Positions 1-64,000 of a stretch of DNA of 64,000 nucleotides are shown here, piece after piece. Below the pieces are notes generated by a model, which had not been told where the DNA came from, made no database searches, and saw nothing but the letters and a program-made list of their open reading frames with translations. Within the stretch, counting starts at the first letter, position 1. Each line of letters begins with the position of its first letter. Origin of the DNA: Acidobacteriota bacterium (GTDB lineage Bacteria > Acidobacteriota > Vicinamibacteria > Vicinamibacterales > Vicinamibacteraceae); NCBI GenBank assembly GCA_023418055.1, contig JAEZDP010000064.1, positions 687 through 64,686 on the forward strand, written 5' to 3'. The translations under genes and the position numbers were made by a program.

Positions 1-461
1 GTGGCCTGGCGCAGCAGGTGGCCGATGCCGCGCAGTTCGCGGGCGAGGCGACCCAGCTGCCACGCAAGCCCCAGGGCGTACACGCCCACGAGGAGGATGG
101 TGCCCACGAGGTGCCAGCTGATGCGCCACGTCACCGGGGCCGACTCCGGGGGGCTCATGGCCACGGCCGTCACGTGCCCGTCGGGGACGGCCATGTCGAC
201 GGTGGTCCGCACGGCGAGGGCCACCACCTCGCCGAGTCGCGTTCCCGCCGTTGCTGTCTCTGCCGCGGCCACGCCCCACGGGATCTCGAGGGCTGGCGCC
301 GGCACGAGCGCCAACAGCAGCCGCGCCGAGACCAGCCACCAGAGCCACACACGCACGCGAGGGGGAATGGCCGGCACCAGCGAGGTCACGGTCCAAATCG
401 CCAGCCCGAACAGGCCGCCCTGGAGGGACGCCGACACCAAGACGTCGAGGAGCGCCGTCAT
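1..461 (-). CDS. BlaR1/MecR1-like (peptidase M56 family) signal transducer, N-terminal membrane part; the 3' end lies outside the window
   Basis: Not in the supplied track because there is no stop inside the window. Hand translation of the minus strand from ATG 461..459, which overlaps the upstream repressor stop as ATGA, stays open to base 1. It reads MTALLDVLVSASLQGGLFGLAIWTVTSLVPAIPPRVRVWLWWLVSARLLLAL..., with hydrophobic helices like BlaR1 N-termini. It sits directly downstream of a BlaI-type repressor. The HExxH protease motif would lie outside the window, so the family call rests on context. Confidence 0.55.
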   Translation of the reverse strand, partial: MTALLDVLVSASLQGGLFGLAIWTVTSLVPAIPPRVRVWLWWLVSARLLLALVPAPALEIPWGVAAAETATAGTRLGEVVALAVRTTVDMAVPDGHVTAVAMSPPESAPVTWRISWHLVGTILLVGVYALGLAWQLGRLARELRGIGHLLRQA

Positions 462-865
462 CGTGTCCCCCTCGACCGCTCGCGCAGGCGCTCGACGATG
501 TCTTCGAGTTCCTGCACGTGCTCCGGGGTGAGGTCGTCGGCGCTGTCGCCGAGATACGCGACGACAGGCGACACCGAGCCGCCGAGGGTCCGCTCGATGA
601 AGCTGCCGACCGCGCGTTTGAGCACGTCGCCCGGGCTCATCGCCGACCGATAGCGATAGCCGCCGCGGGCCTGCCGCCGGGTGAGATGCCCCTTCTTCCG
701 CAGGCGCTCCATCATCGTGAGCACCGTGGACCGGGCCAGGCCGCGAGGCTGGCCGAAGCCGTCAGCCACCTCTGCCACCGTGGCGCCTTCGTGTTCGGCC
801 ACCCAGGTGAGCAGGGCCAATTCCTGATCGCCTATCGACTGTCTGCGCACTATCCGCCTCGTCAT
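458..865 (-). CDS. blaI: BlaI/MecI/CopY-family transcriptional repressor
   Basis: Track ORF 458..916. The winged-helix sequence (ELALLTWVAEHEGATVAEVADGF...STVLTMMERLRKKGHLTRR) is typical of the family. I prefer ATG 865 (MTRRIVRR..., 135 aa) over TTG 916, because the inverted repeat and promoter-like hexamers at 869..916 would otherwise be coding. Confidence 0.85.
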   Translation of the reverse strand: MTRRIVRRQSIGDQELALLTWVAEHEGATVAEVADGFGQPRGLARSTVLTMMERLRKKGHLTRRQARGGYRYRSAMSPGDVLKRAVGSFIERTLGGSVSPVVAYLGDSADDLTPEHVQELEDIVERLRERSRGTR

Positions 866-868
866 TCT

Positions 869-914
869 GACTACACGTGTCGTCAACACGCTACCGCTGA
901 CGACAGGTGTAGTC
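869..914 (-). promoter_or_regulatory. Putative BlaI operator overlapping a sigma70-like promoter
   Basis: GACTACACGTGTCGTCA (869..885) and TGACGACAGGTGTAGTC (898..914) form an inverted repeat matching 16 of 17 positions, with a 12-nt spacer and TACA/TGTA cores. On the minus strand, TTGACT (916..911), 17 nt, then TAGCGT (893..888) precede ATG 865. Confidence 0.5.
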
Positions 915-1028
915 AACCCCGCACCCCTGAGACGGCAGAAGCGGCGCCGGGGTTCACCTGCCGTCTCCGCCGCTGTCGCGGGACGCCTCGATGGTCTATG
1001 CTGCAGGCCTCATGGAAGGACAGCCCCA

Positions 1029-2357
1029 GTGATGGATCGCCGAGAGTTTCTGCTTGCCATGGCTGCCGCGGGTGCGACGCAGACGGCAGGGCCACGTGCG
1101 GAGTGGCGCGCCGGGCTGGCGGTCGTGGACATCACGCCCCCGGCGGGCATCTGGATGGGCGGGTACGCGGCACGCACCAGTCCCGCCCAGGGCACGCTCC
1201 AGCCGCTGCACGCCAAGGCCCTGGCGGTGGACGACAACGCCGGCACCACGTGCGTCCTGGTCACCCTGGACCTGCTGGGCCTCACCGCACCGATGGTGGC
1301 GACCATCGCTGGTGAGGTCGAACGCCGCTTCGGCCTGCCCCGGCGGGCCCTGGTGCTGAGCAGCAGTCATACCCATTCGGGCCCGGTCGTGGACGATCAA
1401 CTGGCCGTGGCCTACGACCTGACGCCGCCGCAGTGGGAGGCGATCACCGCATCGACCCGCCGCATCGAGCGCCAGGTGGTCGACGTCGTCGGCCGGGCGC
1501 TCGAGGCCCGGCAGCCCGCGCGGCTGCGCGCGGGTGAAGGGCGCGCGAGCTTTGCGGCGAACCGCCGCACGCAGTACACCCCCGACGGTCCCGTCGATCA
1601 CGCGGTGCCGGTGCTGTCCGTGGAACGCCCGGACGGGACGATCGCCGGGCTCGTGTTCGCCTACGCCTGTCACAACACCACACTGCAGGCCGAGTCGGTG
1701 CAGTTCCACGGCGACTACGCGGGTGTGGCGCAGGCGGAGCTGCAACGACGCCATCCCGGTGCGGTGGCGATGTACATGGCCGGATGCGGTGCAGACAGCA
1801 ACCCCAGCCCGCGCGGGACCCTCGCCCTTGCCGAGCGTCACGGGCGTGCGCTGGCCGACGCCGTCGATGCCGCCCTCTCGGATGTCACGCCGGTCACGGG
1901 ACGACTGCGTTCGGCGTTCGGCCACGCGACGCTGCCCTACGCGCCGGTCCCAGACGCCTCGACATGGAAGACACGGCTTACCGACGACGATGTGTACGTG
2001 CGGCGCCACGCTCGCCTCATGCTCGAGGTCCTGGCCAGGGAGGGGCAACTCCCGACCAGCGAAGAGGCGCCCGTCCATGTCGTGCGCCTCGGCTCGCTGA
2101 CGCTGGTGGCGCTCAGCGGGGAAGTGGTGGTGGACTACGCCCTGCAGATCAAGCAGACCCACGGGGCACACGTCTGGGTGGCTGGATACTGCGACACGGT
2201 GTTCGGCTACGTGCCCTCCCTGCGTGTGCTGCGCGAAGGTGGGTACGAAGGCGGCGGCGCGATGCTGTACTACGGCCGTCCGGGGCCGTTTGCCGATCCG
2301 GTCGAGTCCAGGCTGATCGAACAGGTGGCCGCGCAGATGGCGGCCACCGCCACCTGA
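1029..2357 (+). CDS. Secreted neutral/alkaline non-lysosomal ceramidase N-terminal-domain-like hydrolase
   Basis: 442-aa ORF with a twin-arginine signal (MMDRREFLLAMAAAGATQ). The body resembles the ceramidase N-terminal domain consensus (GYAARTSPAQG..LHAKALAVDD..VLVTLDLLG..SSSHTHSGP). The family assignment is from memory. Confidence 0.7.
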   Translation: MMDRREFLLAMAAAGATQTAGPRAEWRAGLAVVDITPPAGIWMGGYAARTSPAQGTLQPLHAKALAVDDNAGTTCVLVTLDLLGLTAPMVATIAGEVERRFGLPRRALVLSSSHTHSGPVVDDQLAVAYDLTPPQWEAITASTRRIERQVVDVVGRALEARQPARLRAGEGRASFAANRRTQYTPDGPVDHAVPVLSVERPDGTIAGLVFAYACHNTTLQAESVQFHGDYAGVAQAELQRRHPGAVAMYMAGCGADSNPSPRGTLALAERHGRALADAVDAALSDVTPVTGRLRSAFGHATLPYAPVPDASTWKTRLTDDDVYVRRHARLMLEVLAREGQLPTSEEAPVHVVRLGSLTLVALSGEVVVDYALQIKQTHGAHVWVAGYCDTVFGYVPSLRVLREGGYEGGGAMLYYGRPGPFADPVESRLIEQVAAQMAATAT

Positions 2358-2368
2358 GGAGTGTGAAC

Positions 2369-3712
2369 GTGAGTGGAGGAGTCACCCGTCGCGCGTTTCT
2401 CGCGTCTGCCGCCGTTGCCGGTGCCGCCACCGGGGCTGGCGGGACGTTCGTGTTTGCCCGCGCCGCCGACACGCCGGCGGTGTTGGGCGGTCCGCCGGTG
2501 AGGACCGCGCCGTTTCCCGGCTGGCCGGTCGCCGACGACCTCGACGCCCGCGCCCTGGCGGACGTGCTGCAGAGCGGCCGATGGAATCGCGGCCGGTGTG
2601 TCGACGCGTTCGAACGCGACTACGCGGCTCTCACGGGCGCCACTCACTGCCTGGCCGTGGCCAATGGCACGAGCGCCCTGTTGACGGCGCTCGCCGCGCT
2701 CGGCATCGGTCCGGGCGACGAGGTCATCGTGCCGCCCTACACCTTCGTGGCCACCGTCAACGCCGTGCTGCTGCGGCACGCGCTGCCGGTCTTTGTCGAC
2801 ACCGACCCGGAGACGTTCCAGATCGACGCCTCCCGCGTGGCGCAGGCCATCACGCCGCGCACCCGGGCCATCGTGCCGGTGCACGTCGGCGGCTCGCCGG
2901 CCGATCTCGACACGATCCTCGCAGCGGCCTCCGGCCGTCAGATCCCCGTGATCGAGGACGCCTGCCAGGCCCATCTCGCCGAATGGCGCGGGCGCAAGGT
3001 TGGCAGCGTCGGCACCTGCGGGGCCTTCAGCTTTCAGGCCAGCAAGAACCTGAACGCCGGCGAGGGCGGTGCGCTGCTCACGAGCGACGAGACGCTCTTC
3101 GAGCGCGCGTACGCCTTCCACAACAACGGCGGACGCCGGTCGCGGCGCCCCGAGCAGGCGCCACACGGCCACGCCGGCGCCAACCTGCGGCTCACCGAGT
3201 TCCAGGCCGCCATCCTGTCGAGCCAGATGACGCGGCTCGAAGAGCAGCAGGCGCGTCGGGACGCCAATGCCGCCTACCTCGCGGCGCAACTGGCGGCGGT
3301 GGACGGCCTCCGCCCCGCGGCGCTGTACCCGGGCGTCACGCGGAGCGCCTATCACCTGTTCATGATGCGGTACGACGCCGCCCGGTTCGGCGGGCTGCCG
3401 CGCGCCAGGTTCCTCGAAGCGCTTCGCGCCGAAGGCGTGCCGGCCTCTGGTGGCTACGCGCCGCTCACGCGCGACCCCGACGTGGTAGCCACCCTGGCGT
3501 CGCCCAGCTTCACGCGCATCTACGGCAAGAAGGCACTGGCCGACCGCGCCGCGCGCAGCGCGTGCCCCGTGAACGACCGGCTGTGCGACGAGGCGGTCTG
3601 GCTGACCCAGACCATGCTGCTCGGCACGCGTCAGGACATGGACGACATCGTCGCCGCCGTCAGGAAGGTGCAGGCCCACGGGGCACGCCTGGCGCAACAC
3701 GGCTCCGCGTAG
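2369..3712 (+). CDS. DegT/DnrJ/EryC1/StrS-family PLP-dependent aminotransferase with twin-arginine signal peptide
   Basis: Same frame as track ORF 1784..3712, whose 5' part overlaps the previous gene. The start is placed at GTG 2369 (alternative 2363), just after GAGGAG. TRRAFLASAAVAGAATGAGG is a TAT motif. Family hallmarks are present: VANGTSALLTALAALGIGPGDEVIVPPYTFVATVNAV and FSFQASKNLNAGEGGAL. Confidence 0.8.
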   Translation: MSGGVTRRAFLASAAVAGAATGAGGTFVFARAADTPAVLGGPPVRTAPFPGWPVADDLDARALADVLQSGRWNRGRCVDAFERDYAALTGATHCLAVANGTSALLTALAALGIGPGDEVIVPPYTFVATVNAVLLRHALPVFVDTDPETFQIDASRVAQAITPRTRAIVPVHVGGSPADLDTILAAASGRQIPVIEDACQAHLAEWRGRKVGSVGTCGAFSFQASKNLNAGEGGALLTSDETLFERAYAFHNNGGRRSRRPEQAPHGHAGANLRLTEFQAAILSSQMTRLEEQQARRDANAAYLAAQLAAVDGLRPAALYPGVTRSAYHLFMMRYDAARFGGLPRARFLEALRAEGVPASGGYAPLTRDPDVVATLASPSFTRIYGKKALADRAARSACPVNDRLCDEAVWLTQTMLLGTRQDMDDIVAAVRKVQAHGARLAQHGSA

Positions 3713-3722
3713 CGGCCCGCGG

Positions 3723-4214
3723 TCAGAGGTAGGCGAGGAGGCGGCCGCAGACGAGCGCAGTGCTCCAGGCCAGCAGCGAGACGACCGCCGCGGCGCGCGC
3801 GGCTGCCGGGGGATGCGGCGAGTAGTTCCAGACGGCGATGTCGCGGTGCACGCCGCGCGCGAAGATCGCGGCGTTGCACACGCCCGCGGCAATCGCGGCG
3901 ACCTTCAGCAGGAACACCGGCTGCGTGATGAACGTGGCGGCCTGCGTCGAGAAGAGGAGCGCACCAGACACGAGCGCCAGCGCGAAGCCCACGCGCGCCC
4001 ACGGCAGCAGGTGACGGGCCATCGCATCGGCCGGCAGGCGCGACGACAGCCCGAGCAGCCGCAGGTCGAAGGCCACTGCCGTGCCGATGAGCACGGCGAG
4101 GCCGAACAGGTGCACGACCTCGACGGCGGGGTAGCCCCACGTGGACGTCCGCACCCATGTCGCGATGGCGGTGCGTTCGAGCCACGTGGCCCAGAAGAAC
4201 CCGCTCCCGTCCAT
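3723..4214 (-). CDS. Four-TM membrane protein (DUF6644-like)
   Basis: C-terminal 163 aa of track ORF 3723..4433, starting at ATG 4214 (MDGSGFFWATWLERT...). Its start overlaps the upstream gene's stop (TGATG). It has four hydrophobic helices and a DLRLLG motif. The N-terminal extension in the track is Arg/Gly-rich shadow sequence. Confidence 0.6.
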   Translation of the reverse strand: MDGSGFFWATWLERTAIATWVRTSTWGYPAVEVVHLFGLAVLIGTAVAFDLRLLGLSSRLPADAMARHLLPWARVGFALALVSGALLFSTQAATFITQPVFLLKVAAIAAGVCNAAIFARGVHRDIAVWNYSPHPPAAARAAAVVSLLAWSTALVCGRLLAYL

Positions 4215-4579
4215 CACCGCAGTTCGACGGTCTTCTCTCCGATGGTGATGCGCTCCGCACGCATCTCGTTGGCCTGCTGCTTGTGCGCATAGCCGACGAT
4301 GCGCGCCCGCGTGCCGGCCGCCAGCATCGCTTCGCTCAGGCCACGTGCCTGCATGCGCGACGTGGGCGCGAGCACGACGTCCCAGGTCTTGCCGTCGGCC
4401 TCGACCCGCGCGGTGCCATGCGGGTTGCCCCACGTCGACGACCGGATGGTGCCGTCCACCGTCAACGGCTTGGTCTCGTCGTACGCACTCCAGCCGTGGT
4501 GGGCCACCGCGGCCGTGGCGATACCGAAGATCACGAGCAACGCCGCAGCGCTGCGGCGAAGAGCAGCTTGCCTCGTCAT
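4214..4579 (-). CDS. Small secreted protein (DUF6152-like); the mature N-terminus is predicted to be His-His
   Basis: C-terminal 121 aa of track ORF 4214..5047. ATG 4579 is preceded by GGGAGG. The signal peptide is MTRQAALRRSAAALLVIFGIATAAVA, followed by HHGWSAYDETKPLTVDG.... Confidence 0.7.
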   Translation of the reverse strand: MTRQAALRRSAAALLVIFGIATAAVAHHGWSAYDETKPLTVDGTIRSSTWGNPHGTARVEADGKTWDVVLAPTSRMQARGLSEAMLAAGTRARIVGYAHKQQANEMRAERITIGEKTVELR

Positions 4580-4647
4580 GAGGACCTCCCTGCGATGAGT
4601 GCTGAACGGCATGGGTGGCGACACGGCGTCCACGTCGCCGCGGAACG

Positions 4648-5298
4648 TCACGGCAGCACTTTCACCATGATGTTCCGGTAGTGCACCTTGCTCTTCGGGT
4701 CGTGCCCCTGCAAGGCGAACGTGCCGCTCGAGAGCACGCGTTCCTTCATCGACGCCGGCCGTTCGACGTTGGCGGGTTCGGTGTAGTCCACCAGTTGCTT
4801 GCCATTGACGCTGATGGTCACCTGCTTGCCTCGGACGACGATGTGCTGCGTGAACCACTCGTGGTCCTTCGCCGGGGGCGTCGTGACGTTGACGATGTTG
4901 TACAGGCTGCCGGTGCGGATCGTGTCGGTGTGCGAGTTGTTGACCTGCACCTCGTACCCCTTCGAGGGCCAGCCGCCTTCCTGGTACTCCGTGTGGAAGT
5001 ACATGCCCGAGTTCGCGTTGGGGAAGGTCATCACGTCGGCCTTCCATTCGAAGTTCGTGAACCGGTGGTCGTTCACGGGGCCGTCGTAGTACAGGTGCGC
5101 GCGCGGGCCGAACACCTGCAGCACACCATCGACGACACTGAAGGTGTCGGCATTCTCACCGACCTTCCAGCCGTTGAGCGTCTTGCCGTCGAACAACGGG
5201 ACCCACCCATCGTCCTGGGCCGTGGAGTAGGAGGCCGAACCGGCCACGAGGACGAGCAGCGCCGCAAGCGCGCCCGACAGGCGGAACACGAGACTCAT
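4648..5298 (-). CDS. DUF1080 (3-keto-disaccharide hydrolase-like, concanavalin-fold) secreted protein
   Basis: ATG 5298 with AGGAG upstream, a signal peptide, then WVPLFDGKTLNGWK...FEWKADV...YRNIMVKVL, the typical DUF1080 start and end motifs. Confidence 0.8.
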   Translation of the reverse strand: MSLVFRLSGALAALLVLVAGSASYSTAQDDGWVPLFDGKTLNGWKVGENADTFSVVDGVLQVFGPRAHLYYDGPVNDHRFTNFEWKADVMTFPNANSGMYFHTEYQEGGWPSKGYEVQVNNSHTDTIRTGSLYNIVNVTTPPAKDHEWFTQHIVVRGKQVTISVNGKQLVDYTEPANVERPASMKERVLSSGTFALQGHDPKSKVHYRNIMVKVLP

Positions 5299-5397
5299 GA
5301 AGGCTCCTGACGAAGGTCGCGCGGTGTGCGGCGACGCAGACAACGGTGATGCCCGACACGATACCAGACCGGGCATCGGGAATGCACCTGCGCGGCG

Positions 5398-7887
5398 TCA
5401 CTTGAGGCGATGACGGGCCGCGTCGAGCGCTTGCCGCGTGGTGGCCAGCGAGGGGTGGTCGGGCGGCAGCGCCTTCACCTGCGCGGCATGGGCCGCCTCG
5501 AGCAGCGGCAGCGCGTCGCGCACGCGGCCGGCATCGACGTGGTAGTCGGCCAGCGTACGCATGGCGACCGCCGTGGCAGGATGGTCGGCTCCGAGCAGGT
5601 CGCGGCGCATGTCGAGCGCCACCTGCACGTAGCGGGTGCCCTCGTCTCGATGCCCCCGATGGCGGTAGAGAAACGTGCCGAGGTTGAAGTAGTCGTGCGC
5701 CACGTCCGCATGGCGTTCGCCATACACGGCCTGGTCGATCGCCAGGACCTCGCGATAGAGACCCTCGGCGCGGTCGAGGTCACCGCGACGCTGCACGACC
5801 AGCGCGAGGTTGGTGAGAATCGTGGCCAGGGCGGGGTTCGGCTCGGTGTAGATCTCCCGTGCGGCCTCGACGCCGCGCTCGAGCACCTCGAGGGCCTCGT
5901 CCTGGCGGTCGAGTTCCCGCAACAGCAGGCCGCGGAACGACGCCAGCGCCACGAGCTTCGGATGCGGGTCGTCGATGGCCCGGAGTTCGGCCCGCAGCAG
6001 GGGCTCGGCCCTATCGAGGTGGGTCAGGGCATCGTCGTACTGTCCGAGTTCGTAGTGGGTGACGGCCATGTTGTAGAGCACGCTGCCCGCGCCGTGGCTG
6101 CCCTCGCCTCCGGCCGCGAGCCTGATCTCGGCGGCCTCTGCCAAGACGGCGCTCGCCTCCGCGAAGCGGCCCGCGGTGAGGTGCACGAGCCCGATGTTGT
6201 TGAGCACCTCGCCGACAGGCGCGCTGGCGGGGCCGGAGACCGCCCGTCGAATCTCGAGCGCCTGCTCGTACAACGCGAGGCTCTCGGCCGTGTCGCCGCG
6301 ATCGAGGCGGATGCGGGCGAGCCGTCCGAGCGTATCGGCCACGAGTGGATGGCTGGCGCCGAAGGCCTGCCGCCGCACGTCGAGTGCCTCGCGCAGCAGA
6401 GGCTCGGCCTGATCGATCCGCCCGAGCTCCCGATACACCGAGCCGAGCGTGAAGAGCAGTTGCCCGCGCACGGCCGGCTCGTCGGTCAACTCGCTCCGGA
6501 TGCGCGCCACGCCGCGGTCCACCATCTCGCGGGCGGTGATCCCTCGATCCTTTCCCGTCTCAGGGCTCGCCACGTCGAACAGGCTCACCAGGAAGTCGGA
6601 CACGGCCGTGGCTGTGCCCGCCTCGATCCGTGCCTGCTGCTCGGCCTCCAGCGCTCGCGTGCGTTCGCGCGCCAGCAGAACCACGAACACCAGCCCCCCG
6701 ACCGCGGCCAGCGCGGTCACGGCGACGCCGAACACATGCCGCTGCACGAAGCGCTGGGTGCGGTAGGGCAGGCTGTCGGGACGGGCGAGGACCGGGCGTC
6801 CCTCCAGAAAGCGCTCGAGATCGGCCGAGAACTGCTCCGCCGATCCGTAGCGCCGCTCGGGATCGGGATGGATGGCCTTGAGCACGATGGTGTCGAGGTC
6901 GCCGCGCAACAGGCGTCGCAACCTGGCCGGCGACACGGCGCGCGCCGCGGCCCGATCGACGATCGTGCTCTCGGGAGCGGCGGCCAGCGTCCTCGTGTGC
7001 ACGGCGGCACTCGGACGCAGCGGTCGTGACCGCTCGGTCAGGCGAGCGGATACCGCCGTCGGCGTCCTCCGTGCGAAGTCGTAGGGACGATGGCCCGTCA
7101 GCAACTCGTAGAGCACGACGCCGAGCGAGTAGACGTCCGAGCGGGCATCCACCCCGCCGCCGATGGCGCCCGCCTGCTCGGGGCTCATGTACTCGGGGGT
7201 GCCGATGAACTGCCCGACCACGGTGGCCTGCGACGCCAGCGGTTCGTCGTCGTTGACGGCGCGCGCAATACCGAAATCGATGATCTTCGGCTGGAGCTGC
7301 CCGTCCACTACGGCCACCAGGATGTTGGAGGGCTTGAGGTCGCGATGCAGCACGCCCTTCTGGTGCGCATGCTGCACCCCTCGGAGCACCTCGAGGAACA
7401 GACGCAGCCGCTCGTGCACCCCCAGCCGTCGCGCATCACACACGTCCGTGATGCGGCCGCCGCGCACCAGTTCCATGGCCACGAAGGGCCGGCCGTCGGC
7501 CGTCGCCCCGGCGTCGAGCACGCGCGCGATGGCCGGGTGGTCCATGAGCGCGAGCGCTTTCCGCTCGCTCGCGAAGCGACGGACGATGGACTCGGTGTCC
7601 ATGCCGCGCTTGATGACCTTCAAGGCCACGTCGCGCCGCAGCGGCTGCTCCTGCCGGGCCAGGTACACCTCGCCCATGCCGCCCTGCCCGAGACGGGGAC
7701 CGAGCTGATAGGCACCGACGTGTTCTTCAAACAGCAGGTCGCGCGCCTGCTGCAGGGCGTGGACGCGCGGCGCGACGGCGTCGCCTTCGCGAAGCGTCCG
7801 CGTGGACAGGATGTCAGGCCAGGCCGAATCGTCGTCGGATGGTGCGCGCGAGGGGGCAGGGGTGTCGAAATCGTCGGGAGTGGGCAC
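5398..7887 (-). CDS. Ser/Thr protein kinase with one TM helix and a C-terminal TPR array
   Basis: 829 aa with a GTG start. Hanks motifs are present: GQGGMGEVY, HRDLKPSNIL, DFGIA, GTPEYMSPEQ. A TM helix (VFGVAVTALAAVGGLVFVVLLA) is followed by repeated TPR-like LALYEQALEIRR / LGRID.A.PLLREAL units. Confidence 0.9.
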   Translation of the reverse strand: MPTPDDFDTPAPSRAPSDDDSAWPDILSTRTLREGDAVAPRVHALQQARDLLFEEHVGAYQLGPRLGQGGMGEVYLARQEQPLRRDVALKVIKRGMDTESIVRRFASERKALALMDHPAIARVLDAGATADGRPFVAMELVRGGRITDVCDARRLGVHERLRLFLEVLRGVQHAHQKGVLHRDLKPSNILVAVVDGQLQPKIIDFGIARAVNDDEPLASQATVVGQFIGTPEYMSPEQAGAIGGGVDARSDVYSLGVVLYELLTGHRPYDFARRTPTAVSARLTERSRPLRPSAAVHTRTLAAAPESTIVDRAAARAVSPARLRRLLRGDLDTIVLKAIHPDPERRYGSAEQFSADLERFLEGRPVLARPDSLPYRTQRFVQRHVFGVAVTALAAVGGLVFVVLLARERTRALEAEQQARIEAGTATAVSDFLVSLFDVASPETGKDRGITAREMVDRGVARIRSELTDEPAVRGQLLFTLGSVYRELGRIDQAEPLLREALDVRRQAFGASHPLVADTLGRLARIRLDRGDTAESLALYEQALEIRRAVSGPASAPVGEVLNNIGLVHLTAGRFAEASAVLAEAAEIRLAAGGEGSHGAGSVLYNMAVTHYELGQYDDALTHLDRAEPLLRAELRAIDDPHPKLVALASFRGLLLRELDRQDEALEVLERGVEAAREIYTEPNPALATILTNLALVVQRRGDLDRAEGLYREVLAIDQAVYGERHADVAHDYFNLGTFLYRHRGHRDEGTRYVQVALDMRRDLLGADHPATAVAMRTLADYHVDAGRVRDALPLLEAAHAAQVKALPPDHPSLATTRQALDAARHRLK

Positions 7888-8005
7888 GGCCGCGCCCAGT
7901 GTAATCCGGAGCTCGGCCTGGGGCGGGCGGCGGCGGCAGCGGTTCGATATGATGGGCGCTCACCCTGCGCGGGCCCCGCGAGGCCCAACGTCCAGAGGAC
8001 CTGAC

Positions 8006-8512
8006 GTGGCCGAACAGACCTTGCACGTGAACGGCCGGAGCGTGACCGTGGAGGCGAGTCCCGACGATCGCCTGCTCGAGATCCTGCGGCACGACCTCCA
8101 ATTGACCGGCACGAAGTACGGCTGTGGCGAGGGGCAGTGCGGAGCCTGCAGCGTGCTGCTCGACGGACGCCTGGTGAAGTCGTGTGTCACCAGACTGTCG
8201 GCGGTGGGCAACCGTCCAGTCGTCACCATCGAGGGTGTGGCCGATGCCGACCGCCTGCATCCCGTGCAGCAGGCCTTCCTGGATGTCGAGCCGTTCCAGT
8301 GCGGCTACTGCACCCCCGGCATGGTCATGGCCACCGTAGCGCTGTTGCGCAGCCGGCCGAACCCCACGCGCGATGAGATCGTCCGCGAACTCGATCGTCA
8401 TCTGTGCCGGTGCGGCGAGTACCCTCGGCTGGTAGAGGCCGTTGAGCGGGCCGCGGAGAGGATGGCGGGAAGGACGGACGGGAGGACGGGAGGACAGGAG
8501 GATGGGCGCTGA
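8006..8512 (+). CDS. (2Fe-2S)-binding small subunit of a xanthine dehydrogenase/aldehyde oxidase-family Mo-hydroxylase
   Basis: GTG 8006 follows AGAGGA. The motifs CGEGQCGACSV and CGYCTPG...CRCG indicate two 2Fe-2S sites. The C-terminus is a low-complexity GRTDGRTGGQEDGR tail. Confidence 0.9.
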   Translation: MAEQTLHVNGRSVTVEASPDDRLLEILRHDLQLTGTKYGCGEGQCGACSVLLDGRLVKSCVTRLSAVGNRPVVTIEGVADADRLHPVQQAFLDVEPFQCGYCTPGMVMATVALLRSRPNPTRDEIVRELDRHLCRCGEYPRLVEAVERAAERMAGRTDGRTGGQEDGR

Positions 8513-10629
8513 TGACCGTCGAACCTGAACGCTACGAATTCTCTGAGGCGCCCGCCTATCTGTTCCGGCTGGAACGGCGGCAGTTCCTGCAGATCACGGG
8601 CGGGACGCTCATGGTGGCAGCGCTGCAGGCGCGTGCCGCGGGACAGGTGCCTGCAGGTGCGCCCGCGCGCGCTGACGCCGCCTCGACCGATGATGTCGCG
8701 GCCTGGGTGCGGGTGGATGCCGAGGGGCGTGTCACCGTCTATACGGGCAAGGTCGAGGTGGGGCAGAACATCCGCACCTCGCTCGCGCAGACGGTGGCCG
8801 ACGAACTCGGCGTGCCCTTCGCTCACATCGGCATGGTGATGGGCGACACGGCGCAGACGCCCTTCGACAACGGCACGTTCGGCTCGCAGACCACGCCGCG
8901 CATGGCGCCGCAGTTGGCTAGAGCCGCGCGCGCGGCACGACAGCTCCTGCTGCGCCGGGCATCGGAGCGCTGGCAGGTGGCCGAATCCGACCTGTCGGCG
9001 GCCGATGGGACGGTCATCGCTCACGACGGACGCAGGATGTCGTATGGCGAGTTGGTGCGCGACCAGGACCTGCGCGGGACCATCGACACCGACGCCGTCC
9101 CCACGCCTCGCTCCGCATGGCGTGAGCGCGGCACCGCCAGGGCCAAGGTCGACGCGACGGCCTTCGTCACGGGCCGCCATCGGTTCACGACCGACATGGT
9201 GCGCCCCGGCATGTTGCACGCGCAGATCGTGCGCCCTGACCGATACGGCGCCACCGTCGACACCATCGACGTCGCCGCGGCTCGCGCCATGGAAGGGGTC
9301 GTGGTCGTGCACGAGGACCAGTTCGTCGGCGTGGCCGCGCCTTCGCCCCGCGCGGCATCGCGGGCGGCCGACGCGCTGCACGTGACGTGGCGGCAAGCGC
9401 CTTCGGCCGTGACCTCGGACACGCTGTCCGACGCGCTGCGGCACGGCGCTGAGAGGTCGGCGCCCTCCGGACGCGCCCCCGACCCCATCGTCATCGGCAA
9501 CGTCGACGAGGCCGCGTCCCAGGTCGTCCGCACGTTTGCCCGGACCTTCCACGTGCCTTACATCGCCCACGTGCCGCTCGAACCACGCGCTGCCGTCGCG
9601 GAGTGGAGCGACGATGGCGGACTCACGGTGTGGACGGGCACGCAGCGCCCGTTCGGCGTCCGCCGCGAGTTGGCGGCGGCCTTCCACCTGCCGGAGGAGC
9701 GCGTGCGCGTGCTGGTCCCCGATACGGGCGCCGGCTACGGAGGCAAACACACGGGCGAACAAGCCGTCGAGGCCGCCCGGATGGCCCGTGCCGCGCGTCG
9801 CCCGGTGCGCCTCGTCTGGACGCGCGCCGACGAGTTCATGTGGGCCTACTTCCGCCCCGCCGGCGTCATCGATGTACGCGCGGGCGTCGGCCGTGACGGT
9901 CGCCTCTTGTCGTGGACGCTCGACAACTGGAACTCGGGGACGGCCGGGATCCGGACGCCCTACGAGATCGCGCACCAGCGGCTGACGTTCCACCCCACCG
10001 CCTCGCCCCTCCGACAGGGCTCGTACCGCGCGCTGGCGGCCACGGCCAACACCTATGCCCGTGAGATGGTGATTGACGACGTCGCGCGGGCCACGGGCGC
10101 CGACGTGCTGGAGTTCAGGCTGCGCCACCTGTCGGACGAGCGGATGCGAGGAGTGCTGCAGGCGGTCGGCCAGCATGTCGGCTGGCCGGCGCCGTCCCGC
10201 GACGGGCACGCGTGGGGGCTGGCGTGCGGGACGGAGAAGAACAGCGTGGTGGCCATCGCGGCCGACGTCGCGCGCGCGCCCGATGGCTTTCGTGTCGTGC
10301 GCCTCGTCGTCGCCTTCGAATGCGGCGCCATCATCAACCCCGACGGCCTGCGGCACCAGGTCGAGGGCGCCGTGGTGCAGGGGCTGGGCGGCGCGCTGTT
10401 CGAGGCGATTCAGTTTGCGGAAGGGCGTGTGCTGAACGGCAGCCTGTCGAGATATCGCGTGCCTCGCTTCTCGGATGTGCCGGCCATCGACGTGCTGCTG
10501 CTCGACCGTCCCGACCGGCCATCCGACGGCGCGGGGGAGACGCCCATCATCGCGGTGGCGCCGGCCATTGGGAGCGCGGTGCGGGCCTTCGGTCGCGTCG
10601 CCGACGCCTTACCCGTCACGCTGGCGTGA
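8512..10629 (+). CDS. Molybdopterin-binding large subunit (IorB/aldehyde-oxidase beta-like), twin-arginine leader
   Basis: 705 aa. The ATG overlaps the previous stop (TGATG). RRQFLQITGGTLMVAALQARA is TAT-like. It is xanthine dehydrogenase/aldehyde oxidase family-like throughout (GQNIRTSLAQ..., GGAFGGK-like AGYGGKH). No FAD subunit gene lies adjacent. Confidence 0.85.
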   Translation: MTVEPERYEFSEAPAYLFRLERRQFLQITGGTLMVAALQARAAGQVPAGAPARADAASTDDVAAWVRVDAEGRVTVYTGKVEVGQNIRTSLAQTVADELGVPFAHIGMVMGDTAQTPFDNGTFGSQTTPRMAPQLARAARAARQLLLRRASERWQVAESDLSAADGTVIAHDGRRMSYGELVRDQDLRGTIDTDAVPTPRSAWRERGTARAKVDATAFVTGRHRFTTDMVRPGMLHAQIVRPDRYGATVDTIDVAAARAMEGVVVVHEDQFVGVAAPSPRAASRAADALHVTWRQAPSAVTSDTLSDALRHGAERSAPSGRAPDPIVIGNVDEAASQVVRTFARTFHVPYIAHVPLEPRAAVAEWSDDGGLTVWTGTQRPFGVRRELAAAFHLPEERVRVLVPDTGAGYGGKHTGEQAVEAARMARAARRPVRLVWTRADEFMWAYFRPAGVIDVRAGVGRDGRLLSWTLDNWNSGTAGIRTPYEIAHQRLTFHPTASPLRQGSYRALAATANTYAREMVIDDVARATGADVLEFRLRHLSDERMRGVLQAVGQHVGWPAPSRDGHAWGLACGTEKNSVVAIAADVARAPDGFRVVRLVVAFECGAIINPDGLRHQVEGAVVQGLGGALFEAIQFAEGRVLNGSLSRYRVPRFSDVPAIDVLLLDRPDRPSDGAGETPIIAVAPAIGSAVRAFGRVADALPVTLA

Positions 10630-10752
10630 CGCCGGTGCGCGTCGAGTGACCCCGCGGGCGTCTGCACGCACGGGGGCGCCGGCAGCGTCGCGCTGAGCAC
10701 GGTCGAGAGCGGCGGCCCAGGCGGCCATACGGGCCGTCGCCCGTTCTGCACT

Positions 10753-11478
10753 ATGATGGCGCGCATGTTCGGACGGCGACTGTCGTCGGGCGCGCTGGCC
10801 CTGGCGCTCCTGGCCGGAGGTGCCCTGCTGCTGTCGGCCGCGGGCGTCTGGCTCGGGCTGTGGACCTTCCGCACGGGGTTCACGGTGCTGCGCTACGGCG
10901 CCTGGGTTGCCCTCGCGAGCCTGGTGCTCGGGCTGCTGGCGCTCGCCTTCGGCCCTGGACGCGGTCGTGCGCTCGTGGCCATCCTCATTGCCGCGATCGG
11001 CGTGTGGCTGCCCTGGAGTTGGCAGACGCAGGCGCGCAGCGTGCCGCCGATCCACGATATCTCGACCGACCTGGACGACCCACCCGCCTTTGTCGCCGTG
11101 GCGCCGCTGAGGGCCGATGCCCCGAACCCCGTGGCCTACGCGGGCGCCGAGACGGCGAGCCTGCAGCGACAGGCCTACCCGGACATTCAGACCCGTCGAC
11201 TCGAGCTGCCCGCCGCCGAGGCCTTTGCGGCGGCGGAAGAGGCCGCGCGCGACCTCGGCTGGACCATCGTCGCGGCGGTGCCCGGCGAGGGCCGGCTCGA
11301 GGCCTCCGACACCACGTTCTGGTTCCGCTTCACAGACGACATCGTCGTGCGGGTGCGCCCGGAGGGCAGCGGCAGCCGCGTGGATGTCCGCTCCAAGTCC
11401 CGTGTGGGGCGCAGCGACGTCGGTACCAACGCCGCGCGCATCCGCCGCTTCCTCTCGCGTCTTCCCGACAGCCCATGA
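10753..11478 (+). CDS. Membrane-anchored DUF1499 domain protein
   Basis: 241 aa with N-terminal TM helices, then a DUF1499-like C-terminal part (DISTD..DPP.F...FTDDIVVRVRPEGSGSRVDVRSKSRVGRSDVGTNAARIRRFL). Confidence 0.7.
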   Translation: MMARMFGRRLSSGALALALLAGGALLLSAAGVWLGLWTFRTGFTVLRYGAWVALASLVLGLLALAFGPGRGRALVAILIAAIGVWLPWSWQTQARSVPPIHDISTDLDDPPAFVAVAPLRADAPNPVAYAGAETASLQRQAYPDIQTRRLELPAAEAFAAAEEAARDLGWTIVAAVPGEGRLEASDTTFWFRFTDDIVVRVRPEGSGSRVDVRSKSRVGRSDVGTNAARIRRFLSRLPDSP

Positions 11479-13238
11479 CCACGCTCGACTGGCTCGTCAT
11501 CCTCGGCTACTTCGCAGTGCTCGGCGTGGTGACGTGGCGCGTCGTCCGCCGGAGTCGCGACACGACCGACGACTACTTCCTGGCTGGCCGCAACCTTGGA
11601 TGGGCCGTGGTGGGCGCGTCGATCTTCGCGTCCAACATCGGGTCGGAACATCTCGTCGGGCTGGCCGGATCGGGCGCCACGAGCGGCGTGGCCCTGGCGC
11701 ACTACGAACTGCACGCGTGGTGCCTGCTGGTGCTCGGTTGGCTGTTTGTGCCCTTCTACATGCGCTCGCGCGTCTACACGATGCCCGAGTTCCTCGAACG
11801 GCGCTTCTCGCCGGCCTCGCGCTGGGTGTTGTCCATCATCTCGCTCGTCGCGTACGTGCTGACGAAGATTGCGGTGGGCATCTACGCCGGCGGTATCGTC
11901 TTCGGCACGCTGTTGCCGGAACTGCAGATCGAGCTTGGCGGGCTGGTGCTCGACAGCTTCTGGGTAGGCTCCGTGCTCGTCATCGTGCTGACCGGGCTCT
12001 ACACGGTGCTCGGCGGCCTGCGGGCGGTGGCGTATACCGAAGCGCTGCAGACGGTGGTGCTCGTCGTCGGCTCGCTGTTGCTGACGTGGTACGGCCTCGC
12101 GGCCCTGGGCGGGTGGGGCGTGCTGCGCGAGACGCTCGGGCCCGAGATGTTCAACCTGTGGAAGCCCCTGATGACCGAGGGTGTGCAGGGCACGTGGGCT
12201 CCCGTCATCGAGCCCGACCGCATGGCGTGGTACTTCAACACGAACTACCCGTGGCTGGGCATGTTGTTCTGCGCGCCCATCATCGGACTCTGGTACTGGT
12301 GCACCGACCAGTACATCGTGCAGCGCACGCTGGGTGCGCCGAACGAAACCGAGGCGCGGCGCGGCACCATCTTCGCCGCCTTCCTCAAACTGCTGCCCGT
12401 GTTCATCTTCATCATCCCGGGCATGATCGCGATCGCGCTGGCGAAGTCGGGTCAGGGCGGCGTCTTGAGCACGATGGTGGACGCCAACGGCATGGCCATC
12501 GGCGACAGATCGCAGGCCGCCTTCCCGCTGCTCGTGCAGCAGGTGATGCCGTCGGGCCTCCGCGGCCTGGTCGTCGCCGGGCTGCTGGCGGCCCTCATGA
12601 GCTCGCTGGCCGGCGTGTTCAACGCCTGCTCGACGCTGTTCACGATGGACTTCTACCAGAAGCTCCATCCCGACGCCACGCAACATCAGCTCGTGTGGAT
12701 CGGCCGCGTGGCCACCACCGCGATGGTCGTCGTGGGGCTGCTGTGGATTCCGGTGATCCAGGGCGCGCGCGGCCTCTACGACTACCTCCAGGGTGTCCAG
12801 GGCTACCTCGGCCCGCCCATCTTCGCCGTCTTCTTCTTCGGCGTGTTCATGAAGCGGCTGAACGGGCCAGGCTGCCTGGCGGCCCTTCTCGTGGGGTTCG
12901 CGCTGGGGATGTTCCGCCTGGCCGTCGACACGCCGGTGACGCTGGGGCTCGCGGGCTTCGAGGCCGGCTATCCCGAAGGATCACTGCTCTGGATCGTCAA
13001 CAACATGTATTTCCAGTACTACAGCCTCGTGATCTTCGTGATCTCGACGGCCGTGCTGATCGGCGTCAGCTATGCCACGGCGCCGCCGCCCGAGGCACGG
13101 CTCGTCGGGTTGACCTACGAGACCGTCACGGCAGACCAGCGCGCGGCCACGCGCAGCAGTTGGGGCCAGGTGGACGTGTTGTCGTCGGGCGTGGTGCTCG
13201 CGTTGATCCTCGCCGCGTACGTGTATTTCAGCGGCTGA
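11475..13238 (+). CDS. Sodium:solute symporter (SSS/SGLT-like)
   Basis: ATG 11475 overlaps the upstream stop (ATGA). MTTLDWLVILGYFAVLG...DDYFLAGRNLGW...SNIGSEHLVGLAGSG is the SSS signature region. About 13-14 TM helices. Confidence 0.9.
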   Translation: MTTLDWLVILGYFAVLGVVTWRVVRRSRDTTDDYFLAGRNLGWAVVGASIFASNIGSEHLVGLAGSGATSGVALAHYELHAWCLLVLGWLFVPFYMRSRVYTMPEFLERRFSPASRWVLSIISLVAYVLTKIAVGIYAGGIVFGTLLPELQIELGGLVLDSFWVGSVLVIVLTGLYTVLGGLRAVAYTEALQTVVLVVGSLLLTWYGLAALGGWGVLRETLGPEMFNLWKPLMTEGVQGTWAPVIEPDRMAWYFNTNYPWLGMLFCAPIIGLWYWCTDQYIVQRTLGAPNETEARRGTIFAAFLKLLPVFIFIIPGMIAIALAKSGQGGVLSTMVDANGMAIGDRSQAAFPLLVQQVMPSGLRGLVVAGLLAALMSSLAGVFNACSTLFTMDFYQKLHPDATQHQLVWIGRVATTAMVVVGLLWIPVIQGARGLYDYLQGVQGYLGPPIFAVFFFGVFMKRLNGPGCLAALLVGFALGMFRLAVDTPVTLGLAGFEAGYPEGSLLWIVNNMYFQYYSLVIFVISTAVLIGVSYATAPPPEARLVGLTYETVTADQRAATRSSWGQVDVLSSGVVLALILAAYVYFSG

Positions 13239-13268
13239 GCGACGACGCTTCGGACCGGGTCCGGATGT

Positions 13269-14588
13269 CTACAACACCAGCATGGTGGCGAGCGTCAGGA
13301 AGAGCCCCATGCTCGCGACGTCGGTGGCGGTGGTCAGGAAGATGCTCGACGCGGTGGCGGGATCGGCGCCCAGGCGCTTGAGGCCCAGTGGCACCAGCGC
13401 GCCGGCGATGCCGCTGACGATGCAGCTGATGGTCATGGCCAGGAGCACCACCAGCGCGAGCATCGCGGCGTCGGGACGTCCCTGCAGCCTCGCGTAGACG
13501 AACATGCCGAGTGCTGCCGTCAGGCCCACCAGGCCGCCATTGAGCAGACCGAGCAGCCCCTCCTTCGCGACGAGACCCCTGGCGGCGCCGGTCTTCAGCT
13601 CGCCGAGCGTCAGCGCGCGCAAGGTGACCGCCAGCGCCTGACAGCCGGTATTGCCCGACTGGCCGGCGAGCACCGGCAGGAACACCGCCAGCACCACCAC
13701 CTGATCGATCGTGCCCTCGAAGATGCCCACGACCGCCGCGGCGACGAAGGCCGTGCACAGGTTCAGTTGCAGCCACGGATGCCGGTACTTCAGACTCGTG
13801 GGCCACGGCGTCGAGAAGCGCTCTTCCTTCTCGACGCCCACCATGGCGCCGGCCTGCGCCGATAGCTCGATGGCTTGCGCCTCGAAGAGGTGCTGCCCGC
13901 GCAACAGCCCCCGCAGCCGGCCCTCGTCGTCGCAGACCGGATAGACGGGGAAGTGGCGGTCGAGCACCGCGCGCATCGCCTCCATCAGCGGCATCGCCGG
14001 ATGCAGCGCGAACGGATCCTTCAACATCAGGTCGCCCAGGCGTGCCGTGGGTTCGGCAAACAGCAGATCGCGCATGGTGATGACGCCGAGCAGCCGCTCA
14101 CGGGCATCCACGACGAAGGCGTAGGTGATGAACGCCCGTGCCACGAGCGTCCGCAGTTCGGCCGTGGCGGCCTGCACCGTGGTGTCTGCCGAGAAGACGC
14201 CGACCGGCGCCTCCATGAGCCGCCCCACCGTGTCTTCCGGATACCGCCCGTCGGTGGCCCAGAGGCGGCGGCTCTCGCCGCTGGCCACCGCGAGCACGCG
14301 TTGGCGCGGTCCGGCATCCAGCCGCTCGAGCACTTCCCGCGCGAGCGCGGGCTCCACTTGCTGCAGCACGTCGGCCAGCGCGTCGGCGTCGCACGCCAGC
14401 AGATCCGGGAGCGTGGCCTCGACCCCTTCGGTGCGCAGGCGATCGGCCAGGGCAGGGGGCTCGGCGACGGCAGGGTTCGTGTCGGACACCGGGGTAGAGC
14501 CTGCGGGCGCGTGCGTCACGCGTGGATTGTGCACGTCGGCCCGCTCACACTCAAGCGGCGTTGTGAGCGCCGGCGCCAGCCCCCGCAT
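13269..14588 (-). CDS. mgtE: Magnesium transporter MgtE
   Basis: C-terminal 439 aa of the 821-aa track ORF. It has an MgtE N-domain, a CBS pair (VGRLMEAPV..., ITMRDLL) and a TM domain with FLPVLAGQSGNTGCQALAVTLR. The start at ATG 14588 is the first ATG after the upstream gene's stop, so it is tentative. Confidence 0.85.
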   Translation of the reverse strand: MRGLAPALTTPLECERADVHNPRVTHAPAGSTPVSDTNPAVAEPPALADRLRTEGVEATLPDLLACDADALADVLQQVEPALAREVLERLDAGPRQRVLAVASGESRRLWATDGRYPEDTVGRLMEAPVGVFSADTTVQAATAELRTLVARAFITYAFVVDARERLLGVITMRDLLFAEPTARLGDLMLKDPFALHPAMPLMEAMRAVLDRHFPVYPVCDDEGRLRGLLRGQHLFEAQAIELSAQAGAMVGVEKEERFSTPWPTSLKYRHPWLQLNLCTAFVAAAVVGIFEGTIDQVVVLAVFLPVLAGQSGNTGCQALAVTLRALTLGELKTGAARGLVAKEGLLGLLNGGLVGLTAALGMFVYARLQGRPDAAMLALVVLLAMTISCIVSGIAGALVPLGLKRLGADPATASSIFLTTATDVASMGLFLTLATMLVL

Positions 14589-14611
14589 CGTCGCATCCGT
14601 CGCACGACGCG

Positions 14612-15772
14612 TCAGGGCAGTGGCTTCACGAAGACGTTCGCAAATTCGACCTGACGTCCCGACGGCACGAGTGCGACGCGGCCGCGGCTGGGCAAACCGT
14701 CGACCTCGGCATCCGAGACCTGTTGGCCGTTGACGGAGAGCGTGACGCGGCTGCCCACCACGCGCTGCACCACGCGGTTCCACCGTCCGGCGGGCTGCAC
14801 GTGTGCACCGGCCTGCGGCATCACCACGGCGCGGACGCCAGGCAGATGCCGCGCGGTGACGGCCGCGACCGACGTGGTCGCCACGGACTCGGCCGTGTCC
14901 ACCCAGCGCCAGTCGGTGACCAGCTCGAAGTCCGTGTACTGCTGCTCCGACAGCAGGGGCTGCCCCGGCGCGCTGGACGGCGCTTCGTAGGCGATCGTCC
15001 AGTCGTTCGTCGTCCAGCGGACGTCCTGGTCGGCCGGGCGGGTCCAGCCCGTGAACGTCTTGCCGTCGTACAGCGCCACGTGTCCCTCGTCGGCCGTGGC
15101 CACGTGCGACTCGGACAGCACGCCGCTTGGCGGCAGTTCGCGGATGCGGATGTTCCGGAACAGCACGGGCGCACCCTCCGATTCCAGCGCGATGTAGCCC
15201 TTGCGCGGCGAGATGTCGTAGCCGCCCGACACGTCCTTGCCGTTGACGGCGAGCTTCAAGGTGCCGTTGTTGGCCGTGATGCGGTAGTGGTTCCACTCCC
15301 CGGGAGGCTTGGCGCGCCGTTCGATCGGCAGGCTGCGCATGGCGCCGCGGGGATGGGGGCGATCGGGCGTCAGCACGGCGCCATGGATCGCGAACACGTC
15401 GCCGTGGCTCGTGTAGGTCTCCGAGTTCCGTCCGTCGAGCACCTGCACCTCGATGGCGCGCAGGAACGGCTGCCCGCGGGCGGGCAGGGCATCCGCCCAC
15501 ACGAACACCCCGGCGTTCCCGCCGGCCTGCTGGTGCTGGTACTCGAGTTCGAGCACGAAGTTCTCGTACATCCGTTCCGTGCGGATCTCGCAGATGGGTA
15601 TGCCCGTGACCGTGATCACGCCATCGCGCACGCCGAACGTGTCTGGCGCGCAGTTGATGTTCACCCAGCCGTCCAGCGACCGTCCGTCGAACAGCGGCGT
15701 GAAGCCGTCGTCTTGCGCGGCGACGCCGCCCCACAGCAGTCCGGCGGCGAGAATCCCTGCGAGTGCTCTCAT
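14612..15772 (-). CDS. Secreted protein with two DUF1080 (3-keto-disaccharide hydrolase-like) domains
   Basis: ATG 15772 and a signal peptide MRALAGILAAGLLWGGVAAQ. There are two copies of the pattern: F.PLFDG.SLDGW...FRNIRIREL, then ALYDGKTFTGW...FANVFVKPL. Confidence 0.8.
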   Translation of the reverse strand: MRALAGILAAGLLWGGVAAQDDGFTPLFDGRSLDGWVNINCAPDTFGVRDGVITVTGIPICEIRTERMYENFVLELEYQHQQAGGNAGVFVWADALPARGQPFLRAIEVQVLDGRNSETYTSHGDVFAIHGAVLTPDRPHPRGAMRSLPIERRAKPPGEWNHYRITANNGTLKLAVNGKDVSGGYDISPRKGYIALESEGAPVLFRNIRIRELPPSGVLSESHVATADEGHVALYDGKTFTGWTRPADQDVRWTTNDWTIAYEAPSSAPGQPLLSEQQYTDFELVTDWRWVDTAESVATTSVAAVTARHLPGVRAVVMPQAGAHVQPAGRWNRVVQRVVGSRVTLSVNGQQVSDAEVDGLPSRGRVALVPSGRQVEFANVFVKPLP

Positions 15773-15812
15773 GCGCACGAAGTGTACTGTGTTCCGATCT
15801 ACCCTGTGTGCC

Positions 15813-17438
15813 ATGCCGAAGCCTCTACGTGTGCTTCCTGTGATGCTGATGATCCTGACGGCCGTCGTCGCCGCCCAGGACCAGCCCCTGCCCCCCGACG
15901 TCCGCACGGCCGGGGATGCGATCGTCGCCGACACGCTGGCCCGCGATCTCGACTTCCTCGCCTCGGACGACCTCGCCGGGCGTGACACCGGCTCGCCCGG
16001 CTTCGACCGCGCGGCCGCCTTCATCATCGATCGCCTCGAGACGGCAGGCCTGAAGCCCGTCGGTGACGACGGAGGCTTCCGGCAGCACTACGACCTCGTC
16101 GAGATGCGCGTGGACACCGCGAAGACCACCCTGCAGGTGGACGACACGCGCTTTGCCTTTGGCGACGACTTCGTGCTGCGGTCGCTGGCGGGTGGCGTGG
16201 ACGCGACAGCGGGCGTCGTGTACGTGGGCCACGGCTGGTACGCGCCGGACCGCGGGCTCGATCCGTACGCCGGCGTGGACGTGCGAGGCAAGTTCGTCCT
16301 GGCGCACGGGCCAAGAGCGCAGCCGGCAGGCGGGGAGGTGCCGCAGGTGGGCCGCGTGGCGGTCGGCGCGGCGTCGGTGTTTGCCGAGGCCAGCCGGCGC
16401 GGCGCGCTTGGGGTCATCTTCCTGACCGCGTCGAACCCGGACGCCGACTGGGCAGCGATGCGCACGGCGCATCTCGTGCGGCGGGAACTCGAGCCAGGTG
16501 TGCCGTCCGCGTACGCGGCGTTGCCCATCACGTCGGTGCTGCTTGGTGGGCCAGCGGCCACGGCGCTGTTGACGGGAGAGGCCGTCGACGCGCGCACGCT
16601 CATCGCGCGCGGTGAGGCCGGCGACTATCCGGCCGCGTTCGAACTCACGCGTCCCGTGACCTTGCGCGTGCCGCTCGCCTCGACGTCGCGCGAACGCCCC
16701 TTCAACGTGGTGGCGATGGTCGAGGGCACCGACCTGCGTGACGAGTACGTGACGGTGGCCGCACATCTCGACGGGGCGGTCGGCGACCGCGAGGTCGAGG
16801 GCGACCGCATCTACAACTCCGCCGACGACAACGCGACGGGCAGCGCCGTGACGCTGTCGATCGCCGAACAGCTGATGAAGGGCCCCAGGCCCCGTCGTTC
16901 CGTCATCTTCATCTGGGACAGCGGCGAGGAACGCGGGCTGTGGGGCACGCGGCAGTTCGTGCATGCCCCGCCCGTGCCGCTCGATCGCATCGTGGCGCAC
17001 ATCAACGTGGACATGGTCGGCGCCACACGAGCGCCGGGCTCACCTGACGCCGAGTCGCCCGATGTCGCCGGCCGGCACGAGGTGTTCGTCATCGGCCCCC
17101 GCGTGCTGAGCCCGACGGCCGCCGCGCTCATCGCACGGGTGAACGACGCGTACCTCGGCATGACGTTGAACCACAAGGACGACCGCGCCGACAGCGAGTT
17201 CTTCTACCCACGGACGGACGCCGGCCCATACCTCGAGCGCGGCATCCTCACCATCGGGTTCACGACCGGCACGCACCCGCGCTACCACCTGCCCGCTGAC
17301 GAGGCGCGGTACCTCGACCCGACGAAGATGGAAGCCGTCGCCAGGACCGTGTATGCGAGCCTCTGGGCGCTGGCCAGCACCGACGAGCGCCCGCGCATCG
17401 AACAGGAGATCCCCGCAAGCGTGCCGAGGTATCGGTGA
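15813..17438 (+). CDS. M28-family metallopeptidase (PA domain plus aminopeptidase domain), secreted
   Basis: ATG 15813 with a signal peptide. The motifs NSADDNATGSAVTLSIAEQL and IWDSGEERGLWGTRQFV match the M28 zinc-ligand regions. Confidence 0.85.
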   Translation: MPKPLRVLPVMLMILTAVVAAQDQPLPPDVRTAGDAIVADTLARDLDFLASDDLAGRDTGSPGFDRAAAFIIDRLETAGLKPVGDDGGFRQHYDLVEMRVDTAKTTLQVDDTRFAFGDDFVLRSLAGGVDATAGVVYVGHGWYAPDRGLDPYAGVDVRGKFVLAHGPRAQPAGGEVPQVGRVAVGAASVFAEASRRGALGVIFLTASNPDADWAAMRTAHLVRRELEPGVPSAYAALPITSVLLGGPAATALLTGEAVDARTLIARGEAGDYPAAFELTRPVTLRVPLASTSRERPFNVVAMVEGTDLRDEYVTVAAHLDGAVGDREVEGDRIYNSADDNATGSAVTLSIAEQLMKGPRPRRSVIFIWDSGEERGLWGTRQFVHAPPVPLDRIVAHINVDMVGATRAPGSPDAESPDVAGRHEVFVIGPRVLSPTAAALIARVNDAYLGMTLNHKDDRADSEFFYPRTDAGPYLERGILTIGFTTGTHPRYHLPADEARYLDPTKMEAVARTVYASLWALASTDERPRIEQEIPASVPRYR

Positions 17439-17440
17439 CG

Positions 17441-17524
17441 CCTTACGCCTCACGCCATACGCCTTACGCCGCACGCCATACGGCTCACGCCCTGTGGACC
17501 GTGGACTGTGGACCGTGGACCGAC
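17441..17524 (+). repeat. Tandem heptanucleotide array: about 7 x CCNNACG, then about 5 x GACYGTG
   Basis: Read directly: CCTTACG CCTCACG CCATACG CCTTACG CCGCACG CCATACG GCTCACG CCCTGTG GACCGTG GACTGTG GACCGTG GACCGAC. It starts 3 nt after the M28 stop and ends 14 nt before the next ATG. Confidence 0.9.
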
Positions 17525-17538
17525 GTATAACTCCCTGC

Positions 17539-18879
17539 ATGGACCGACGCCAGTTGTTGAAGGCCGGCGGGGCGGCGCTTGCGCTCTCCGCGTTCCCGGG
17601 ATACGTCCGCGCATTCGCGCAGGAGCCGTTGCGGGTGGGGCTCATCGGATCGGGCTGGTACGGCAAGTGTGATCTGCTGCGGCTCATCCAGGTCGCGCCG
17701 GTGAACGTCGTGTCGTTGTGCGACGTGGACAGCCGGATGTTGAGCGAGGCCGCCGATCTGGTGGCGACGCGGCAGGTCTCGAAACAGCGCCCGAGGACCC
17801 ATGCCGACTACCGCACGATGCTGGCCGAGCGCGACCTCGATCTGGTGCTCATCGCGACACCCGACCACTGGCATGCCCTGCCGATGATTGCGGCCGTCGA
17901 GGCCGGTGCAGACGTGTACGTGCAGAAGCCCATCAGCATCGACATCGCCGAAGGCCAGGCCATGCTGGCGGCCGCGCGCAAGCACGGGCGCGTGGTGCAG
18001 GTCGGCACGCAGCGGCGCAGTACGCCGCACCTCATCCACGCTCGCGACCGCATCATCCGCGAAGGGCGTCTCGGCACCATCGGCATGGTGGAGATCTACT
18101 GCTACTACCACATGCGGACGCGACAGAACCCGCCGGACACCACCCCGCCCGCACATCTCGACTACGAGATGTGGACGGGTCCCGCACCGATGCGCCCCTA
18201 CAACCCCCTCGTGCATCCCCGCAGTTGGCGCGCATTCATGGAATACGGCAACGGCATCGTCGGCGACATGTGCATCCACATGCTGGACATGGTGCGCTGG
18301 ATGCTCGACCTCGGCATGCCGGGCCGCGTGACGTCCACCGGCGGCATCCTGGTGCAGAAGGACAGCAAGGCCAACATCTCCGACACCCAGACCGCCACGT
18401 TCGACTTCGGCGACCTGCCGGTCGTCTGGACGCACCGCACGTACGGCGCCGCCCCCGACCCGAAGTACCCCTGGGGCGCCACGTTCTACGGCGACAAAGG
18501 CACCCTCAAGGCCAGCGTCAACAGCTGGGACTTCACGCCCCAGGGCGACGGCCAGCCGCTGCGCGAAGATGTCGTGCTGGAACTGGACGAGTATCCCGAG
18601 GACCGCACCGAGAAGGACCTCGAGCGTCACGTCGCGCCCGCCATTCGTGGCCACATGAAGGACCTGCTCGCCAACATGCAGTCGCGCGGCCGCCCGGTCG
18701 CCGACATCGAGGAGGGGTACATGTCGACCACGGCCTGCATCCTCGCCAACCTCTCGGCCCAGCTCGGTCGCTCGCTCACCTGGGATCACGCCGCCGGCCG
18801 CATCGTCGGCGACGATGAGGCGAACGGCTTGCTGAGGAGACCGTACCGAGCGCCCTGGCAACATCCGGGGCAGGCGTAG
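17539..18879 (+). CDS. Gfo/Idh/MocA-family oxidoreductase with twin-arginine signal
   Basis: ATG 17539. MDRRQLLKAGGAALALSAFPG is a TAT motif. A Rossmann motif GLIGSGWYGK is present, together with IATPDHWHA and VYVQKP, which are typical of the family. Confidence 0.9.
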   Translation: MDRRQLLKAGGAALALSAFPGYVRAFAQEPLRVGLIGSGWYGKCDLLRLIQVAPVNVVSLCDVDSRMLSEAADLVATRQVSKQRPRTHADYRTMLAERDLDLVLIATPDHWHALPMIAAVEAGADVYVQKPISIDIAEGQAMLAAARKHGRVVQVGTQRRSTPHLIHARDRIIREGRLGTIGMVEIYCYYHMRTRQNPPDTTPPAHLDYEMWTGPAPMRPYNPLVHPRSWRAFMEYGNGIVGDMCIHMLDMVRWMLDLGMPGRVTSTGGILVQKDSKANISDTQTATFDFGDLPVVWTHRTYGAAPDPKYPWGATFYGDKGTLKASVNSWDFTPQGDGQPLREDVVLELDEYPEDRTEKDLERHVAPAIRGHMKDLLANMQSRGRPVADIEEGYMSTTACILANLSAQLGRSLTWDHAAGRIVGDDEANGLLRRPYRAPWQHPGQA

Positions 18880-18885
18880 GCGGTC

Positions 18886-18941
18886 CACGTCGCCATACGC
18901 CATACGCCATACGCCATACGCCACACGCCGTAGGGCGTACG
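18886..18941 (+). repeat. Tandem heptanucleotide array (core 4 x CCATACG plus degenerate flanking units)
   Basis: CACGTCG CCATACG CCATACG CCATACG CCATACG CCACACG CCGTAGG GCGTACG, beginning 7 nt after the TAG of the Gfo/Idh/MocA gene. It uses the same unit as the array at 17441..17524. Confidence 0.85.
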
Positions 18942-18954
18942 ACACCCCTTGACG

Positions 18955-18983
18955 CTCTACAGGTAGACGACGTACATGTAGAG
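18955..18983 (+). promoter_or_regulatory. Putative PadR operator / promoter region
   Basis: Inverted repeat CTCTACAGG (18955..18963) / CATGTAGAG (18975..18983), matching 8 of 9 positions. It lies immediately after a TTGACG hexamer (18949..18954) and 15 nt before the padR ATG. No convincing -10 was identified. Confidence 0.3.
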
Positions 18984-18997
18984 AGACAAGGGGTGAC

Positions 18998-19342
18998 ATG
19001 CCAGATTCGCGATCCGACATCCTGCAGGGTACGCTCGACCTCCTCATCCTCAAGGTGACGCAGGGCGGGCCCGTGCACGGCTATGCCATCTCCCAGCGCT
19101 TGCAGCAGATGTCCGAAGACGTGCTGCGGGTGCAGCAGGGGTCGCTGTATCCGGCGCTCCATCGCCTCGAACGCAAGGGCCTGCTCAAGGCCGACTGGAA
19201 GCTCACCGACACGGGCCGCGAGGCGAAGTTCTACACGTTGACCGCCGCGGGCCGGACGCAGCTCGAGTCGGAGACGGCGTACTGGCTCCAGATGTCGCGC
19301 GCCATCGCGCTGGTCCTCCAGACGGCGGAGCGCACGTCATGA
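18998..19342 (+). CDS. PadR-family transcriptional regulator
   Basis: 114 aa. ILQGTLDLLILK...HGYAISQRL...GSLYPALHRLERKGLL...KFYTLT is the canonical PadR winged helix. The stop overlaps the next start (ATGA). Confidence 0.9.
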   Translation: MPDSRSDILQGTLDLLILKVTQGGPVHGYAISQRLQQMSEDVLRVQQGSLYPALHRLERKGLLKADWKLTDTGREAKFYTLTAAGRTQLESETAYWLQMSRAIALVLQTAERTS

Positions 19343-21413
19343 CGCGCTGGCCCGGCAGACGTGATGCCGAAGGCCGGCTCGACGCCGAGGTGCAGTTCCA
19401 TCTCGACGCGCGGGTCGCCGACCTCGTGGCCGTCGGGATGAGCCTGGAGGCGGCCCGGTCGCAGGCACGACGCGAGTTCGGCGGACTCGAGCAGGTGAAG
19501 GAGGCCTGTCGCGACCAGCGCGCCACTCGCTGGCTGGGCGACGCCTGGCGTGACGTTCGTGCACCGAGCGCACGCTCAGCGTGGGCCCGACGATCGCCGA
19601 CTCCAGCGCCGGCTGGTGGCTGGCCGCCATGACGCGGCTGCCCGATGGGTGGACCGACGCGCAGCTCGACGCGCGGCTCGATGCCCTGGCGCCCGCGCTC
19701 TTCCGCGAGACGCTGCCCGAGCAGTACCGCCCGGAACTGGCCGAGCGCTACTTGAACTTCGGGTTCACCGTGATCCATGCCGGCACCGGCGTCTCGTCGC
19801 TGCGCACCCAGTTCTCCGGACCGCTGGTGCTGCTCGGCTCCATCACCGGTCTCGTGCTGCTCATCACCTGCGCCAACCTCGCCAACCTGCTGCTGGCGCG
19901 GGCGAGCCACCGGGAGCGCGAGTTGGCCGTGCGCCTGGCGATCGGTGCTTCGAAGACCCGTCTGTTGCGTTACAGCGCGGCCGAAGCGATCGTGCTGGCC
20001 CTGGCAGGCGCGGTGCTCGGCACCGGCGTCGCCTTCGGCCTGAGCCGGTTCCTGGTCGACGCGCTGAGCAGCGCGAACTCGCCGGTGTATCTCCTGCTCG
20101 AGATGAACTGGACGCTGCTCCTGTTCACCGCCGCCACCGCGACCGCGACGGCGCTCGTGTGCGCGATCGCTCCAGCACTGCGCGCGACCCGGGTGCCGCC
20201 GACCGCGGCCCTGCGCGACGGGCTCCGTGCGTCGGCGTCGAGTGGCGCCATGTCGTGGCGCCGCGTGCTGATCGTCGGCGAGGTGGCGCTCACGTTGGTG
20301 CTGCTCGTGGGGGCGTTGTTGTTCGCCCGCAGCCTGAGCAACCTGCAGCGGGTGGACGTCGGCTTCGACCCCGAAGGCCTCGTGGAGGTCAGGGCGGAAC
20401 TCGACCGGCTGCCGGATGCGGCCGCGCGCCACGGAGCCGTGCGTGATGCCATGGCGGAACGCTTCGCGGCCCGTCCCTGGATCACCGAGTTCGCCGAAGC
20501 GGCCTACATGCCCATGGGCGGTTCGACCTGGAACGACACCATCGACGTCAGCGGCCTCAACCGCACCGACATCGACAGCCAGCTCAATCGTGTGGGCATC
20601 GACTACTTCGCGATGCTCGGCGTGCCGTTGCTCGAAGGCCGGCGCTTCACCGAACAGGACCGCGTCGACACGCCGCCGGTGGCCATCGTCAACCGCGCCT
20701 TTCGCGATCGGCACCTGCCGGGGCAGTCCGTGATCGGACGGCAGGTCCGCTTCCTGAGTGAACCCGAGGTGACCTACGAGGTGGTGGGCGTCGTGGGCGA
20801 CACGAAGTACGCCAACGTGCGCGAGGACGACCCCTCGATCATCTTCGTCGCGGCCCTGCAGGACCCGGATCCTGGCACGGCGGTGCAGATGTTGCTGCGC
20901 TCGTCGCTCGAGCCGGCCGCAACCGTGACCGCCGTGGGGCGGGAACTGTCGGCCGTGTCGCCGGCCCTCGTATTCCGCACGCGCGTGCTGACCAGCGTCA
21001 TCGACGACATGCTGCGCATCGACCGCCTCCTCGCGGCCCTCTCGGTCGCCTTCGGGATGCTCGCGGTGCTGCTGGCGGGCGTCGGGCTCTACGGCGTCAT
21101 CGCGTACATCGCCGCCGCGCGGGAGCACGAGATCGGCATCAGGCTCGCGCTGGGTGCCTCACGACCGCACGTCGTCGGTCGGGTGGTGCGTGACACGGCG
21201 TGGCTTGTCGCCGGCGGCATCGCCCTGGGCCTTGGCGGCGCCCTGCTCGGCGCGCGCCTCGTCGAGAGCCTGCTGTTCGGCCTCGAGAGCCGCGACCCGG
21301 CCAGCTACATGGCGGCACTGCTGCTGCTGGCCGGCGTCGGTCTCGCCGCGAGTGTCGTACCGGCCTGGCGCGCCTCGCGGACGAGCCCGATGAAGGCCCT
21401 GCGACAGGAATGA
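19339..21413 (+). pseudogene. ADOP-type (duplicated FtsX/MacB-like) permease, apparently disrupted by an internal deletion plus a frame change near 19555..19632
   Basis: ORF 19339..19632 encodes the permease-prefix domain (FHLDARVADLVAVGMSLEAARSQARREFGGLEQVKEACRD..RRSP) and then stops. ORF 19581..21413, in the -1 frame, begins inside the end of the first periplasmic domain (MTRLPDGWTDAQLDARLDAL). It continues through FtsX module 1 and a complete second TM/periplasmic-domain/FtsX module. The first TM helix and most of periplasmic domain 1 are missing. Confidence 0.5.
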
Positions 21414-21434
21414 GGTCGGGGCGTCACGGCCGCC

Positions 21435-22253
21435 TCAGGCCGGCGGTCCTTCCTCCGGCAGGGGCGGGCGCACGCCCTGCCGGCCGCGTTCGCCGAGCAC
21501 CGCCCACGGGTGCGGCGTCTTGCGGGGCACGAGGCCGAAGGCGTCGATGGTGCGGCCCCGCACGTACGCCAGCGCCTCCTCCACGTCGTCGGTGACGAGC
21601 AGCAAATCGAGGTCCTCCGGGCTGATGGTCTTCTCCTTGACCATGAGCCCGAGCTGGTCGAGCAGCGGCGTCCAGTAGTCGCGGCCCATCAGCACCACGG
21701 GGAAGTTCAGGACCTTGCCCGTCTGTATCAGCGTGAGCGCTTCGAAGAGCTCGTCGAGGGTGCCGATGCCGCCGGGCAGCGCGACAAAGGCGTACGAGTA
21801 CTTGAAGAGCAGCACCTTGCGGACGAAGAAGTACTCGCAGGTGACCCAACGATCGAGGTAGCGGTTGGCGGCCTGCTCGAAGGGCAGCTTGATGTTGCAG
21901 GCGACCGACCAGCCGCCGGCCTCCTTCGCGCCGCGGTTGGCGCCCTCCATCACGCCCGGGCCGCCGCCGGTCATCACGGTGAAGCCGATGCGGCTCAGGC
22001 CGGCCCCCACCTCGCGCGCCAACTGGTAGTAGGGATGGTCTTCGTGGAAGCGGGCCGACCCGAAGACCGTGACGCAGGGGCCCGCAAAGTGCAACGTGCG
22101 GAACCCGCGCAGGAAGTCGCGGACCGTCTGGAACAGAATCCGCAGCTCGCGGCGACGCGAGTGCGGCCCCTGGAGCATGACGCGGTCGGCGCCGTTGAGC
22201 GGGCGTGTGGCGCCCGCGGGCGCAGCGGCGGCGTCGGACGTGGCAGGAGACAT
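21435..22253 (-). CDS. LOG-family / TIGR00730 Rossmann-fold nucleotide-binding protein
   Basis: The motifs TGGGPGVMEGANRGA and PGGIGTLDELFEALT are present. ATG 22253 is preferred over the TTG at 22271. Confidence 0.85.
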   Translation of the reverse strand: MSPATSDAAAAPAGATRPLNGADRVMLQGPHSRRRELRILFQTVRDFLRGFRTLHFAGPCVTVFGSARFHEDHPYYQLAREVGAGLSRIGFTVMTGGGPGVMEGANRGAKEAGGWSVACNIKLPFEQAANRYLDRWVTCEYFFVRKVLLFKYSYAFVALPGGIGTLDELFEALTLIQTGKVLNFPVVLMGRDYWTPLLDQLGLMVKEKTISPEDLDLLLVTDDVEEALAYVRGRTIDAFGLVPRKTPHPWAVLGERGRQGVRPPLPEEGPPA

Positions 22254-22289
22254 GCGGCCATTGTCCCCCAACCACGTCCGTCGAGGCGA

Positions 22290-23453
22290 TTACAGCGCCT
22301 TGAGCACCTCACCGAGCATGTGCCGTGCCCCTTCGACCCCGTCCCACGGGCCATCTTCGTACTCCAGCGCGATGATGCCCTTGAACCCGTGGTGGTTCAT
22401 GATGCGCACGCAGCGCTGCAGGTCCACGTTCTCCCAGCGGTCCCAGTACTTGGCGTGAACGGTCGTGTGCGTGTAGGGCATCACGGCCTCGAGGCCGTGG
22501 TAGAGCAGGTACTCGTGCTCCCAGTTGCAGAAGTCGGGTGACGCCTCGCAGTAGGGGTGGTTCACCTCGTCGAGGATGATCCGCATGTTGGTGGGATCGG
22601 CGCTCAGGCCCCAGTGGTTCTCGAGCGTCACCTTGACGCCGACCTTTCCGCCGTAGTCGGCCATCTCCTTGAACGACTCGATCGCGTTGGCCAGGTACTT
22701 GACGATCTCGTCGTTGCGCGGGTAGCCCGTCGTCGCGCTGGCCTGCGGGACGATGCGCGGGCCACCGGTGTTGACGCGCATCGTCTTGGCGCCGATGCGC
22801 GCCGAGCCGTCGAGCCACTTCTTCGCCACCTCGACGCCGGCCTTGCGCTCGGCCGCATCGAGCACCGAGATGTTGCGCGGGGCGTTGTTCGACACGTGGT
22901 GCACGAGCACCCCGGTCTTGGCGCAGTTGTTGGCGAGCGTGTCGAGCCAGGCCTTCGCGCTCGGCAGCGACGGGTCGAACTCGTAGACGGTGCGCGTCTG
23001 GCCGTTGCCCATCGTGACCTGTGTCTGCGCGTACATCGAGTCGTCGGTGACGTCGCCGAAGAGCGACGACCACACGTCGGTGTGCCACACGCCGGGGAAG
23101 TTGTCGCGCGTCCACTGCGGGTAGTCGAGCAGCGTGATCTCGCCGTACTTCTTCTTCATGGCGTCCGCGCGCGCCTGCGCCTCGGCGTTGCCGCCCATGC
23201 CTCCGCCCTGCCGCGGCCGCTGCTTGAACAGCGTGCGATGGGGGTAGGTGTTGGTCGCGATGCGCGCGAGCTTCTCCTGCTCGGTGAGCGGACGCTGGTC
23301 GACCGCAGTGGCCGCCGCCGCCTCGCGGCCCGCCAGGCCTCCGGCCAACAGGCCGCCTGCCAGCGCGGCGGTCGTACCCTTCAGGAAGTGCCGGCGCGCC
23401 GGATCGGAAGTCGTGGGGCGGTCCCCGTGATCGTGTCGTGTGGAATCAGTCAT
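22290..23453 (-). CDS. Xylose-isomerase-like TIM-barrel (sugar phosphate isomerase/epimerase family) protein with twin-arginine signal
   Basis: ATG 23453 (the track start at 23489 is TTG). ARRHFLKGTTAALAGGLLAGG is a TAT motif. The length and the C-terminal pattern (VTLENHWG...FKGIIALEYE) fit the AP-endonuclease-2/xylose-isomerase-like fold. Confidence 0.8.
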   Translation of the reverse strand: MTDSTRHDHGDRPTTSDPARRHFLKGTTAALAGGLLAGGLAGREAAAATAVDQRPLTEQEKLARIATNTYPHRTLFKQRPRQGGGMGGNAEAQARADAMKKKYGEITLLDYPQWTRDNFPGVWHTDVWSSLFGDVTDDSMYAQTQVTMGNGQTRTVYEFDPSLPSAKAWLDTLANNCAKTGVLVHHVSNNAPRNISVLDAAERKAGVEVAKKWLDGSARIGAKTMRVNTGGPRIVPQASATTGYPRNDEIVKYLANAIESFKEMADYGGKVGVKVTLENHWGLSADPTNMRIILDEVNHPYCEASPDFCNWEHEYLLYHGLEAVMPYTHTTVHAKYWDRWENVDLQRCVRIMNHHGFKGIIALEYEDGPWDGVEGARHMLGEVLKAL

Positions 23454-23671
23454 GGAGGGATCTGTCGTTGAAAAACGCGGATTGGCCAACGGAGTGATGA
23501 ACGACGCCCGGCACCCCGGCGTTTCGTGGAGAGCCGTCGGCTACGCCCAGGTGCGGCGCCGGTCCGGCCCGGCCGCGCCTGATATGCTGCGTCGCTGTAA
23601 GCGCACGGCGGCTGCCCGACGTAGAGGCCAGCGAACGTGTCGCGCCACTCCCCGGGAGACGAGGCCCCCGC

Positions 23672-24958
23672 ATGACCTCACTGTTACAGCGATTCTTCAA
23701 CGTCCGGCGTGAGGAAGTGGCGCCGCTGCTCGCCGCCGCCTTCTTCTTCTTCTGCGTGCTGACCGCGCTCATGATGCTGCGTCCCGTGCGCGACGCGCTC
23801 GGCATGCAGCGCGGCATCGAGGCCATCCGCTGGCTGTTCATCGGGACGGCAGTGATCACGCTGGCCGTCAACCCCGTTTTCGGCTGGCTGGTGAGCCGCT
23901 TCAGGCGCATCGTGTTCATCGCCGTCACGTACCTGTTCTTCGCGCTCAGCCTCGTGGGCTTCTGGGCCCTCATCGTGTTGACGCCGCAGGCGGTGGGCGA
24001 GACCAGCGGACAGGTCTTCTACGTGTGGTTCAGCGTGTTCAATCTGTTCAGCACGATGGTGTTCTGGGCGCTGATGGCCGACCGCTTCACCCTCGAGCAG
24101 AGCAAGCGCCTGTTCGGAGCCATCGCCGTGGGCGGCACGCTGGGCGCGATCGCCGGGCCCTGGCTGGCCACGATGCTCGCCGAGCCACTCGGCACGCCGA
24201 CGTTGCTGCTCGTGGCGGCCGGCTTCCTCGGATGCGCCATCGGCGCCGCCTGGCTCGTCACCCACCTGCAACCGTCGCCCGCACACGCCGGCGAACCTTC
24301 GGCAGCGGCTGCCGCAGACGACCGCGCGGTCATCGGCGGCAGTGCCTGGGAAGGCCTCGCCGCCGTGGCACGCTCGCCGTATCTCCTCGGCATCTCGGGC
24401 TACGTGCTCGTGATGACCGTGATGGCGACCTTCATCTACATGACGCGCCTGGCCATGGTCGATGCGCTCGGCGACACGGTGGACGAGCAGACGCGGATGT
24501 TCGCGCAGATCGATCTCTTCACCCAGGTCACCACCCTCGTGTTGCAGGGCCTCGTCACGGGCCACCTGATGAAGCGGTTCGGCGTCGCCGTGGCGCTGAT
24601 GATTCTGCCGGTCGTGGTCTCGCTCGGGTTCATCGGCCTGGCCATGGTGGGCTCATTTGCCGTGCTCATCGTGTTCGAGGCCACCTTCCGCGCCCTGCAG
24701 CGTGCCGTCACGCGCCCAGCTCGCGAGACGCTCTTCACCGTGGTGAGCCGCGAGGACAAGTACAAGTCGAAGGCCGTGACCGACACGTTCGTCTACCGCG
24801 GCGGCGACGTGCTCGGGGCCTGGACCGAAGGCGGCGTGCGTGCGCTCGGCTTCGCGCTGGCGGGACTGGCCTCGGTGGCCGTCCCCCTGGCGGTCATCTG
24901 GATGGGGCTGGGGGTCTGGCTGGGGCGGAAGCAGGAGGCGTTGCAGCAGTCGCGGTGA
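23672..24958 (+). CDS. MFS-type transporter resembling the Npt1/Npt2 (TLC, ATP:ADP antiporter-like) family
   Basis: 428 aa with about 11-12 TM helices. The N-terminal pattern (FNVRREEVAPLLAAAFFFFCVLTALMMLRPVRDALG) resembles TLC-family starts. The product call is tentative. Confidence 0.7.
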   Translation: MTSLLQRFFNVRREEVAPLLAAAFFFFCVLTALMMLRPVRDALGMQRGIEAIRWLFIGTAVITLAVNPVFGWLVSRFRRIVFIAVTYLFFALSLVGFWALIVLTPQAVGETSGQVFYVWFSVFNLFSTMVFWALMADRFTLEQSKRLFGAIAVGGTLGAIAGPWLATMLAEPLGTPTLLLVAAGFLGCAIGAAWLVTHLQPSPAHAGEPSAAAAADDRAVIGGSAWEGLAAVARSPYLLGISGYVLVMTVMATFIYMTRLAMVDALGDTVDEQTRMFAQIDLFTQVTTLVLQGLVTGHLMKRFGVAVALMILPVVVSLGFIGLAMVGSFAVLIVFEATFRALQRAVTRPARETLFTVVSREDKYKSKAVTDTFVYRGGDVLGAWTEGGVRALGFALAGLASVAVPLAVIWMGLGVWLGRKQEALQQSR

Positions 24959-26420
24959 CGTTGGCATGGACGGTCAGATCCGGCCGGCTGACGGCAGTGG
25001 CCGCCACCCCCTCGGCGGTCACGCCGGTGTTGCCTGCGTACACGGCCTGTAACGACCTGGCCGACGCCAGGTGCTCGAGTCCCGCGTCGGTGACCCGCGT
25101 GCCGTACACGTTGACCGACGACAGATGCTGGAGGCCGGCGACCGCGTCGAGGCGCGCGTCGGTCACCGCGGTGCGGTCGAGGTGCAGGCGGGTCAGGTGC
25201 GGAAAGCGCGCCAGCAGCGCGACTCCCTCGTCGGTGATGGCCGTCCCGCCCAGGTCCATCCACGTGATGTGAAGGGCCAGCGGCACCAGGGCTTCGAGTG
25301 CGGCATCGTCGAAGGCGACGCCGGAGCCTCGGGCCTCCACCTGGAGCCAGTCCACCCCTTCGGCCAGGCGGCTCACGGGCAGGCCTGACGCGGCCAGGCG
25401 GTCGAGGGTCGCGTCGTCGAGTGGACCAGCCTCCACGGCCAGCAGCGCCGGCCCGTCGAGCGACAGGTTGCCGACACGCACCTGGATGGCAGGCATCACC
25501 TCCGGCGCGATCTCCACGTCGGCGAGCGTGTGCGTGAACGACGCACCGGCGTCCACCCACCAGCGCAGGACGGAGGCGTCGGCCGCGGGCATCGGCGCGC
25601 TCGACTTGGGGGGCATCGCATCCTTGTGGACGGGCGGCAGCCACAGGCGCCTGATGAGGTCGCTGGCGTTGGCCTGGCCGGCCACGAGCACGGCGCCGGT
25701 GCGTCCGCCCGCCAGGATGGTGTCCGGGGTGTCGAGGCGGAGGTCGCCATTGGCCTTCGAGGGCCCGTGGCAATCGACGCAGTGCTCCTGCAGCACCGGC
25801 TTCACCAGCGCGTCGTACACGACCACCTGCGCGGGCTGGACGCTGCGCGCCTGGACCAGCGCCGACTCGGCGCCGAACCAGCGTGCGAAGGGTGCGGGGA
25901 GGCGCTCGGTGAGGTAGCCCTCCCCGTGGGTCAGGGTGCCGCCGAGATGGCCCACCAGTCCGAGCAGCACGACCCCGGCGGCGACCAGCACGTCCGACGC
26001 CGCCTGAAGACGCACGTCGCCACGACGCGACGCGCGCCAGGCGGACAGCGCCGCTGCGGCGGCGAGTGCCGCCACGACGTAGCCGAGCCGCTGGTGCCAG
26101 AGGAACGTGTCGCCGCCGTAGCCGCCCTCGGCCGAGAGGGCCTGCCCGGCCGCCACCGCCGCGACGGCGCCGAAGGCCGCCACCCCGAGCACCGGGACGA
26201 TGGCGCTGCGGGCCACGGCGTGCCGTCCGGACCGCGCCAGCCCCACGAGCACCGCCGCCGCGACGAGGGCGCCGATCGGGAGGTGGACCAGCGCCGGATG
26301 GAAACGCCCGACGAAGCCGACGAGCGCCATGCGCTCGCGCGGCCCGACGAGGACGGCCGCCGCCACGACGACCACGACGGCCAGCAGGGCCCAGGCCCAG
26401 CGCGGAAGGCGTCGGATCAC
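24894..26420 (-). CDS. Membrane protein: DUF2231-like 4-TM domain, PSCyt1-type CxxCH domain and leucine-rich repeats
   Basis: 508 aa; the GTG start overlaps the upstream stop (GTGA). FHPALVHLPIG is a DUF2231-like motif. KPVLQEHCVDCHGPSKANGDLRLD is the planctomycete cytochrome c motif. The C-terminal repeats are LRR-like: L..L.L.GT.VTD.GL..L (HITWMDLGGTAITDEGVALLARFPHLTRLHLDRTAVTDARL...). Confidence 0.8.
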   Translation of the reverse strand: MIRRLPRWAWALLAVVVVVAAAVLVGPRERMALVGFVGRFHPALVHLPIGALVAAAVLVGLARSGRHAVARSAIVPVLGVAAFGAVAAVAAGQALSAEGGYGGDTFLWHQRLGYVVAALAAAAALSAWRASRRGDVRLQAASDVLVAAGVVLLGLVGHLGGTLTHGEGYLTERLPAPFARWFGAESALVQARSVQPAQVVVYDALVKPVLQEHCVDCHGPSKANGDLRLDTPDTILAGGRTGAVLVAGQANASDLIRRLWLPPVHKDAMPPKSSAPMPAADASVLRWWVDAGASFTHTLADVEIAPEVMPAIQVRVGNLSLDGPALLAVEAGPLDDATLDRLAASGLPVSRLAEGVDWLQVEARGSGVAFDDAALEALVPLALHITWMDLGGTAITDEGVALLARFPHLTRLHLDRTAVTDARLDAVAGLQHLSSVNVYGTRVTDAGLEHLASARSLQAVYAGNTGVTAEGVAATAVSRPDLTVHANVTATAATPPASAPARPPAPSR

Positions 26421-27889
26421 GCGAGGAGTCCAGGCACCACGTGCCCGTGGACGTCGGTCAGGCGGTACCGGCGCCCCTGGTGCCTGAACGTCAGGCGCTC
26501 GTGGTCGACGCCGAGCAGGTGGAGCAGGGTGGCCTGGAAGTCGTGCACGTGGACGGGGTCACGCACGACGTTGTAGCCGAACTCGTCGGTCTCGCCATAC
26601 ACCGAGCCAGCCTTGACGCCGCCGCCGGCCATCCACACCGTGAAGCTGCGGGGATGGTGGTCACGCCCGTAGTTGTCCTTGGTGAGCTTGCCCTGCGAGT
26701 AGTTCGTGCGGCCGAACTCACCACCCCAGATGACCAGCGTGTCATCGAGCAGCCCGCGCTGCTTCAGATCCTGCACGAGCGCCGCGGACGCCTGGTCCAC
26801 CGACTTCGTCATGATCTGGATGTCCTTGGGCAGGTTGCCGTGCTGGTCCCAGCCCTGGTGATAGAGCTGAATGAAGCGGACGTCGCGTTCGGCGAGACGA
26901 CGCGCGAGCAGGCAGTTGGCCGCGTAGGTGCCGGGAATCCTGGCGTCCGGGCCATACATCTCGAACACGCTATCGGGCTCGTCGGCCACCGTCATCGACT
27001 CGGGCACCGAGGCCTGCATGCGGTAGGCCATCTCGTACTGCGCGATGCGGGCGTTGATTTCGGGATCGAGCACGCGGGCGTGCTGTTCCTCCTCGAGCGC
27101 GCGGAACGTGTCGAGCATGCGTCGGCGGCTCTCGCGGTCGAGCCCCGCCGGGTCGTTCAGGTACAGTACCGGGTCCTTGCCGCTGCGCACCTGCACGCCC
27201 TGATGTTGCGAGGGCAGGAAGCCGCTGCCCCAGAGGCGCGAGTAGAGCGGCTGATCGCCCGATCGCGCCCGCGACAACAGGACGATGAAGGCGGGCAGGT
27301 TCTGGTTCTCCGACCCGAGCCCGTAGGACAGCCACGAGCCCATGGCCGGCCGGCCGGCCAGCTGCGACCCCGTCTGCACGAAGGTCACGGCCGGGTCGTG
27401 GTTGATGGCCTCGGTGTAGAGCGAGCGGACGATACAGAGGTCGTCGACGATGCGCGAGGTGTGCGGCAGCAGGTCGCTCATCCAGGCGCCGCTCTGCCCG
27501 TACTGTGCGAACTCGAACTGCGAGCCGGCCAGCGGAAACGACTTCTGGTGGGCGGTCATGCCCGTGAGGCGCTGGCCCATGCGGATGGAGGCCGGCAGTT
27601 CCTCGCCGTTGAGCTGCCGCAGCTTCGGCTTGTGTTCGAACAGCTCGAGCTGCGACGGGCCGCCGCTCTGGAACAGGTAGATCACCCGCTTCGCGCGCGG
27701 CACCACGTGCCGCATGCCCGGCACGTGGGCGCTGCCGGCCGTGGCAGGCGCCGGCGACGCGCCCGCCTGGCCGAACAGCTGCATCGGATCGAGCAGCGAC
27801 CCCAGCGCCGCGCTGCCGAGCCCGAGGCTCGCGGCCGACAGGAAGTGCCGGCGGGTCGCGTTGAACTTGAGGTCGCGTAGTTCCTTCAT
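26417..27889 (-). CDS. DUF1501 domain protein (sulfatase/alkaline-phosphatase-like fold), twin-arginine signal
   Basis: 490 aa. RRHFLSAASLGLGSAALG is a TAT motif. The C-terminal GRDHHPRSFTVWMAGGGVKAG is typical of DUF1501. The start overlaps the upstream stop (ATGA). Confidence 0.9.
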   Translation of the reverse strand: MKELRDLKFNATRRHFLSAASLGLGSAALGSLLDPMQLFGQAGASPAPATAGSAHVPGMRHVVPRAKRVIYLFQSGGPSQLELFEHKPKLRQLNGEELPASIRMGQRLTGMTAHQKSFPLAGSQFEFAQYGQSGAWMSDLLPHTSRIVDDLCIVRSLYTEAINHDPAVTFVQTGSQLAGRPAMGSWLSYGLGSENQNLPAFIVLLSRARSGDQPLYSRLWGSGFLPSQHQGVQVRSGKDPVLYLNDPAGLDRESRRRMLDTFRALEEEQHARVLDPEINARIAQYEMAYRMQASVPESMTVADEPDSVFEMYGPDARIPGTYAANCLLARRLAERDVRFIQLYHQGWDQHGNLPKDIQIMTKSVDQASAALVQDLKQRGLLDDTLVIWGGEFGRTNYSQGKLTKDNYGRDHHPRSFTVWMAGGGVKAGSVYGETDEFGYNVVRDPVHVHDFQATLLHLLGVDHERLTFRHQGRRYRLTDVHGHVVPGLLA

Positions 27890-30800
27890 CGTGTGTGCAC
27901 CGCTTCGTCGAGATTCATGATCGTGCTGGTCACCACCGTCCAGGCCGCGACATCGACAGGGTCGAGCGACGGATCGCGCGGACGGTCACCGGTGGTCAGC
28001 AGGGCGGCTGCCGCATCGGGGTCGTCTTCGAATCGTGTACGTTCGGTGTCGTGCAGGCGCATCAGGTGCGAGACCTCCGATGGGGTGGGCGCACGGCTGA
28101 TCACGCGGCGGAAGGCATAGGCCGCGCGAGCCGGGTCGTCGGCCTCGTGGCGCACGACGTCTTCGGCGAGCACGCGGGCGCTCTCCACGTACTGCGGGTC
28201 GTTGAGCAGCACGAGGGCCTGCAGCGGCGTGTTGGTGCGCTGTCGTGTCACCGTGCACACCAGACGCTCCGAGGCGTCGAAGCTGATGGCCGACGGCGGC
28301 GGCGCGGCACGTTTCCACGCCGTGTAGAGGCTGCGGCGATAGAGGCCGTCGCCCGTGGACTGCGGGTAGCGGTTGCTGGAGGCCAACGCTTCCCAGATCC
28401 CGGGCGGCTGGTAGGGATAGACGCTCGGACCGCCGATCGCCCGGTGCAGCAACCCGCTGCTGGCCAGCGAGGCGTCGCGTATCTGCTCGATGGGCATCCG
28501 GAAGGACGGTCCCCGCGACAGCCACCGGTTGTCGGGATCCGCCTCGCGGTGCGCGGCATCGACGGCGCTGGCCTGCCGGTACGTCGCCGAGGTGACGATG
28601 AGCCGGTGCAGCGCCTTGCCGTCCCACCCCGACGACACGAAGGTCGTGGCGAGCCAGTCGAGCAGCGCCGGATGGGTGGGCAACTCGCCCTGGCTGCCGA
28701 AGTCGTCCGCGCTGGGCACCAGGCCCCGGCCGAAGGCCGCCGCCCAGTAGCGGTTGACGAAGACGCGCGCCGTGAGCGGCTGCTCGGGGGCGAGGAGCCA
28801 GCGGGCCAACCCCAGGCGATTCTTCGGCAGCGACTCGTCGAAGGGCAGGATCGCCGCGGGCGTGCCCGGGCGCACTGGTTCGGTGGGCGCGTCGTAGGCG
28901 CCTCGCGCGAGGACGAAGGTGGGACGCGGTTCCGGCAGTTCGCGCATCGCCATCACGCTCGGCTGCGCCGTCCAGATCGTGTTCTCCTCGCCCCGCACCT
29001 CGGTCAGGCGCGCCAGGCGTGACGCGAACGTCGCGTCCGCTCGTCGCACGTACAGCTCCCGCAATGCGGTCCGCTGGGCCGGCGTCCGGGAGGTCGCCGG
29101 GACGGCGAGGATGCGATCGAGGGCGTCGGGCCTGCCGCCGAGCGCCTCCACCTCGATCGCGGGAAGCGTTCGCGCATACACGCGGAAGTCGTCGACGGAG
29201 ACGTCGCGGAGCGTCTCCTTGCTCAGCTCGCCGACGCCGCCAATCCGCAGGCTCAACGGCCGACCCGACATCTGGTTGCCCTCGATGCCGCTGGTGATGA
29301 TGCTGCGCTGCAGGTTGTCCACCACTGTGAGCGTGTCGGCCGCCTGGCCGTCGAGATACAGGCGCAGCCCCGCCGCGCGGCTCGAGCCGTCGTAGGTGAG
29401 CGTCAGGTGACGCCAGACGCCCGGTGCCACGGGCGTCCGGGTCCGGATGGCGATCGAGTCGTCGGGCGCCACGTGGTGGAGCGCTGCCGAAAGCGTGCCG
29501 TCGGGCTCGAGGCGCACCAGGTAGCCGCGGAACCCGTTGGCAAAGCCACCCGACCGCGAGAACAGCGGCCCGGACGTGCCCGCCTCGTCGACGCGGAACC
29601 AGAGGCCCACGGAGAACGACTGGTGTCTGTCGAAGAACCCCACGCCGTCGGGGGCGTGGATCTCGCTATCGCCCTGGAGGCGCATGGCGCCTGCGATCCG
29701 GCCTTCCACGGCGACAGGCTGTCGGTCGAGGTCGCCGCCCAGCATGCCGACGGTCTTCGGGGCGGCCAGGTTGCTGAACGTGTACTGGCGCGGCGGCGGG
29801 CCTGTCCGCGGGCCGGCTCCGCGGGGCGCCGCACGCGACTGCATGTCGTCGAGCGGCAGGTGCAGCACGAGCCCGTCCGCGGACGGCAGCGACGTACGCG
29901 CAGCGCGGCCGGCCAGCCAGGCGTCGAAGCCCGCGTCGTACTCGGGCGATTCAATCGACGTCTCCGCTTCCAGGGCGCGTCGCTCCGTGGACAGGTCGGC
30001 CAGCCGGGCCTCGGCCTCGGTCGACGGCAGAATCACGGTGGGGCTCGGCATGCCCGAGTAAGGCGCCTGTCCTGCTTCGTTGATGCTGTTGAAGAAGGCG
30101 AAGAGCTCGAAGTATTCCTTCTGCAGCACCGGGTCGTACTTGTGGTCGTGACACCGCGCGCAGTCCAGGCTCATGCCCAGAAAGGCCTGCCCGAAGGTCT
30201 GGACCCGGTCCGCCACGTACTCCACCCGGTACTCCTCGGGGACAATCCCGCCCTCCTGACTCTGCATGTGGTGCCGGTTGAACCCCGTGGCCAGCCGTTG
30301 CTCACGCGTGGCGTTGGGCAGCAGATCGCCGGCAAGCTGCCAGGTGATGAACTCGTCCACCGGCATGTTCCGGTTGTAGGCGGCAATCACCCAGTCGCGC
30401 CACGGCGACATGTCGCGCATCACATCGTCCTGATACCCGTGCGAGTCGGCATAGCGGGCGATGTCGAGCCAGTCGGCGGCCATCCGCTCGCCGTAGGCCG
30501 GGGAGGCCAGCAGCCGGTCGACCACGCGTTCGTAGGCATCCGGTGACGTGTCGGCCAGAAACGCGTCAACCTCCTCGACGGTCGGCGGCAGTCCGGTGAG
30601 CGCCAGCGAGACACGGCGGATGAGCGTCTCTTTCGGGGCCTCGGCGGCGGGCTCGAGCGTGCGGTCCGCCAGCGTCGCCTGCACGAAGTGGTCGATCGGA
30701 TTGCGCGCCACGGCGTGCGCGGGCAGCGGCGGCACGTCGGGCATTGCCGGAGGGGTGAAGGCCCAGTGCGGCTTCCACTCGGCCCCCTGGTCGATCCACC

Positions 30801-31173
30801 GGATGAGCAGCGCCTTCTCGTAGTCGGACAGGGTCAGGTGCGAGTCGGGCGCGGGCATCATCACGGCGGGGTCGTCGCTGAGGATGCGGCGGACGAGGTC
30901 GCTGCGGCCCGGGCTCCCGGGGACGATAGCGGTGGCCCCGGAGGCGAGGCGCGCAAACGCACTCTCGGCCTCGTCGAGCCGCAGGTCGGTCTTGCGGCTG
31001 CCGCCGTCAGGGCCGTGGCACTTGAAACAGCGGTCCGAGAGGATGGGCTTGACGTGCAGGGCGAAGTCCACCTGCTCGGGCAGGCTGTCCACCTGGGGCC
31101 CGGGCACGTCGCATCCCCACGCCAGACCGAGGACGAGCGACAGCGCCGCCCCTCGGGCCCCCGCCCACCTCAT
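27886..31173 (-). CDS. PSCyt1/PSCyt2(DUF1549)/LamG/PSD1(DUF1553) multidomain protein, paralog 1
   Basis: ATG 31173 overlaps the upstream paralog's stop (ATGA). The signal peptide ends ...LGLAWGC. Motifs: HVKPILSDRCFKCHGPD (CxxCH), CARCHDHKYDP, a LamG-like insert (FSVGLWFRVD...LTLTYDGSSRAAGLRLYLDG) and a PSD1-like C-terminus (LLNDPQYVE). Confidence 0.9.
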   Translation of the reverse strand: MRWAGARGAALSLVLGLAWGCDVPGPQVDSLPEQVDFALHVKPILSDRCFKCHGPDGGSRKTDLRLDEAESAFARLASGATAIVPGSPGRSDLVRRILSDDPAVMMPAPDSHLTLSDYEKALLIRWIDQGAEWKPHWAFTPPAMPDVPPLPAHAVARNPIDHFVQATLADRTLEPAAEAPKETLIRRVSLALTGLPPTVEEVDAFLADTSPDAYERVVDRLLASPAYGERMAADWLDIARYADSHGYQDDVMRDMSPWRDWVIAAYNRNMPVDEFITWQLAGDLLPNATREQRLATGFNRHHMQSQEGGIVPEEYRVEYVADRVQTFGQAFLGMSLDCARCHDHKYDPVLQKEYFELFAFFNSINEAGQAPYSGMPSPTVILPSTEAEARLADLSTERRALEAETSIESPEYDAGFDAWLAGRAARTSLPSADGLVLHLPLDDMQSRAAPRGAGPRTGPPPRQYTFSNLAAPKTVGMLGGDLDRQPVAVEGRIAGAMRLQGDSEIHAPDGVGFFDRHQSFSVGLWFRVDEAGTSGPLFSRSGGFANGFRGYLVRLEPDGTLSAALHHVAPDDSIAIRTRTPVAPGVWRHLTLTYDGSSRAAGLRLYLDGQAADTLTVVDNLQRSIITSGIEGNQMSGRPLSLRIGGVGELSKETLRDVSVDDFRVYARTLPAIEVEALGGRPDALDRILAVPATSRTPAQRTALRELYVRRADATFASRLARLTEVRGEENTIWTAQPSVMAMRELPEPRPTFVLARGAYDAPTEPVRPGTPAAILPFDESLPKNRLGLARWLLAPEQPLTARVFVNRYWAAAFGRGLVPSADDFGSQGELPTHPALLDWLATTFVSSGWDGKALHRLIVTSATYRQASAVDAAHREADPDNRWLSRGPSFRMPIEQIRDASLASSGLLHRAIGGPSVYPYQPPGIWEALASSNRYPQSTGDGLYRRSLYTAWKRAAPPPSAISFDASERLVCTVTRQRTNTPLQALVLLNDPQYVESARVLAEDVVRHEADDPARAAYAFRRVISRAPTPSEVSHLMRLHDTERTRFEDDPDAAAALLTTGDRPRDPSLDPVDVAAWTVVTSTIMNLDEAVHTR

Positions 31174-34100
31174 CGCAGGTACACCGAGGCGTCGAGGTTG
31201 TAAATCGTGTGCGCAACGATCGCCCATGCGGCCATGCTATCAAGTTCGGGCGTGGTCGCGAGGGCGCGTTCGCCCGTGCTGAGCAGGGCTCGGGCGGCCT
31301 GCGGGTCGCCGGCGAAGCGGGCACGCTCTGTCTCGTAAAGACTCACCAGCCGGGCCACCGCCTGCGGGGTCGGCTGCTGACTCGTCACCCGCCGCACGGC
31401 GTAGACGACGCGCGCCTCCGCGCTGTCGCCACCCTCACGCAGGATGTGCTCGGCCAGGGTCCGCGCGCTTTCCACGTACTGCGGGTCGTTCATCAGCACC
31501 AGGGCCTGAAGCGGCGTGCTCGTCCGCTGTCGGTTGACGATGCACGCGAACCGTTCGGAGGCGTCGAAGCTGATGGCCGACGGCGGCGGCGTGGACCGCT
31601 TCCAGACCGTGTACAGGCTGCGGCGATACAGATCGTCGCCGGTGCCCTGGGTGTACGAGGTGGCGTTGCGCGTCGCCAACTCTTCCCAGAGCCCTTCCGG
31701 CTGGTACGGGTAGACGCTGGGGCCGCCGATGGTGGGCACGAGCAGGCCGCTGCTGGCCAGGGCGGCATCACGAATCTGCTCGGCCGACAGTCGGTAGGAC
31801 GGTCCTCGCGCCAGCCACTCGTTCTCCGGGTCGCGGTCGCGCTGCGTGGCCTCGACCGCCGACGACTGGCGATAGGTGGCCGACAGCACGATGCGCTTGT
31901 GGAGGGCCTTCAGGTCCCAGCCCGACTCGATGAACGTCACGGCGAGCCAGTCGAGCAGATCGGGATGACTGGGCAGCCGCCCCTGGCTGCCGAAGTCGTC
32001 GGGCGTCGGCACCAGGCCGCGGCCGAAGAGTGAGGCCCACACGCGGTTGACGAACACGCGTGCCGTCAACGGGTGGGACGGGTCGGTGAGCCACCTGGCC
32101 AGGCCCAGCCGGTTGCCGGACGCTCCCTCGGGCAGCGGCGGGAGGAAGGAGGGCGTCGCCGGGCTCACCGGCGTGGTGGGAGCATCGTAGGCGCCGCGCG
32201 CGAGGATGAACGTGGGGCGCGGCTGGGGCAACTCGCGCATCACCATCACCTCGAGTTGCGAGGTCAGCAACTCGTTCTCCTCCGCGCGGACTGCTGTGAG
32301 TGCCTGGAGCGCGCGACGGTAGGCAGGGGCCTGCCGCTGCACGTAGTGTTGCCGAAGGCGCTTGTGCTGGGTGGGCGACCGGTCGGCCGGCGCCAGGGCC
32401 AGAAGCCCGGCCAGTGGGTCGTCCTCGCCGGCAAGGTGCTGCACCTCGAGATCCGTCAGCGCCGTCTCGAAGAGGCGGAACTCGTCCACCGACACGTCCT
32501 GGAGCGTCACCTCACCGAGCCGCCCGATGCGCAGGCTGCCAATACCACCCCAGGACTGGTTCGTCGGGATGCCGCTGTTGATGATGCTGCGCTGCAGGTT
32601 GTCCACGAGGACGCGTACGGGCATCTCGGCGCCATCGAGCCACAACCTGAGGCCCGCCGCGCGGCTCGACCCGTCGTACACGAACGCGAGATGGTGCCAG
32701 GCCCCGGGGGCGAGTGCCTGCTCGGTGACGACCTCGATCGAGTTGTCGGGGTAGACGTGGTGCAGCCAGGCATTCAGGCGGCCATCGGGCTGCACCATCA
32801 CGGCATAGCCCCGGTAGCCGTCCGCACTGCCGCCCGACCGAGCAAACAGCGGGCCGGCTGTACCGGCCGCGTCGACGCGAACCCACACCGACACCGAAAA
32901 CGGCTGGTGCCGGTCGAAGACGCCCAGCTTGTCCGGAAGCTGCAGGTGGCTGTCGCCGACGAGCCGCAGCGCGCCATCCAGCCGGCCGTCCACCGCGATC
33001 GGAACGCGGTCGGGGTCGCCGCCGAGTGTCGCGGGAGACGCCTGGGCATTCGTATTGGTCAGCAGCAGCTTTCGCGTGGTACGCGCCGGCCGCTTCGGGT
33101 CGGGCCGTTCGGTGACCATCCGCGGCGTGAACGCATCGAGCGGCAGGTGCGCGAGCAGGCCGGGTGGTGGGGCCAGACGTGCATTCCCCGCCAGCCAGGC
33201 CTGATACCCCGCGTCGTACGTGGGCGCATCGACATCCACGTCCGCCTCGAGCGTCGCCCGACGGTCGCGAAGCGTCGTCAGCTGCGTCTCGGCTTCGTGG
33301 CTGGGCAGCAGCAACGTGGGGCTCGGCATGCCCGAGTAGGGAATCTGCCCGGCCTCGTTGTTGCTGTTGAAGAACGCAAACAACTCGAAATATTCCTTCT
33401 GCAGCACCGGGTCGTACTTGTGGTCGTGGCAGCGCGCGCACTCGAGCGAGACGCCGAGGAACGCCTTGCCGAAGGTGTCCACGCGGTCGGCCACGTATTC
33501 CACGCGGTATTCCTCGGGGACGATACCGCCTTCCTGGCTCTGCTGATGATGCCTGTTGAAGGCCGTGGCCAGCCGCTGCTCGCGCGTGGGGGAGGGCAGC
33601 AGGTCGCCGGCGAGTTGCCAGGTGATGAACTCGTCGATCGGCAGGTTCTCGTTGAAGGCCGAGATGACCCAGTCGCGCCACGGCCACATCGGCCGCATGC
33701 CGTCGTCCTGGTAGCCGTGCGAGTCGGCGTACCGCGCCAGATCGAGCCAGTCCACGGCTCGACGCTCGCCGTAGGCCGGGGACGCCAGCAGGCGATCGAC
33801 GACGCGCTCGTACGCGTCGGGCGACGTGTCGGCGAGGAACGCATCGAGTTCCTCGAGCGTGGGGGGCAGGCCCGTGAGCGCCAGCGACACCCGTCGTAAC
33901 AGCGCCTCGCGTGGCGCCTCAGCCGCAGGCTGCATGCCCTGCTCGCGTAGCCGCGCCCGCACGAACCTGTCGATGTCGGTCGTGGCAGGTGCATCCGATC
34001 CGGCCACCGGCACCGCGGGTTTCACCGGGGCGGTGAACGCCCAATGGGGCTTCCACTCGGCACCCTGATCGATCCACTTGATGAGCAGCGCCTTCTCGTA

Positions 34101-34505
34101 GTCGTTCAGCGTCAGGTGCGACGACGGGGCAGGCATCATCACCGCGGGATCGTCGCTGAGGATGCGACGGACCAACTCACTGCGGCGGGGCCATCCCGGC
34201 ACCACCGCGCGGACGCCGGAGGGCAGCGTGGCGAACGGCCCATGCTCCGTGTCGAGCCGCAACCCGGCCTGACGCACGGCATCGTCGGGACCGTGACACT
34301 TGAAGCAGCGGTCCGAGAGAATGGGCTTGACGTGGAAGTTGTAGTCGACGCGGTCGGGGAGCTCAGCGACCTGCGGGCCAGGCCGTCCGCAGCCCCACGA
34401 CAGCAGGACGACACACAGCCACACCCCGACCCACGCCGGCATCCTCGGCAGACACCAGCGCCGCGCGAGCGGCGAGGCCGTGCGGAGGGGTCCCACGGGC
34501 AGCAT
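31170..34505 (-). CDS. PSCyt1/PSCyt2(DUF1549)/LamG/PSD1(DUF1553) multidomain protein, paralog 2
   Basis: Same architecture and long identical peptide runs with paralog 1. The start is ATG 34505 (overlapping the glsB-like stop, TGATG) or ATG 34442 (MPAWVGVWLCVVLLSWGC). The track's 5' extension to 34835 overlaps the glsB-like gene and is rejected. Confidence 0.85.
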   Translation of the reverse strand: MLPVGPLRTASPLARRWCLPRMPAWVGVWLCVVLLSWGCGRPGPQVAELPDRVDYNFHVKPILSDRCFKCHGPDDAVRQAGLRLDTEHGPFATLPSGVRAVVPGWPRRSELVRRILSDDPAVMMPAPSSHLTLNDYEKALLIKWIDQGAEWKPHWAFTAPVKPAVPVAGSDAPATTDIDRFVRARLREQGMQPAAEAPREALLRRVSLALTGLPPTLEELDAFLADTSPDAYERVVDRLLASPAYGERRAVDWLDLARYADSHGYQDDGMRPMWPWRDWVISAFNENLPIDEFITWQLAGDLLPSPTREQRLATAFNRHHQQSQEGGIVPEEYRVEYVADRVDTFGKAFLGVSLECARCHDHKYDPVLQKEYFELFAFFNSNNEAGQIPYSGMPSPTLLLPSHEAETQLTTLRDRRATLEADVDVDAPTYDAGYQAWLAGNARLAPPPGLLAHLPLDAFTPRMVTERPDPKRPARTTRKLLLTNTNAQASPATLGGDPDRVPIAVDGRLDGALRLVGDSHLQLPDKLGVFDRHQPFSVSVWVRVDAAGTAGPLFARSGGSADGYRGYAVMVQPDGRLNAWLHHVYPDNSIEVVTEQALAPGAWHHLAFVYDGSSRAAGLRLWLDGAEMPVRVLVDNLQRSIINSGIPTNQSWGGIGSLRIGRLGEVTLQDVSVDEFRLFETALTDLEVQHLAGEDDPLAGLLALAPADRSPTQHKRLRQHYVQRQAPAYRRALQALTAVRAEENELLTSQLEVMVMRELPQPRPTFILARGAYDAPTTPVSPATPSFLPPLPEGASGNRLGLARWLTDPSHPLTARVFVNRVWASLFGRGLVPTPDDFGSQGRLPSHPDLLDWLAVTFIESGWDLKALHKRIVLSATYRQSSAVEATQRDRDPENEWLARGPSYRLSAEQIRDAALASSGLLVPTIGGPSVYPYQPEGLWEELATRNATSYTQGTGDDLYRRSLYTVWKRSTPPPSAISFDASERFACIVNRQRTSTPLQALVLMNDPQYVESARTLAEHILREGGDSAEARVVYAVRRVTSQQPTPQAVARLVSLYETERARFAGDPQAARALLSTGERALATTPELDSMAAWAIVAHTIYNLDASVYLR

Positions 34506-34765
34506 CAGGCCGTGCGCGATTTCCCGACGGTCATGCGGTAGATGACGAGCAGGAGAATGGCGCCGAGGATGGACATGATCCAGCCGGCCGGTTCGCCCTG
34601 GGCGTACCACCCGAGTGCCTGACCCAGGTAGGTGGCCACCAGCGCGCCCGCCATGCCGAGCAGCATCGTGACGAGGATGCCGCCAGGGTCCTTTCCGGGC
34701 ATGACGAGTTTGGCGATGGCCCCAACGATGAGCCCGACGATGACGGTGGACAGCAACGCGATCAT
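34505..34765 (-). CDS. GlsB/YeaQ/YmgE-family (transglycosylase-associated) small membrane protein
   Basis: 86 aa: MIALLSTVIVGLIVGAIAKLVMPGKDPGGILVTMLLGMAGALVATYLGQALGWY.... GGAAGGAG precedes ATG 34765. It is the C-terminal part of track ORF 34505..35110. Confidence 0.85.
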   Translation of the reverse strand: MIALLSTVIVGLIVGAIAKLVMPGKDPGGILVTMLLGMAGALVATYLGQALGWYAQGEPAGWIMSILGAILLLVIYRMTVGKSRTA

Positions 34766-34874
34766 GAGCGTCTCCTTCCGCGAACGTGACGCACCAGCCT
34801 GAGCAGCGTGAAGCCTCGATCCTAACACCGTCCACGACACAAGGCGGTCTGACGCTCGTGTAGGATGAGGGGCC

Positions 34875-35417
34875 ATGACGACCCTCCTCCGTCCTCTTTC
34901 TACTCCTCTCGTGCTTGCGGTTTCATTGCTCGTCCTGTCGGCCCCGTCGTTGCTGGCACAACCTGCCATCGGCACCGCGCCGGCCATCGCGGCCAAGGTC
35001 AGCCAACTCGACTTCATCGCAGGCCCCTGGACCGGCACGCTCGGCGATCGCACCATCGAGCAGCACTGGAGTGCGCCGCTCGGCAACTCGATGGTGGCCA
35101 TGTACCGCAACGTCCAGGACGGCGAGGTGCGCCTCTACGAGTTGCTCGTGATGGAACAGGAGGGCGAGGGCATCGCGCTGCGCATCAAGCACTTCGCTCC
35201 GGGCGCCGGTCTCGTCGGCCGGCAGGAGAAGGACGTGTCGGTGGATCACCGGCTGGTGGCGCTGAAGCAGCAGTCGGCCGTGTTCGAAGGCACGGGGCCG
35301 AACCCGACGCGCGTGACCTTCACGCGTACGTCGCCCCAGGCGCTGGTCATCCGCGTGGAGCGCATGCGCGACGGCGCCCTCACAGGCACCGACTTCAATT
35401 ACCGTCGCCTGGAGTAG
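34875..35417 (+). CDS. Secreted protein of unknown function (DUF6265-like)
   Basis: 180 aa with a signal peptide (LVLAVSLLVLSAPSLLAQ). The lipocalin-like pattern FIAGPWTG...EQHWS...MYR...RIKHF is recalled from DUF6265. Confidence 0.65.
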   Translation: MTTLLRPLSTPLVLAVSLLVLSAPSLLAQPAIGTAPAIAAKVSQLDFIAGPWTGTLGDRTIEQHWSAPLGNSMVAMYRNVQDGEVRLYELLVMEQEGEGIALRIKHFAPGAGLVGRQEKDVSVDHRLVALKQQSAVFEGTGPNPTRVTFTRTSPQALVIRVERMRDGALTGTDFNYRRLE

Positions 35418-35435
35418 CCACAGGCGCAGGGGGAC

Positions 35436-35457
35436 GGCGTTGCGCTGGCGCAACGCC
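35436..35457 (+). terminator. GC-rich hairpin downstream of the 34875..35417 gene
   Basis: GGCGTTGCGC-TG-GCGCAACGCC, with perfect 10-nt arms, lies 19 nt after the TAG. There is no U-tract, so intrinsic-terminator function is uncertain. Confidence 0.35.
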
Positions 35458-35521
35458 ACAGGCGGCGGCGCGGCGATAGGCTGACGACGGATGTGGGGAA
35501 TGGCTCCCCGCTTCGTCGAGG

Positions 35522-35878
35522 ATGCCCATGACTCCGTCCGCCCCCGCCCTCCCTCCTGCCGAGGCCCTCGCCCTGCTGTCGCTCATCACAAAGACGCCCA
35601 ACGGCATCGCCAGCCGCGTCCTCTCGCGGACCGGCGGCGGCAACCTGACCCTCTTTGCCTTCGATGCCGGCCAGGGGCTCACCGAGCACACCTCGCCGTT
35701 CGATGCCCTGGTGCTGGTGCTCGAGGGCGCCATGACGCTGACGATCGACGGCGCGCCGGTTACGGCCACCCCAGGCACCATCGTGCGGATGCCAGCCGGC
35801 GTGCCGCATGCGCTCGACGCCGCCGAGCCCACCGTGATGCTGCTCGTGATGTTGCGAGACACGAAGGCGCAGGGTTGA
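35522..35878 (+). CDS. Cupin domain protein
   Basis: 118 aa. GLTEHTSPFDALVLVLEGAMTLTIDG...GTIVRMPAGVPHAL matches the two cupin motifs. Confidence 0.8.
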   Translation: MPMTPSAPALPPAEALALLSLITKTPNGIASRVLSRTGGGNLTLFAFDAGQGLTEHTSPFDALVLVLEGAMTLTIDGAPVTATPGTIVRMPAGVPHALDAAEPTVMLLVMLRDTKAQG

Positions 35879-35939
35879 GGGTGCGGCGCTTACAGAACTC
35901 TCACAGTGGGTCTCGCCGCGGCCATGGGACCATGCCGCG

Positions 35940-37376
35940 GTGACCGACACGGCTGAGCGACCGTTACCTCTCGTCATCCAGGGCGGCATGGGCGTGGGGG
36001 TGTCGCACTGGCGCCTCGCCCGAGCCGTGTCGCTCGCCGGCCAACTCGGCGTGGTGTCTGGCACGGCCCTCGACCAGACGCTGATGCGGCGCCTGCAGGA
36101 TGGCGACCCCGGCGGACACGTGCGCCGAGCCCTCGATCACTTTCCGCTGCCGGCCATCGCCGAGGCGGTGTGGTCGTCCTACTACGTGGCGGGCGGGAAG
36201 GCGCCGCGTGCCTCGTATCCCACGCTGCCGCTGCCCACGCTCCCGCTCGAGCGGGCCCGCGAACACCTGCTGGTGGTGGCGAACTTCGTCGAGGTCTGGC
36301 TGGCGCGTCACGGCCACGATCATCCTGTCGGCATCAACTACCTCGAGAAGATCCAGTGGCCCCACCTGCCGTCGCTGTACGGCGCGATGCTGGGTGGGGT
36401 GGACTACGTCCTGATGGGTGCCGGCATTCCACTGAAGATACCGGGCGCGCTCGACAGGCTGGCGAGTCATGCGCGGGCCACGTATCCGCTCGCGGTGACG
36501 GGGGCCGGCCGCGACGAGTCGTTTGCGGCGACGTTCGACCCTCGCGACGTCGTACCGCTGGAACTCGCGCCGCTGCGGCGTCCGCGTTTCCTGGCCATCG
36601 TCTCGTCCACCACGTTGGCCACCACGCTCGCCAGGCGGGCCAACGGCCACGTGGACGGCTTCGTCCTCGAAGGCCCGACGGCTGGCGGGCACAACGCGCC
36701 GCCCCGCGGACCACTCGTGACCGACGAGCAGGGGCAGCCGATCTACGGCCCGCGCGACGCCGTGGACCTGCCGCTGCTGCGTGCCCTTGGGCGGCCGTTC
36801 TGGCTGGCGGGCGGCTATGGCGCGCCCGGACGTCTGCCCGAGGCGCTCGCTGCCGGCGCCGCCGGCATCCAGGTGGGCACCGCCTTTGCCTTGTGCTCCG
36901 ACTCCGGTCTGAGGGCCGACGAGCGCGAGGCCATCACCGCTCAGGTGCGCCAGGGCACGGCGCGCGTGCGTACCGATGCCCTGGCGTCGCCCACTGGATT
37001 CCCTTTCAAGGTGGTGCACCTGCCTGGCACGTTGTCCGATCCCGAGGTGTACGCGGCTCGCCCACGCATCTGCGATCTGGGGTACCTGCGCGAGGCCTAT
37101 CGTCGTGAGGACGGGTCGCTGGGCTACCGCTGCGCGGCCGAGCCCGTGTCCACCTACGTGGCCAAGGGCGGACTCGTGGAGGACACCGTCGACCGCAAGT
37201 GCATCTGCAACGCGCTCGTGGCGAGCGGAGGGTATCCGCAGGTACGGGCCGGACGCCTGGTGGAGCCGGCCATCGTCACCTCCGGCGATGCGCTCGACGA
37301 CGTGCGGCACTTCATGCCGGCCGGCGCGTCGTCCTACACCGCCGCCGACGTGGTCCGCACGCTGCTCGGTACGTAA
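35940..37376 (+). CDS. Nitronate monooxygenase (2-nitropropane dioxygenase, NMO) family FMN protein, long form
   Basis: 478 aa with a GTG start. PLVIQGGMGVGVS and VDGFVLEGPTAGGHN are NMO-family motifs. Confidence 0.8.
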   Translation: MTDTAERPLPLVIQGGMGVGVSHWRLARAVSLAGQLGVVSGTALDQTLMRRLQDGDPGGHVRRALDHFPLPAIAEAVWSSYYVAGGKAPRASYPTLPLPTLPLERAREHLLVVANFVEVWLARHGHDHPVGINYLEKIQWPHLPSLYGAMLGGVDYVLMGAGIPLKIPGALDRLASHARATYPLAVTGAGRDESFAATFDPRDVVPLELAPLRRPRFLAIVSSTTLATTLARRANGHVDGFVLEGPTAGGHNAPPRGPLVTDEQGQPIYGPRDAVDLPLLRALGRPFWLAGGYGAPGRLPEALAAGAAGIQVGTAFALCSDSGLRADEREAITAQVRQGTARVRTDALASPTGFPFKVVHLPGTLSDPEVYAARPRICDLGYLREAYRREDGSLGYRCAAEPVSTYVAKGGLVEDTVDRKCICNALVASGGYPQVRAGRLVEPAIVTSGDALDDVRHFMPAGASSYTAADVVRTLLGT

Positions 37377-37388
37377 GGACGAGATTGC

Positions 37389-37613
37389 CTATCCGAGCCG
37401 GAACAGGTAGCGCAGCAGGCCCGCGTTGAGCGCCAGGCACGCGAGGCTGGCGAGCGCGGCGGGCCACACCACCGAGGTGTCGCCGCCCAGATAGGCATTC
37501 ATCGTCGCCGTCAGCAGCCACAACTGCAGGACGACGATCACCACCACCACCAGCAGGATGCCGTTGACGATGGTGAGGCGCTGCCGTCGGCTCACGCGGG
37601 TGCGGCCGGTCAT
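37389..37613 (-). CDS. Small two-TM membrane protein, last gene of the Mo/Rieske operon
   Basis: 74 aa ([34 protein letters not shown]...ALASLACLALNAGLLRYLF). ATG 37613 overlaps the Rieske stop (ATGA). It is the C-terminal part of track ORF 37389..37805. Confidence 0.6.
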   Translation of the reverse strand: MTGRTRVSRRQRLTIVNGILLVVVVIVVLQLWLLTATMNAYLGGDTSVVWPAALASLACLALNAGLLRYLFRLG

Positions 37614-38173
37614 GTCGGGGCCTCGTCGACGCCCGTCGCGTAGATGCCGTCCCCGCGGACCTCGACGTGCACCCTGGGCAGCGCACGAGGTGGGGGTCCG
37701 GCGACCGGCTGGCCTGTGTGGAGATCGAACCAGCCGTTGTGGCAGGGGCAGTGCAGCCGGCCCTGCTCGACGGCCGGTACGACAGGGCAGAGGAGGTGCG
37801 TGCACTGCTGGTCGTAGGCGACGTAGCCGCGCTCGCCGGTGCGCACGAGCAGGCGCGGCGTGCTGCCTGCAGGGTAGGTGAACGTCTTGGCGCCGCCGAC
37901 CGGCAGTTCGTCGAGGGCGGCAATCCGGGTGGCCGGCGCCGCGGCGGCGGCGGGCCGCAGGCTCTTCAGCACAATCCAGAACTGGCCGGCGACGAAGGCC
38001 GCGCTCGTCAGCACGATGAACTTGGCGAGTTCACGCCGCGAGACGTAGTCGTCCTGGCCGGCGTCGATCGGGAAGTCCTGCCGCCAGCGGGGCTGCACCT
38101 CGTGGGGTGCGCCGTCGGGCGGCGTCGTGAGGCGGTCGGACGGACTGGCGTGTGGGGCCGGTCGGGGAATCAT
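37610..38173 (-). CDS. Membrane-anchored Rieske [2Fe-2S] protein, bc-complex/arsenite-oxidase type
   Basis: 187 aa. Box I is CTHLLC and box II is CPCHNG (CTHLGC/CPCHGS type, including the extra disulfide Cys). SRRELAKF plus a hydrophobic helix ([17 protein letters not shown]) resembles a TAT signal-anchor. The ATG overlaps the upstream stop (ATGA). Confidence 0.9.
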
Positions 38174-38826
38174 CGCGTGGGGTCTCCCACGGCCGGCGGT
38201 GCGTCGGCGTCGAAGGCGTTGTCCAGCACGTCCTGCGTGATGGTGGGCTCGTGCATGGCCGCCGTCACGTCCACGATGGCGTCGGCAGTGGCAGCCGGCA
38301 TCATCAGCTGCACCTTCGTGCGGATGACCTGACGACCGAACTGGAACGTATTGACCGGTGCGGCGTTCGGTCGCAGGCGACGCATCTCCTCACGCGTGCC
38401 GAAGGCGAGCGCCTGGCTCGGACACACCGACGCACACCACGGCTTGAGGCCGACCGACGTGCGGTCGTAGCACATGTCGCACTTCATCATCAGCGACATG
38501 CCGGTCTGCATCTTGGGCACGCCGAAGGGGCACGCCAGCACGCAGTTGTTGCACGCGATGCAGCGGGGCTTGCGCGCCGTCTGCACGATGCCGTCCTCGG
38601 TGCGCTTGATGGCATCGGCAGGGCAGACCTCCGCGCACGTGGGCGTGTCGCAGTGCAGGCAGACGACCGGTGCGGTCTGCGTGGAGTGCGCACGGTCCAC
38701 GTAGTCGAGTTGAATCATCGACTGGCCCTTATGCGTGTCGCACTCGGTGCACGCCTGGATGCAGGCCTGGCAGCCGATGCACCGGGCCGGGTCGATGAAG
38801 AACTCGTAGGTCTCGGGGACGGGCAT
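38170..38826 (-). CDS. Four-cluster 4Fe-4S ferredoxin subunit (DmsB/NrfC/HybA-like)
   Basis: 218 aa with GGAGGAG before ATG 38826. There are four Cys groups: [37 protein letters not shown] and CDMC...CASVCP. Confidence 0.9.
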
Positions 38827-38839
38827 GCGACTCCTCCGC

Positions 38840-41127
<2,288 letters not shown>

Positions 41128-41131
<4 letters not shown>

Positions 41132-42279
41132 GGGTAGAAGTTCTCCGCATCCTCGCGACCGAGGGGCCCCTGTCCGACACCGGTGTTGACGTGCACGGGC
41201 ATGGGCCGCACCGCTGACGCGTCGGTGGGCGCGCCGCCGCCGCGGCGGCCCTGCCACGCCAGCGCCTGGGCCGTCACAAACGACGCCCGGCGGCACCTCG
41301 GGCAGATCCACTGGTAGTGCCCGGCGGGGTCGTCAGGCAGGTTGTAGTCGAAGCCGAGCCGGCGCTGTACCTCGATGAGATCTTCCACGTGCATGCGCGA
41401 ACTGAAGGCGTGCCCGCACCGGCGGCACAGGGCCGGTTCGCCGTCACGCCCGGCGTCCTTGTAGAAGGTCACGCCCAGCTGCGCGGGGCGCTGGAACACG
41501 TGAAAGAACTTGCCGAAGGGCAGCCACAGGAACGTGCCGATCACCGTCACCGCGTGCAGGATGGCGATGAACGTGTACGCGTAGCCCTTCATCCAGGTGT
41601 AGCTGGCCGTCAGCATCAGGCCCGTGATGCTCACCGCAAAGAGCAGGATGAGGGGCATGAAGTCTTCGACGAAGCGCTGCACGGCCATCGGCCCCTGCTC
41701 GCGCATCCGCCGCCGCATCGCCAGCATCACGCCGGCGATGACGAGAAACGACGACCACACCAGGCCGTGAAAGAGCAGGAACGCGATGAGCGAGTCGTGC
41801 GGAAAGCGGAAGGCGGGGAAGCCGAAGACCATGGCTTCGTAGAGCGCCAGGTCGTCCTGCACCGGCCGGAAGTACAGCCAGCCGAACACGAGCGGGAAGG
41901 TGATGGCGACGGCCAGCAGGCAGCCCCACATGATGAGCAGGTGGGTGATGCCCCGCAGGCGATCGCGCGCGAAGATGAAGCGGTTGGCGAGCACGTCCAC
42001 GCCGACACGCTGCACGCCGGTCGCCACGTTGCGCAGGCGCCAGCCGCGGCGGAAGAACGCCTGCCATCCCCGCCGCCAGTAGAGGCCGGTCGGCGGCCGC
42101 TGCAGCCACATGGCATAGCGGTAGGTGAGACCGAAGGTGGCAAAGAGCACGGCAAACGTGTAGGCCACCAGCGCCGCGTCGAAGTGGGCGAGGTTGCGCG
42201 AGCCCACCACGATGAGGGCGGCCAGCGCCAGCGTGAAGCCCAGGCCCCACGCCACGGATCGAGTCACGGCGGACGTCAT
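41128..42279 (-). CDS. NarI/DsrM-like dihaem cytochrome b membrane subunit with extra N-terminal helices and a C-terminal CxxC...CxxC tail
   Basis: 383 aa from ATG 42279. His pairs have the E. coli NarI spacings: [11 protein letters not shown] (10 apart) and [19 protein letters not shown] (18 apart). The NarI-family PF.K..H motif is present. The tail reads CRRCGHAF...(about 35 aa)...CPRCRR. Confidence 0.8.
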
Positions 42280-42367
42280 CGGCGACAGGTCCCCAGGGTG
42301 CCTCGTGCACCCGTACTCTTGGCGCATCCTATGAAGTGTGCGAGGACGCGTCAACCTCCGTCCACGC

Positions 42368-43573
42368 ATGGGTCAGGAATCGGGTACCTTTAAGCGCGTG
42401 ACGACACTTCGAGACGAAAGTCTGGCCAGGCGACAGCTGTGGCTCGCCACGCTGTCGTTCGGGTTGTGCTTCGCGGCGTGGGGCCTCATCAGCGCCTTTG
42501 CCCCGACGTTCCGCGAGGAGTTCGGACTCAGCGGACAGGCGACGTCGCTGCTGATTGCCGTGCCCGTGCTGCTGGGGTCGCTGGCGCGGCTGCCCATGGG
42601 GATGCTCACCGACCGGTTCGGCGGGCGTCTCGTCTTCACCGTGCTCTTCGTGGCCGTGGCCGTCTCGGCGGCCATCGTGCCGCTGGCCGGCCGGTTCGAG
42701 ACGCTGCTCGTGTTTGCGTTCTTCCTGGGCCTCGCCGGTTCCTCCTTCGCGGTGGGCGTCGGCTTCGTGTCGCCGTGGTTCCCCGCGGCCAGACAGGGCA
42801 CCGCCCTCGGCATCTACGGTCTCGGCACCATGGGACAGTCGGCGGCCGTGTTCCTCGGGCCGGTGCTTGCCGCCTCGTTCGGCCGCGACGCCGTCTTCCT
42901 CGGTCTCGCCGCCGTCATCGCGCTGTGGGCCGTGGCCTTCGTGCTGCTGGCGCGCGACGCGCCCTCGACCCGGCCGCCCGCCACCGTGGCCGCCATGGTG
43001 TCGGTGCTCACATCCGGCACGCTCGCCTGGGTGCTGGCGGCCTTCTACTTCGTCACCTTCGGCGGGTTCGTGGCCTTCTCGGTGTATCTGCCCACGCTGC
43101 TGCGCGACGAGTTCGGCCTCACGCTGGCCGACGCCGGGTTCCGTGCTGCGGGCTTCGTGGTGCTGGCCACACTGATGCGCCCCGTTGGCGGGAACCTCGC
43201 CGACCGCCACGGCGGTGCCCGCGTGTTGTCGGGCGTGTTCCTCGCGACGTTGCCCTTCGGGCTGCTGCTGACGTGGCCGGCGATGGTGCCGTTCACGATC
43301 GGCGCCCTCGGCACGGCGGCGCTGCTCGGCGTCGGCAACGGCGCCGTCTTCAAGCTCGTCCCCCAGTACTTTCCGGGCAGCACCGCCACGGTCACCGGCC
43401 TGGTCGGTGCCGTCGGCGGCCTTGGCGGGTTCTTTCCCCCGCTGCTGCTCGGGTTCTTCCGCGACCGCACCGGTGAGGTCTGGCCCGGCTTCGTGCTGCT
43501 GGTCGCCACCGTGGCCCTGCTCTGGCTGCTGAACGCCCGCGTGCTGTTGCGGCAGCCTCAGCCCACGCACTGA
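42368..43573 (+). CDS. narK: NarK/NasA-family nitrate/nitrite transporter (MFS)
   Basis: About 401 aa from ATG 42368 (alternative GTG 42398). It has 12 TM helices. The motifs [35 protein letters not shown] and [16 protein letters not shown] are typical NNP-family signatures. Confidence 0.85.
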
Positions 43574-43634
43574 CGTCCCCACACCGGCTGCGGCGATTGC
43601 GCCGGCGCAACGCGCGAAAGCGCCTCGCCGTGCG

Positions 43635-44945
43635 ATGGTGCGGGGGATGTCTGCCCCCGACCCGCTCTCGCCCGCGCGCCGCCTGTGGCTGCCAGCGCCG
43701 GTCCTGCCGCTTGCCTATTTCGCAGGCGCCCACCTTTCGCTGCTCGTGGGCTGTGTGATTCTCGTGCTCGCGCCAGCGACCGCCGGCGCGTTCCACTATC
43801 ACCCGCGGATGATCGCGCTGACGCACCTCCTCACGCTGGGTTGGGTGACCGGTTCCATCCTTGGCGCCCTCTACATCGTCGGACCGCTGGCCCTTGGGTG
43901 TCCGATGCCCGTACGGCGCGCCGATGTCCTGGCGGCCGTGGCCTTCTGGGCGGGGACGGCCGGCATGGTGACGGGCTTCTGGACGGGGCAGTACGCCTGG
44001 GTCGGGCTCTCGGCGCTGGCCGTGCTTGTCGCGCTGATCGGTGTCTGCGTCCGGCTCACGCTGGGCCTGTGGACGGCTCGCGTGCCGCGCGGCGTGACGA
44101 TGCACATCGTGCTGGCGTTTGCCAACATCGTCGGCGCGGGCGGGCTGGGCATCTACATGGCCCTGACGCGGGGAACCGCCCACGCGGTGTCGCCCATCGC
44201 GATGGCCGCCGCTCACGCACACCTCGCCACGATCGGCTGGGCCGTGATGATGATCGTGGGCGTGGCGTATCGCCTCGTGCCGATGTTCCTGCCGGCGGCG
44301 ATGCCCTCGAGCCGGACCCTCGTGTGGAGTGCGGTGTTGCTCGAAGCCGGCGCGCTGGGTACCGCGTGGGGCCTTGCGGTGGGGCGTGACACGACCTTTG
44401 CCGCCGCAGCGGTGGCTGGCGGCCTCGTGGTGTTCAGCCTGCAGATCAGGCGGACGCTACGCGAACGGCGTCCGCGCCCCGCGGCCATGCGTGGACGTGA
44501 CTGGGCGACGTGGCAGACGCATGCGGCGCTCGCGTGCCTGCCCCTCGCCCTTGGACTCGGCGTGTGGATCTCGTGGCAGCCCGCCCCGACGCCCTGGACG
44601 TGGGTCTACGGCGTGGTCGCGCTCCTGGGATGCGTGGCGCAGATGGTCGTCGGCGTCCAGGGACGGCTGCTGCCGATGCACGCGTGGTACATCGCCATGC
44701 GGCGACGTCAGGGCGGCCAGCCCGCGCTGTCGGTCCACGCGCTGTACGAGGCCCCTGTGGCAGGTGTGATCTTCGCCTTGTGGACCCTCGCCCTCATCGC
44801 CCTGGCCGTAGGCCTTGCGTGGCAGGCGCACGCTGTCGTCAGCGGCGGGGCAGCGGCGCTCGGGTTCGCGCTCTGCGTGCAGGTCGGCTACGGCATCCGC
44901 ATGGTGTCACGGGCCTGCAGTCCGGCGCCGATGGCGACATCGTAA
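43635..44945 (+). CDS. 12-TM membrane protein of unknown function with conserved His motifs (possibly haem-copper-oxidase/NnrS-like)
   Basis: 436 aa; I count 12 hydrophobic helices. A recurring motif appears in helices 2, 6 and 10: THLLTLGWVTGSILGALYIVGPL, AHAHLATIGWAVMMIVGVAYRLVPMF and VAQMVVGVQGRLLPMH. No family assignment is possible by eye. Confidence 0.7.
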   Translation: MVRGMSAPDPLSPARRLWLPAPVLPLAYFAGAHLSLLVGCVILVLAPATAGAFHYHPRMIALTHLLTLGWVTGSILGALYIVGPLALGCPMPVRRADVLAAVAFWAGTAGMVTGFWTGQYAWVGLSALAVLVALIGVCVRLTLGLWTARVPRGVTMHIVLAFANIVGAGGLGIYMALTRGTAHAVSPIAMAAAHAHLATIGWAVMMIVGVAYRLVPMFLPAAMPSSRTLVWSAVLLEAGALGTAWGLAVGRDTTFAAAAVAGGLVVFSLQIRRTLRERRPRPAAMRGRDWATWQTHAALACLPLALGLGVWISWQPAPTPWTWVYGVVALLGCVAQMVVGVQGRLLPMHAWYIAMRRRQGGQPALSVHALYEAPVAGVIFALWTLALIALAVGLAWQAHAVVSGGAAALGFALCVQVGYGIRMVSRACSPAPMATS

Positions 44946-46312
44946 ACGGCCCGGGCCTTGTGGGCTTCGGCAATGGCGGCAATCTGCCGGTTCGCGGCGT
45001 CGGCCGCCGCCAGTTCGCGCAGGTTCACGAGGAACTGTGTCGAGTCGCCGAGCGTGAAGCGCTCCCGCTCCGCCTCCTCCAGCTCACGGGCCACGCGCGC
45101 TTCCGCGCCGACGAGGTCGGCCACCTCCAGCGCCGCATTGAGCGCGCTTGCGGCATCCTCGATCTCGGTGCGCACGCGATCGCGCGCGAACCGTAGCTCC
45201 GCATCGACGCGTGCGAGCAGCGCGGTCGCCGACTGTACCGCCCCGCGCGCCCGGCGCCGCTGGACGGGCAACCCGAACGCCACGCCGGCGTCGACTTCGG
45301 TCCCGCGAAGGCTCGACGGTCCGGCCCCGGCGTCGCGCGCCACCTGCGTGAAGAGATCCAGCGACGGCAGCAGGTCGTTGGAGGCCAGCGCCAGCGCGGT
45401 CTGCTGTTGCGCCCGCTGCAACAGCAGGGCGCGAACGTCCGGACGCGTCTGCTGCGCGTCGATGACGTGCGCTTCGATCTCGGCGCGCCCGAGCGCGGGG
45501 GGCGGTGCCGGCAAGGCGGCCGGCATGGCCTGGACTTCCGGCAGGCGCGGACGGCCATCGTCGTGGCGGTAGTAGAGCGACAGGGCCAGCCCCTGCCGCT
45601 CGGTCTGCCGGCGTGCGCGCACCACCTCCGACTGGCGCTGGAGAATCGCGCGGCGGTTGTCCACCTGTTCGATAGGCGCAATCTGGCCGAACCGGATGGC
45701 GTCGGCCAGGTCGCGGTCGCGCCGTTCGGCCAGCGACAGCAACTCGCCGGCCACCGCCTGCTGCTGCCCGGCCGCCACCCAGTCCCAGTAGCGTAGCGCG
45801 GCTTCGCCACGGAATCGCAGGCGTGCGACGTCCACCCGCTGTTCGGCGAGCTGCCGGCCCAGGGCCGTCTGCTCGAGCGCCCCGCGCCGGCCGTCGATGC
45901 GCCGGTTGCGCAGCAGGGGAATGGCGAGGCCCGCGCGCCACTCGCCATCGCTCAGCGTCTGCGCCTTGCCGTCATACGGCGCAAAGCTGCCTCGACCGAT
46001 GCGGTAGCCGCTGAACAGGTTCATCCCGCCCGTACGAAGCGGCTGGGTGATGCCGGCAAAGCCGGTCTCGTTGTCGTAGCCGGCGCCCCCCAGGACATCG
46101 GCGCCTGCCGACAGCTGAAGGTCGAAGGCCCCCTGTGCCGCGAGGGCCTCACCGCTGGCGGCCTCTTCTTCGCGGCGCGCCGCGTCGAGCAACGGAAGGG
46201 CCCGATCCACGGCCTCGAGGACCGTTTCGAGGGTGAGCGCCGGTTGTGCCGGCGCCGGAACGGGCACCGCCGCGCACACGAGCACGGCGAGCCATAGATG
46301 CCGCAGCGTCAC
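44888..46312 (-). CDS. TolC-family outer-membrane efflux protein
   Basis: GTG 46312 overlaps the HlyD-like stop (GTGA). It has a signal peptide (LWLAVLVCAAVPVPAPAQ) and two OEP-type repeats with coiled-coil heptads. Confidence 0.85.
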   Translation of the reverse strand: MTLRHLWLAVLVCAAVPVPAPAQPALTLETVLEAVDRALPLLDAARREEEAASGEALAAQGAFDLQLSAGADVLGGAGYDNETGFAGITQPLRTGGMNLFSGYRIGRGSFAPYDGKAQTLSDGEWRAGLAIPLLRNRRIDGRRGALEQTALGRQLAEQRVDVARLRFRGEAALRYWDWVAAGQQQAVAGELLSLAERRDRDLADAIRFGQIAPIEQVDNRRAILQRQSEVVRARRQTERQGLALSLYYRHDDGRPRLPEVQAMPAALPAPPPALGRAEIEAHVIDAQQTRPDVRALLLQRAQQQTALALASNDLLPSLDLFTQVARDAGAGPSSLRGTEVDAGVAFGLPVQRRRARGAVQSATALLARVDAELRFARDRVRTEIEDAASALNAALEVADLVGAEARVARELEEAERERFTLGDSTQFLVNLRELAAADAANRQIAAIAEAHKARAVYDVAIGAGLQARDTMRMP

Positions 46313-47658
46313 GCGCCGCCCGCCTTCCCGGCACCAGCACCCGGGGTCGTGCCTTTCGTCGGAGGCTCGAGCGCCACGACGGGCGGGAAGCCGTTGAACT
46401 GGCGCCACAACTCGTAGCCGAGCGACACGACGTCGAGCAACACCCAGCCGTTGGCGCGGACGCCCTGGCGCAGGTACTGCTGCGTCGGCCAGGGGTCATC
46501 GGCGGGATCGGGTTCGACCAGCACACGGAACTTGCCGAGGCCGTCGTCGGTCGCATCGACGAGCAGGACGCGTCCGCCGAACGTGCCCACGGCGACCGAC
46601 GGCCAGCCGCTGAACTGGAGCGCCGGCCAGCCTTCGAACTGCAGCCGCACCGTCCGTCCGGGGCTGACCATCGGGACGTCGTTGCCGTCGAGGAACAACT
46701 CCACGACGGTCCGCGTGGTGTGTGGGACGAGGACGACCAGCGGCGCCCCGCTCTTCAGCATCTCGCCGCTCTGCCGCGCGATCACACGCCACACGGTGCC
46801 GGAGACGGGTGCGAGCACGCGCTGCGTCTGCTGCCTGGCGAGCCGCACGTCGATGCGTGCCAGTTCACCACGGGCCTTGGCGAGGTCGCTCACGGCCGAC
46901 GCGTGGGAGGCCCACGCCTCATCGATGCGCGTGTCGGCGTCGGCATCGGTACGCAGGCGTTCCTGGTCGAGCGACGCCTGCTCATGGCGCGCCGCGTTGA
47001 GTGCCGCCACGGCGCGGTCCACGTCGGCCACGCCCTTGGCGGCGTCGAGTTCCGCGAGTTCCACGGCGCGGGTGGAGGTCAGCCCTCGCGCTTCGAGTGC
47101 GCGCTGCCGCTCGAGGTTCAATTCGGCGGTCACGCGCGCTGCACGCGCGGCGGCGAGAGCACGGTCGGCGGCCTCCACGCGTTCGACGGCCATGCGCACT
47201 CGCAGATCCGCCGCCTCGACGCCGGTCGTCTGCGTCCGCTGCAGCCCACCGATTCGCTCCTCGACCGCCCGAATCCGCTTCTCGGTGGCGTCGATGGTCC
47301 TGACGACCGAGTCGCGTTCCTCGGCGAGACGCTCGAGGATGGACGGGTCGTTGTCGGACAGGTCCACCAGCGGGTCGCCCTTCTCGACCGACGACCCTTC
47401 CACCACGTGCCAGCGGACGATGCGGCCGTCGATGGGGGCCTCGACGTTCTGAGGCCGCTCCTCGGGGTTGTAGGCGATGACGCGCCCGGTACCGGTGACG
47501 TTCTGCTGCCACGGCGTCACCACCAGCAGGACGGCCGCGCCGCCGATGAGCAGCAGCAGCAGCCGTGCCAGCACGCGTGCCGCCCGCGGCGCATGCAGCG
47601 CCTGCAGCGCCACACGGCCTTCGGTTCGCCAATGGGTCGTGGAGCGGACCGGTCTCAT
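46309..47658 (-). CDS. HlyD-family periplasmic adaptor (membrane fusion protein)
   Basis: 449 aa from ATG 47658 (ATGA overlap). It has an N-terminal TM helix, a lipoyl-like segment (IDGRIVRWHVVEGSSVEKGDPLVDL), a long coiled coil and a beta-barrel C-terminus. Confidence 0.85.
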   Translation of the reverse strand: MRPVRSTTHWRTEGRVALQALHAPRAARVLARLLLLLIGGAAVLLVVTPWQQNVTGTGRVIAYNPEERPQNVEAPIDGRIVRWHVVEGSSVEKGDPLVDLSDNDPSILERLAEERDSVVRTIDATEKRIRAVEERIGGLQRTQTTGVEAADLRVRMAVERVEAADRALAAARAARVTAELNLERQRALEARGLTSTRAVELAELDAAKGVADVDRAVAALNAARHEQASLDQERLRTDADADTRIDEAWASHASAVSDLAKARGELARIDVRLARQQTQRVLAPVSGTVWRVIARQSGEMLKSGAPLVVLVPHTTRTVVELFLDGNDVPMVSPGRTVRLQFEGWPALQFSGWPSVAVGTFGGRVLLVDATDDGLGKFRVLVEPDPADDPWPTQQYLRQGVRANGWVLLDVVSLGYELWRQFNGFPPVVALEPPTKGTTPGAGAGKAGGA

Positions 47659-49817
47659 GCCTGCGCCTCCGCCGACCTGTCGGCACACACGCCGTCAGGG
47701 CCGAACACCACGACACGGGGACACCGTGTCAGCAGCGTCGCATCGTCGCTGATGCAGACGAGTGTCCACGGCGCCGCCGGGTCGAAGAGCGCGTCGAGCG
47801 TCTGCGCGCCACTCGGCGACGCCACGTCGAGGCGATCGAGCGTGCGGTCCACGACGAGCAGCCGCGGCTGGCCGACGATGGCTCGGGCCACCATCAGGCG
47901 TATGGCCTGCCCCGAAGACAGCGGCCGTCCGCTTGGATGCAGCTCCGTCGCGAGGCCGTCGGGCAGCGCCTGCAGGTCGTCGAGCAGCCCCACACGCCGC
48001 AGCGCCACGTCCACGTCGGAGAGGCTCAGGTCCTCGCGTCCGAGGCGGACGTTGTCGAGGACGGTGCCCGGAAACACCTCGAGGCCGCGCACGAGCGACA
48101 CGTGTTCCCGGAGGTCGGTCGGCGACACGGTGCGCACGTCCACGTCGTCGACCAGCACCACGCCTCGCGTGGCGGCACGCAGGCCGAAGACCAGATCGGC
48201 AAACGTGCGCTTACCCGCACCGGCGGGTCCCGTAATCCCCACGCGCTCACCAGGTGCCACGGCCAGCCTGTCGATCACGACCGCCGGTCCTTCGCCGTCA
48301 GGGTAGTGCACCTCCACGTCACGCAGGGCCAGGGCGGCAGGCCGTCCGGGCGTCAGCGTGGCTTCACCGTCGGCACGCTCGAGCGGCAGGTCCACCAGGG
48401 CTCCGAGTTTGTCGATGGCCGCCAGCAGGTCGTAGAAGACCTCGAGCTGCTTGCCGAACTTGGTGAAGGCGCTGACCATCAGCGTGACGATGAGTTCGCT
48501 GGCCACGAGCTGGCCGAGCGTGAGCTGACGGTCGATGACCAGCCACCCGCCGATGCCGAGCAGCGCCGAGCTCGCGAGCGCCTGCAGGGCAAACGATCCG
48601 ACGATCTGCCGCAGCAGGATCCGGAAGTGCTTGGCCCTGTAGGCCAGGTACTCGTCGAGCAACTCCTGCGAGCGATGCGTGGCGTACGCCGCGGCGCCCA
48701 TCGACTTGAACGTGACCAGATGACCCGCGATCTGCTCGAGCCAGGCCTCGAGCGCGTACTTGGCCTTCGACTCGTGGATGCTGGTGCCGATGGCGCCTCG
48801 GCCGAGGACGAAGACGATGAAGAGCATGGCCGCGACCAGCATCACGTCGAAGGCGAGCAACCAGGGGTGATACAGCGCCAGCAGCACCATGCCGATGGTG
48901 GTCTGCATGACGATGCTGAGGCCGTCGATGAGCAGCAGTGAGGCCGACTTCTGCACCGTGACGACGTCGAAGAAGCGGTTGACCAACTCCGGACCGTGGT
49001 AGCGGTCGAAGGCGTCGGCGCGGACGCGCAGCAGGCGGTGGGTCACGTCGAGCGCGGTTCTCGCGAAGAGGCTCCGCTGGATGATCTCGACCACCACCGC
49101 GCGCAGCGCGTTGATGACCGTGGACACGCCGAGCGCCACGGCGACGAGCAACGTCAGCACGACCAGCGGCTGGAGGACCGATCCAAAGGCAATCGTGTTG
49201 ACGAGCGACTGGACGGCCACCGGCACGACCAGCGAGAGCAGGCCGATGACGATGGAGTAGACCAGCGCCACCCAGAGCGTCTGCCGCTCGCCGCGCAGCA
49301 GCGCGCGAAGACGTGCACCCGGCGTCATGCCGGCCTGCGTGGCGCGCATCGCGTCGAGGGGGGCGACAGGCGCGATGACCACCCAGAGCAGCGACGCGGC
49401 CAGGTCGGGCGCCCCGAGCAGGCGCAGCAGGGACTGCGGCGAGACTCCCGTCGCGCGCGGAGAGGTGAGCGGACGCGCGATACGGATCCGCCGGCGTCGG
49501 CCTTCCAACACCGCGATGGGCTCAGCGCTGCCGGCCCGGGCGCCGAACGAGATCCAGGGGTGCGACGGGTGGGCGTCGGCAATCACGTCGTCGAGCGGGC
49601 GTTCGACCAGGATGGCGTCGAGGCCGACCTGAGGGAGCAGCCAGGCGAGCGTGTCGACGGGGCGTGCCGCGGGTCGTTTGCTGAGGCGGCGCAGGGCGGC
49701 TTCGAGCAGTTCGGGTTCGCACTCGACGTCGTACGTGCGCAGGAGCCAGCGCACGAGGGTCCGCCAGGCGCCGATGTCGAGGGATGTGGGGGGAACGGCG
49801 TCAGAGGACGGAGTCAT
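47655..49817 (-). CDS. HlyB-like ABC exporter (N-terminal C39-like domain without catalytic Cys, six-TM domain, nucleotide-binding domain with degenerate catalytic motifs)
   Basis: 720 aa from ATG 49817. The six-TM exporter domain is present, and the signature LSSGQ is retained. Walker A is GPAGAGKRT, Walker B is LLVVDR, there is no Q-loop Gln (VSLVRGLE), and the H-loop position reads CISDD. Confidence 0.85.
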   Translation of the reverse strand: MTPSSDAVPPTSLDIGAWRTLVRWLLRTYDVECEPELLEAALRRLSKRPAARPVDTLAWLLPQVGLDAILVERPLDDVIADAHPSHPWISFGARAGSAEPIAVLEGRRRRIRIARPLTSPRATGVSPQSLLRLLGAPDLAASLLWVVIAPVAPLDAMRATQAGMTPGARLRALLRGERQTLWVALVYSIVIGLLSLVVPVAVQSLVNTIAFGSVLQPLVVLTLLVAVALGVSTVINALRAVVVEIIQRSLFARTALDVTHRLLRVRADAFDRYHGPELVNRFFDVVTVQKSASLLLIDGLSIVMQTTIGMVLLALYHPWLLAFDVMLVAAMLFIVFVLGRGAIGTSIHESKAKYALEAWLEQIAGHLVTFKSMGAAAYATHRSQELLDEYLAYRAKHFRILLRQIVGSFALQALASSALLGIGGWLVIDRQLTLGQLVASELIVTLMVSAFTKFGKQLEVFYDLLAAIDKLGALVDLPLERADGEATLTPGRPAALALRDVEVHYPDGEGPAVVIDRLAVAPGERVGITGPAGAGKRTFADLVFGLRAATRGVVLVDDVDVRTVSPTDLREHVSLVRGLEVFPGTVLDNVRLGREDLSLSDVDVALRRVGLLDDLQALPDGLATELHPSGRPLSSGQAIRLMVARAIVGQPRLLVVDRTLDRLDVASPSGAQTLDALFDPAAPWTLVCISDDATLLTRCPRVVVFGPDGVCADRSAEAQA

Positions 49818-49957
49818 ATGTCTATGTGTGCGAACATATGCACATATAGAGATATTGGAAACGCACGAGGCTGTCAAGGGGCGTGGGTGCGGGTTCCCCG
49901 GGGGGGGCGCACGCGTTTGACAGAACCCAGGTACCCGATTAGGCTTGACATCAATGA

Positions 49958-49977
49958 ACATGCAGAGGTCTGCATGT
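49958..49977. promoter_or_regulatory. Candidate ArsR-family operator (perfect 8-4-8 inverted repeat)
   Basis: ACATGCAG-AGGT-CTGCATGT overlaps the first candidate ATG (49974) of the ArsR gene. TTGACA hexamers occur at 49917..49922 and 49945..49950 on the plus strand and at 49877..49872 on the minus strand. Confidence 0.35.
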
Positions 49978-50366
49978 ATGTCCTCCTTGCCATGCCCTCA
50001 CGCGCCCTCGTCGCCAAGGAACTGGGCAGCCTGTTCAGCGTCTTCACCCACCCGGACCGCATCCGGATCGTCGAGGAACTCCGCGACGGCGAACGGGACG
50101 TGAACGCCCTGCAGACCGCGCTCAACGTCACGCATTCCCGCACCTCGCAGAACCTGGCCATCCTGCGGGCGCATCGCCTCGTGATCGAGCGCCGCGAGGG
50201 GCGGCACGTGTACTACCGCCTGGTCGCCCCCGAGATTGCCCGCTGGGTGCTCGACGGCTTGCGCTTCATCGAGGCCGACCTCGAGCGCGTCCACGAGCGC
50301 CAGTCGGCGATCGACGAGGCCCGCCAGCTCTGGACCCCCGACGCCGCCCCTGGCTCTGACGCCTGA
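49974..50366 (+). CDS. ArsR/SmtB-family transcriptional regulator
   Basis: The C-terminal 130 aa of track ORF 48996..50366 are the plausible gene. The HTH reads FSVFTHPDRIRIVEELRDGERDVNALQTALNVTHSRTSQNLAILRAHRLVIERREGRHVYYRL. The start is ATG 49974 or 49992. Confidence 0.85.
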   Translation: MYVLLAMPSRALVAKELGSLFSVFTHPDRIRIVEELRDGERDVNALQTALNVTHSRTSQNLAILRAHRLVIERREGRHVYYRLVAPEIARWVLDGLRFIEADLERVHERQSAIDEARQLWTPDAAPGSDA

Positions 50367-50609
50367 CGTCCTCTCCCCATCTCTGACCACCTCGTCCGGG
50401 CTCAATAAGGCGACTTAAGGCGTCGTGATGGGTGACAATCGTCGTCCCCGCCATGGGCAGGTTCTACTGACGCCGATCTTTTCCACAGGCACCCGCCTTG
50501 CACTCGTCTCGCGACGCCATTCAACTCCAGTGGCGAAACCTCCTCGCACCGGTGACGTCCTCTGCCGGCGGGAAGGTGGTGACTGCGCGCTTGATGCCGA
50601 GGTGTTGCC

Positions 50610-51188
50610 ATGCCCAAGTTCGTGTTGCCGTTTCTCGTGGTCGGCCTGCTCTGCGCGTCCGACGCCCGCGCCGCGCTCATCGTCTACTCTGCCGTCCTGT
50701 CGGGTGATATCGAAGCGCCGCCGAACGACTCGCCAGGGACCGGGACGGCCCGGGTGTGGTACGACGACGTGGCGCACACGCTGCGCGTGTGGACCAGCTT
50801 CAGCAACCTCGTCAGCCCTGTGACCGCGGCACACATCCATGCACCCACGGCGCTGCCGGGCGAGGGCACGGCGGGTGTTGCCACGGCAGTCCCGACGTTC
50901 CCCGGGTTCCCCGCTGGCGTCACGGCGGGGTCCTACGACAACACCTTCGACCTGGCTCTGGCCGAGTCCTGGAACCCCGCCTTCGTCACCGCCAACGGCG
51001 GAACGACCGCCAGCGCTGAAGCGGCGTTCGCTGCGGCTCTCGCCAGCGGGCGGTCCTACTTGAACATCCACTCGGAAGAATTTCGCGCGGGAGAGATCCG
51101 GGGGTTCCTGACGCCGGTACCCGAGCCCGCCTCGCTGCTCCTTTTCGGTCTGGCCGCGGCCGGCCTCGCCTGCAGACGCCGGCGCTGA
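50610..51188 (+). CDS. CHRD-domain protein with PEP-CTERM sorting signal
   Basis: 192 aa with a signal peptide. CHRD-like motifs are AAHIHAPTA and YLNIHSEEFRAGEIRGFL. The C-terminal VPEPASLLLFGLAAAGLACRRRR is a PEP motif, a TM helix and a basic tail. Confidence 0.85.
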   Translation: MPKFVLPFLVVGLLCASDARAALIVYSAVLSGDIEAPPNDSPGTGTARVWYDDVAHTLRVWTSFSNLVSPVTAAHIHAPTALPGEGTAGVATAVPTFPGFPAGVTAGSYDNTFDLALAESWNPAFVTANGGTTASAEAAFAAALASGRSYLNIHSEEFRAGEIRGFLTPVPEPASLLLFGLAAAGLACRRRR

Positions 51189-51208
51189 ACTTGGGTACCA
51201 TCACCGGC

Positions 51209-51505
51209 ATGGGCACGGATGCGCCGAAGAGTCGGCTCGAACTGGTGATGGAACGCCTGCGCAAGCAGGACGAAGCGCAGGGCGTGGCACAGGTGTCGCT
51301 CACCGATGCGCAGCGGGAGGCGCTGGCGGAAGCGAGGCGGCAGCACGAGGCGCGCGTGGCCGAGCGCCGAATCATGCACCAGGCCGCCGTGGCGACGGCC
51401 GACCCGTCGGCGCGCGAAGAGCGCGAACACGAGTTGCGCCGTGACCTCGACCGCTACGAACGCGAGTACGAAGAGAAGGCCGCTGGCATCAGGCGAGGGG
51501 CGTGA
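51209..51505 (+). CDS. Small charged, coiled-coil-like hypothetical protein
   Basis: 98 aa from ATG 51209 (the track start is TTG 51191). The Glu/Arg-rich helical sequence (LELVMERLRKQDEAQ...ELRRDLDRYEREYEEKAAG) looks protein-like rather than like a GC shadow. I recognise no family. Confidence 0.45.
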   Translation: MGTDAPKSRLELVMERLRKQDEAQGVAQVSLTDAQREALAEARRQHEARVAERRIMHQAAVATADPSAREEREHELRRDLDRYEREYEEKAAGIRRGA

Positions 51506-51527
51506 CGCGCGCATCGGCCGGCGCGCG

Positions 51528-52442
51528 TCACGCTGGACACGCGTACGGGTCTGCCGCCGAGGCCACGTCACGCCGGGCGTCGGCCTCGTGCTGTCCACGA
51601 CGTGCGACCCGCCGAGAGCAGTCGACCAGCGTGAAGAGATAGTCGCGCAGCCGCACGTCGTGGCCGATGCGATGGTGCTGCCGGTACAGGAGAGGCTGCA
51701 CCAGGTTCCAGTTCCAGCCGAAGTGCTCGGTTCGAGGCGTGACTCGCAGGCTCCCCAGGACCGTCGTGGCCTCTGGATCCACGGCGCGCAAGGACTTCTT
51801 CCCACGGAGAGGGAGCCCGCGCAGGATGCCCGTCCGCTGATAGAGGTTCACCGCGTACCGGACGTTGGCAGGCACACGGGGCTGGCGCAACGTGAAGGCA
51901 TCCACGTAGACCGCCAGCGCGACGTCGATGTCGTGAGCCGCAAGCGCCCGCGCGAACTTCGTGATGGCCCCGGCCCCCCAACTGTGTCCGTAGACCAGCA
52001 CCAGCGGCCGAGGCGTGGCCGAGTCTGCCCTCGGCATCAATCCGCGTACGTCAGTCGCGGCCCGGCGCCAGTGGAAGTTGCTGTACGTGGCCACGACGAC
52101 GTCGGGGGAGGCGCCGTTCGCCTCGACGAGGGCCCGGCGCATGCGGACGACCCCCGACACGCGGCTGTCGCGCCGCTCGAGGCCTCCGGTGAAGCCCACG
52201 ACGATCACGGCTGGCGTGTGCGCATCCACCACGTCGGGCGTGAGGATGGCGCCTGCCGGCGACAGCGACGCCAGGGCCTGCAACGAGCGCTGCCGCAGGG
52301 TCACCCAGGCATCGTCGTGGTCGTCGGACGCCCATGACGGTATCGACGAGGCGCACAGGACGACAAGCAGCGCCAGCCCGCGCAAGGCGGCACGCGCGCG
52401 TCCGAGGGGCGGTGCCGTGTGGCCGAAGCTGCGAGCGTCCAT
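51528..52442 (-). CDS. Secreted alpha/beta-hydrolase-like protein (GHSWG nucleophile elbow)
   Basis: 304 aa with a signal peptide (LALLVVLCASSIPSWA). VLVYGHSWGAGAI fits the GxSxG lipase/esterase motif. Confidence 0.65.
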   Translation of the reverse strand: MDARSFGHTAPPLGRARAALRGLALLVVLCASSIPSWASDDHDDAWVTLRQRSLQALASLSPAGAILTPDVVDAHTPAVIVVGFTGGLERRDSRVSGVVRMRRALVEANGASPDVVVATYSNFHWRRAATDVRGLMPRADSATPRPLVLVYGHSWGAGAITKFARALAAHDIDVALAVYVDAFTLRQPRVPANVRYAVNLYQRTGILRGLPLRGKKSLRAVDPEATTVLGSLRVTPRTEHFGWNWNLVQPLLYRQHHRIGHDVRLRDYLFTLVDCSRRVARRGQHEADARRDVASAADPYACPA

Positions 52443-52507
52443 GGCCCGATTGTTTCACGGCTCTCCACCCGCGTGACACCGTCGCGGCGTGCGGCAAGCG
52501 TTGGGCG

Positions 52508-53065
52508 TCAGCCCTCGGACAGGCACGTGAACACGAGGCGGTAGAACTCGGGATGCGACTGCCAGGTTTGGCCGGTGACGATCCGGCCGTCGCGCACCGC
52601 CTGCTCGTCGGTCACGTAGGTGGCTCCCGCCGCCGCGATCTCCCAGCGGCAGTGCTCGTACGCGGTCACCGTGCGTCCCCCGATGAGCCCGGCAGCCGCC
52701 AGAATCTGCACGCCATGGCAGATGGCAAACACCCACTTGCCGCTGCTGTCGAACGCGCGCACCAGGTCCAGCACCCGCGCGTCGTGACGCAGGTACTCGG
52801 GCGCCCGTCCGCCCAGCACCAGGATCGCCGCGTAATCATCCGCTGACACATCGTCGAACGTCGCGTCGGCCTCGACGACGTAGCCCTGCCGCTCGATGTA
52901 GGTGTCCCAGCCCGGCTCGAAGTCGTGGATGACCAGGTGCAGCCGGCGCCGACTGGGGGCGGCCACGGTGACCTCCCAGCCGGCCTCCAGAAAGCGGTGA
53001 CGGGCATAGAGGCATTCGTAACTCTCGCCGGCATCGCCGGTGATGATCAGGATCTGGTGGGGCAT
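52508..53065 (-). CDS. DJ-1/PfpI-family protein (class I glutamine amidotransferase-like)
   Basis: 185 aa. The pattern ILIITGDAGE...AILVLGGRAPE...VFAICHGVQILAAAG includes the nucleophile-elbow Cys. Confidence 0.9.
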   Translation of the reverse strand: MPHQILIITGDAGESYECLYARHRFLEAGWEVTVAAPSRRRLHLVIHDFEPGWDTYIERQGYVVEADATFDDVSADDYAAILVLGGRAPEYLRHDARVLDLVRAFDSSGKWVFAICHGVQILAAAGLIGGRTVTAYEHCRWEIAAAGATYVTDEQAVRDGRIVTGQTWQSHPEFYRLVFTCLSEG

Positions 53066-53092
53066 GGGGAACTCACAAGGTCACAGGCCGCA

Positions 53093-53155
53093 AGCAAGCA
53101 TCAGGCATTAGGCATTAGGCATTAGGCATCAAGCATCAGGCATTAGGCATTAGGC
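53093..53155 (-). repeat. Tandem heptanucleotide array, 9 units (plus strand ATTAGGC/ATCAGGC/ATCAAGC; minus strand CCTAATG-type)
   Basis: AGCAAGC ATCAGGC ATTAGGC ATTAGGC ATTAGGC ATCAAGC ATCAGGC ATTAGGC ATTAGGC. It ends 1 nt before the sulfatase stop codon (53157..53159) and lies 28 nt upstream of the DJ-1 ATG (53065). Both flanking genes are on the minus strand. Confidence 0.9.
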
Positions 53156-53156
53156 T

Positions 53157-54626
53157 TCACTCCCTGCCGCGTGGCGCCGCCGGCCCGCCGTAGTACGGAT
53201 AGCGATCCCAGCGGTCGTCGGCGTCGGACGCTCGTGGATCGGCTGTGTCGCGCTGCCAGGCGTCGAGCGTCGCACGCAAGGTGGCCAGCACCTCGGCGCG
53301 CGCGGGATCGGTCGCCACGTTGGTCGTCTGGTGCGGATCGTCGGCGAGTGCGTACAACTCCTCGGCGGGACGCCTGGCCATGGCGAGGCGGAAGTACGGC
53401 GCGATCGCCGGATCCGCAGATCGGCCAAGCAGGACCTGCTTGGAGGGCCCGTCGTCGATGTCGCCGTAGGGGCCGACCGAGTGGTACAGCTCGGGGTCAC
53501 CTGCGGGCCAGCGGTCGGGGCGCAGGTTGCGGACGTACAGATGGTCGCGCGTGCGGATGGCGCGGACGGGATACGACAGGTCGCCTCGACGCACGTTGGC
53601 GTGGCGTTCGCGTTCGAGGAACACATGGTCGCGGTCGGCCTCGGGTTCTCCGCGCAGCACGCGGCGCAGGCTGCGTCCCGACATGTCGCTCCTCGGGGGC
53701 AGTCCGGCCACCTCGAGGAAGGTCGGCGCGAGATCGACGAGGTTGACCATCGCGTCCGACACGGCGTCGGCGCGCACCTGGCCGGGCCAGCGGACGACGA
53801 GGGGCACACGCGTACCGCCGTCGTAGACGGTGGCCTTGGCCCGCGGAAAGGGCATGCCGTTGTCGGCCGTCACGACGACGAGAGTGTCGTCGAGTTCGCC
53901 GGCGCGCTCGAGCGCCGCGACGATCTCGCCGAGTTCGCGGTCGAAGCGCTCGACCTCGAACAGGTAGTCAGCGATGTCGCCACGCACCTCGGGCGTGTCG
54001 GGCAGGAATGGCGGCACCGACACGCGCGCCGGGTCGATACCCCCGCGGGCGCCGCTGCCAGCCTCGTAGGGGCGATGGGGGTCCTGGCTGCCGAACCAGA
54101 AGACGAAAGGTGCGGCGTCTGGACGCGCGGCGATGAACGCCCCGAAGTCGTCGTACTTGCGGCCTGCCGGATCCTGCGTGCGTCCGCCGGGGGCGAGTTG
54201 TCCCGGGCCCCAACCCTTGCGGGTGGACCCGGCGTGATAGCCCGCCTCCGCCAGCAGTTCGGGATAGACGGCGAAGCGCGCGGGCAGGAATCCCCACAAC
54301 TGGCTGCCCTCGTCGAGGCGATGCGGGTACTGTCCCGTAAGCAACGCTGCACGCGACGGCGTGCAGGACGGGGCGGCGACGAACGCGTGCGTGAAGCGCA
54401 TGCCCTCGCGTGCCAGGCGGTCGATCGTGGGCGTGCGCACCGCGGGGTCGCCGTAGGCCCCGGCGTGGAGCCACGACCAGTCGTCAGCGATGGCAACGAG
54501 GATGTTGGGCCGTTGCGGAGCGATGGGCGCCTGCGCCCGCGTGTCGGTTGCCCCGTGCCACACGAGCGCGGAGAGCATGGCTGACGCCGCCAGCACGATG
54601 CTGGCAGCACGGCGGCTGAAGCGCAT
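53157..54626 (-). CDS. Sulfatase (formylglycine-dependent, arylsulfatase/N-sulfoglucosamine sulfohydrolase-like), secreted
   Basis: 489 aa with a signal peptide. The CTPSRAALLTGQYPHR formylglycine motif is present, along with DDWSW metal-binding region patterns. Confidence 0.9.
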   Translation of the reverse strand: MRFSRRAASIVLAASAMLSALVWHGATDTRAQAPIAPQRPNILVAIADDWSWLHAGAYGDPAVRTPTIDRLAREGMRFTHAFVAAPSCTPSRAALLTGQYPHRLDEGSQLWGFLPARFAVYPELLAEAGYHAGSTRKGWGPGQLAPGGRTQDPAGRKYDDFGAFIAARPDAAPFVFWFGSQDPHRPYEAGSGARGGIDPARVSVPPFLPDTPEVRGDIADYLFEVERFDRELGEIVAALERAGELDDTLVVVTADNGMPFPRAKATVYDGGTRVPLVVRWPGQVRADAVSDAMVNLVDLAPTFLEVAGLPPRSDMSGRSLRRVLRGEPEADRDHVFLERERHANVRRGDLSYPVRAIRTRDHLYVRNLRPDRWPAGDPELYHSVGPYGDIDDGPSKQVLLGRSADPAIAPYFRLAMARRPAEELYALADDPHQTTNVATDPARAEVLATLRATLDAWQRDTADPRASDADDRWDRYPYYGGPAAPRGRE

Positions 54627-54682
54627 GACGCAGCATACCCCGATTGGTGCGATAGTAACGGCACGTCATCAGGAGGTGGAGC

Positions 54683-55345
54683 ATGCGACAGGGTAGCGCC
54701 GCAGGACTCGCACGCAGGACACGCGTGTGGACTGCAGCGATGATGCTTGCCTGCGCAGGCGCGGCACTGACTGGCGTGTGGTCCGCCGGCGACGCGGCCG
54801 CCCAGCCCCGGGCTGGGGGGCGCGTGCGTCCTGTCGACATGGCGAGTGCCCCCGCGCCCGTGAAGTCCGCCCAGGCGAAGGCCGACACGGCAATCGGCGA
54901 CCTGCAACGCACGCTCGTCGCACGGCTCACGGAAGCCATGACTCAGGGTGGACCGCAAGCGGCGGTCTCCGTGTGCCGTGACGAGGCGCAGACACTGACC
55001 ATGAAGATCGGGACGCAGCATGGCCTCGCGATCGGCCGCACGAGCCATCTCGTGCGCAACCCGTCGAACGCGCCGCGCGCGTGGGCGACGGACGTCGTCG
55101 CCGCGTCGGCGGGGCAGAAGGTGGCAGACGCGCAAACGCACGCCTTTCATCTGGGTGGCCGCCGCATCGGCGTGCTGAAGCCGATCGGGACGATGCCGCT
55201 CTGCGTGACGTGTCACGGCCCGCGCGAGCAGGTGCAGGCGGCCATCGGCGATGTGCTCACGACCGCGTACCCGGAGGACCGCGCGGTCGGCTTCGCGGCT
55301 GGAGACCTGCGGGGGTGGTTCTGGGCTGAGGTGCCGGTGCGGTGA
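54683..55345 (+). CDS. DUF3365 (Tll0287-like) domain protein with a CxxCH haem-binding motif
   Basis: 220 aa with AGGAGG 7 nt upstream and a signal peptide. The C-terminal pattern is ...KPIGTMPLCVTCHGP......GDLRGWFW. Confidence 0.75.
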   Translation: MRQGSAAGLARRTRVWTAAMMLACAGAALTGVWSAGDAAAQPRAGGRVRPVDMASAPAPVKSAQAKADTAIGDLQRTLVARLTEAMTQGGPQAAVSVCRDEAQTLTMKIGTQHGLAIGRTSHLVRNPSNAPRAWATDVVAASAGQKVADAQTHAFHLGGRRIGVLKPIGTMPLCVTCHGPREQVQAAIGDVLTTAYPEDRAVGFAAGDLRGWFWAEVPVR

Positions 55346-55447
55346 GCGGTGCCCCCGGCTGGACGCGCATGAGCGCACGTGGCGATCCGTCCTGGCGTGC
55401 GAGTCCGTGAGCCACCTCAGCGGGCCGTCCACGGGCTCTGGCTTATA

Positions 55448-56884
55448 GTGAGCGGCTGGAGACGCCGCATCCCTGTCACACATCCAGACGACGTCGCCAT
55501 CACGAGCCCAGGGGTCCTCGCCGGTCCCGCGGCGGCTGGCAACCTGAAGGTCATCCTAGCCAAGCGCACCTTTGCCGGTCCGGTCAGCGGCGCCGACGAG
55601 GCGCTCGTGACCTACGCCATCCACCTGCATCGGATCCGCTGCCTCCGCGCCGTGGTCCTGATGGCGCCGCCCCCGCACGACGACCCCTACCATGCTCGAC
55701 TGGTGGCGGCCGGCGTCCCCGTGCACTGGGAGACCACACGCCGGCACGACGTCTGGGCGTCGCGCGTGCTGTGGGGGGGCCTGCGACTCGGTGCGTCCAC
55801 GGCGGCCCGGTTGCCGGTGGTCTCAGGGCGAGCGACGTCGGCTGTGTACGCCGCCTGGACCGCGGCGACACGCTGGCTCGACACGGCCCGTGAGAAGCGC
55901 CTCGCGCGCTGGCTGAGGCGGAGTGGCGGCACGCTTCTCCATGTGTTCACACCCGACACCGGCGGCGTTGCGTTCATCGAACTGGGGGCGTCCATCGGGA
56001 TGCCGGTGCTCTACCACGAGATGGGCACCGCGCGATTCCTGCCCGAGCTCACACCGGCCTACGACGCGCTGCGCCGGGTGCTGCCGCTCTGCACCGAGAT
56101 CGCCGCCTTGTCGCCGACGCTCGCCCGCGAGTGGAGCGACGCACTCGGCCACACCCGTACCGTGAGCGTGGTGCCGCTGCTCATGGCGCCGCCTCCGGGC
56201 ACCCCGGTGGACCGGCCCGCCGAACGCCCGGGCGTGGTCTTCGGCTACGCGGCCCGTCTCGAGCGCGGCAAGGGGCCGCTCGTGCTGGTGGACGCGCTCG
56301 CGATGCTGCACGGCCCGGTCGAGACCACGGCGTGGATGGCCGGCACCGGCCCATCCACCGACGACGTCTGCGCTCGGGTCCGGGCACATCGCCTCGAGCC
56401 CCGGTGTGATCTGCTCGGCTACATCACGGCCGAAGAGAAGCACGCCCGCATGCTCGACCTCGACGTGTTCGTGCTGCCGACGCTGGCGGAGGGGACACCC
56501 AACAGCCTGATGGAAGCCATGGCCTACGGGCTGGCCATCATCGCCTCGGCGGTTGGAGGCATCCCCGACATGCTCGGCAACGACGCGGCCCTGCTCGTCC
56601 CTCCGGGCGACGTCGGGGCGCTCGCGGCTGCCATGCAGCGGCTGGCGGACGACCCCTCGCTGCGAGGCCAACTCGGCCGTGCGGCACGCGCGCGGTACGA
56701 GACCCTCTTTGCCCCCGAGGCCGTCATCCCCCTGCTCATCGAGACATACGTGCGCACCGCGGCGCAGGCTCGACCGGTGCTGCCCACGCAGGAGACGCCC
56801 GCCGGCGCACACCCCTGGAGCCTGGATGCTGCAGGCGACGGCGTCGCCACATCGGGCATCCGTCCTCGAGCCGCGGTATCGTAG
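55448..56884 (+). CDS. Glycosyltransferase family 4 (GT-B)
   Basis: Frame of track ORF 55379..56884, with candidate starts at GTG 55379 or 55448. The N-terminal domain has KVILAKRTFAGPVSGADE. The C-terminal domain has the GT1/GT4 pattern VLPTLAEGTPNSLMEAMAYGLAIIASAVGGIPDML. Confidence 0.8.
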   Translation: MSGWRRRIPVTHPDDVAITSPGVLAGPAAAGNLKVILAKRTFAGPVSGADEALVTYAIHLHRIRCLRAVVLMAPPPHDDPYHARLVAAGVPVHWETTRRHDVWASRVLWGGLRLGASTAARLPVVSGRATSAVYAAWTAATRWLDTAREKRLARWLRRSGGTLLHVFTPDTGGVAFIELGASIGMPVLYHEMGTARFLPELTPAYDALRRVLPLCTEIAALSPTLAREWSDALGHTRTVSVVPLLMAPPPGTPVDRPAERPGVVFGYAARLERGKGPLVLVDALAMLHGPVETTAWMAGTGPSTDDVCARVRAHRLEPRCDLLGYITAEEKHARMLDLDVFVLPTLAEGTPNSLMEAMAYGLAIIASAVGGIPDMLGNDAALLVPPGDVGALAAAMQRLADDPSLRGQLGRAARARYETLFAPEAVIPLLIETYVRTAAQARPVLPTQETPAGAHPWSLDAAGDGVATSGIRPRAAVS

Positions 56885-56890
56885 GGCCGC

Positions 56891-57880
56891 ATGGAGTTGC
56901 AGGGAGCACGCACCCTCGTGACGGGCGCAGGAGGATTCATCGGCAGCCACCTCACCGAGGCGCTGGTGCGGGCGGGCGCGACGGTCACGGCCTTTGTCCG
57001 CTACGGCTCGGACGGCCTCGACGGCCATCTGCGGATGCTGGCGCCGGACGTCCGGCAGCACGTGCGGCTGGTGGCCGGCGACCTGCGCGATGCCGGCAGC
57101 ATCCGGCGCGCCATGGCGGGACAGCAGGTCGTGGTCCACCTCGGGGCGCGCATCGCGATCCCCTACTCGTACCAGGACCCCGTCAACGTCACCGAGACCA
57201 ATGTCCTCGGTACGCTGCACACCCTCGATGCGGCCCGTGAGGTCGGCGTCGCGCGGTTCGTGCACACCTCCACCAGCGAGGTGTATGGCACCGCCCAGCG
57301 CGTGCCCATCGACGAAAGCCATCCGCTCGTGCCGCAGTCGCCGTACGCGGCGAGCAAGGTCGGGGCGGATGCCCTGGCCCTGTCCTACGAGCGGTCGTTC
57401 GGCCTGCCGGTGTCGATCGTCCGGCCGTTCAACTGCTACGGCCCCAGGCAGTCTGGCCGCGCGGTCATTCCGGCGCTCGGCAACCAGGCGCTTCAGCGCG
57501 ACGAAGTGCGCGTCGGGTCGCTCACCCCTACGCGCGATTTCACCTACGTCACCGACACCGTCGACGGCTTTCTGGCCGTGGCCGCCAGCGACGCGGCGGT
57601 GGGGCGCACGGTCAACCTGGCCAGCGGCCGCGAGATCAGCATCGGCGACCTGGCGGCGCGGCTGCTGAGGCTCGTGGGACGCGATCTGCCCATCGTCGCC
57701 GACGACAGCCGGCTCCGGCCGAAGGAGAGCGAAGTGCATCGCCTGCTCGGCGACAGCACGTTGGCCGCGCAACTGACGGGGTGGGCGCCGCAGGTGACGC
57801 TCGATGCCGGTCTGGGGCAGGTGCTGGACTTTCTGCGCGCGCATCCCGACTGGACGCGTCCCGATCGCTACGAGGTCTGA
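56891..57880 (+). CDS. NAD-dependent NDP-sugar 4,6-dehydratase/epimerase (extended SDR)
   Basis: 329 aa with VTGAGGFIGSHL and the catalytic YAASK. The length and C-terminus are typical of extended SDRs. Confidence 0.9.
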   Translation: MELQGARTLVTGAGGFIGSHLTEALVRAGATVTAFVRYGSDGLDGHLRMLAPDVRQHVRLVAGDLRDAGSIRRAMAGQQVVVHLGARIAIPYSYQDPVNVTETNVLGTLHTLDAAREVGVARFVHTSTSEVYGTAQRVPIDESHPLVPQSPYAASKVGADALALSYERSFGLPVSIVRPFNCYGPRQSGRAVIPALGNQALQRDEVRVGSLTPTRDFTYVTDTVDGFLAVAASDAAVGRTVNLASGREISIGDLAARLLRLVGRDLPIVADDSRLRPKESEVHRLLGDSTLAAQLTGWAPQVTLDAGLGQVLDFLRAHPDWTRPDRYEV

Positions 57881-57884
57881 ACCG

Positions 57885-58634
57885 ATGCGTGCCGTCATCC
57901 TCGCGGGCGGAAAGGGCCACCGCCTGCGCCCCTACACCGCCGTGCTGCCCAAGCCGCTCGTCCCGCTCGGCGATCGGCCCATCCTCGAGATCGTCATCGC
58001 GCAGTTGCGGCAGGCCGGAGTGACGAGGCTGACGCTGGCGGTCGGCCATCTGGCGGGTCTCATCCAGGCATACTTCGGCGACGGCCAGCGCTTCGGCGTC
58101 GAGATCGACTACGGCATCGAGACCACGCCACTGGGTACCGCCGGGCCGCTCGCGATGCTGGACGGCGTCGAGGACGACTTCCTGGTGATGAACGGCGACG
58201 TCCTCTGCGACCTCGACTTCGGCGCCTTCGTGCGCGCGCATCGTGAGGGTGGCGGCATCGCAACGATTGCCACCTACCAGAAGTCGGTCGACATCACCCT
58301 CGGGGTCCTCACCGTCGACGAGCGCGGCGACGTCCAGGCCTACGACGAGAAGCCGTCACGGCATTACCTCGTGTCGACGGGCATCTACTGCTTCAGGCCC
58401 GACGTGATTGGCCATCTGCATCGGGGGGAGCCGTGCGACCTGCCTGTCCTCGTACGGCGCCTGATCGGCCGTGGCGAACGGGTGGCGACACATCTCTTCA
58501 GCGGATACTGGCTGGACATCGGCCGTCCCGAAGACTACGAAGCTGCCATCGACGCCTTTACGAGCCAACGCGTCTCGGTGCCCGTGCCGCTCGGCAGCGA
58601 GGTGCCTAAAGAAGCAGGCGTCAGTGACGGGTAA
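57885..58634 (+). CDS. Sugar-1-phosphate nucleotidyltransferase
   Basis: 249 aa from ATG 57885. MRAVILAGGKGHRLRPYTAVLPKPLVPL is the G-x-G-x-R-L signature, and a GYWLDIGRPEDY motif is present. Confidence 0.9.
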   Translation: MRAVILAGGKGHRLRPYTAVLPKPLVPLGDRPILEIVIAQLRQAGVTRLTLAVGHLAGLIQAYFGDGQRFGVEIDYGIETTPLGTAGPLAMLDGVEDDFLVMNGDVLCDLDFGAFVRAHREGGGIATIATYQKSVDITLGVLTVDERGDVQAYDEKPSRHYLVSTGIYCFRPDVIGHLHRGEPCDLPVLVRRLIGRGERVATHLFSGYWLDIGRPEDYEAAIDAFTSQRVSVPVPLGSEVPKEAGVSDG

Positions 58635-59601
58635 GCCGGACACGACGGATGCGGCCGTCGTGGTGACCGGTGCCAACGGGTTTCTCGGCCGCCACGTCTG
58701 TCGTGCCGCGCTGCGGCGTGGCCTCGCGGTGTCGGCGGTCGTGCGCGGCCAGGCACAAGCGCCGGCCGGTACGCGCCGTGTTTCGCTCGACGGTCAGACG
58801 TCGGCCGAACGGCTGCACGAGATGCTCGCGCACGCCACTCCCGAGGTCGTGTACCACCTGGCCGGCACCGTGGACACCAGAGACCCTGGCCGGCTCTACG
58901 CCGCCAACGTGTGCTACGCGGTGGCGTTGCTCGAGGCGGCGGCCCGGGTGGGCCGCGCCCGTGAACACGCGCCCGTGGTGGTGCTCGTCGGCTCGGCGGC
59001 CGAGTACGGCGTACCCACAGACCCTGACGGTCTCGTGCGGGAGGGCGACCCGTGCCGACCGGTGTCCGCCTACGGCATCTCGAAGCTCGCGCAGACATTG
59101 CACGGGCTTGCCGCCGCGGATAGCGGCCTGCCGGTCGTCATCGCACGGGTGTTCAATCCCATCGGCGCCGACAGCCCGCCGTCGAGCGCGGTCGGGCGCT
59201 TTGCACACGCCGTCGCGTCACTACCGCCATCCGGGGGGACCGTAACAATGGGGCCGTTGCACGCGACGCGCGACTTCACCGAGGTGGAGGCCACCGCGGA
59301 CGCGCTCGTCGCGCTCGGTCTCACCCCGCAGGCTCGCGGCCGCGTCGTCAACGTCTGCTCGGGCGAAGGGCGACGACTCGACGACGTCGTGGCGCGCATC
59401 CAGGCACACGCCGCGGCCCCTTGCCAGGTGGCCATCGATGCGTCGCGCGGCGGCACCAGTACGCTCGATGTCGTGGTCGGCGATACGGGCCGGCTTCGAT
59501 CGATGGGCATCACGCTGCGCCCGGCCGACCTCGACGCCATCGCGCCCGCGCTGCTGGCCCACCATCGGGCGGACGCCGTGCATCAAGGCCGCGAGCCATG
59601 A
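58624..59601 (+). CDS. NAD-dependent epimerase/dehydratase-family protein (extended SDR, reductase/epimerase-like)
   Basis: GTG 58624 overlaps the previous gene by 11 nt. It has VVTGANGFLGRHV and YGISK. Confidence 0.85.
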   Translation: MTGKPDTTDAAVVVTGANGFLGRHVCRAALRRGLAVSAVVRGQAQAPAGTRRVSLDGQTSAERLHEMLAHATPEVVYHLAGTVDTRDPGRLYAANVCYAVALLEAAARVGRAREHAPVVVLVGSAAEYGVPTDPDGLVREGDPCRPVSAYGISKLAQTLHGLAAADSGLPVVIARVFNPIGADSPPSSAVGRFAHAVASLPPSGGTVTMGPLHATRDFTEVEATADALVALGLTPQARGRVVNVCSGEGRRLDDVVARIQAHAAAPCQVAIDASRGGTSTLDVVVGDTGRLRSMGITLRPADLDAIAPALLAHHRADAVHQGREP

Positions 59602-60569
59602 CCCAGACGCCAGTGGTTACGATCGTCACGCCCACGTACGACCGAGCCGCGCTGCTGCCAGACACGATCGCCAGCATCCTGTCGCAGACCTACCGCCACT
59701 TCGAGTACCTCGTGGTCGACGACGGCTCGACCGACGAGACCGCTGACGTCGTACGGCGTTTCGCCGACCCCCGACTCACGTACGCGCGTCACGACAACAT
59801 GGGCGAGTCGGCGACGGTCAACGTCGGATGGGCGCGGGCCCGCGGCCGCTACTTCGCGGTGGTCTCGTCGGATGACCCGATGCTGCCGGCCTGGCTGGAG
59901 CGGTCGGTGGCGTTTCTCGACAGCCATCCCGACGCCATCGTCAGTTACCCCGACTGGCACGTCATCGACGAGCACGGGCAGGTGACGCGCACCATCACGA
60001 CCTACGAGTATGCGGCCGAGCGGCTGGTGGGATGGCTGCACACCATACCGGGTCCCGGCGCCTTGATCAGGCGAGAGAGGCTGCGCGACGTTCAACGCCT
60101 GCGCAACCCGCGCTATCGCTACGCCTCCGACCTCGACACGTGGTTGATGCTGGCGCCGCGCGGCCCGTTTGCGCGTATTCCGGAAGTGCTGGCGCAGTGG
60201 CGGGCCCATCCGACCTCGTTGACGCTGGAGCCGGGTTCGCATGCACGCGCCCAGGAGTTCCTCGACATCGCCAGAGCCTTTCACGAGCGCCCCGACGTGC
60301 CCGACGCCCTGCGGGCGCTGCGGCCGTTCACGATGAGCCGCGCGTACTGGTACGCGTCGTGGTCCATCATGGCGGCGGACGCGACCCAAGCAGACGCCTG
60401 GCTCCGCACGTCGTATGCGGTGAGCCGCCACGACCCGCCCGGCCTGCCGAGGGAACTGCAGCGGGCGTTGCTGCCGCTGCCGTCGCAGCCGCTCCGGTGG
60501 GGAGCACGTCTCGCTCGGGGCCTCTATGCGCGTGCCGCCAGGCTTCTGCACGGGCGGCCGCGCACGTGA
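59598..60569 (+). CDS. Glycosyltransferase family 2
   Basis: ATG 59598 overlaps the upstream stop (ATGA). It has VTIVTPTYDRA, VVDDGSTDET and the DxD-type VVSSDDP. Confidence 0.9.
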   Translation: MTQTPVVTIVTPTYDRAALLPDTIASILSQTYRHFEYLVVDDGSTDETADVVRRFADPRLTYARHDNMGESATVNVGWARARGRYFAVVSSDDPMLPAWLERSVAFLDSHPDAIVSYPDWHVIDEHGQVTRTITTYEYAAERLVGWLHTIPGPGALIRRERLRDVQRLRNPRYRYASDLDTWLMLAPRGPFARIPEVLAQWRAHPTSLTLEPGSHARAQEFLDIARAFHERPDVPDALRALRPFTMSRAYWYASWSIMAADATQADAWLRTSYAVSRHDPPGLPRELQRALLPLPSQPLRWGARLARGLYARAARLLHGRPRT

Positions 60570-61057
60570 CGTCGATGCACGACCGGTTGCACGAGAGCGG
60601 AGCGCCAGGGGGTCCGTCCCTGATCGTCGACGTCCGCGAAACCGCGGCCGTTCGCGGCTTTCACGCGCTCGCGGCGGCACGGCTCGTCCTCGACGCGATG
60701 CCCGCCACGCCCGTGGTCGTGCTCACGAACGGCACCGCCGACGAGCGTCTCGCGCTCCAGGTGCTCACGTACGACATCGGCCGACCCATCGCCGAGTGGT
60801 CCCCAGCCACGGCGATTGCCGCGTACCTGCCGCTGCCGGCGCGGCGGCGGCAGGGCTTCGCCGTGGGCCTGGCGGTGCTCGCTGGAGACCGCACGGGGTG
60901 GAGGGGGCGTCTGCTGCGGCGTGTGGCCGCGGTCACGGTCGTCGGATGGATGGGGCACGCGACACGCCCGTCACGCGCCACTGTCGTGGACGGGCACGAC
61001 ACGCGTGCCGTGGCCGATGCCGTGGTCGCGGCCCGTCGCCGCGCGGGGCCGTCGTGA
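60566..61057 (+). CDS. Hypothetical protein (163 aa), translationally coupled on both sides
   Basis: GTG 60566 overlaps the GT2 stop (GTGA), and its own stop overlaps the next GTG (GTGA). I recognise no motif. It is supported mainly by this double coupling and by filling an otherwise 0.5-kb gap in a tight operon. Confidence 0.45.
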   Translation: MTSMHDRLHESGAPGGPSLIVDVRETAAVRGFHALAAARLVLDAMPATPVVVLTNGTADERLALQVLTYDIGRPIAEWSPATAIAAYLPLPARRRQGFAVGLAVLAGDRTGWRGRLLRRVAAVTVVGWMGHATRPSRATVVDGHDTRAVADAVVAARRRAGPS

Positions 61058-62259
61058 GTGCGCCTGCCGCACGTCGCGTGCTGCTCGTCGGCATGCACAA
61101 CAGCCCGCACCTGCACAGTTGGATGCGCACCATCGCGCGCGCCGACGCAGCCGTCGTGGTGCACCCGGTGCTGGCCCTGAGCGTGGCGGTGCCCCCCGGC
61201 GTCGTGCAACTGCGCAGAGCCCAACTGACGCGTGACCTCGCGCCTGGCCTGTACGTGCTGCACGAGGCCGACGTACGGACGCCTGCCGACGTCGCCGAGG
61301 ACGGGCGCCACGGCTACGTGCCGTTCACGCATGCGTTCATTCCGCCGCACGTGATGGCGACGGCCTCGGGCATCGTGGCGTCGGTGCGTGCCTTTGCGCC
61401 GCACGTCCTGCATGCGCTCGAGACACAGACGGCGGGGTACACCTGCCTCGAGGTGACGCGGCGGCTCGGGTCGGTGTGTCCGCCCTGGATGTTGAGCAGC
61501 TGGGGCAGCGACTTGAGCCTGTACCGGAAGGTGCCCTCGCATCGGCAGCGCCTTGAAGCCGTGTGTTCGCGAGTGGACCTGTACATGCCGGACTGTGCCC
61601 GCGACCATCCCACGGCGCAGGCCATGGGCTATCGCGGCCCCCGCCTGCCGCCGCTCCCGGCCTCGGGGGGCGTGGACGTCGAGGCCTATGCCCGTCGTGC
61701 GACCGAGCCGCCATCCCTCCGCCGCCAGATCGTCGTCAAGGGCTATCAGAACTGGGCGGGGCGCGCGTACCTCGCACTTTCGGCACTCGTGCTGGCGCGG
61801 GATGCCCTGCGTGACTACACCATCGTCATGCCCGAGCTGACGGTGGGCGCGGGACGGCCCGCACGCCACATGCTGCGCGACAGCGGGCTGACCCTGCACA
61901 CGCCCGCGCGTCGGCGCGATCACGGCCACGCGCTCGACCGGCTGGCTTCGGCGCGTGTCGTGTTGTCCATCAGCATGTCCGACGGCATTCCCATGACCAC
62001 CCTCGAAGCGATGGCCACCGGCGCGCTGCCCATCCAGTCCACGACGGCGTGCGCCGACGAGTGGCTGCGCGACGGGGAGACCGGGCTGCTCGTGAGCCCG
62101 CACGACACCGCCGCCATCCGCGACGCTGTCGTCCGCGCGGTGACAGACGATGCGCTGGTGGACGAGGCCGCGCAGCGGAACCTCGACGAAGTGCGTCGCC
62201 GCTGGGACATCGTGACCAACGGGCGCCAGGCGTGGGAGGCCTACGACCGTGCCTGCTGA
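61054..62259 (+). CDS. GT-B fold glycosyltransferase (GT1/GT4-like C-terminal domain, atypical N-terminal half)
   Basis: 401 aa from GTG 61054. The C-terminal VVLSISMSDGIPMTTLEAMATGALPIQSTTACADEWLRDGETGLLV matches the E-x7-E sugar-donor-binding region. Confidence 0.75.
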   Translation: MSAPAARRVLLVGMHNSPHLHSWMRTIARADAAVVVHPVLALSVAVPPGVVQLRRAQLTRDLAPGLYVLHEADVRTPADVAEDGRHGYVPFTHAFIPPHVMATASGIVASVRAFAPHVLHALETQTAGYTCLEVTRRLGSVCPPWMLSSWGSDLSLYRKVPSHRQRLEAVCSRVDLYMPDCARDHPTAQAMGYRGPRLPPLPASGGVDVEAYARRATEPPSLRRQIVVKGYQNWAGRAYLALSALVLARDALRDYTIVMPELTVGAGRPARHMLRDSGLTLHTPARRRDHGHALDRLASARVVLSISMSDGIPMTTLEAMATGALPIQSTTACADEWLRDGETGLLVSPHDTAAIRDAVVRAVTDDALVDEAAQRNLDEVRRRWDIVTNGRQAWEAYDRAC

Positions 62260-63364
62260 GGCGGGCCCTGGCGCTGGCGTCGTCGAGGCTGCGCCGCCGG
62301 CGCGACCGTTCCATGCCGGCCTCCAGGCCGTGCGGGGGCTCGCGGCGCTCCTCGTGTTCCTGCAGCACACGTTCGCCTTTGCCAACGTCGCGGTCGAAGG
62401 CCCGCTCGACGCCGTCAACAGGCTGAACCTCGGCGGCGTGGGCATCTACCTGTTCTTCGCGCTCTCGGCGTTTCTGATGCTCGAGCGCTCCCAGGACCCG
62501 CCGGGACGTTTCATCGTCGACCGGCTGCGGCGCATCTATCCGACGTTGTGGCTGTCGCTGCTCGTGGTCGCGCCCATCACCAGGTACATCAACGGCGTCT
62601 ACGGCGTGCGATGGACCACGGTGCTGCTCGTACCGACGCCGGTCCCGGCGCACGTCACCGTGCCGTTCTGGTCGCTCTCCTTCGAGATGGCGTTGTATCT
62701 CCTGGTGTGGCTGGCAATGCTGGTGCATGCGCGCCTCGTGGCGCCGGTCGTCCTGGCGTGGTGCGCCGTCGGGATGGTCTTCCATCCGCTGCCGTACGAC
62801 CCGATCGGGCACGCGATCTTCCCCGAGACGCTGCCGTTCTTCGTGACGGTGTTCGGCTACTTCTTCGCGGCCGGCATCCTGGCCAGGATGGTGCATCGGC
62901 CCCGGCCGTGGGTGGTGTGGCCATCGCTTGCCGCCGCGGTGCTGCTCTATCTGGCCAATCAGTCAGGCGCGTTCTACGGCTGGCTGGCCGTCGTCCTGCC
63001 TGCGGAGAGCCTGCCACGCGCAAGTTTCGCCACCGCCGCCCTCATGACGTTCTGCGTGATCGTCGGCGCGGCGTCGTGGACGCCGAGGGCGTGGCCGGCC
63101 CGACTGCTGGTCCGGCTGGGCGACGTCTCGTACGGCGTGTACCTGTTCCACATGGGCATGATGCTGCCCGTCGCCGTGCTGCTGAAGGCGATCGGCCTGA
63201 CTTCGTCTTACTGGGTGGCCGCAGCCATCATCGCGGCAGTGGCGCTGCCGCTGTCGGCGGCCTTCGGTGTGCTGGACCTGCGCCTGCAGGTGCGGTTGAA
63301 GGCGTGGACGCGCGGGAGATCCTCGGCGGCGATCGTGCGCCGCGCCCCGCGCCTGGCCAACTGA
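62249..63364 (+). CDS. Acyltransferase family 3 (membrane O-acyltransferase)
   Basis: 371 aa with a GTG start and about 10 TM helices. LQAVRGLAALLVFLQH and GVGIYLFFALSAFLM are family-typical. Confidence 0.85.
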   Translation: MPAEAGPGAGVVEAAPPARPFHAGLQAVRGLAALLVFLQHTFAFANVAVEGPLDAVNRLNLGGVGIYLFFALSAFLMLERSQDPPGRFIVDRLRRIYPTLWLSLLVVAPITRYINGVYGVRWTTVLLVPTPVPAHVTVPFWSLSFEMALYLLVWLAMLVHARLVAPVVLAWCAVGMVFHPLPYDPIGHAIFPETLPFFVTVFGYFFAAGILARMVHRPRPWVVWPSLAAAVLLYLANQSGAFYGWLAVVLPAESLPRASFATAALMTFCVIVGAASWTPRAWPARLLVRLGDVSYGVYLFHMGMMLPVAVLLKAIGLTSSYWVAAAIIAAVALPLSAAFGVLDLRLQVRLKAWTRGRSSAAIVRRAPRLAN

Positions 63365-63384
63365 GGCCGGTCGCCGATCCGCGT

Positions 63385-64000
<616 letters not shown>

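Follow-up and report, generated by a model that had tools for sequence, protein, structure and literature searches.

At positions 24,894-34,765 of a 64,000-nt stretch of acidobacterial DNA (contig JAEZDP010000064.1; the whole stretch is referred to here as the window), five open reading frames on the minus strand encode a small membrane protein (g5), two giant proteins with haem-binding motifs (g4 and g3), a DUF1501 protein (g2) and a membrane protein with leucine-rich repeats (LRRs; g1), and the question is whether they work together and, if so, at what (Table 1). The window shows its greatest similarity to Vicinamibacteria (Acidobacteriota) and not to Planctomycetes. According to the sequence and its translations no intergenic DNA lies between the five genes. 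The first-pass annotation had described the genes as joined by overlapping stop and start codons, and all four overlaps (TGATG, ATGA, ATGA and GTGA) can be read in the sequence, the first of them placing the start of g4 at 34505, not 34507. The operon has a single Shine-Dalgarno sequence, GGAAGGAG (34772-34779, minus strand), located 6 nt ahead of the g5 ATG; none was seen on inspection of the sequence at the starts of g4, g3, g2 and g1, as expected under translational coupling. A sigma-70 consensus promoter was not detected on the minus strand upstream of g5, in a search that is uninformative at 70% GC. On the basis of the four overlaps and the single Shine-Dalgarno sequence the five genes constitute one tightly packed unit, and very probably all five are co-transcribed and translationally coupled.

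Table 1. Genes, junctions and domains of the locus (nucleotide positions are those of the window; residues are those of the encoded protein).
Feature	Position	Strand	Description	Basis
Divergent intergenic region	34766..34874		Upstream of g5 and of the plus-strand DUF6265 gene starting at 34875	Sequence; DUF6265 by Pfam
g5	34505..34765	minus	86-aa GlsB/YeaQ/YmgE (Transgly_assoc) small membrane protein, first gene of operon	
g5/g4 junction	TGA stop 34507-34505, ATG 34505-34503	minus	TGATG	Sequence
g4	31170..34505	minus	1111-aa giant: PSCyt1, PSCyt2, Laminin_G_3 insert, PSD1	
g4/g3 junction	31173-31170	minus	ATGA	Sequence
g3	27886..31173	minus	1095-aa giant: PSCyt1, PSCyt2, Laminin_G_3 (501-675), PSD1 (785-1039)	
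g3/g2 junction	27889-27886	minus	ATGA	Sequence
g2	26417..27889	minus	490-aa DUF1501 protein with twin-arginine signal (TRRHFL, R13 R14)	
g2/g1 junction	26420-26417	minus	GTGA	Sequence
g1	24894..26420	minus	508-aa inner-membrane protein	Pfam, hydropathy, AF2
g1 N-terminal TM anchor	Residues 8-26	minus		Hydropathy
g1 4-TM DUF2231 domain	Residues 40-166, nt 25923-26303	minus		Pfam
g1 periplasmic PSCyt1 cytochrome c domain	CVDCH 214-218, Met269, nt 25605-25781	minus		Pfam, motif
g1 LRRs	Residues ~345-480, nt 24981-25388	minus	~4-5 GALA-type repeats	Profile and Foldseek

Short same-strand overlaps are common in high-GC genomes, and the five-gene operon might be an accident of compact packing among functionally unrelated neighbours on one strand. 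For g5 such a reading has some appeal: the protein matches PF04226 (55.5 bits, cut-off 25.3; NCBIfam PRK10457 below its cut-off) and contains three hydrophobic segments, but GlsB is not conserved with the other genes. A GlsB gene was found only in relative L089 and was absent from relative L001 (65% identical) and from all of the 80 genome loci, making it a lineage-specific addition at the front of the operon. The remaining genes present a different picture. The position of the LRR protein as a conserved neighbour of DUF1501 had been set beforehand as one of the points on which the first-pass annotation could fail, and it held: a DUF1501 gene lies within 10 kb of the g1 relative in 69 of the 80 species genomes that carry one. 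In 64 of those 69 it shares the strand of the g1 relative and is upstream of it, immediately next to it in 24, beyond a single inserted ~1-kb gene in 39 and at a distance of 5.2 kb in one. Among the 11 loci without DUF1501, eight have less than 2.5 kb of upstream DNA, which is too short to judge. Conversely, the 1.30 Mb of flanking DNA contains 71 DUF1501 genes, of which 68 are within 4.5 kb of g1. At least five bacterial phyla, among them Acidobacteriota, Bacteroidota, Gemmatimonadota and Verrucomicrobiota, possess the triad of g1, giant and DUF1501 (most of the relatives found belong to Bacteroidota). It occurs in the order g1-giant-DUF1501 in four loci and in another order in Gemmatimonadales and a Luteitalea MAG, frequently with an inserted TIM-barrel gene (31 loci) or NHL propeller gene (19 loci), and also with a rhamnose mutarotase gene. 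The g1 architecture is not rare, its family comprising 2291 cluster representatives at 50% identity (E<=1e-30).

Distances between the DUF1501 proteins and the giants are closely correlated (Mantel r 0.96, p 0.001), and less so those between g1 and DUF1501 (0.69) or g1 and the giants (0.72; both p 0.001); these correlations partly reflect shared species phylogeny, and the giant and DUF1501 genes appear to co-diversify almost perfectly and g1 moderately. The retention of the triad across five phyla despite changes in gene order and in the inserted genes, its linkage in the flanks and its co-diversification leave chance packing very improbable indeed for the locus, and for the three core genes that reading is effectively refuted already. 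Solitary g1 relatives exist, for example in a polysaccharide-synthesis locus of Rhodothermales (L004), Luteitalea sp. TBR-22 has a close g3-like giant without an adjacent DUF1501 gene, and g1 identity is only slightly higher within DUF1501 types (0.38) than between them (0.32). These observations, of which the solitary genes would also suit unrelated neighbours, count against the mechanism favoured below. The conserved unit comprises three genes plus an optional fourth rather than five, neither GlsB nor the second giant being general. By its predicted products, the three-part core combines a giant lipoprotein bearing haem motifs, an exported protein resembling metalloenzymes and a cytochrome c that has LRRs and is anchored in the membrane.

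The domains predicted by the first-pass annotation are all present in Pfam searches, except that the LRRs were established by profile and structure matches rather than by LRR_6, and a motif scan recovered CFKCHGPD and CARCHDHKYDP in both giants and CVDCHGP in g1. In the giants, PSCyt1, PSCyt2 and PSD1 (PF07635, PF07583 and PF07587) follow in that order with scores above the gathering thresholds (51.5, 291.7 and 327 bits in g3; 54, 289.1 and 338.1 bits in g4), together with Laminin_G_3 (LamG; PF13385; 62 and 71.8 bits, cut-off 27.6), the only part of the giants with a solved relative (PDB 4qvs, E 6.7e-5). The CFKCH motif occupies residues 49-53 of g3, with Met106-Pro107 distal to it, and residues 67-71 of g4, and CARCHDHKYDP begins at residues 338 and 356, respectively. 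At least 95% of 62 giants conserve C49, C52, H53, M106, P107, C338, C341, H342, H344, D347 and P348 (g3 numbering), so that the second CxxCH-x-H site, in PSCyt2, is conserved across the giants as well. The signal peptides end in a Cys (LAWG-C in g3, LSWG-C in g4), where W at -2 is atypical for a lipobox; [AGS]-C followed by G/S-x-P-G-P is found in all 30 of the giant orthologues listed, and both giants are probable lipoproteins. g3 represents the main orthologue, being ~70-79% identical to its closest database relatives, of which the named ones are Vicinamibacteria/Acidobacteria, whereas g4 is a more diverged tandem paralogue (64.5% identical to g3) with an orthologue, P0275, in L001. The two tandem LamG-containing paralogues of about 1100 residues that had been noted at first pass are therefore real, but the tandem pair is limited to the sub-clade of the window; it represents a sub-clade duplication whose copies show their greatest differences within and next to LamG. 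Many Bacteroidota have shorter, type-1 giants without this domain.

g2 matches PF07394 over profile positions 1-389 of 390 (526.8 bits, cut-off 27) and carries a Tat signal, S/T-R-R-x-F-L-K plus a hydrophobic stretch, in the form TRRHFLSAASLGLGSAALGSLL. In a 25-sequence alignment (A3), R13 and R14 do not vary and F16 is at least 90% conserved, and all three are at least 95% conserved in 65 DUF1501 sequences, as are G76, P78, S79, Q80, T159, N163, H164, D348, H350, E391, D410 and H411; most of these residues are fully invariant in A3. In a profile search against structures, 12 of the 13 weak matches were alkaline-phosphatase-superfamily members (NPP, LtaS and sulfatases), all over residues 342-468 and none significant (E 0.04-0.9). 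The motifs that supply the metal ligands in NPP (D..GH, SDHG) and in sulfatases align with the segment D348-x-H350 ... E391-F-G-R ... D410-H411; g2 is a putative metalloenzyme of this superfamily. PhoX is Tat-exported, and Tat export is likewise predicted for DUF1501, which differs from the superfamily in being obligately paired with a haem-motif protein and in the E-values of its similarity, none of them significant. A formylglycine-dependent sulfatase of the S1 class was ruled out for g2 by the lack of the C/S-x-P-x-R motif in a motif scan (best sulfatase E 0.15-0.9); at the site of that motif, after strand 1, g2 has G76-x-P78-S79-Q80. The first-pass description of g2 as a Tat-exported, sulfatase-fold protein is thus upheld for the signal, the fold coming down to a weak and consistent similarity.

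It could be argued that the locus encodes a hydrolytic scavenging machine without electron flow, in which DUF1501 would hydrolyse esterified glycans in the way of a sulfatase or phosphatase, the giants would serve as scaffolds that use LamG to bind or present the substrate, the haem domains would have a structural role or be redox or ligand sensors, and g1 would be a mere inner-membrane tether working through its LRRs. The weak, consistent resemblance of DUF1501 to NPP, LtaS and sulfatases and the LamG insert fit such a machine, as do the neighbouring genes in L091 (sulfatase, GH2 and sulfate-type ABC transporter), the sulfatases in six loci, and the report that sulfatase genes often adjoin PSCyt genes, which carry CBM domains (He et al., 2017). 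The lack of the formylglycine motif speaks against it, and so does the CxxCH plus Met signature, which is invariant or nearly so in all three PSCyt1 domains and across five phyla and is hard to explain if purely structural. Judged by this signature and by homology, the PSCyt1 domains can be classified as Class I-type c cytochromes with predicted haem attachment, and the conservation of CxxCH and Met-Pro in giants and g1 relatives suggests that the haem sites are under selection.

The first-pass annotation had recognized g1 as a membrane DUF2231-CxxCH-LRR protein with four TM segments; the domain fusion stands, and the TM total is five, the N-terminal anchor preceding the four of DUF2231 (PF09990; 40.7 bits, cut-off 26.4). 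PSCyt1 scores 53.8 bits in Pfam, and this region of the g1-family profile matches the structure of the FoxE c-cytochrome (5mab, E 2.5e-7). The LRRs fall short in Pfam (LRR_6, 19 bits, cut-off 23.4), but they are confirmed by matches of the g1-family profile to GALA/F-box LRR structures (best, GALA LRR 9j7j, E 1.9e-24) and of the AF2 model to NLRP1/ribonuclease-inhibitor LRRs (Foldseek E 6e-6), and are followed by a Pro/Ala-rich C-terminal tail. Two AF2 models were made (pLDDT 85.1 for the full length, 93.6 for the DUF2231 part), and the latter gives DUF2231 four long helices (46-64, 70-96, 103-133 and 136-165). H41, P42, H46, P48, H109 and G160 are invariant in both A1 and A2, and C214, C217, H218, M269, P270 and P271 in A1 (30 relatives). 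H158 and H165 are at least 90% conserved, and with H41, H46 and H109 they all lie at the periplasmic ends of TM1, TM3 and TM4, in a topology derived from hydropathy and charge. g1 lacks a cytoplasmic domain, its cytoplasmic loops being ~7-13 aa, and its relatives include proteins in which DUF2231 is followed by two to six PSCyt1 domains or by two to three PSCyt1-LRR units. Five conserved histidines facing the periplasm are not needed in a plain tether, and a row of cytochrome domains behind DUF2231 is typical of an electron conduit; a purely hydrolytic machine consequently seems rather unlikely.

We tentatively favour, as the leading reading, an enzyme complex in the periplasm that g1, as a cytochrome-LRR adaptor, would wire to the inner membrane. 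The giant lipoprotein would contribute its N-terminal c-type haem domain PSCyt1, PSCyt2 with the second CxxCH-x-H site, PSD1 and, in this subtype, the lectin-like LamG insert; the Tat-exported DUF1501 protein would be its obligate, alkaline-phosphatase-superfamily-like partner. DUF2231 would present its histidine cluster at the periplasmic face of a four-helix bundle, followed by the cytochrome domain and the short LRR, which may dock the giant/DUF1501 pair so that the g1 haem could exchange electrons, in either direction, with the haem or haems of the giant. DUF2231 itself may hold a cofactor, haem b or a metal being a guess since it has no significant structural neighbour, and/or contact the quinone pool or respiratory chain, and would in this way link the active-site chemistry of the giant/DUF1501 pair to electron transport in the membrane. 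LamG would help to bind the substrate, probably a compound that derives from carbohydrate or is esterified (sulfated or phosphorylated). The single envelope complex proposed at first pass is thus one that we would also infer. The conserved periplasmic histidines, the lack of a cytoplasmic domain and the multi-PSCyt1 relatives argue for DUF2231 as a redox anchor; LamG and the TIM-barrel, NHL, rhamnose mutarotase, sulfatase and GH2 neighbours for a carbohydrate context; and the Tat motif of DUF1501 and the lipobox-like Cys of the giants for an envelope location. On the other hand, conserved histidines that are all on one side of the membrane poorly fit a classical two-haem transmembrane relay, and enzymes of the alkaline phosphatase superfamily normally catalyse hydrolysis or group transfer rather than redox reactions, which leaves a need for electrons unexplained.

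The same histidines would also suit a dedicated assembly or maturation factor, in which DUF2231 handles haem or a metal on the periplasmic side, much as CcmC/CcmF do, while the LRRs hold the giant or DUF1501 during cofactor insertion or oxidative modification of an active-site residue. No PDB sequence matches to the DUF2231 part were found by profile search and no significant structural neighbour by Foldseek (best E 0.05, a designed helical bundle); the only thematically coherent weak matches handle or bind haem, namely CcmC (E 0.16, TMq 0.52), CcmF, cytochrome bd and NOX5, none of them significant. That g1 is the last gene of the operon and co-diversifies more loosely than the giant/DUF1501 pair would agree with such a role, but a chaperone has no need of a c-type haem domain of its own, relatives with several PSCyt1 or PSCyt1-LRR units resemble conduits or adaptors rather than maturases, and most of the giant/DUF1501 pairs described in PVC bacteria are without such a partner, so that a maturation factor appears improbable. 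The known membrane cytochrome b and quinol-dehydrogenase folds (NarI, CybB, NapC and NrfD) were rejected for DUF2231, which showed no significant match to them and has its histidines only on the periplasmic side.

Modules of DUF1501 with PSCyt1/PSCyt2/PSD1 proteins, with or without LamG, have been described in Planctomycetes and Verrucomicrobia, including a four-gene cluster of DUF1501, a PPC-like protein, PSCyt1-Big_2-PSCyt2-PSD1 and PSCyt1-WD40, and electron transport was inferred for them (Kamneva et al., 2012; PMC3542564). They share with the present locus a DUF1501 protein with a Tat or other signal peptide beside a PSCyt1-PSCyt2-(Laminin_G_3)-PSD1 giant, an additional protein that combines PSCyt1 with a protein-interaction repeat, and the suspected electron transport. 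The present locus, in contrast, belongs to an acidobacterium and lacks a PPC-like gene, and as third partner it encodes an integral membrane protein (DUF2231 four-TM bundle plus anchor) with LRRs instead of WD40. DUF2231 is not mentioned in that article, the text of which contains neither "transmembrane" nor "leucine", and a literature search for DUF2231 returned nothing related to the DUF1501/PSCyt module. The link of a membrane DUF2231-PSCyt1-LRR partner to the pair described in 2012 hence appears to be unreported.

The LRRs of g1 share the 24-residue repeat LxxLxLxxTxVTDxGL with those of the GALA/F-box (CC-type) proteins (Ralstonia RipG4, 9j7j; FBXL2, 6o60) and of ribonuclease inhibitor/NLRP1, from which they differ in number (~4-5), in their predicted periplasmic location and in their fusion to a cytochrome c and a membrane domain. 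Membrane-anchored c-type cytochromes such as NapC/NirT/CymA, or CbcL with its b-type domain and multihaem c domain, link the quinone pool to periplasmic enzymes. g1 differs from these in having a single predicted haem c, conserved histidines on the periplasmic side only and an LRR docking domain, and from NapC/CymA and known cytochrome b folds in the absence of a significant Foldseek or sequence match. It resembles them in the arrangement of a membrane module followed by a periplasmic haem c domain and in being encoded together with its putative periplasmic partner enzyme, and the likeness extends to its relatives with their chains of cytochrome domains.

The operon lies on the minus strand in the order g5 (GlsB-like), g4 and g3 (two giants of ~1100 aa), g2 (DUF1501) and g1 (DUF2231-PSCyt1-LRR), and its junctions (TGATG, ATGA, ATGA and GTGA) can be read directly, in agreement with the first-pass annotation, which had described five genes with overlapping stop and start codons. 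A Shine-Dalgarno sequence, GGAAGGAG, is found before g5 only, 6 nt from its ATG, and the junction sequences read at the starts of g4, g3, g2 and g1 lack one, as is expected under translational coupling. The operon begins at g5, since the divergent DUF6265 gene starts just beyond it, and ends at g1, since a convergent MFS gene overlaps the 3′ end of g1. Three related loci preserve this overlap, which there spans 53-68 nt (L001, 11472-11524; L089, 11493-11560; L090, 6766-6830), and the Pro/Ala-rich g1 tail (…PPASAPARPPAPSR) encoded in it is conserved among close homologues.

Features of the operon and its surroundings (positions in the window)
Feature	Position	Strand	Remark
Tat-signal xylose-isomerase-like TIM barrel (AP_endonuc_2)	22290-23489	-	two genes downstream of operon
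MFS gene	23672-24958	+	
g1/MFS convergent overlap	24894-24958	g1 -, MFS +	65 nt
Five ORFs g5-g1	24894-34765	-	ORF calls and translations
g2/g1 junction	26420-26417	-	GTGA; direct sequence reading
g3/g2 junction	27889-27886	-	ATGA; direct sequence reading
g4/g3 junction	31173-31170	-	ATGA; direct sequence reading
g5/g4 junction	stop 34507-34505, ATG 34505-34503	-	TGATG; direct sequence reading
DUF6265, cupin and NMO-like (nitronate monooxygenase family) genes	34875-37376	+	divergent from operon
Molybdopterin oxidoreductase (~830 aa, Fe4S4 domain) gene, then 4Fe-4S dicluster subunit gene	38170-41332	-	

The start codons are backed by independently called homologues with matching lengths, P0245 (1095 aa) and P0273 (1111 aa), and the N-terminal alignment of g1 homologues agrees with the called start. 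A 1221-aa ORF on the minus strand (31170-34835) was rejected as g4: it runs 110 codons upstream of the real start, through GlsB in a different frame, and the ATG at 34505 matches P0273 and gives an N-terminal signal peptide and lipobox. With ~70% G+C, the window abounds in spurious long extensions of ORFs and in antisense ORFs of >300 aa. A scan of the minus strand for promoter and terminator consensus sequences found none and is uninformative at this composition; an Rfam scan of 23000-36500 returned no RNA element.

Pfam assigns Transgly_assoc to g5, PSCyt1-PSCyt2-Laminin_G_3-PSD1 to both g4 and g3, DUF1501 to g2, and DUF2231 with PSCyt1 to g1, and so recovers above cut-off every domain previously named except the LRR. 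The LRR array of g1 nevertheless stands despite its sub-cut-off Pfam score, as the g1-family profile matches GALA-type LRR structures (E 1.9e-24) and the AlphaFold2 (AF2) model matches NLRP1/RI LRRs in Foldseek (E 6e-6). The motifs CFKCHGPD, CARCHDHKYDP and CVDCHGP were all found. NCBIfam gave nothing above cut-off for the five proteins, and PDB sequence and profile searches returned nothing for PSCyt2, PSD1 or DUF2231, a solved relative existing only for the LamG part (Laminin_G_3) of the giants.

The nearest named homologues belong to Luteitalea and Vicinamibacterales (Acidobacteriota), at 57-70% identity for the giant and 45-47% for g1, and the locus was therefore rejected as one of Planctomycete origin. 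Among syntenic relatives, L089 carries all five genes including GlsB, L001 the four larger genes without GlsB, and L090 at least the last giant, DUF1501 and g1. Where its contig ends, L090 also has a truncated ORF overlapping the start of this giant, probably the tail end of a second one. Only one giant is present in the more distant Vicinamibacteria L006, L007 and L009. Scanning one genome per species for g1 relatives gave at least 283 positive genomes, and the best 80 loci kept were mostly from Bacteroidota (Dyadobacter, Sphingobacterium, Pedobacter, Maribacter, Arenibacter, Chitinophagaceae and others), the remainder including some Acidobacteriota, Gemmatimonadota, Verrucomicrobiota and Planctomycetia. 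When 1.84 billion representatives were searched exhaustively with phmmer, 2291 g1-family proteins reached E<=1e-30, and among the best matches listed most are 450-540 aa and aligned over their whole length, which indicates that the g1 architecture is common.

Window proteins were compared by tblastn with these best 80 of at least 283 loci. DUF1501 lies within 10 kb of g1 in 69 of the 80. It is upstream on the same strand in 64, with a gap of <300 nt in 24, one inserted gene of ~1 kb in 39 and a 5.2-kb gap in one; four loci have the order g1-giant-DUF1501, and in one (L051) DUF1501 is upstream on the opposite strand. In eight of the 11 loci lacking DUF1501, the upstream DNA covers <2.5 kb. The loci also provide an internal control: the 1.30 Mb fetched contain 71 DUF1501 genes, of which 68 are within 4.5 kb of g1 and three elsewhere; 58 of these 71 have a PSCyt/PSD1 giant immediately upstream. 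A Gemmatimonadales MAG shares the permuted order, and a Luteitalea MAG has the standard order beside sulfatase and GH2 genes. One exception is a solitary Rhodothermales g1 relative inside a polysaccharide-synthesis locus. Distances between DUF1501 and giant proteins correlate strongly (Mantel r 0.96, p 0.001), and those of g1 moderately with DUF1501 (r 0.69) and with the giant (r 0.72; both p 0.001), part of these correlations being due to species phylogeny; g1 identity is only modestly higher within (0.38) than between (0.32) DUF1501 types. Accidental adjacency of the three core genes is effectively excluded, and g1 is the conserved neighbour of DUF1501 that had been proposed.

All-against-all ORF clustering yielded only five recurrent families, namely g1, DUF1501, the giant, an AP_endonuc_2 TIM barrel (31 loci) and a Tat-signal NHL beta-propeller (19 loci), and GlsB was found in none of the 80 loci. 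The conserved unit is thus three genes (the triad of giant, DUF1501 and g1) plus an optional fourth; of the five-gene unit of the first-pass annotation the triad stands, whereas GlsB and the second giant are lineage-specific. Ulvibacterium marinum (L045, L054) has two separate triads per genome, each with its own g1 (41% identical to each other), and in a Rhodothermales MAG (L008) three DUF1501 genes and two giants lie in tandem upstream of one g1.

Among 62 giant sequences, the PSCyt1 CxxCH and Met-Pro, the PSCyt2 motif C338-x-x-C341-H342-x-H344-x-x-D347-P348, and many Arg, Asp and Glu residues of PSCyt2 and PSD1 are conserved in at least 95%. The giants of the window's clade may be lipoproteins, as their signal peptide terminates in [AGS]-Cys with G-x-P-G-P after it. 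Overall, g3 and g4 are 64.5% identical; by domain, identity falls from PSCyt2 (83%) through PSCyt1 (76%) and PSD1 (71%) to LamG (59%), with 38-57% in the flanking linkers, so that the presumptive binding insert has diverged most. The duplication is older than the split between the window and L001, where g3 pairs with P0247 (79% identity) and the counterpart of g4 is P0275. Cultured Luteitalea sp. TBR-22 (AP024452.2; L086, 10001-15620) is another exception to the linkage: its g3-like giant, 70% identical, has neither DUF1501 nor g1 in its neighbourhood, and downstream of it lie an AraC-type HTH gene, an ECF-type sigma factor and a 430-aa protein.

The Tat motif is conserved in the DUF1501 family. 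Further conserved residues comprise G76, P78, S79, Q80, T159, N163, H164, D348, H350, E391, D410 and H411. As to the suggested sulfatase fold, a weak alignment places the D348-H411 region on the metal-ligand motifs of NPP, LtaS and sulfatases, and 12 of 13 weak profile hits (E 0.04-0.9) are alkaline-phosphatase-superfamily members, but the formylglycine motif of sulfatases is absent from g2. A rival reading takes the system to be a purely hydrolytic machine for which g1 is a tether.

Hydropathy, the positive-inside rule and the AF2 model predict for g1 an N-in anchor helix (residues 8-26), four DUF2231 helices and a periplasmic C-terminal cytochrome and LRR; the cytoplasmic loops of ~7-13 residues imply that there is no cytoplasmic output domain. 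H41, P42, H46, P48, H109, H158, G160 and H165 are (near-)invariant among 30-39 homologues. Each is found at the periplasmic end of TM1, TM3 or TM4, and together they resemble a site for a cofactor or metal on the surface of the membrane, beside the haem c domain with its invariant C214, C217, H218 and M269-P-P. The PSCyt1 region of the family profile matches the FoxE c-cytochrome (E 2.5e-7). The LRR dominates Foldseek matches of full-length g1; a separate model of DUF2231 (pLDDT 93.6) has no significant PDB neighbour, weak matches to CcmC, CcmF, cytochrome bd and the NOX5 membrane domain serving as a lead only. A search with DUF2231 alone gave only 12 short proteins and no useful fusions, which were obtained instead by a Pfam scan of long hits from the representative search. 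After DUF2231, longer relatives have 2-6 PSCyt1 domains or two or three PSCyt1-LRR units, and others have LRR, F5/8-type-C and CHB_HEX_C domains, an arrangement typical of electron conduits or adaptors anchored in the membrane; such modular expansions include P0095, P0097, P0104, P0145 and P0140. That g1 is instead an assembly or maturation factor is a further rival reading.

The best-supported reading, in which complex formation, haem loading, electron flow with its direction, and the substrate all enter conditionally, is a periplasmic complex of one or more giant haem lipoproteins, their obligate partner DUF1501 (a putative metalloenzyme) and g1. The g1 LRR would hold the giant/DUF1501 pair at the inner membrane, the g1 haem and the giant would exchange electrons, and DUF2231 would add another cofactor, link the complex to the quinone pool or respiratory chain, or do both. 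The substrate may be carbohydrate-derived or esterified, as suggested by the LamG insert, by TIM-barrel, NHL-propeller and rhamnose-mutarotase genes that recur, and by sulfatase and GH2 neighbours in some loci. More speculatively, and less likely than not, DUF2231 could be an unrecognised cofactor-binding membrane redox module (haem b, metal or quinol site); the DUF2231-cytochrome c-LRR family would then be the adaptor, missing so far, through which specific DUF1501/PSCyt-PSD1 pairs connect to the respiratory chain. If so, this very large 'dark' system would carry out a redox-coupled transformation of glycan-derived substrates in the periplasm, not simple hydrolysis.

In the Luteitalea MAG (L091, 3343-17553), sulfatase and GH2 genes precede the triad, a 647-aa protein follows it, and a sulfate/molybdate-type ABC transporter adjoins it on the opposite strand, a possible hint of sulfated glycans. 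The AP_endonuc_2 gene of the window is syntenic in L001 and L089; tblastn gave no match between it and the TIM barrel that separates DUF1501 from g1 in 31 Bacteroidota loci, so a shared family was rejected, and the window holds no NHL-propeller homologue either. The DUF6265-cupin-NMO-like run is syntenic in L001, its DUF6265 gene also in L089, and did not emerge as a recurrent family in the remaining loci. The molybdopterin oxidoreductase genes make up a redox enzyme locus of their own, ~3.5 kb away from the operon.

Few protein families without an assigned function are as expanded in Planctomycetes and Verrucomicrobia as DUF1501 and the PSCyt/PSD1 giants, which also occur widely in Bacteroidota and Acidobacteriota. 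For particular giant/DUF1501 pairs, the dedicated membrane partner with its cytochrome and LRR domains is a concrete, testable handle, predicting a physical inner-membrane complex and electron exchange, with candidate residues for mutation in the CxxCH motifs, DUF2231 (H41, H46, H109, H158, H165) and DUF1501 (D348, H350, E391, D410, H411). The triad is present in cultured Bacteroidota (Dyadobacter, Sphingobacterium, Arenibacter, Maribacter, Tamlana), mostly with a single DUF1501 in the ~20 kb fetched, and genetic work may be easier there than in Planctomycetes. The separate families and the giant/DUF1501 pairing were already known and abundant; the conserved partner, its periplasmic histidine cluster and the cultured carriers make an old question experimentally approachable.

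In the searchable literature, which includes few subscription journals, DUF2231 (PF09990) appears in only two unrelated papers and no paper combines DUF1501 with DUF1553, neither being proof of novelty, and no function is given for DUF1501 or the giants. PSCyt architectures with carbohydrate-binding modules have been catalogued and sulfatase neighbours noted, nothing being known of PSCyt function (He et al., 2017; PMC5615132). Planctomycetes have many DUF1501 loci; DUF1501 has been described beside PSCyt1/PSCyt2/PSD1 proteins with or without Laminin_G_3, as has a four-gene cluster with a PSCyt1/WD40 protein, and the authors pointed to a system lacking explanation and suggested electron transport targeted to the membrane, of unknown function (Kamneva et al., 2012; PMC3542564). 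The module is thus already known, and the link documented here across phyla is that to a membrane partner: where that cluster has a soluble PSCyt1-WD40 protein, the present unit has instead a membrane-integral DUF2231-PSCyt1-LRR protein.
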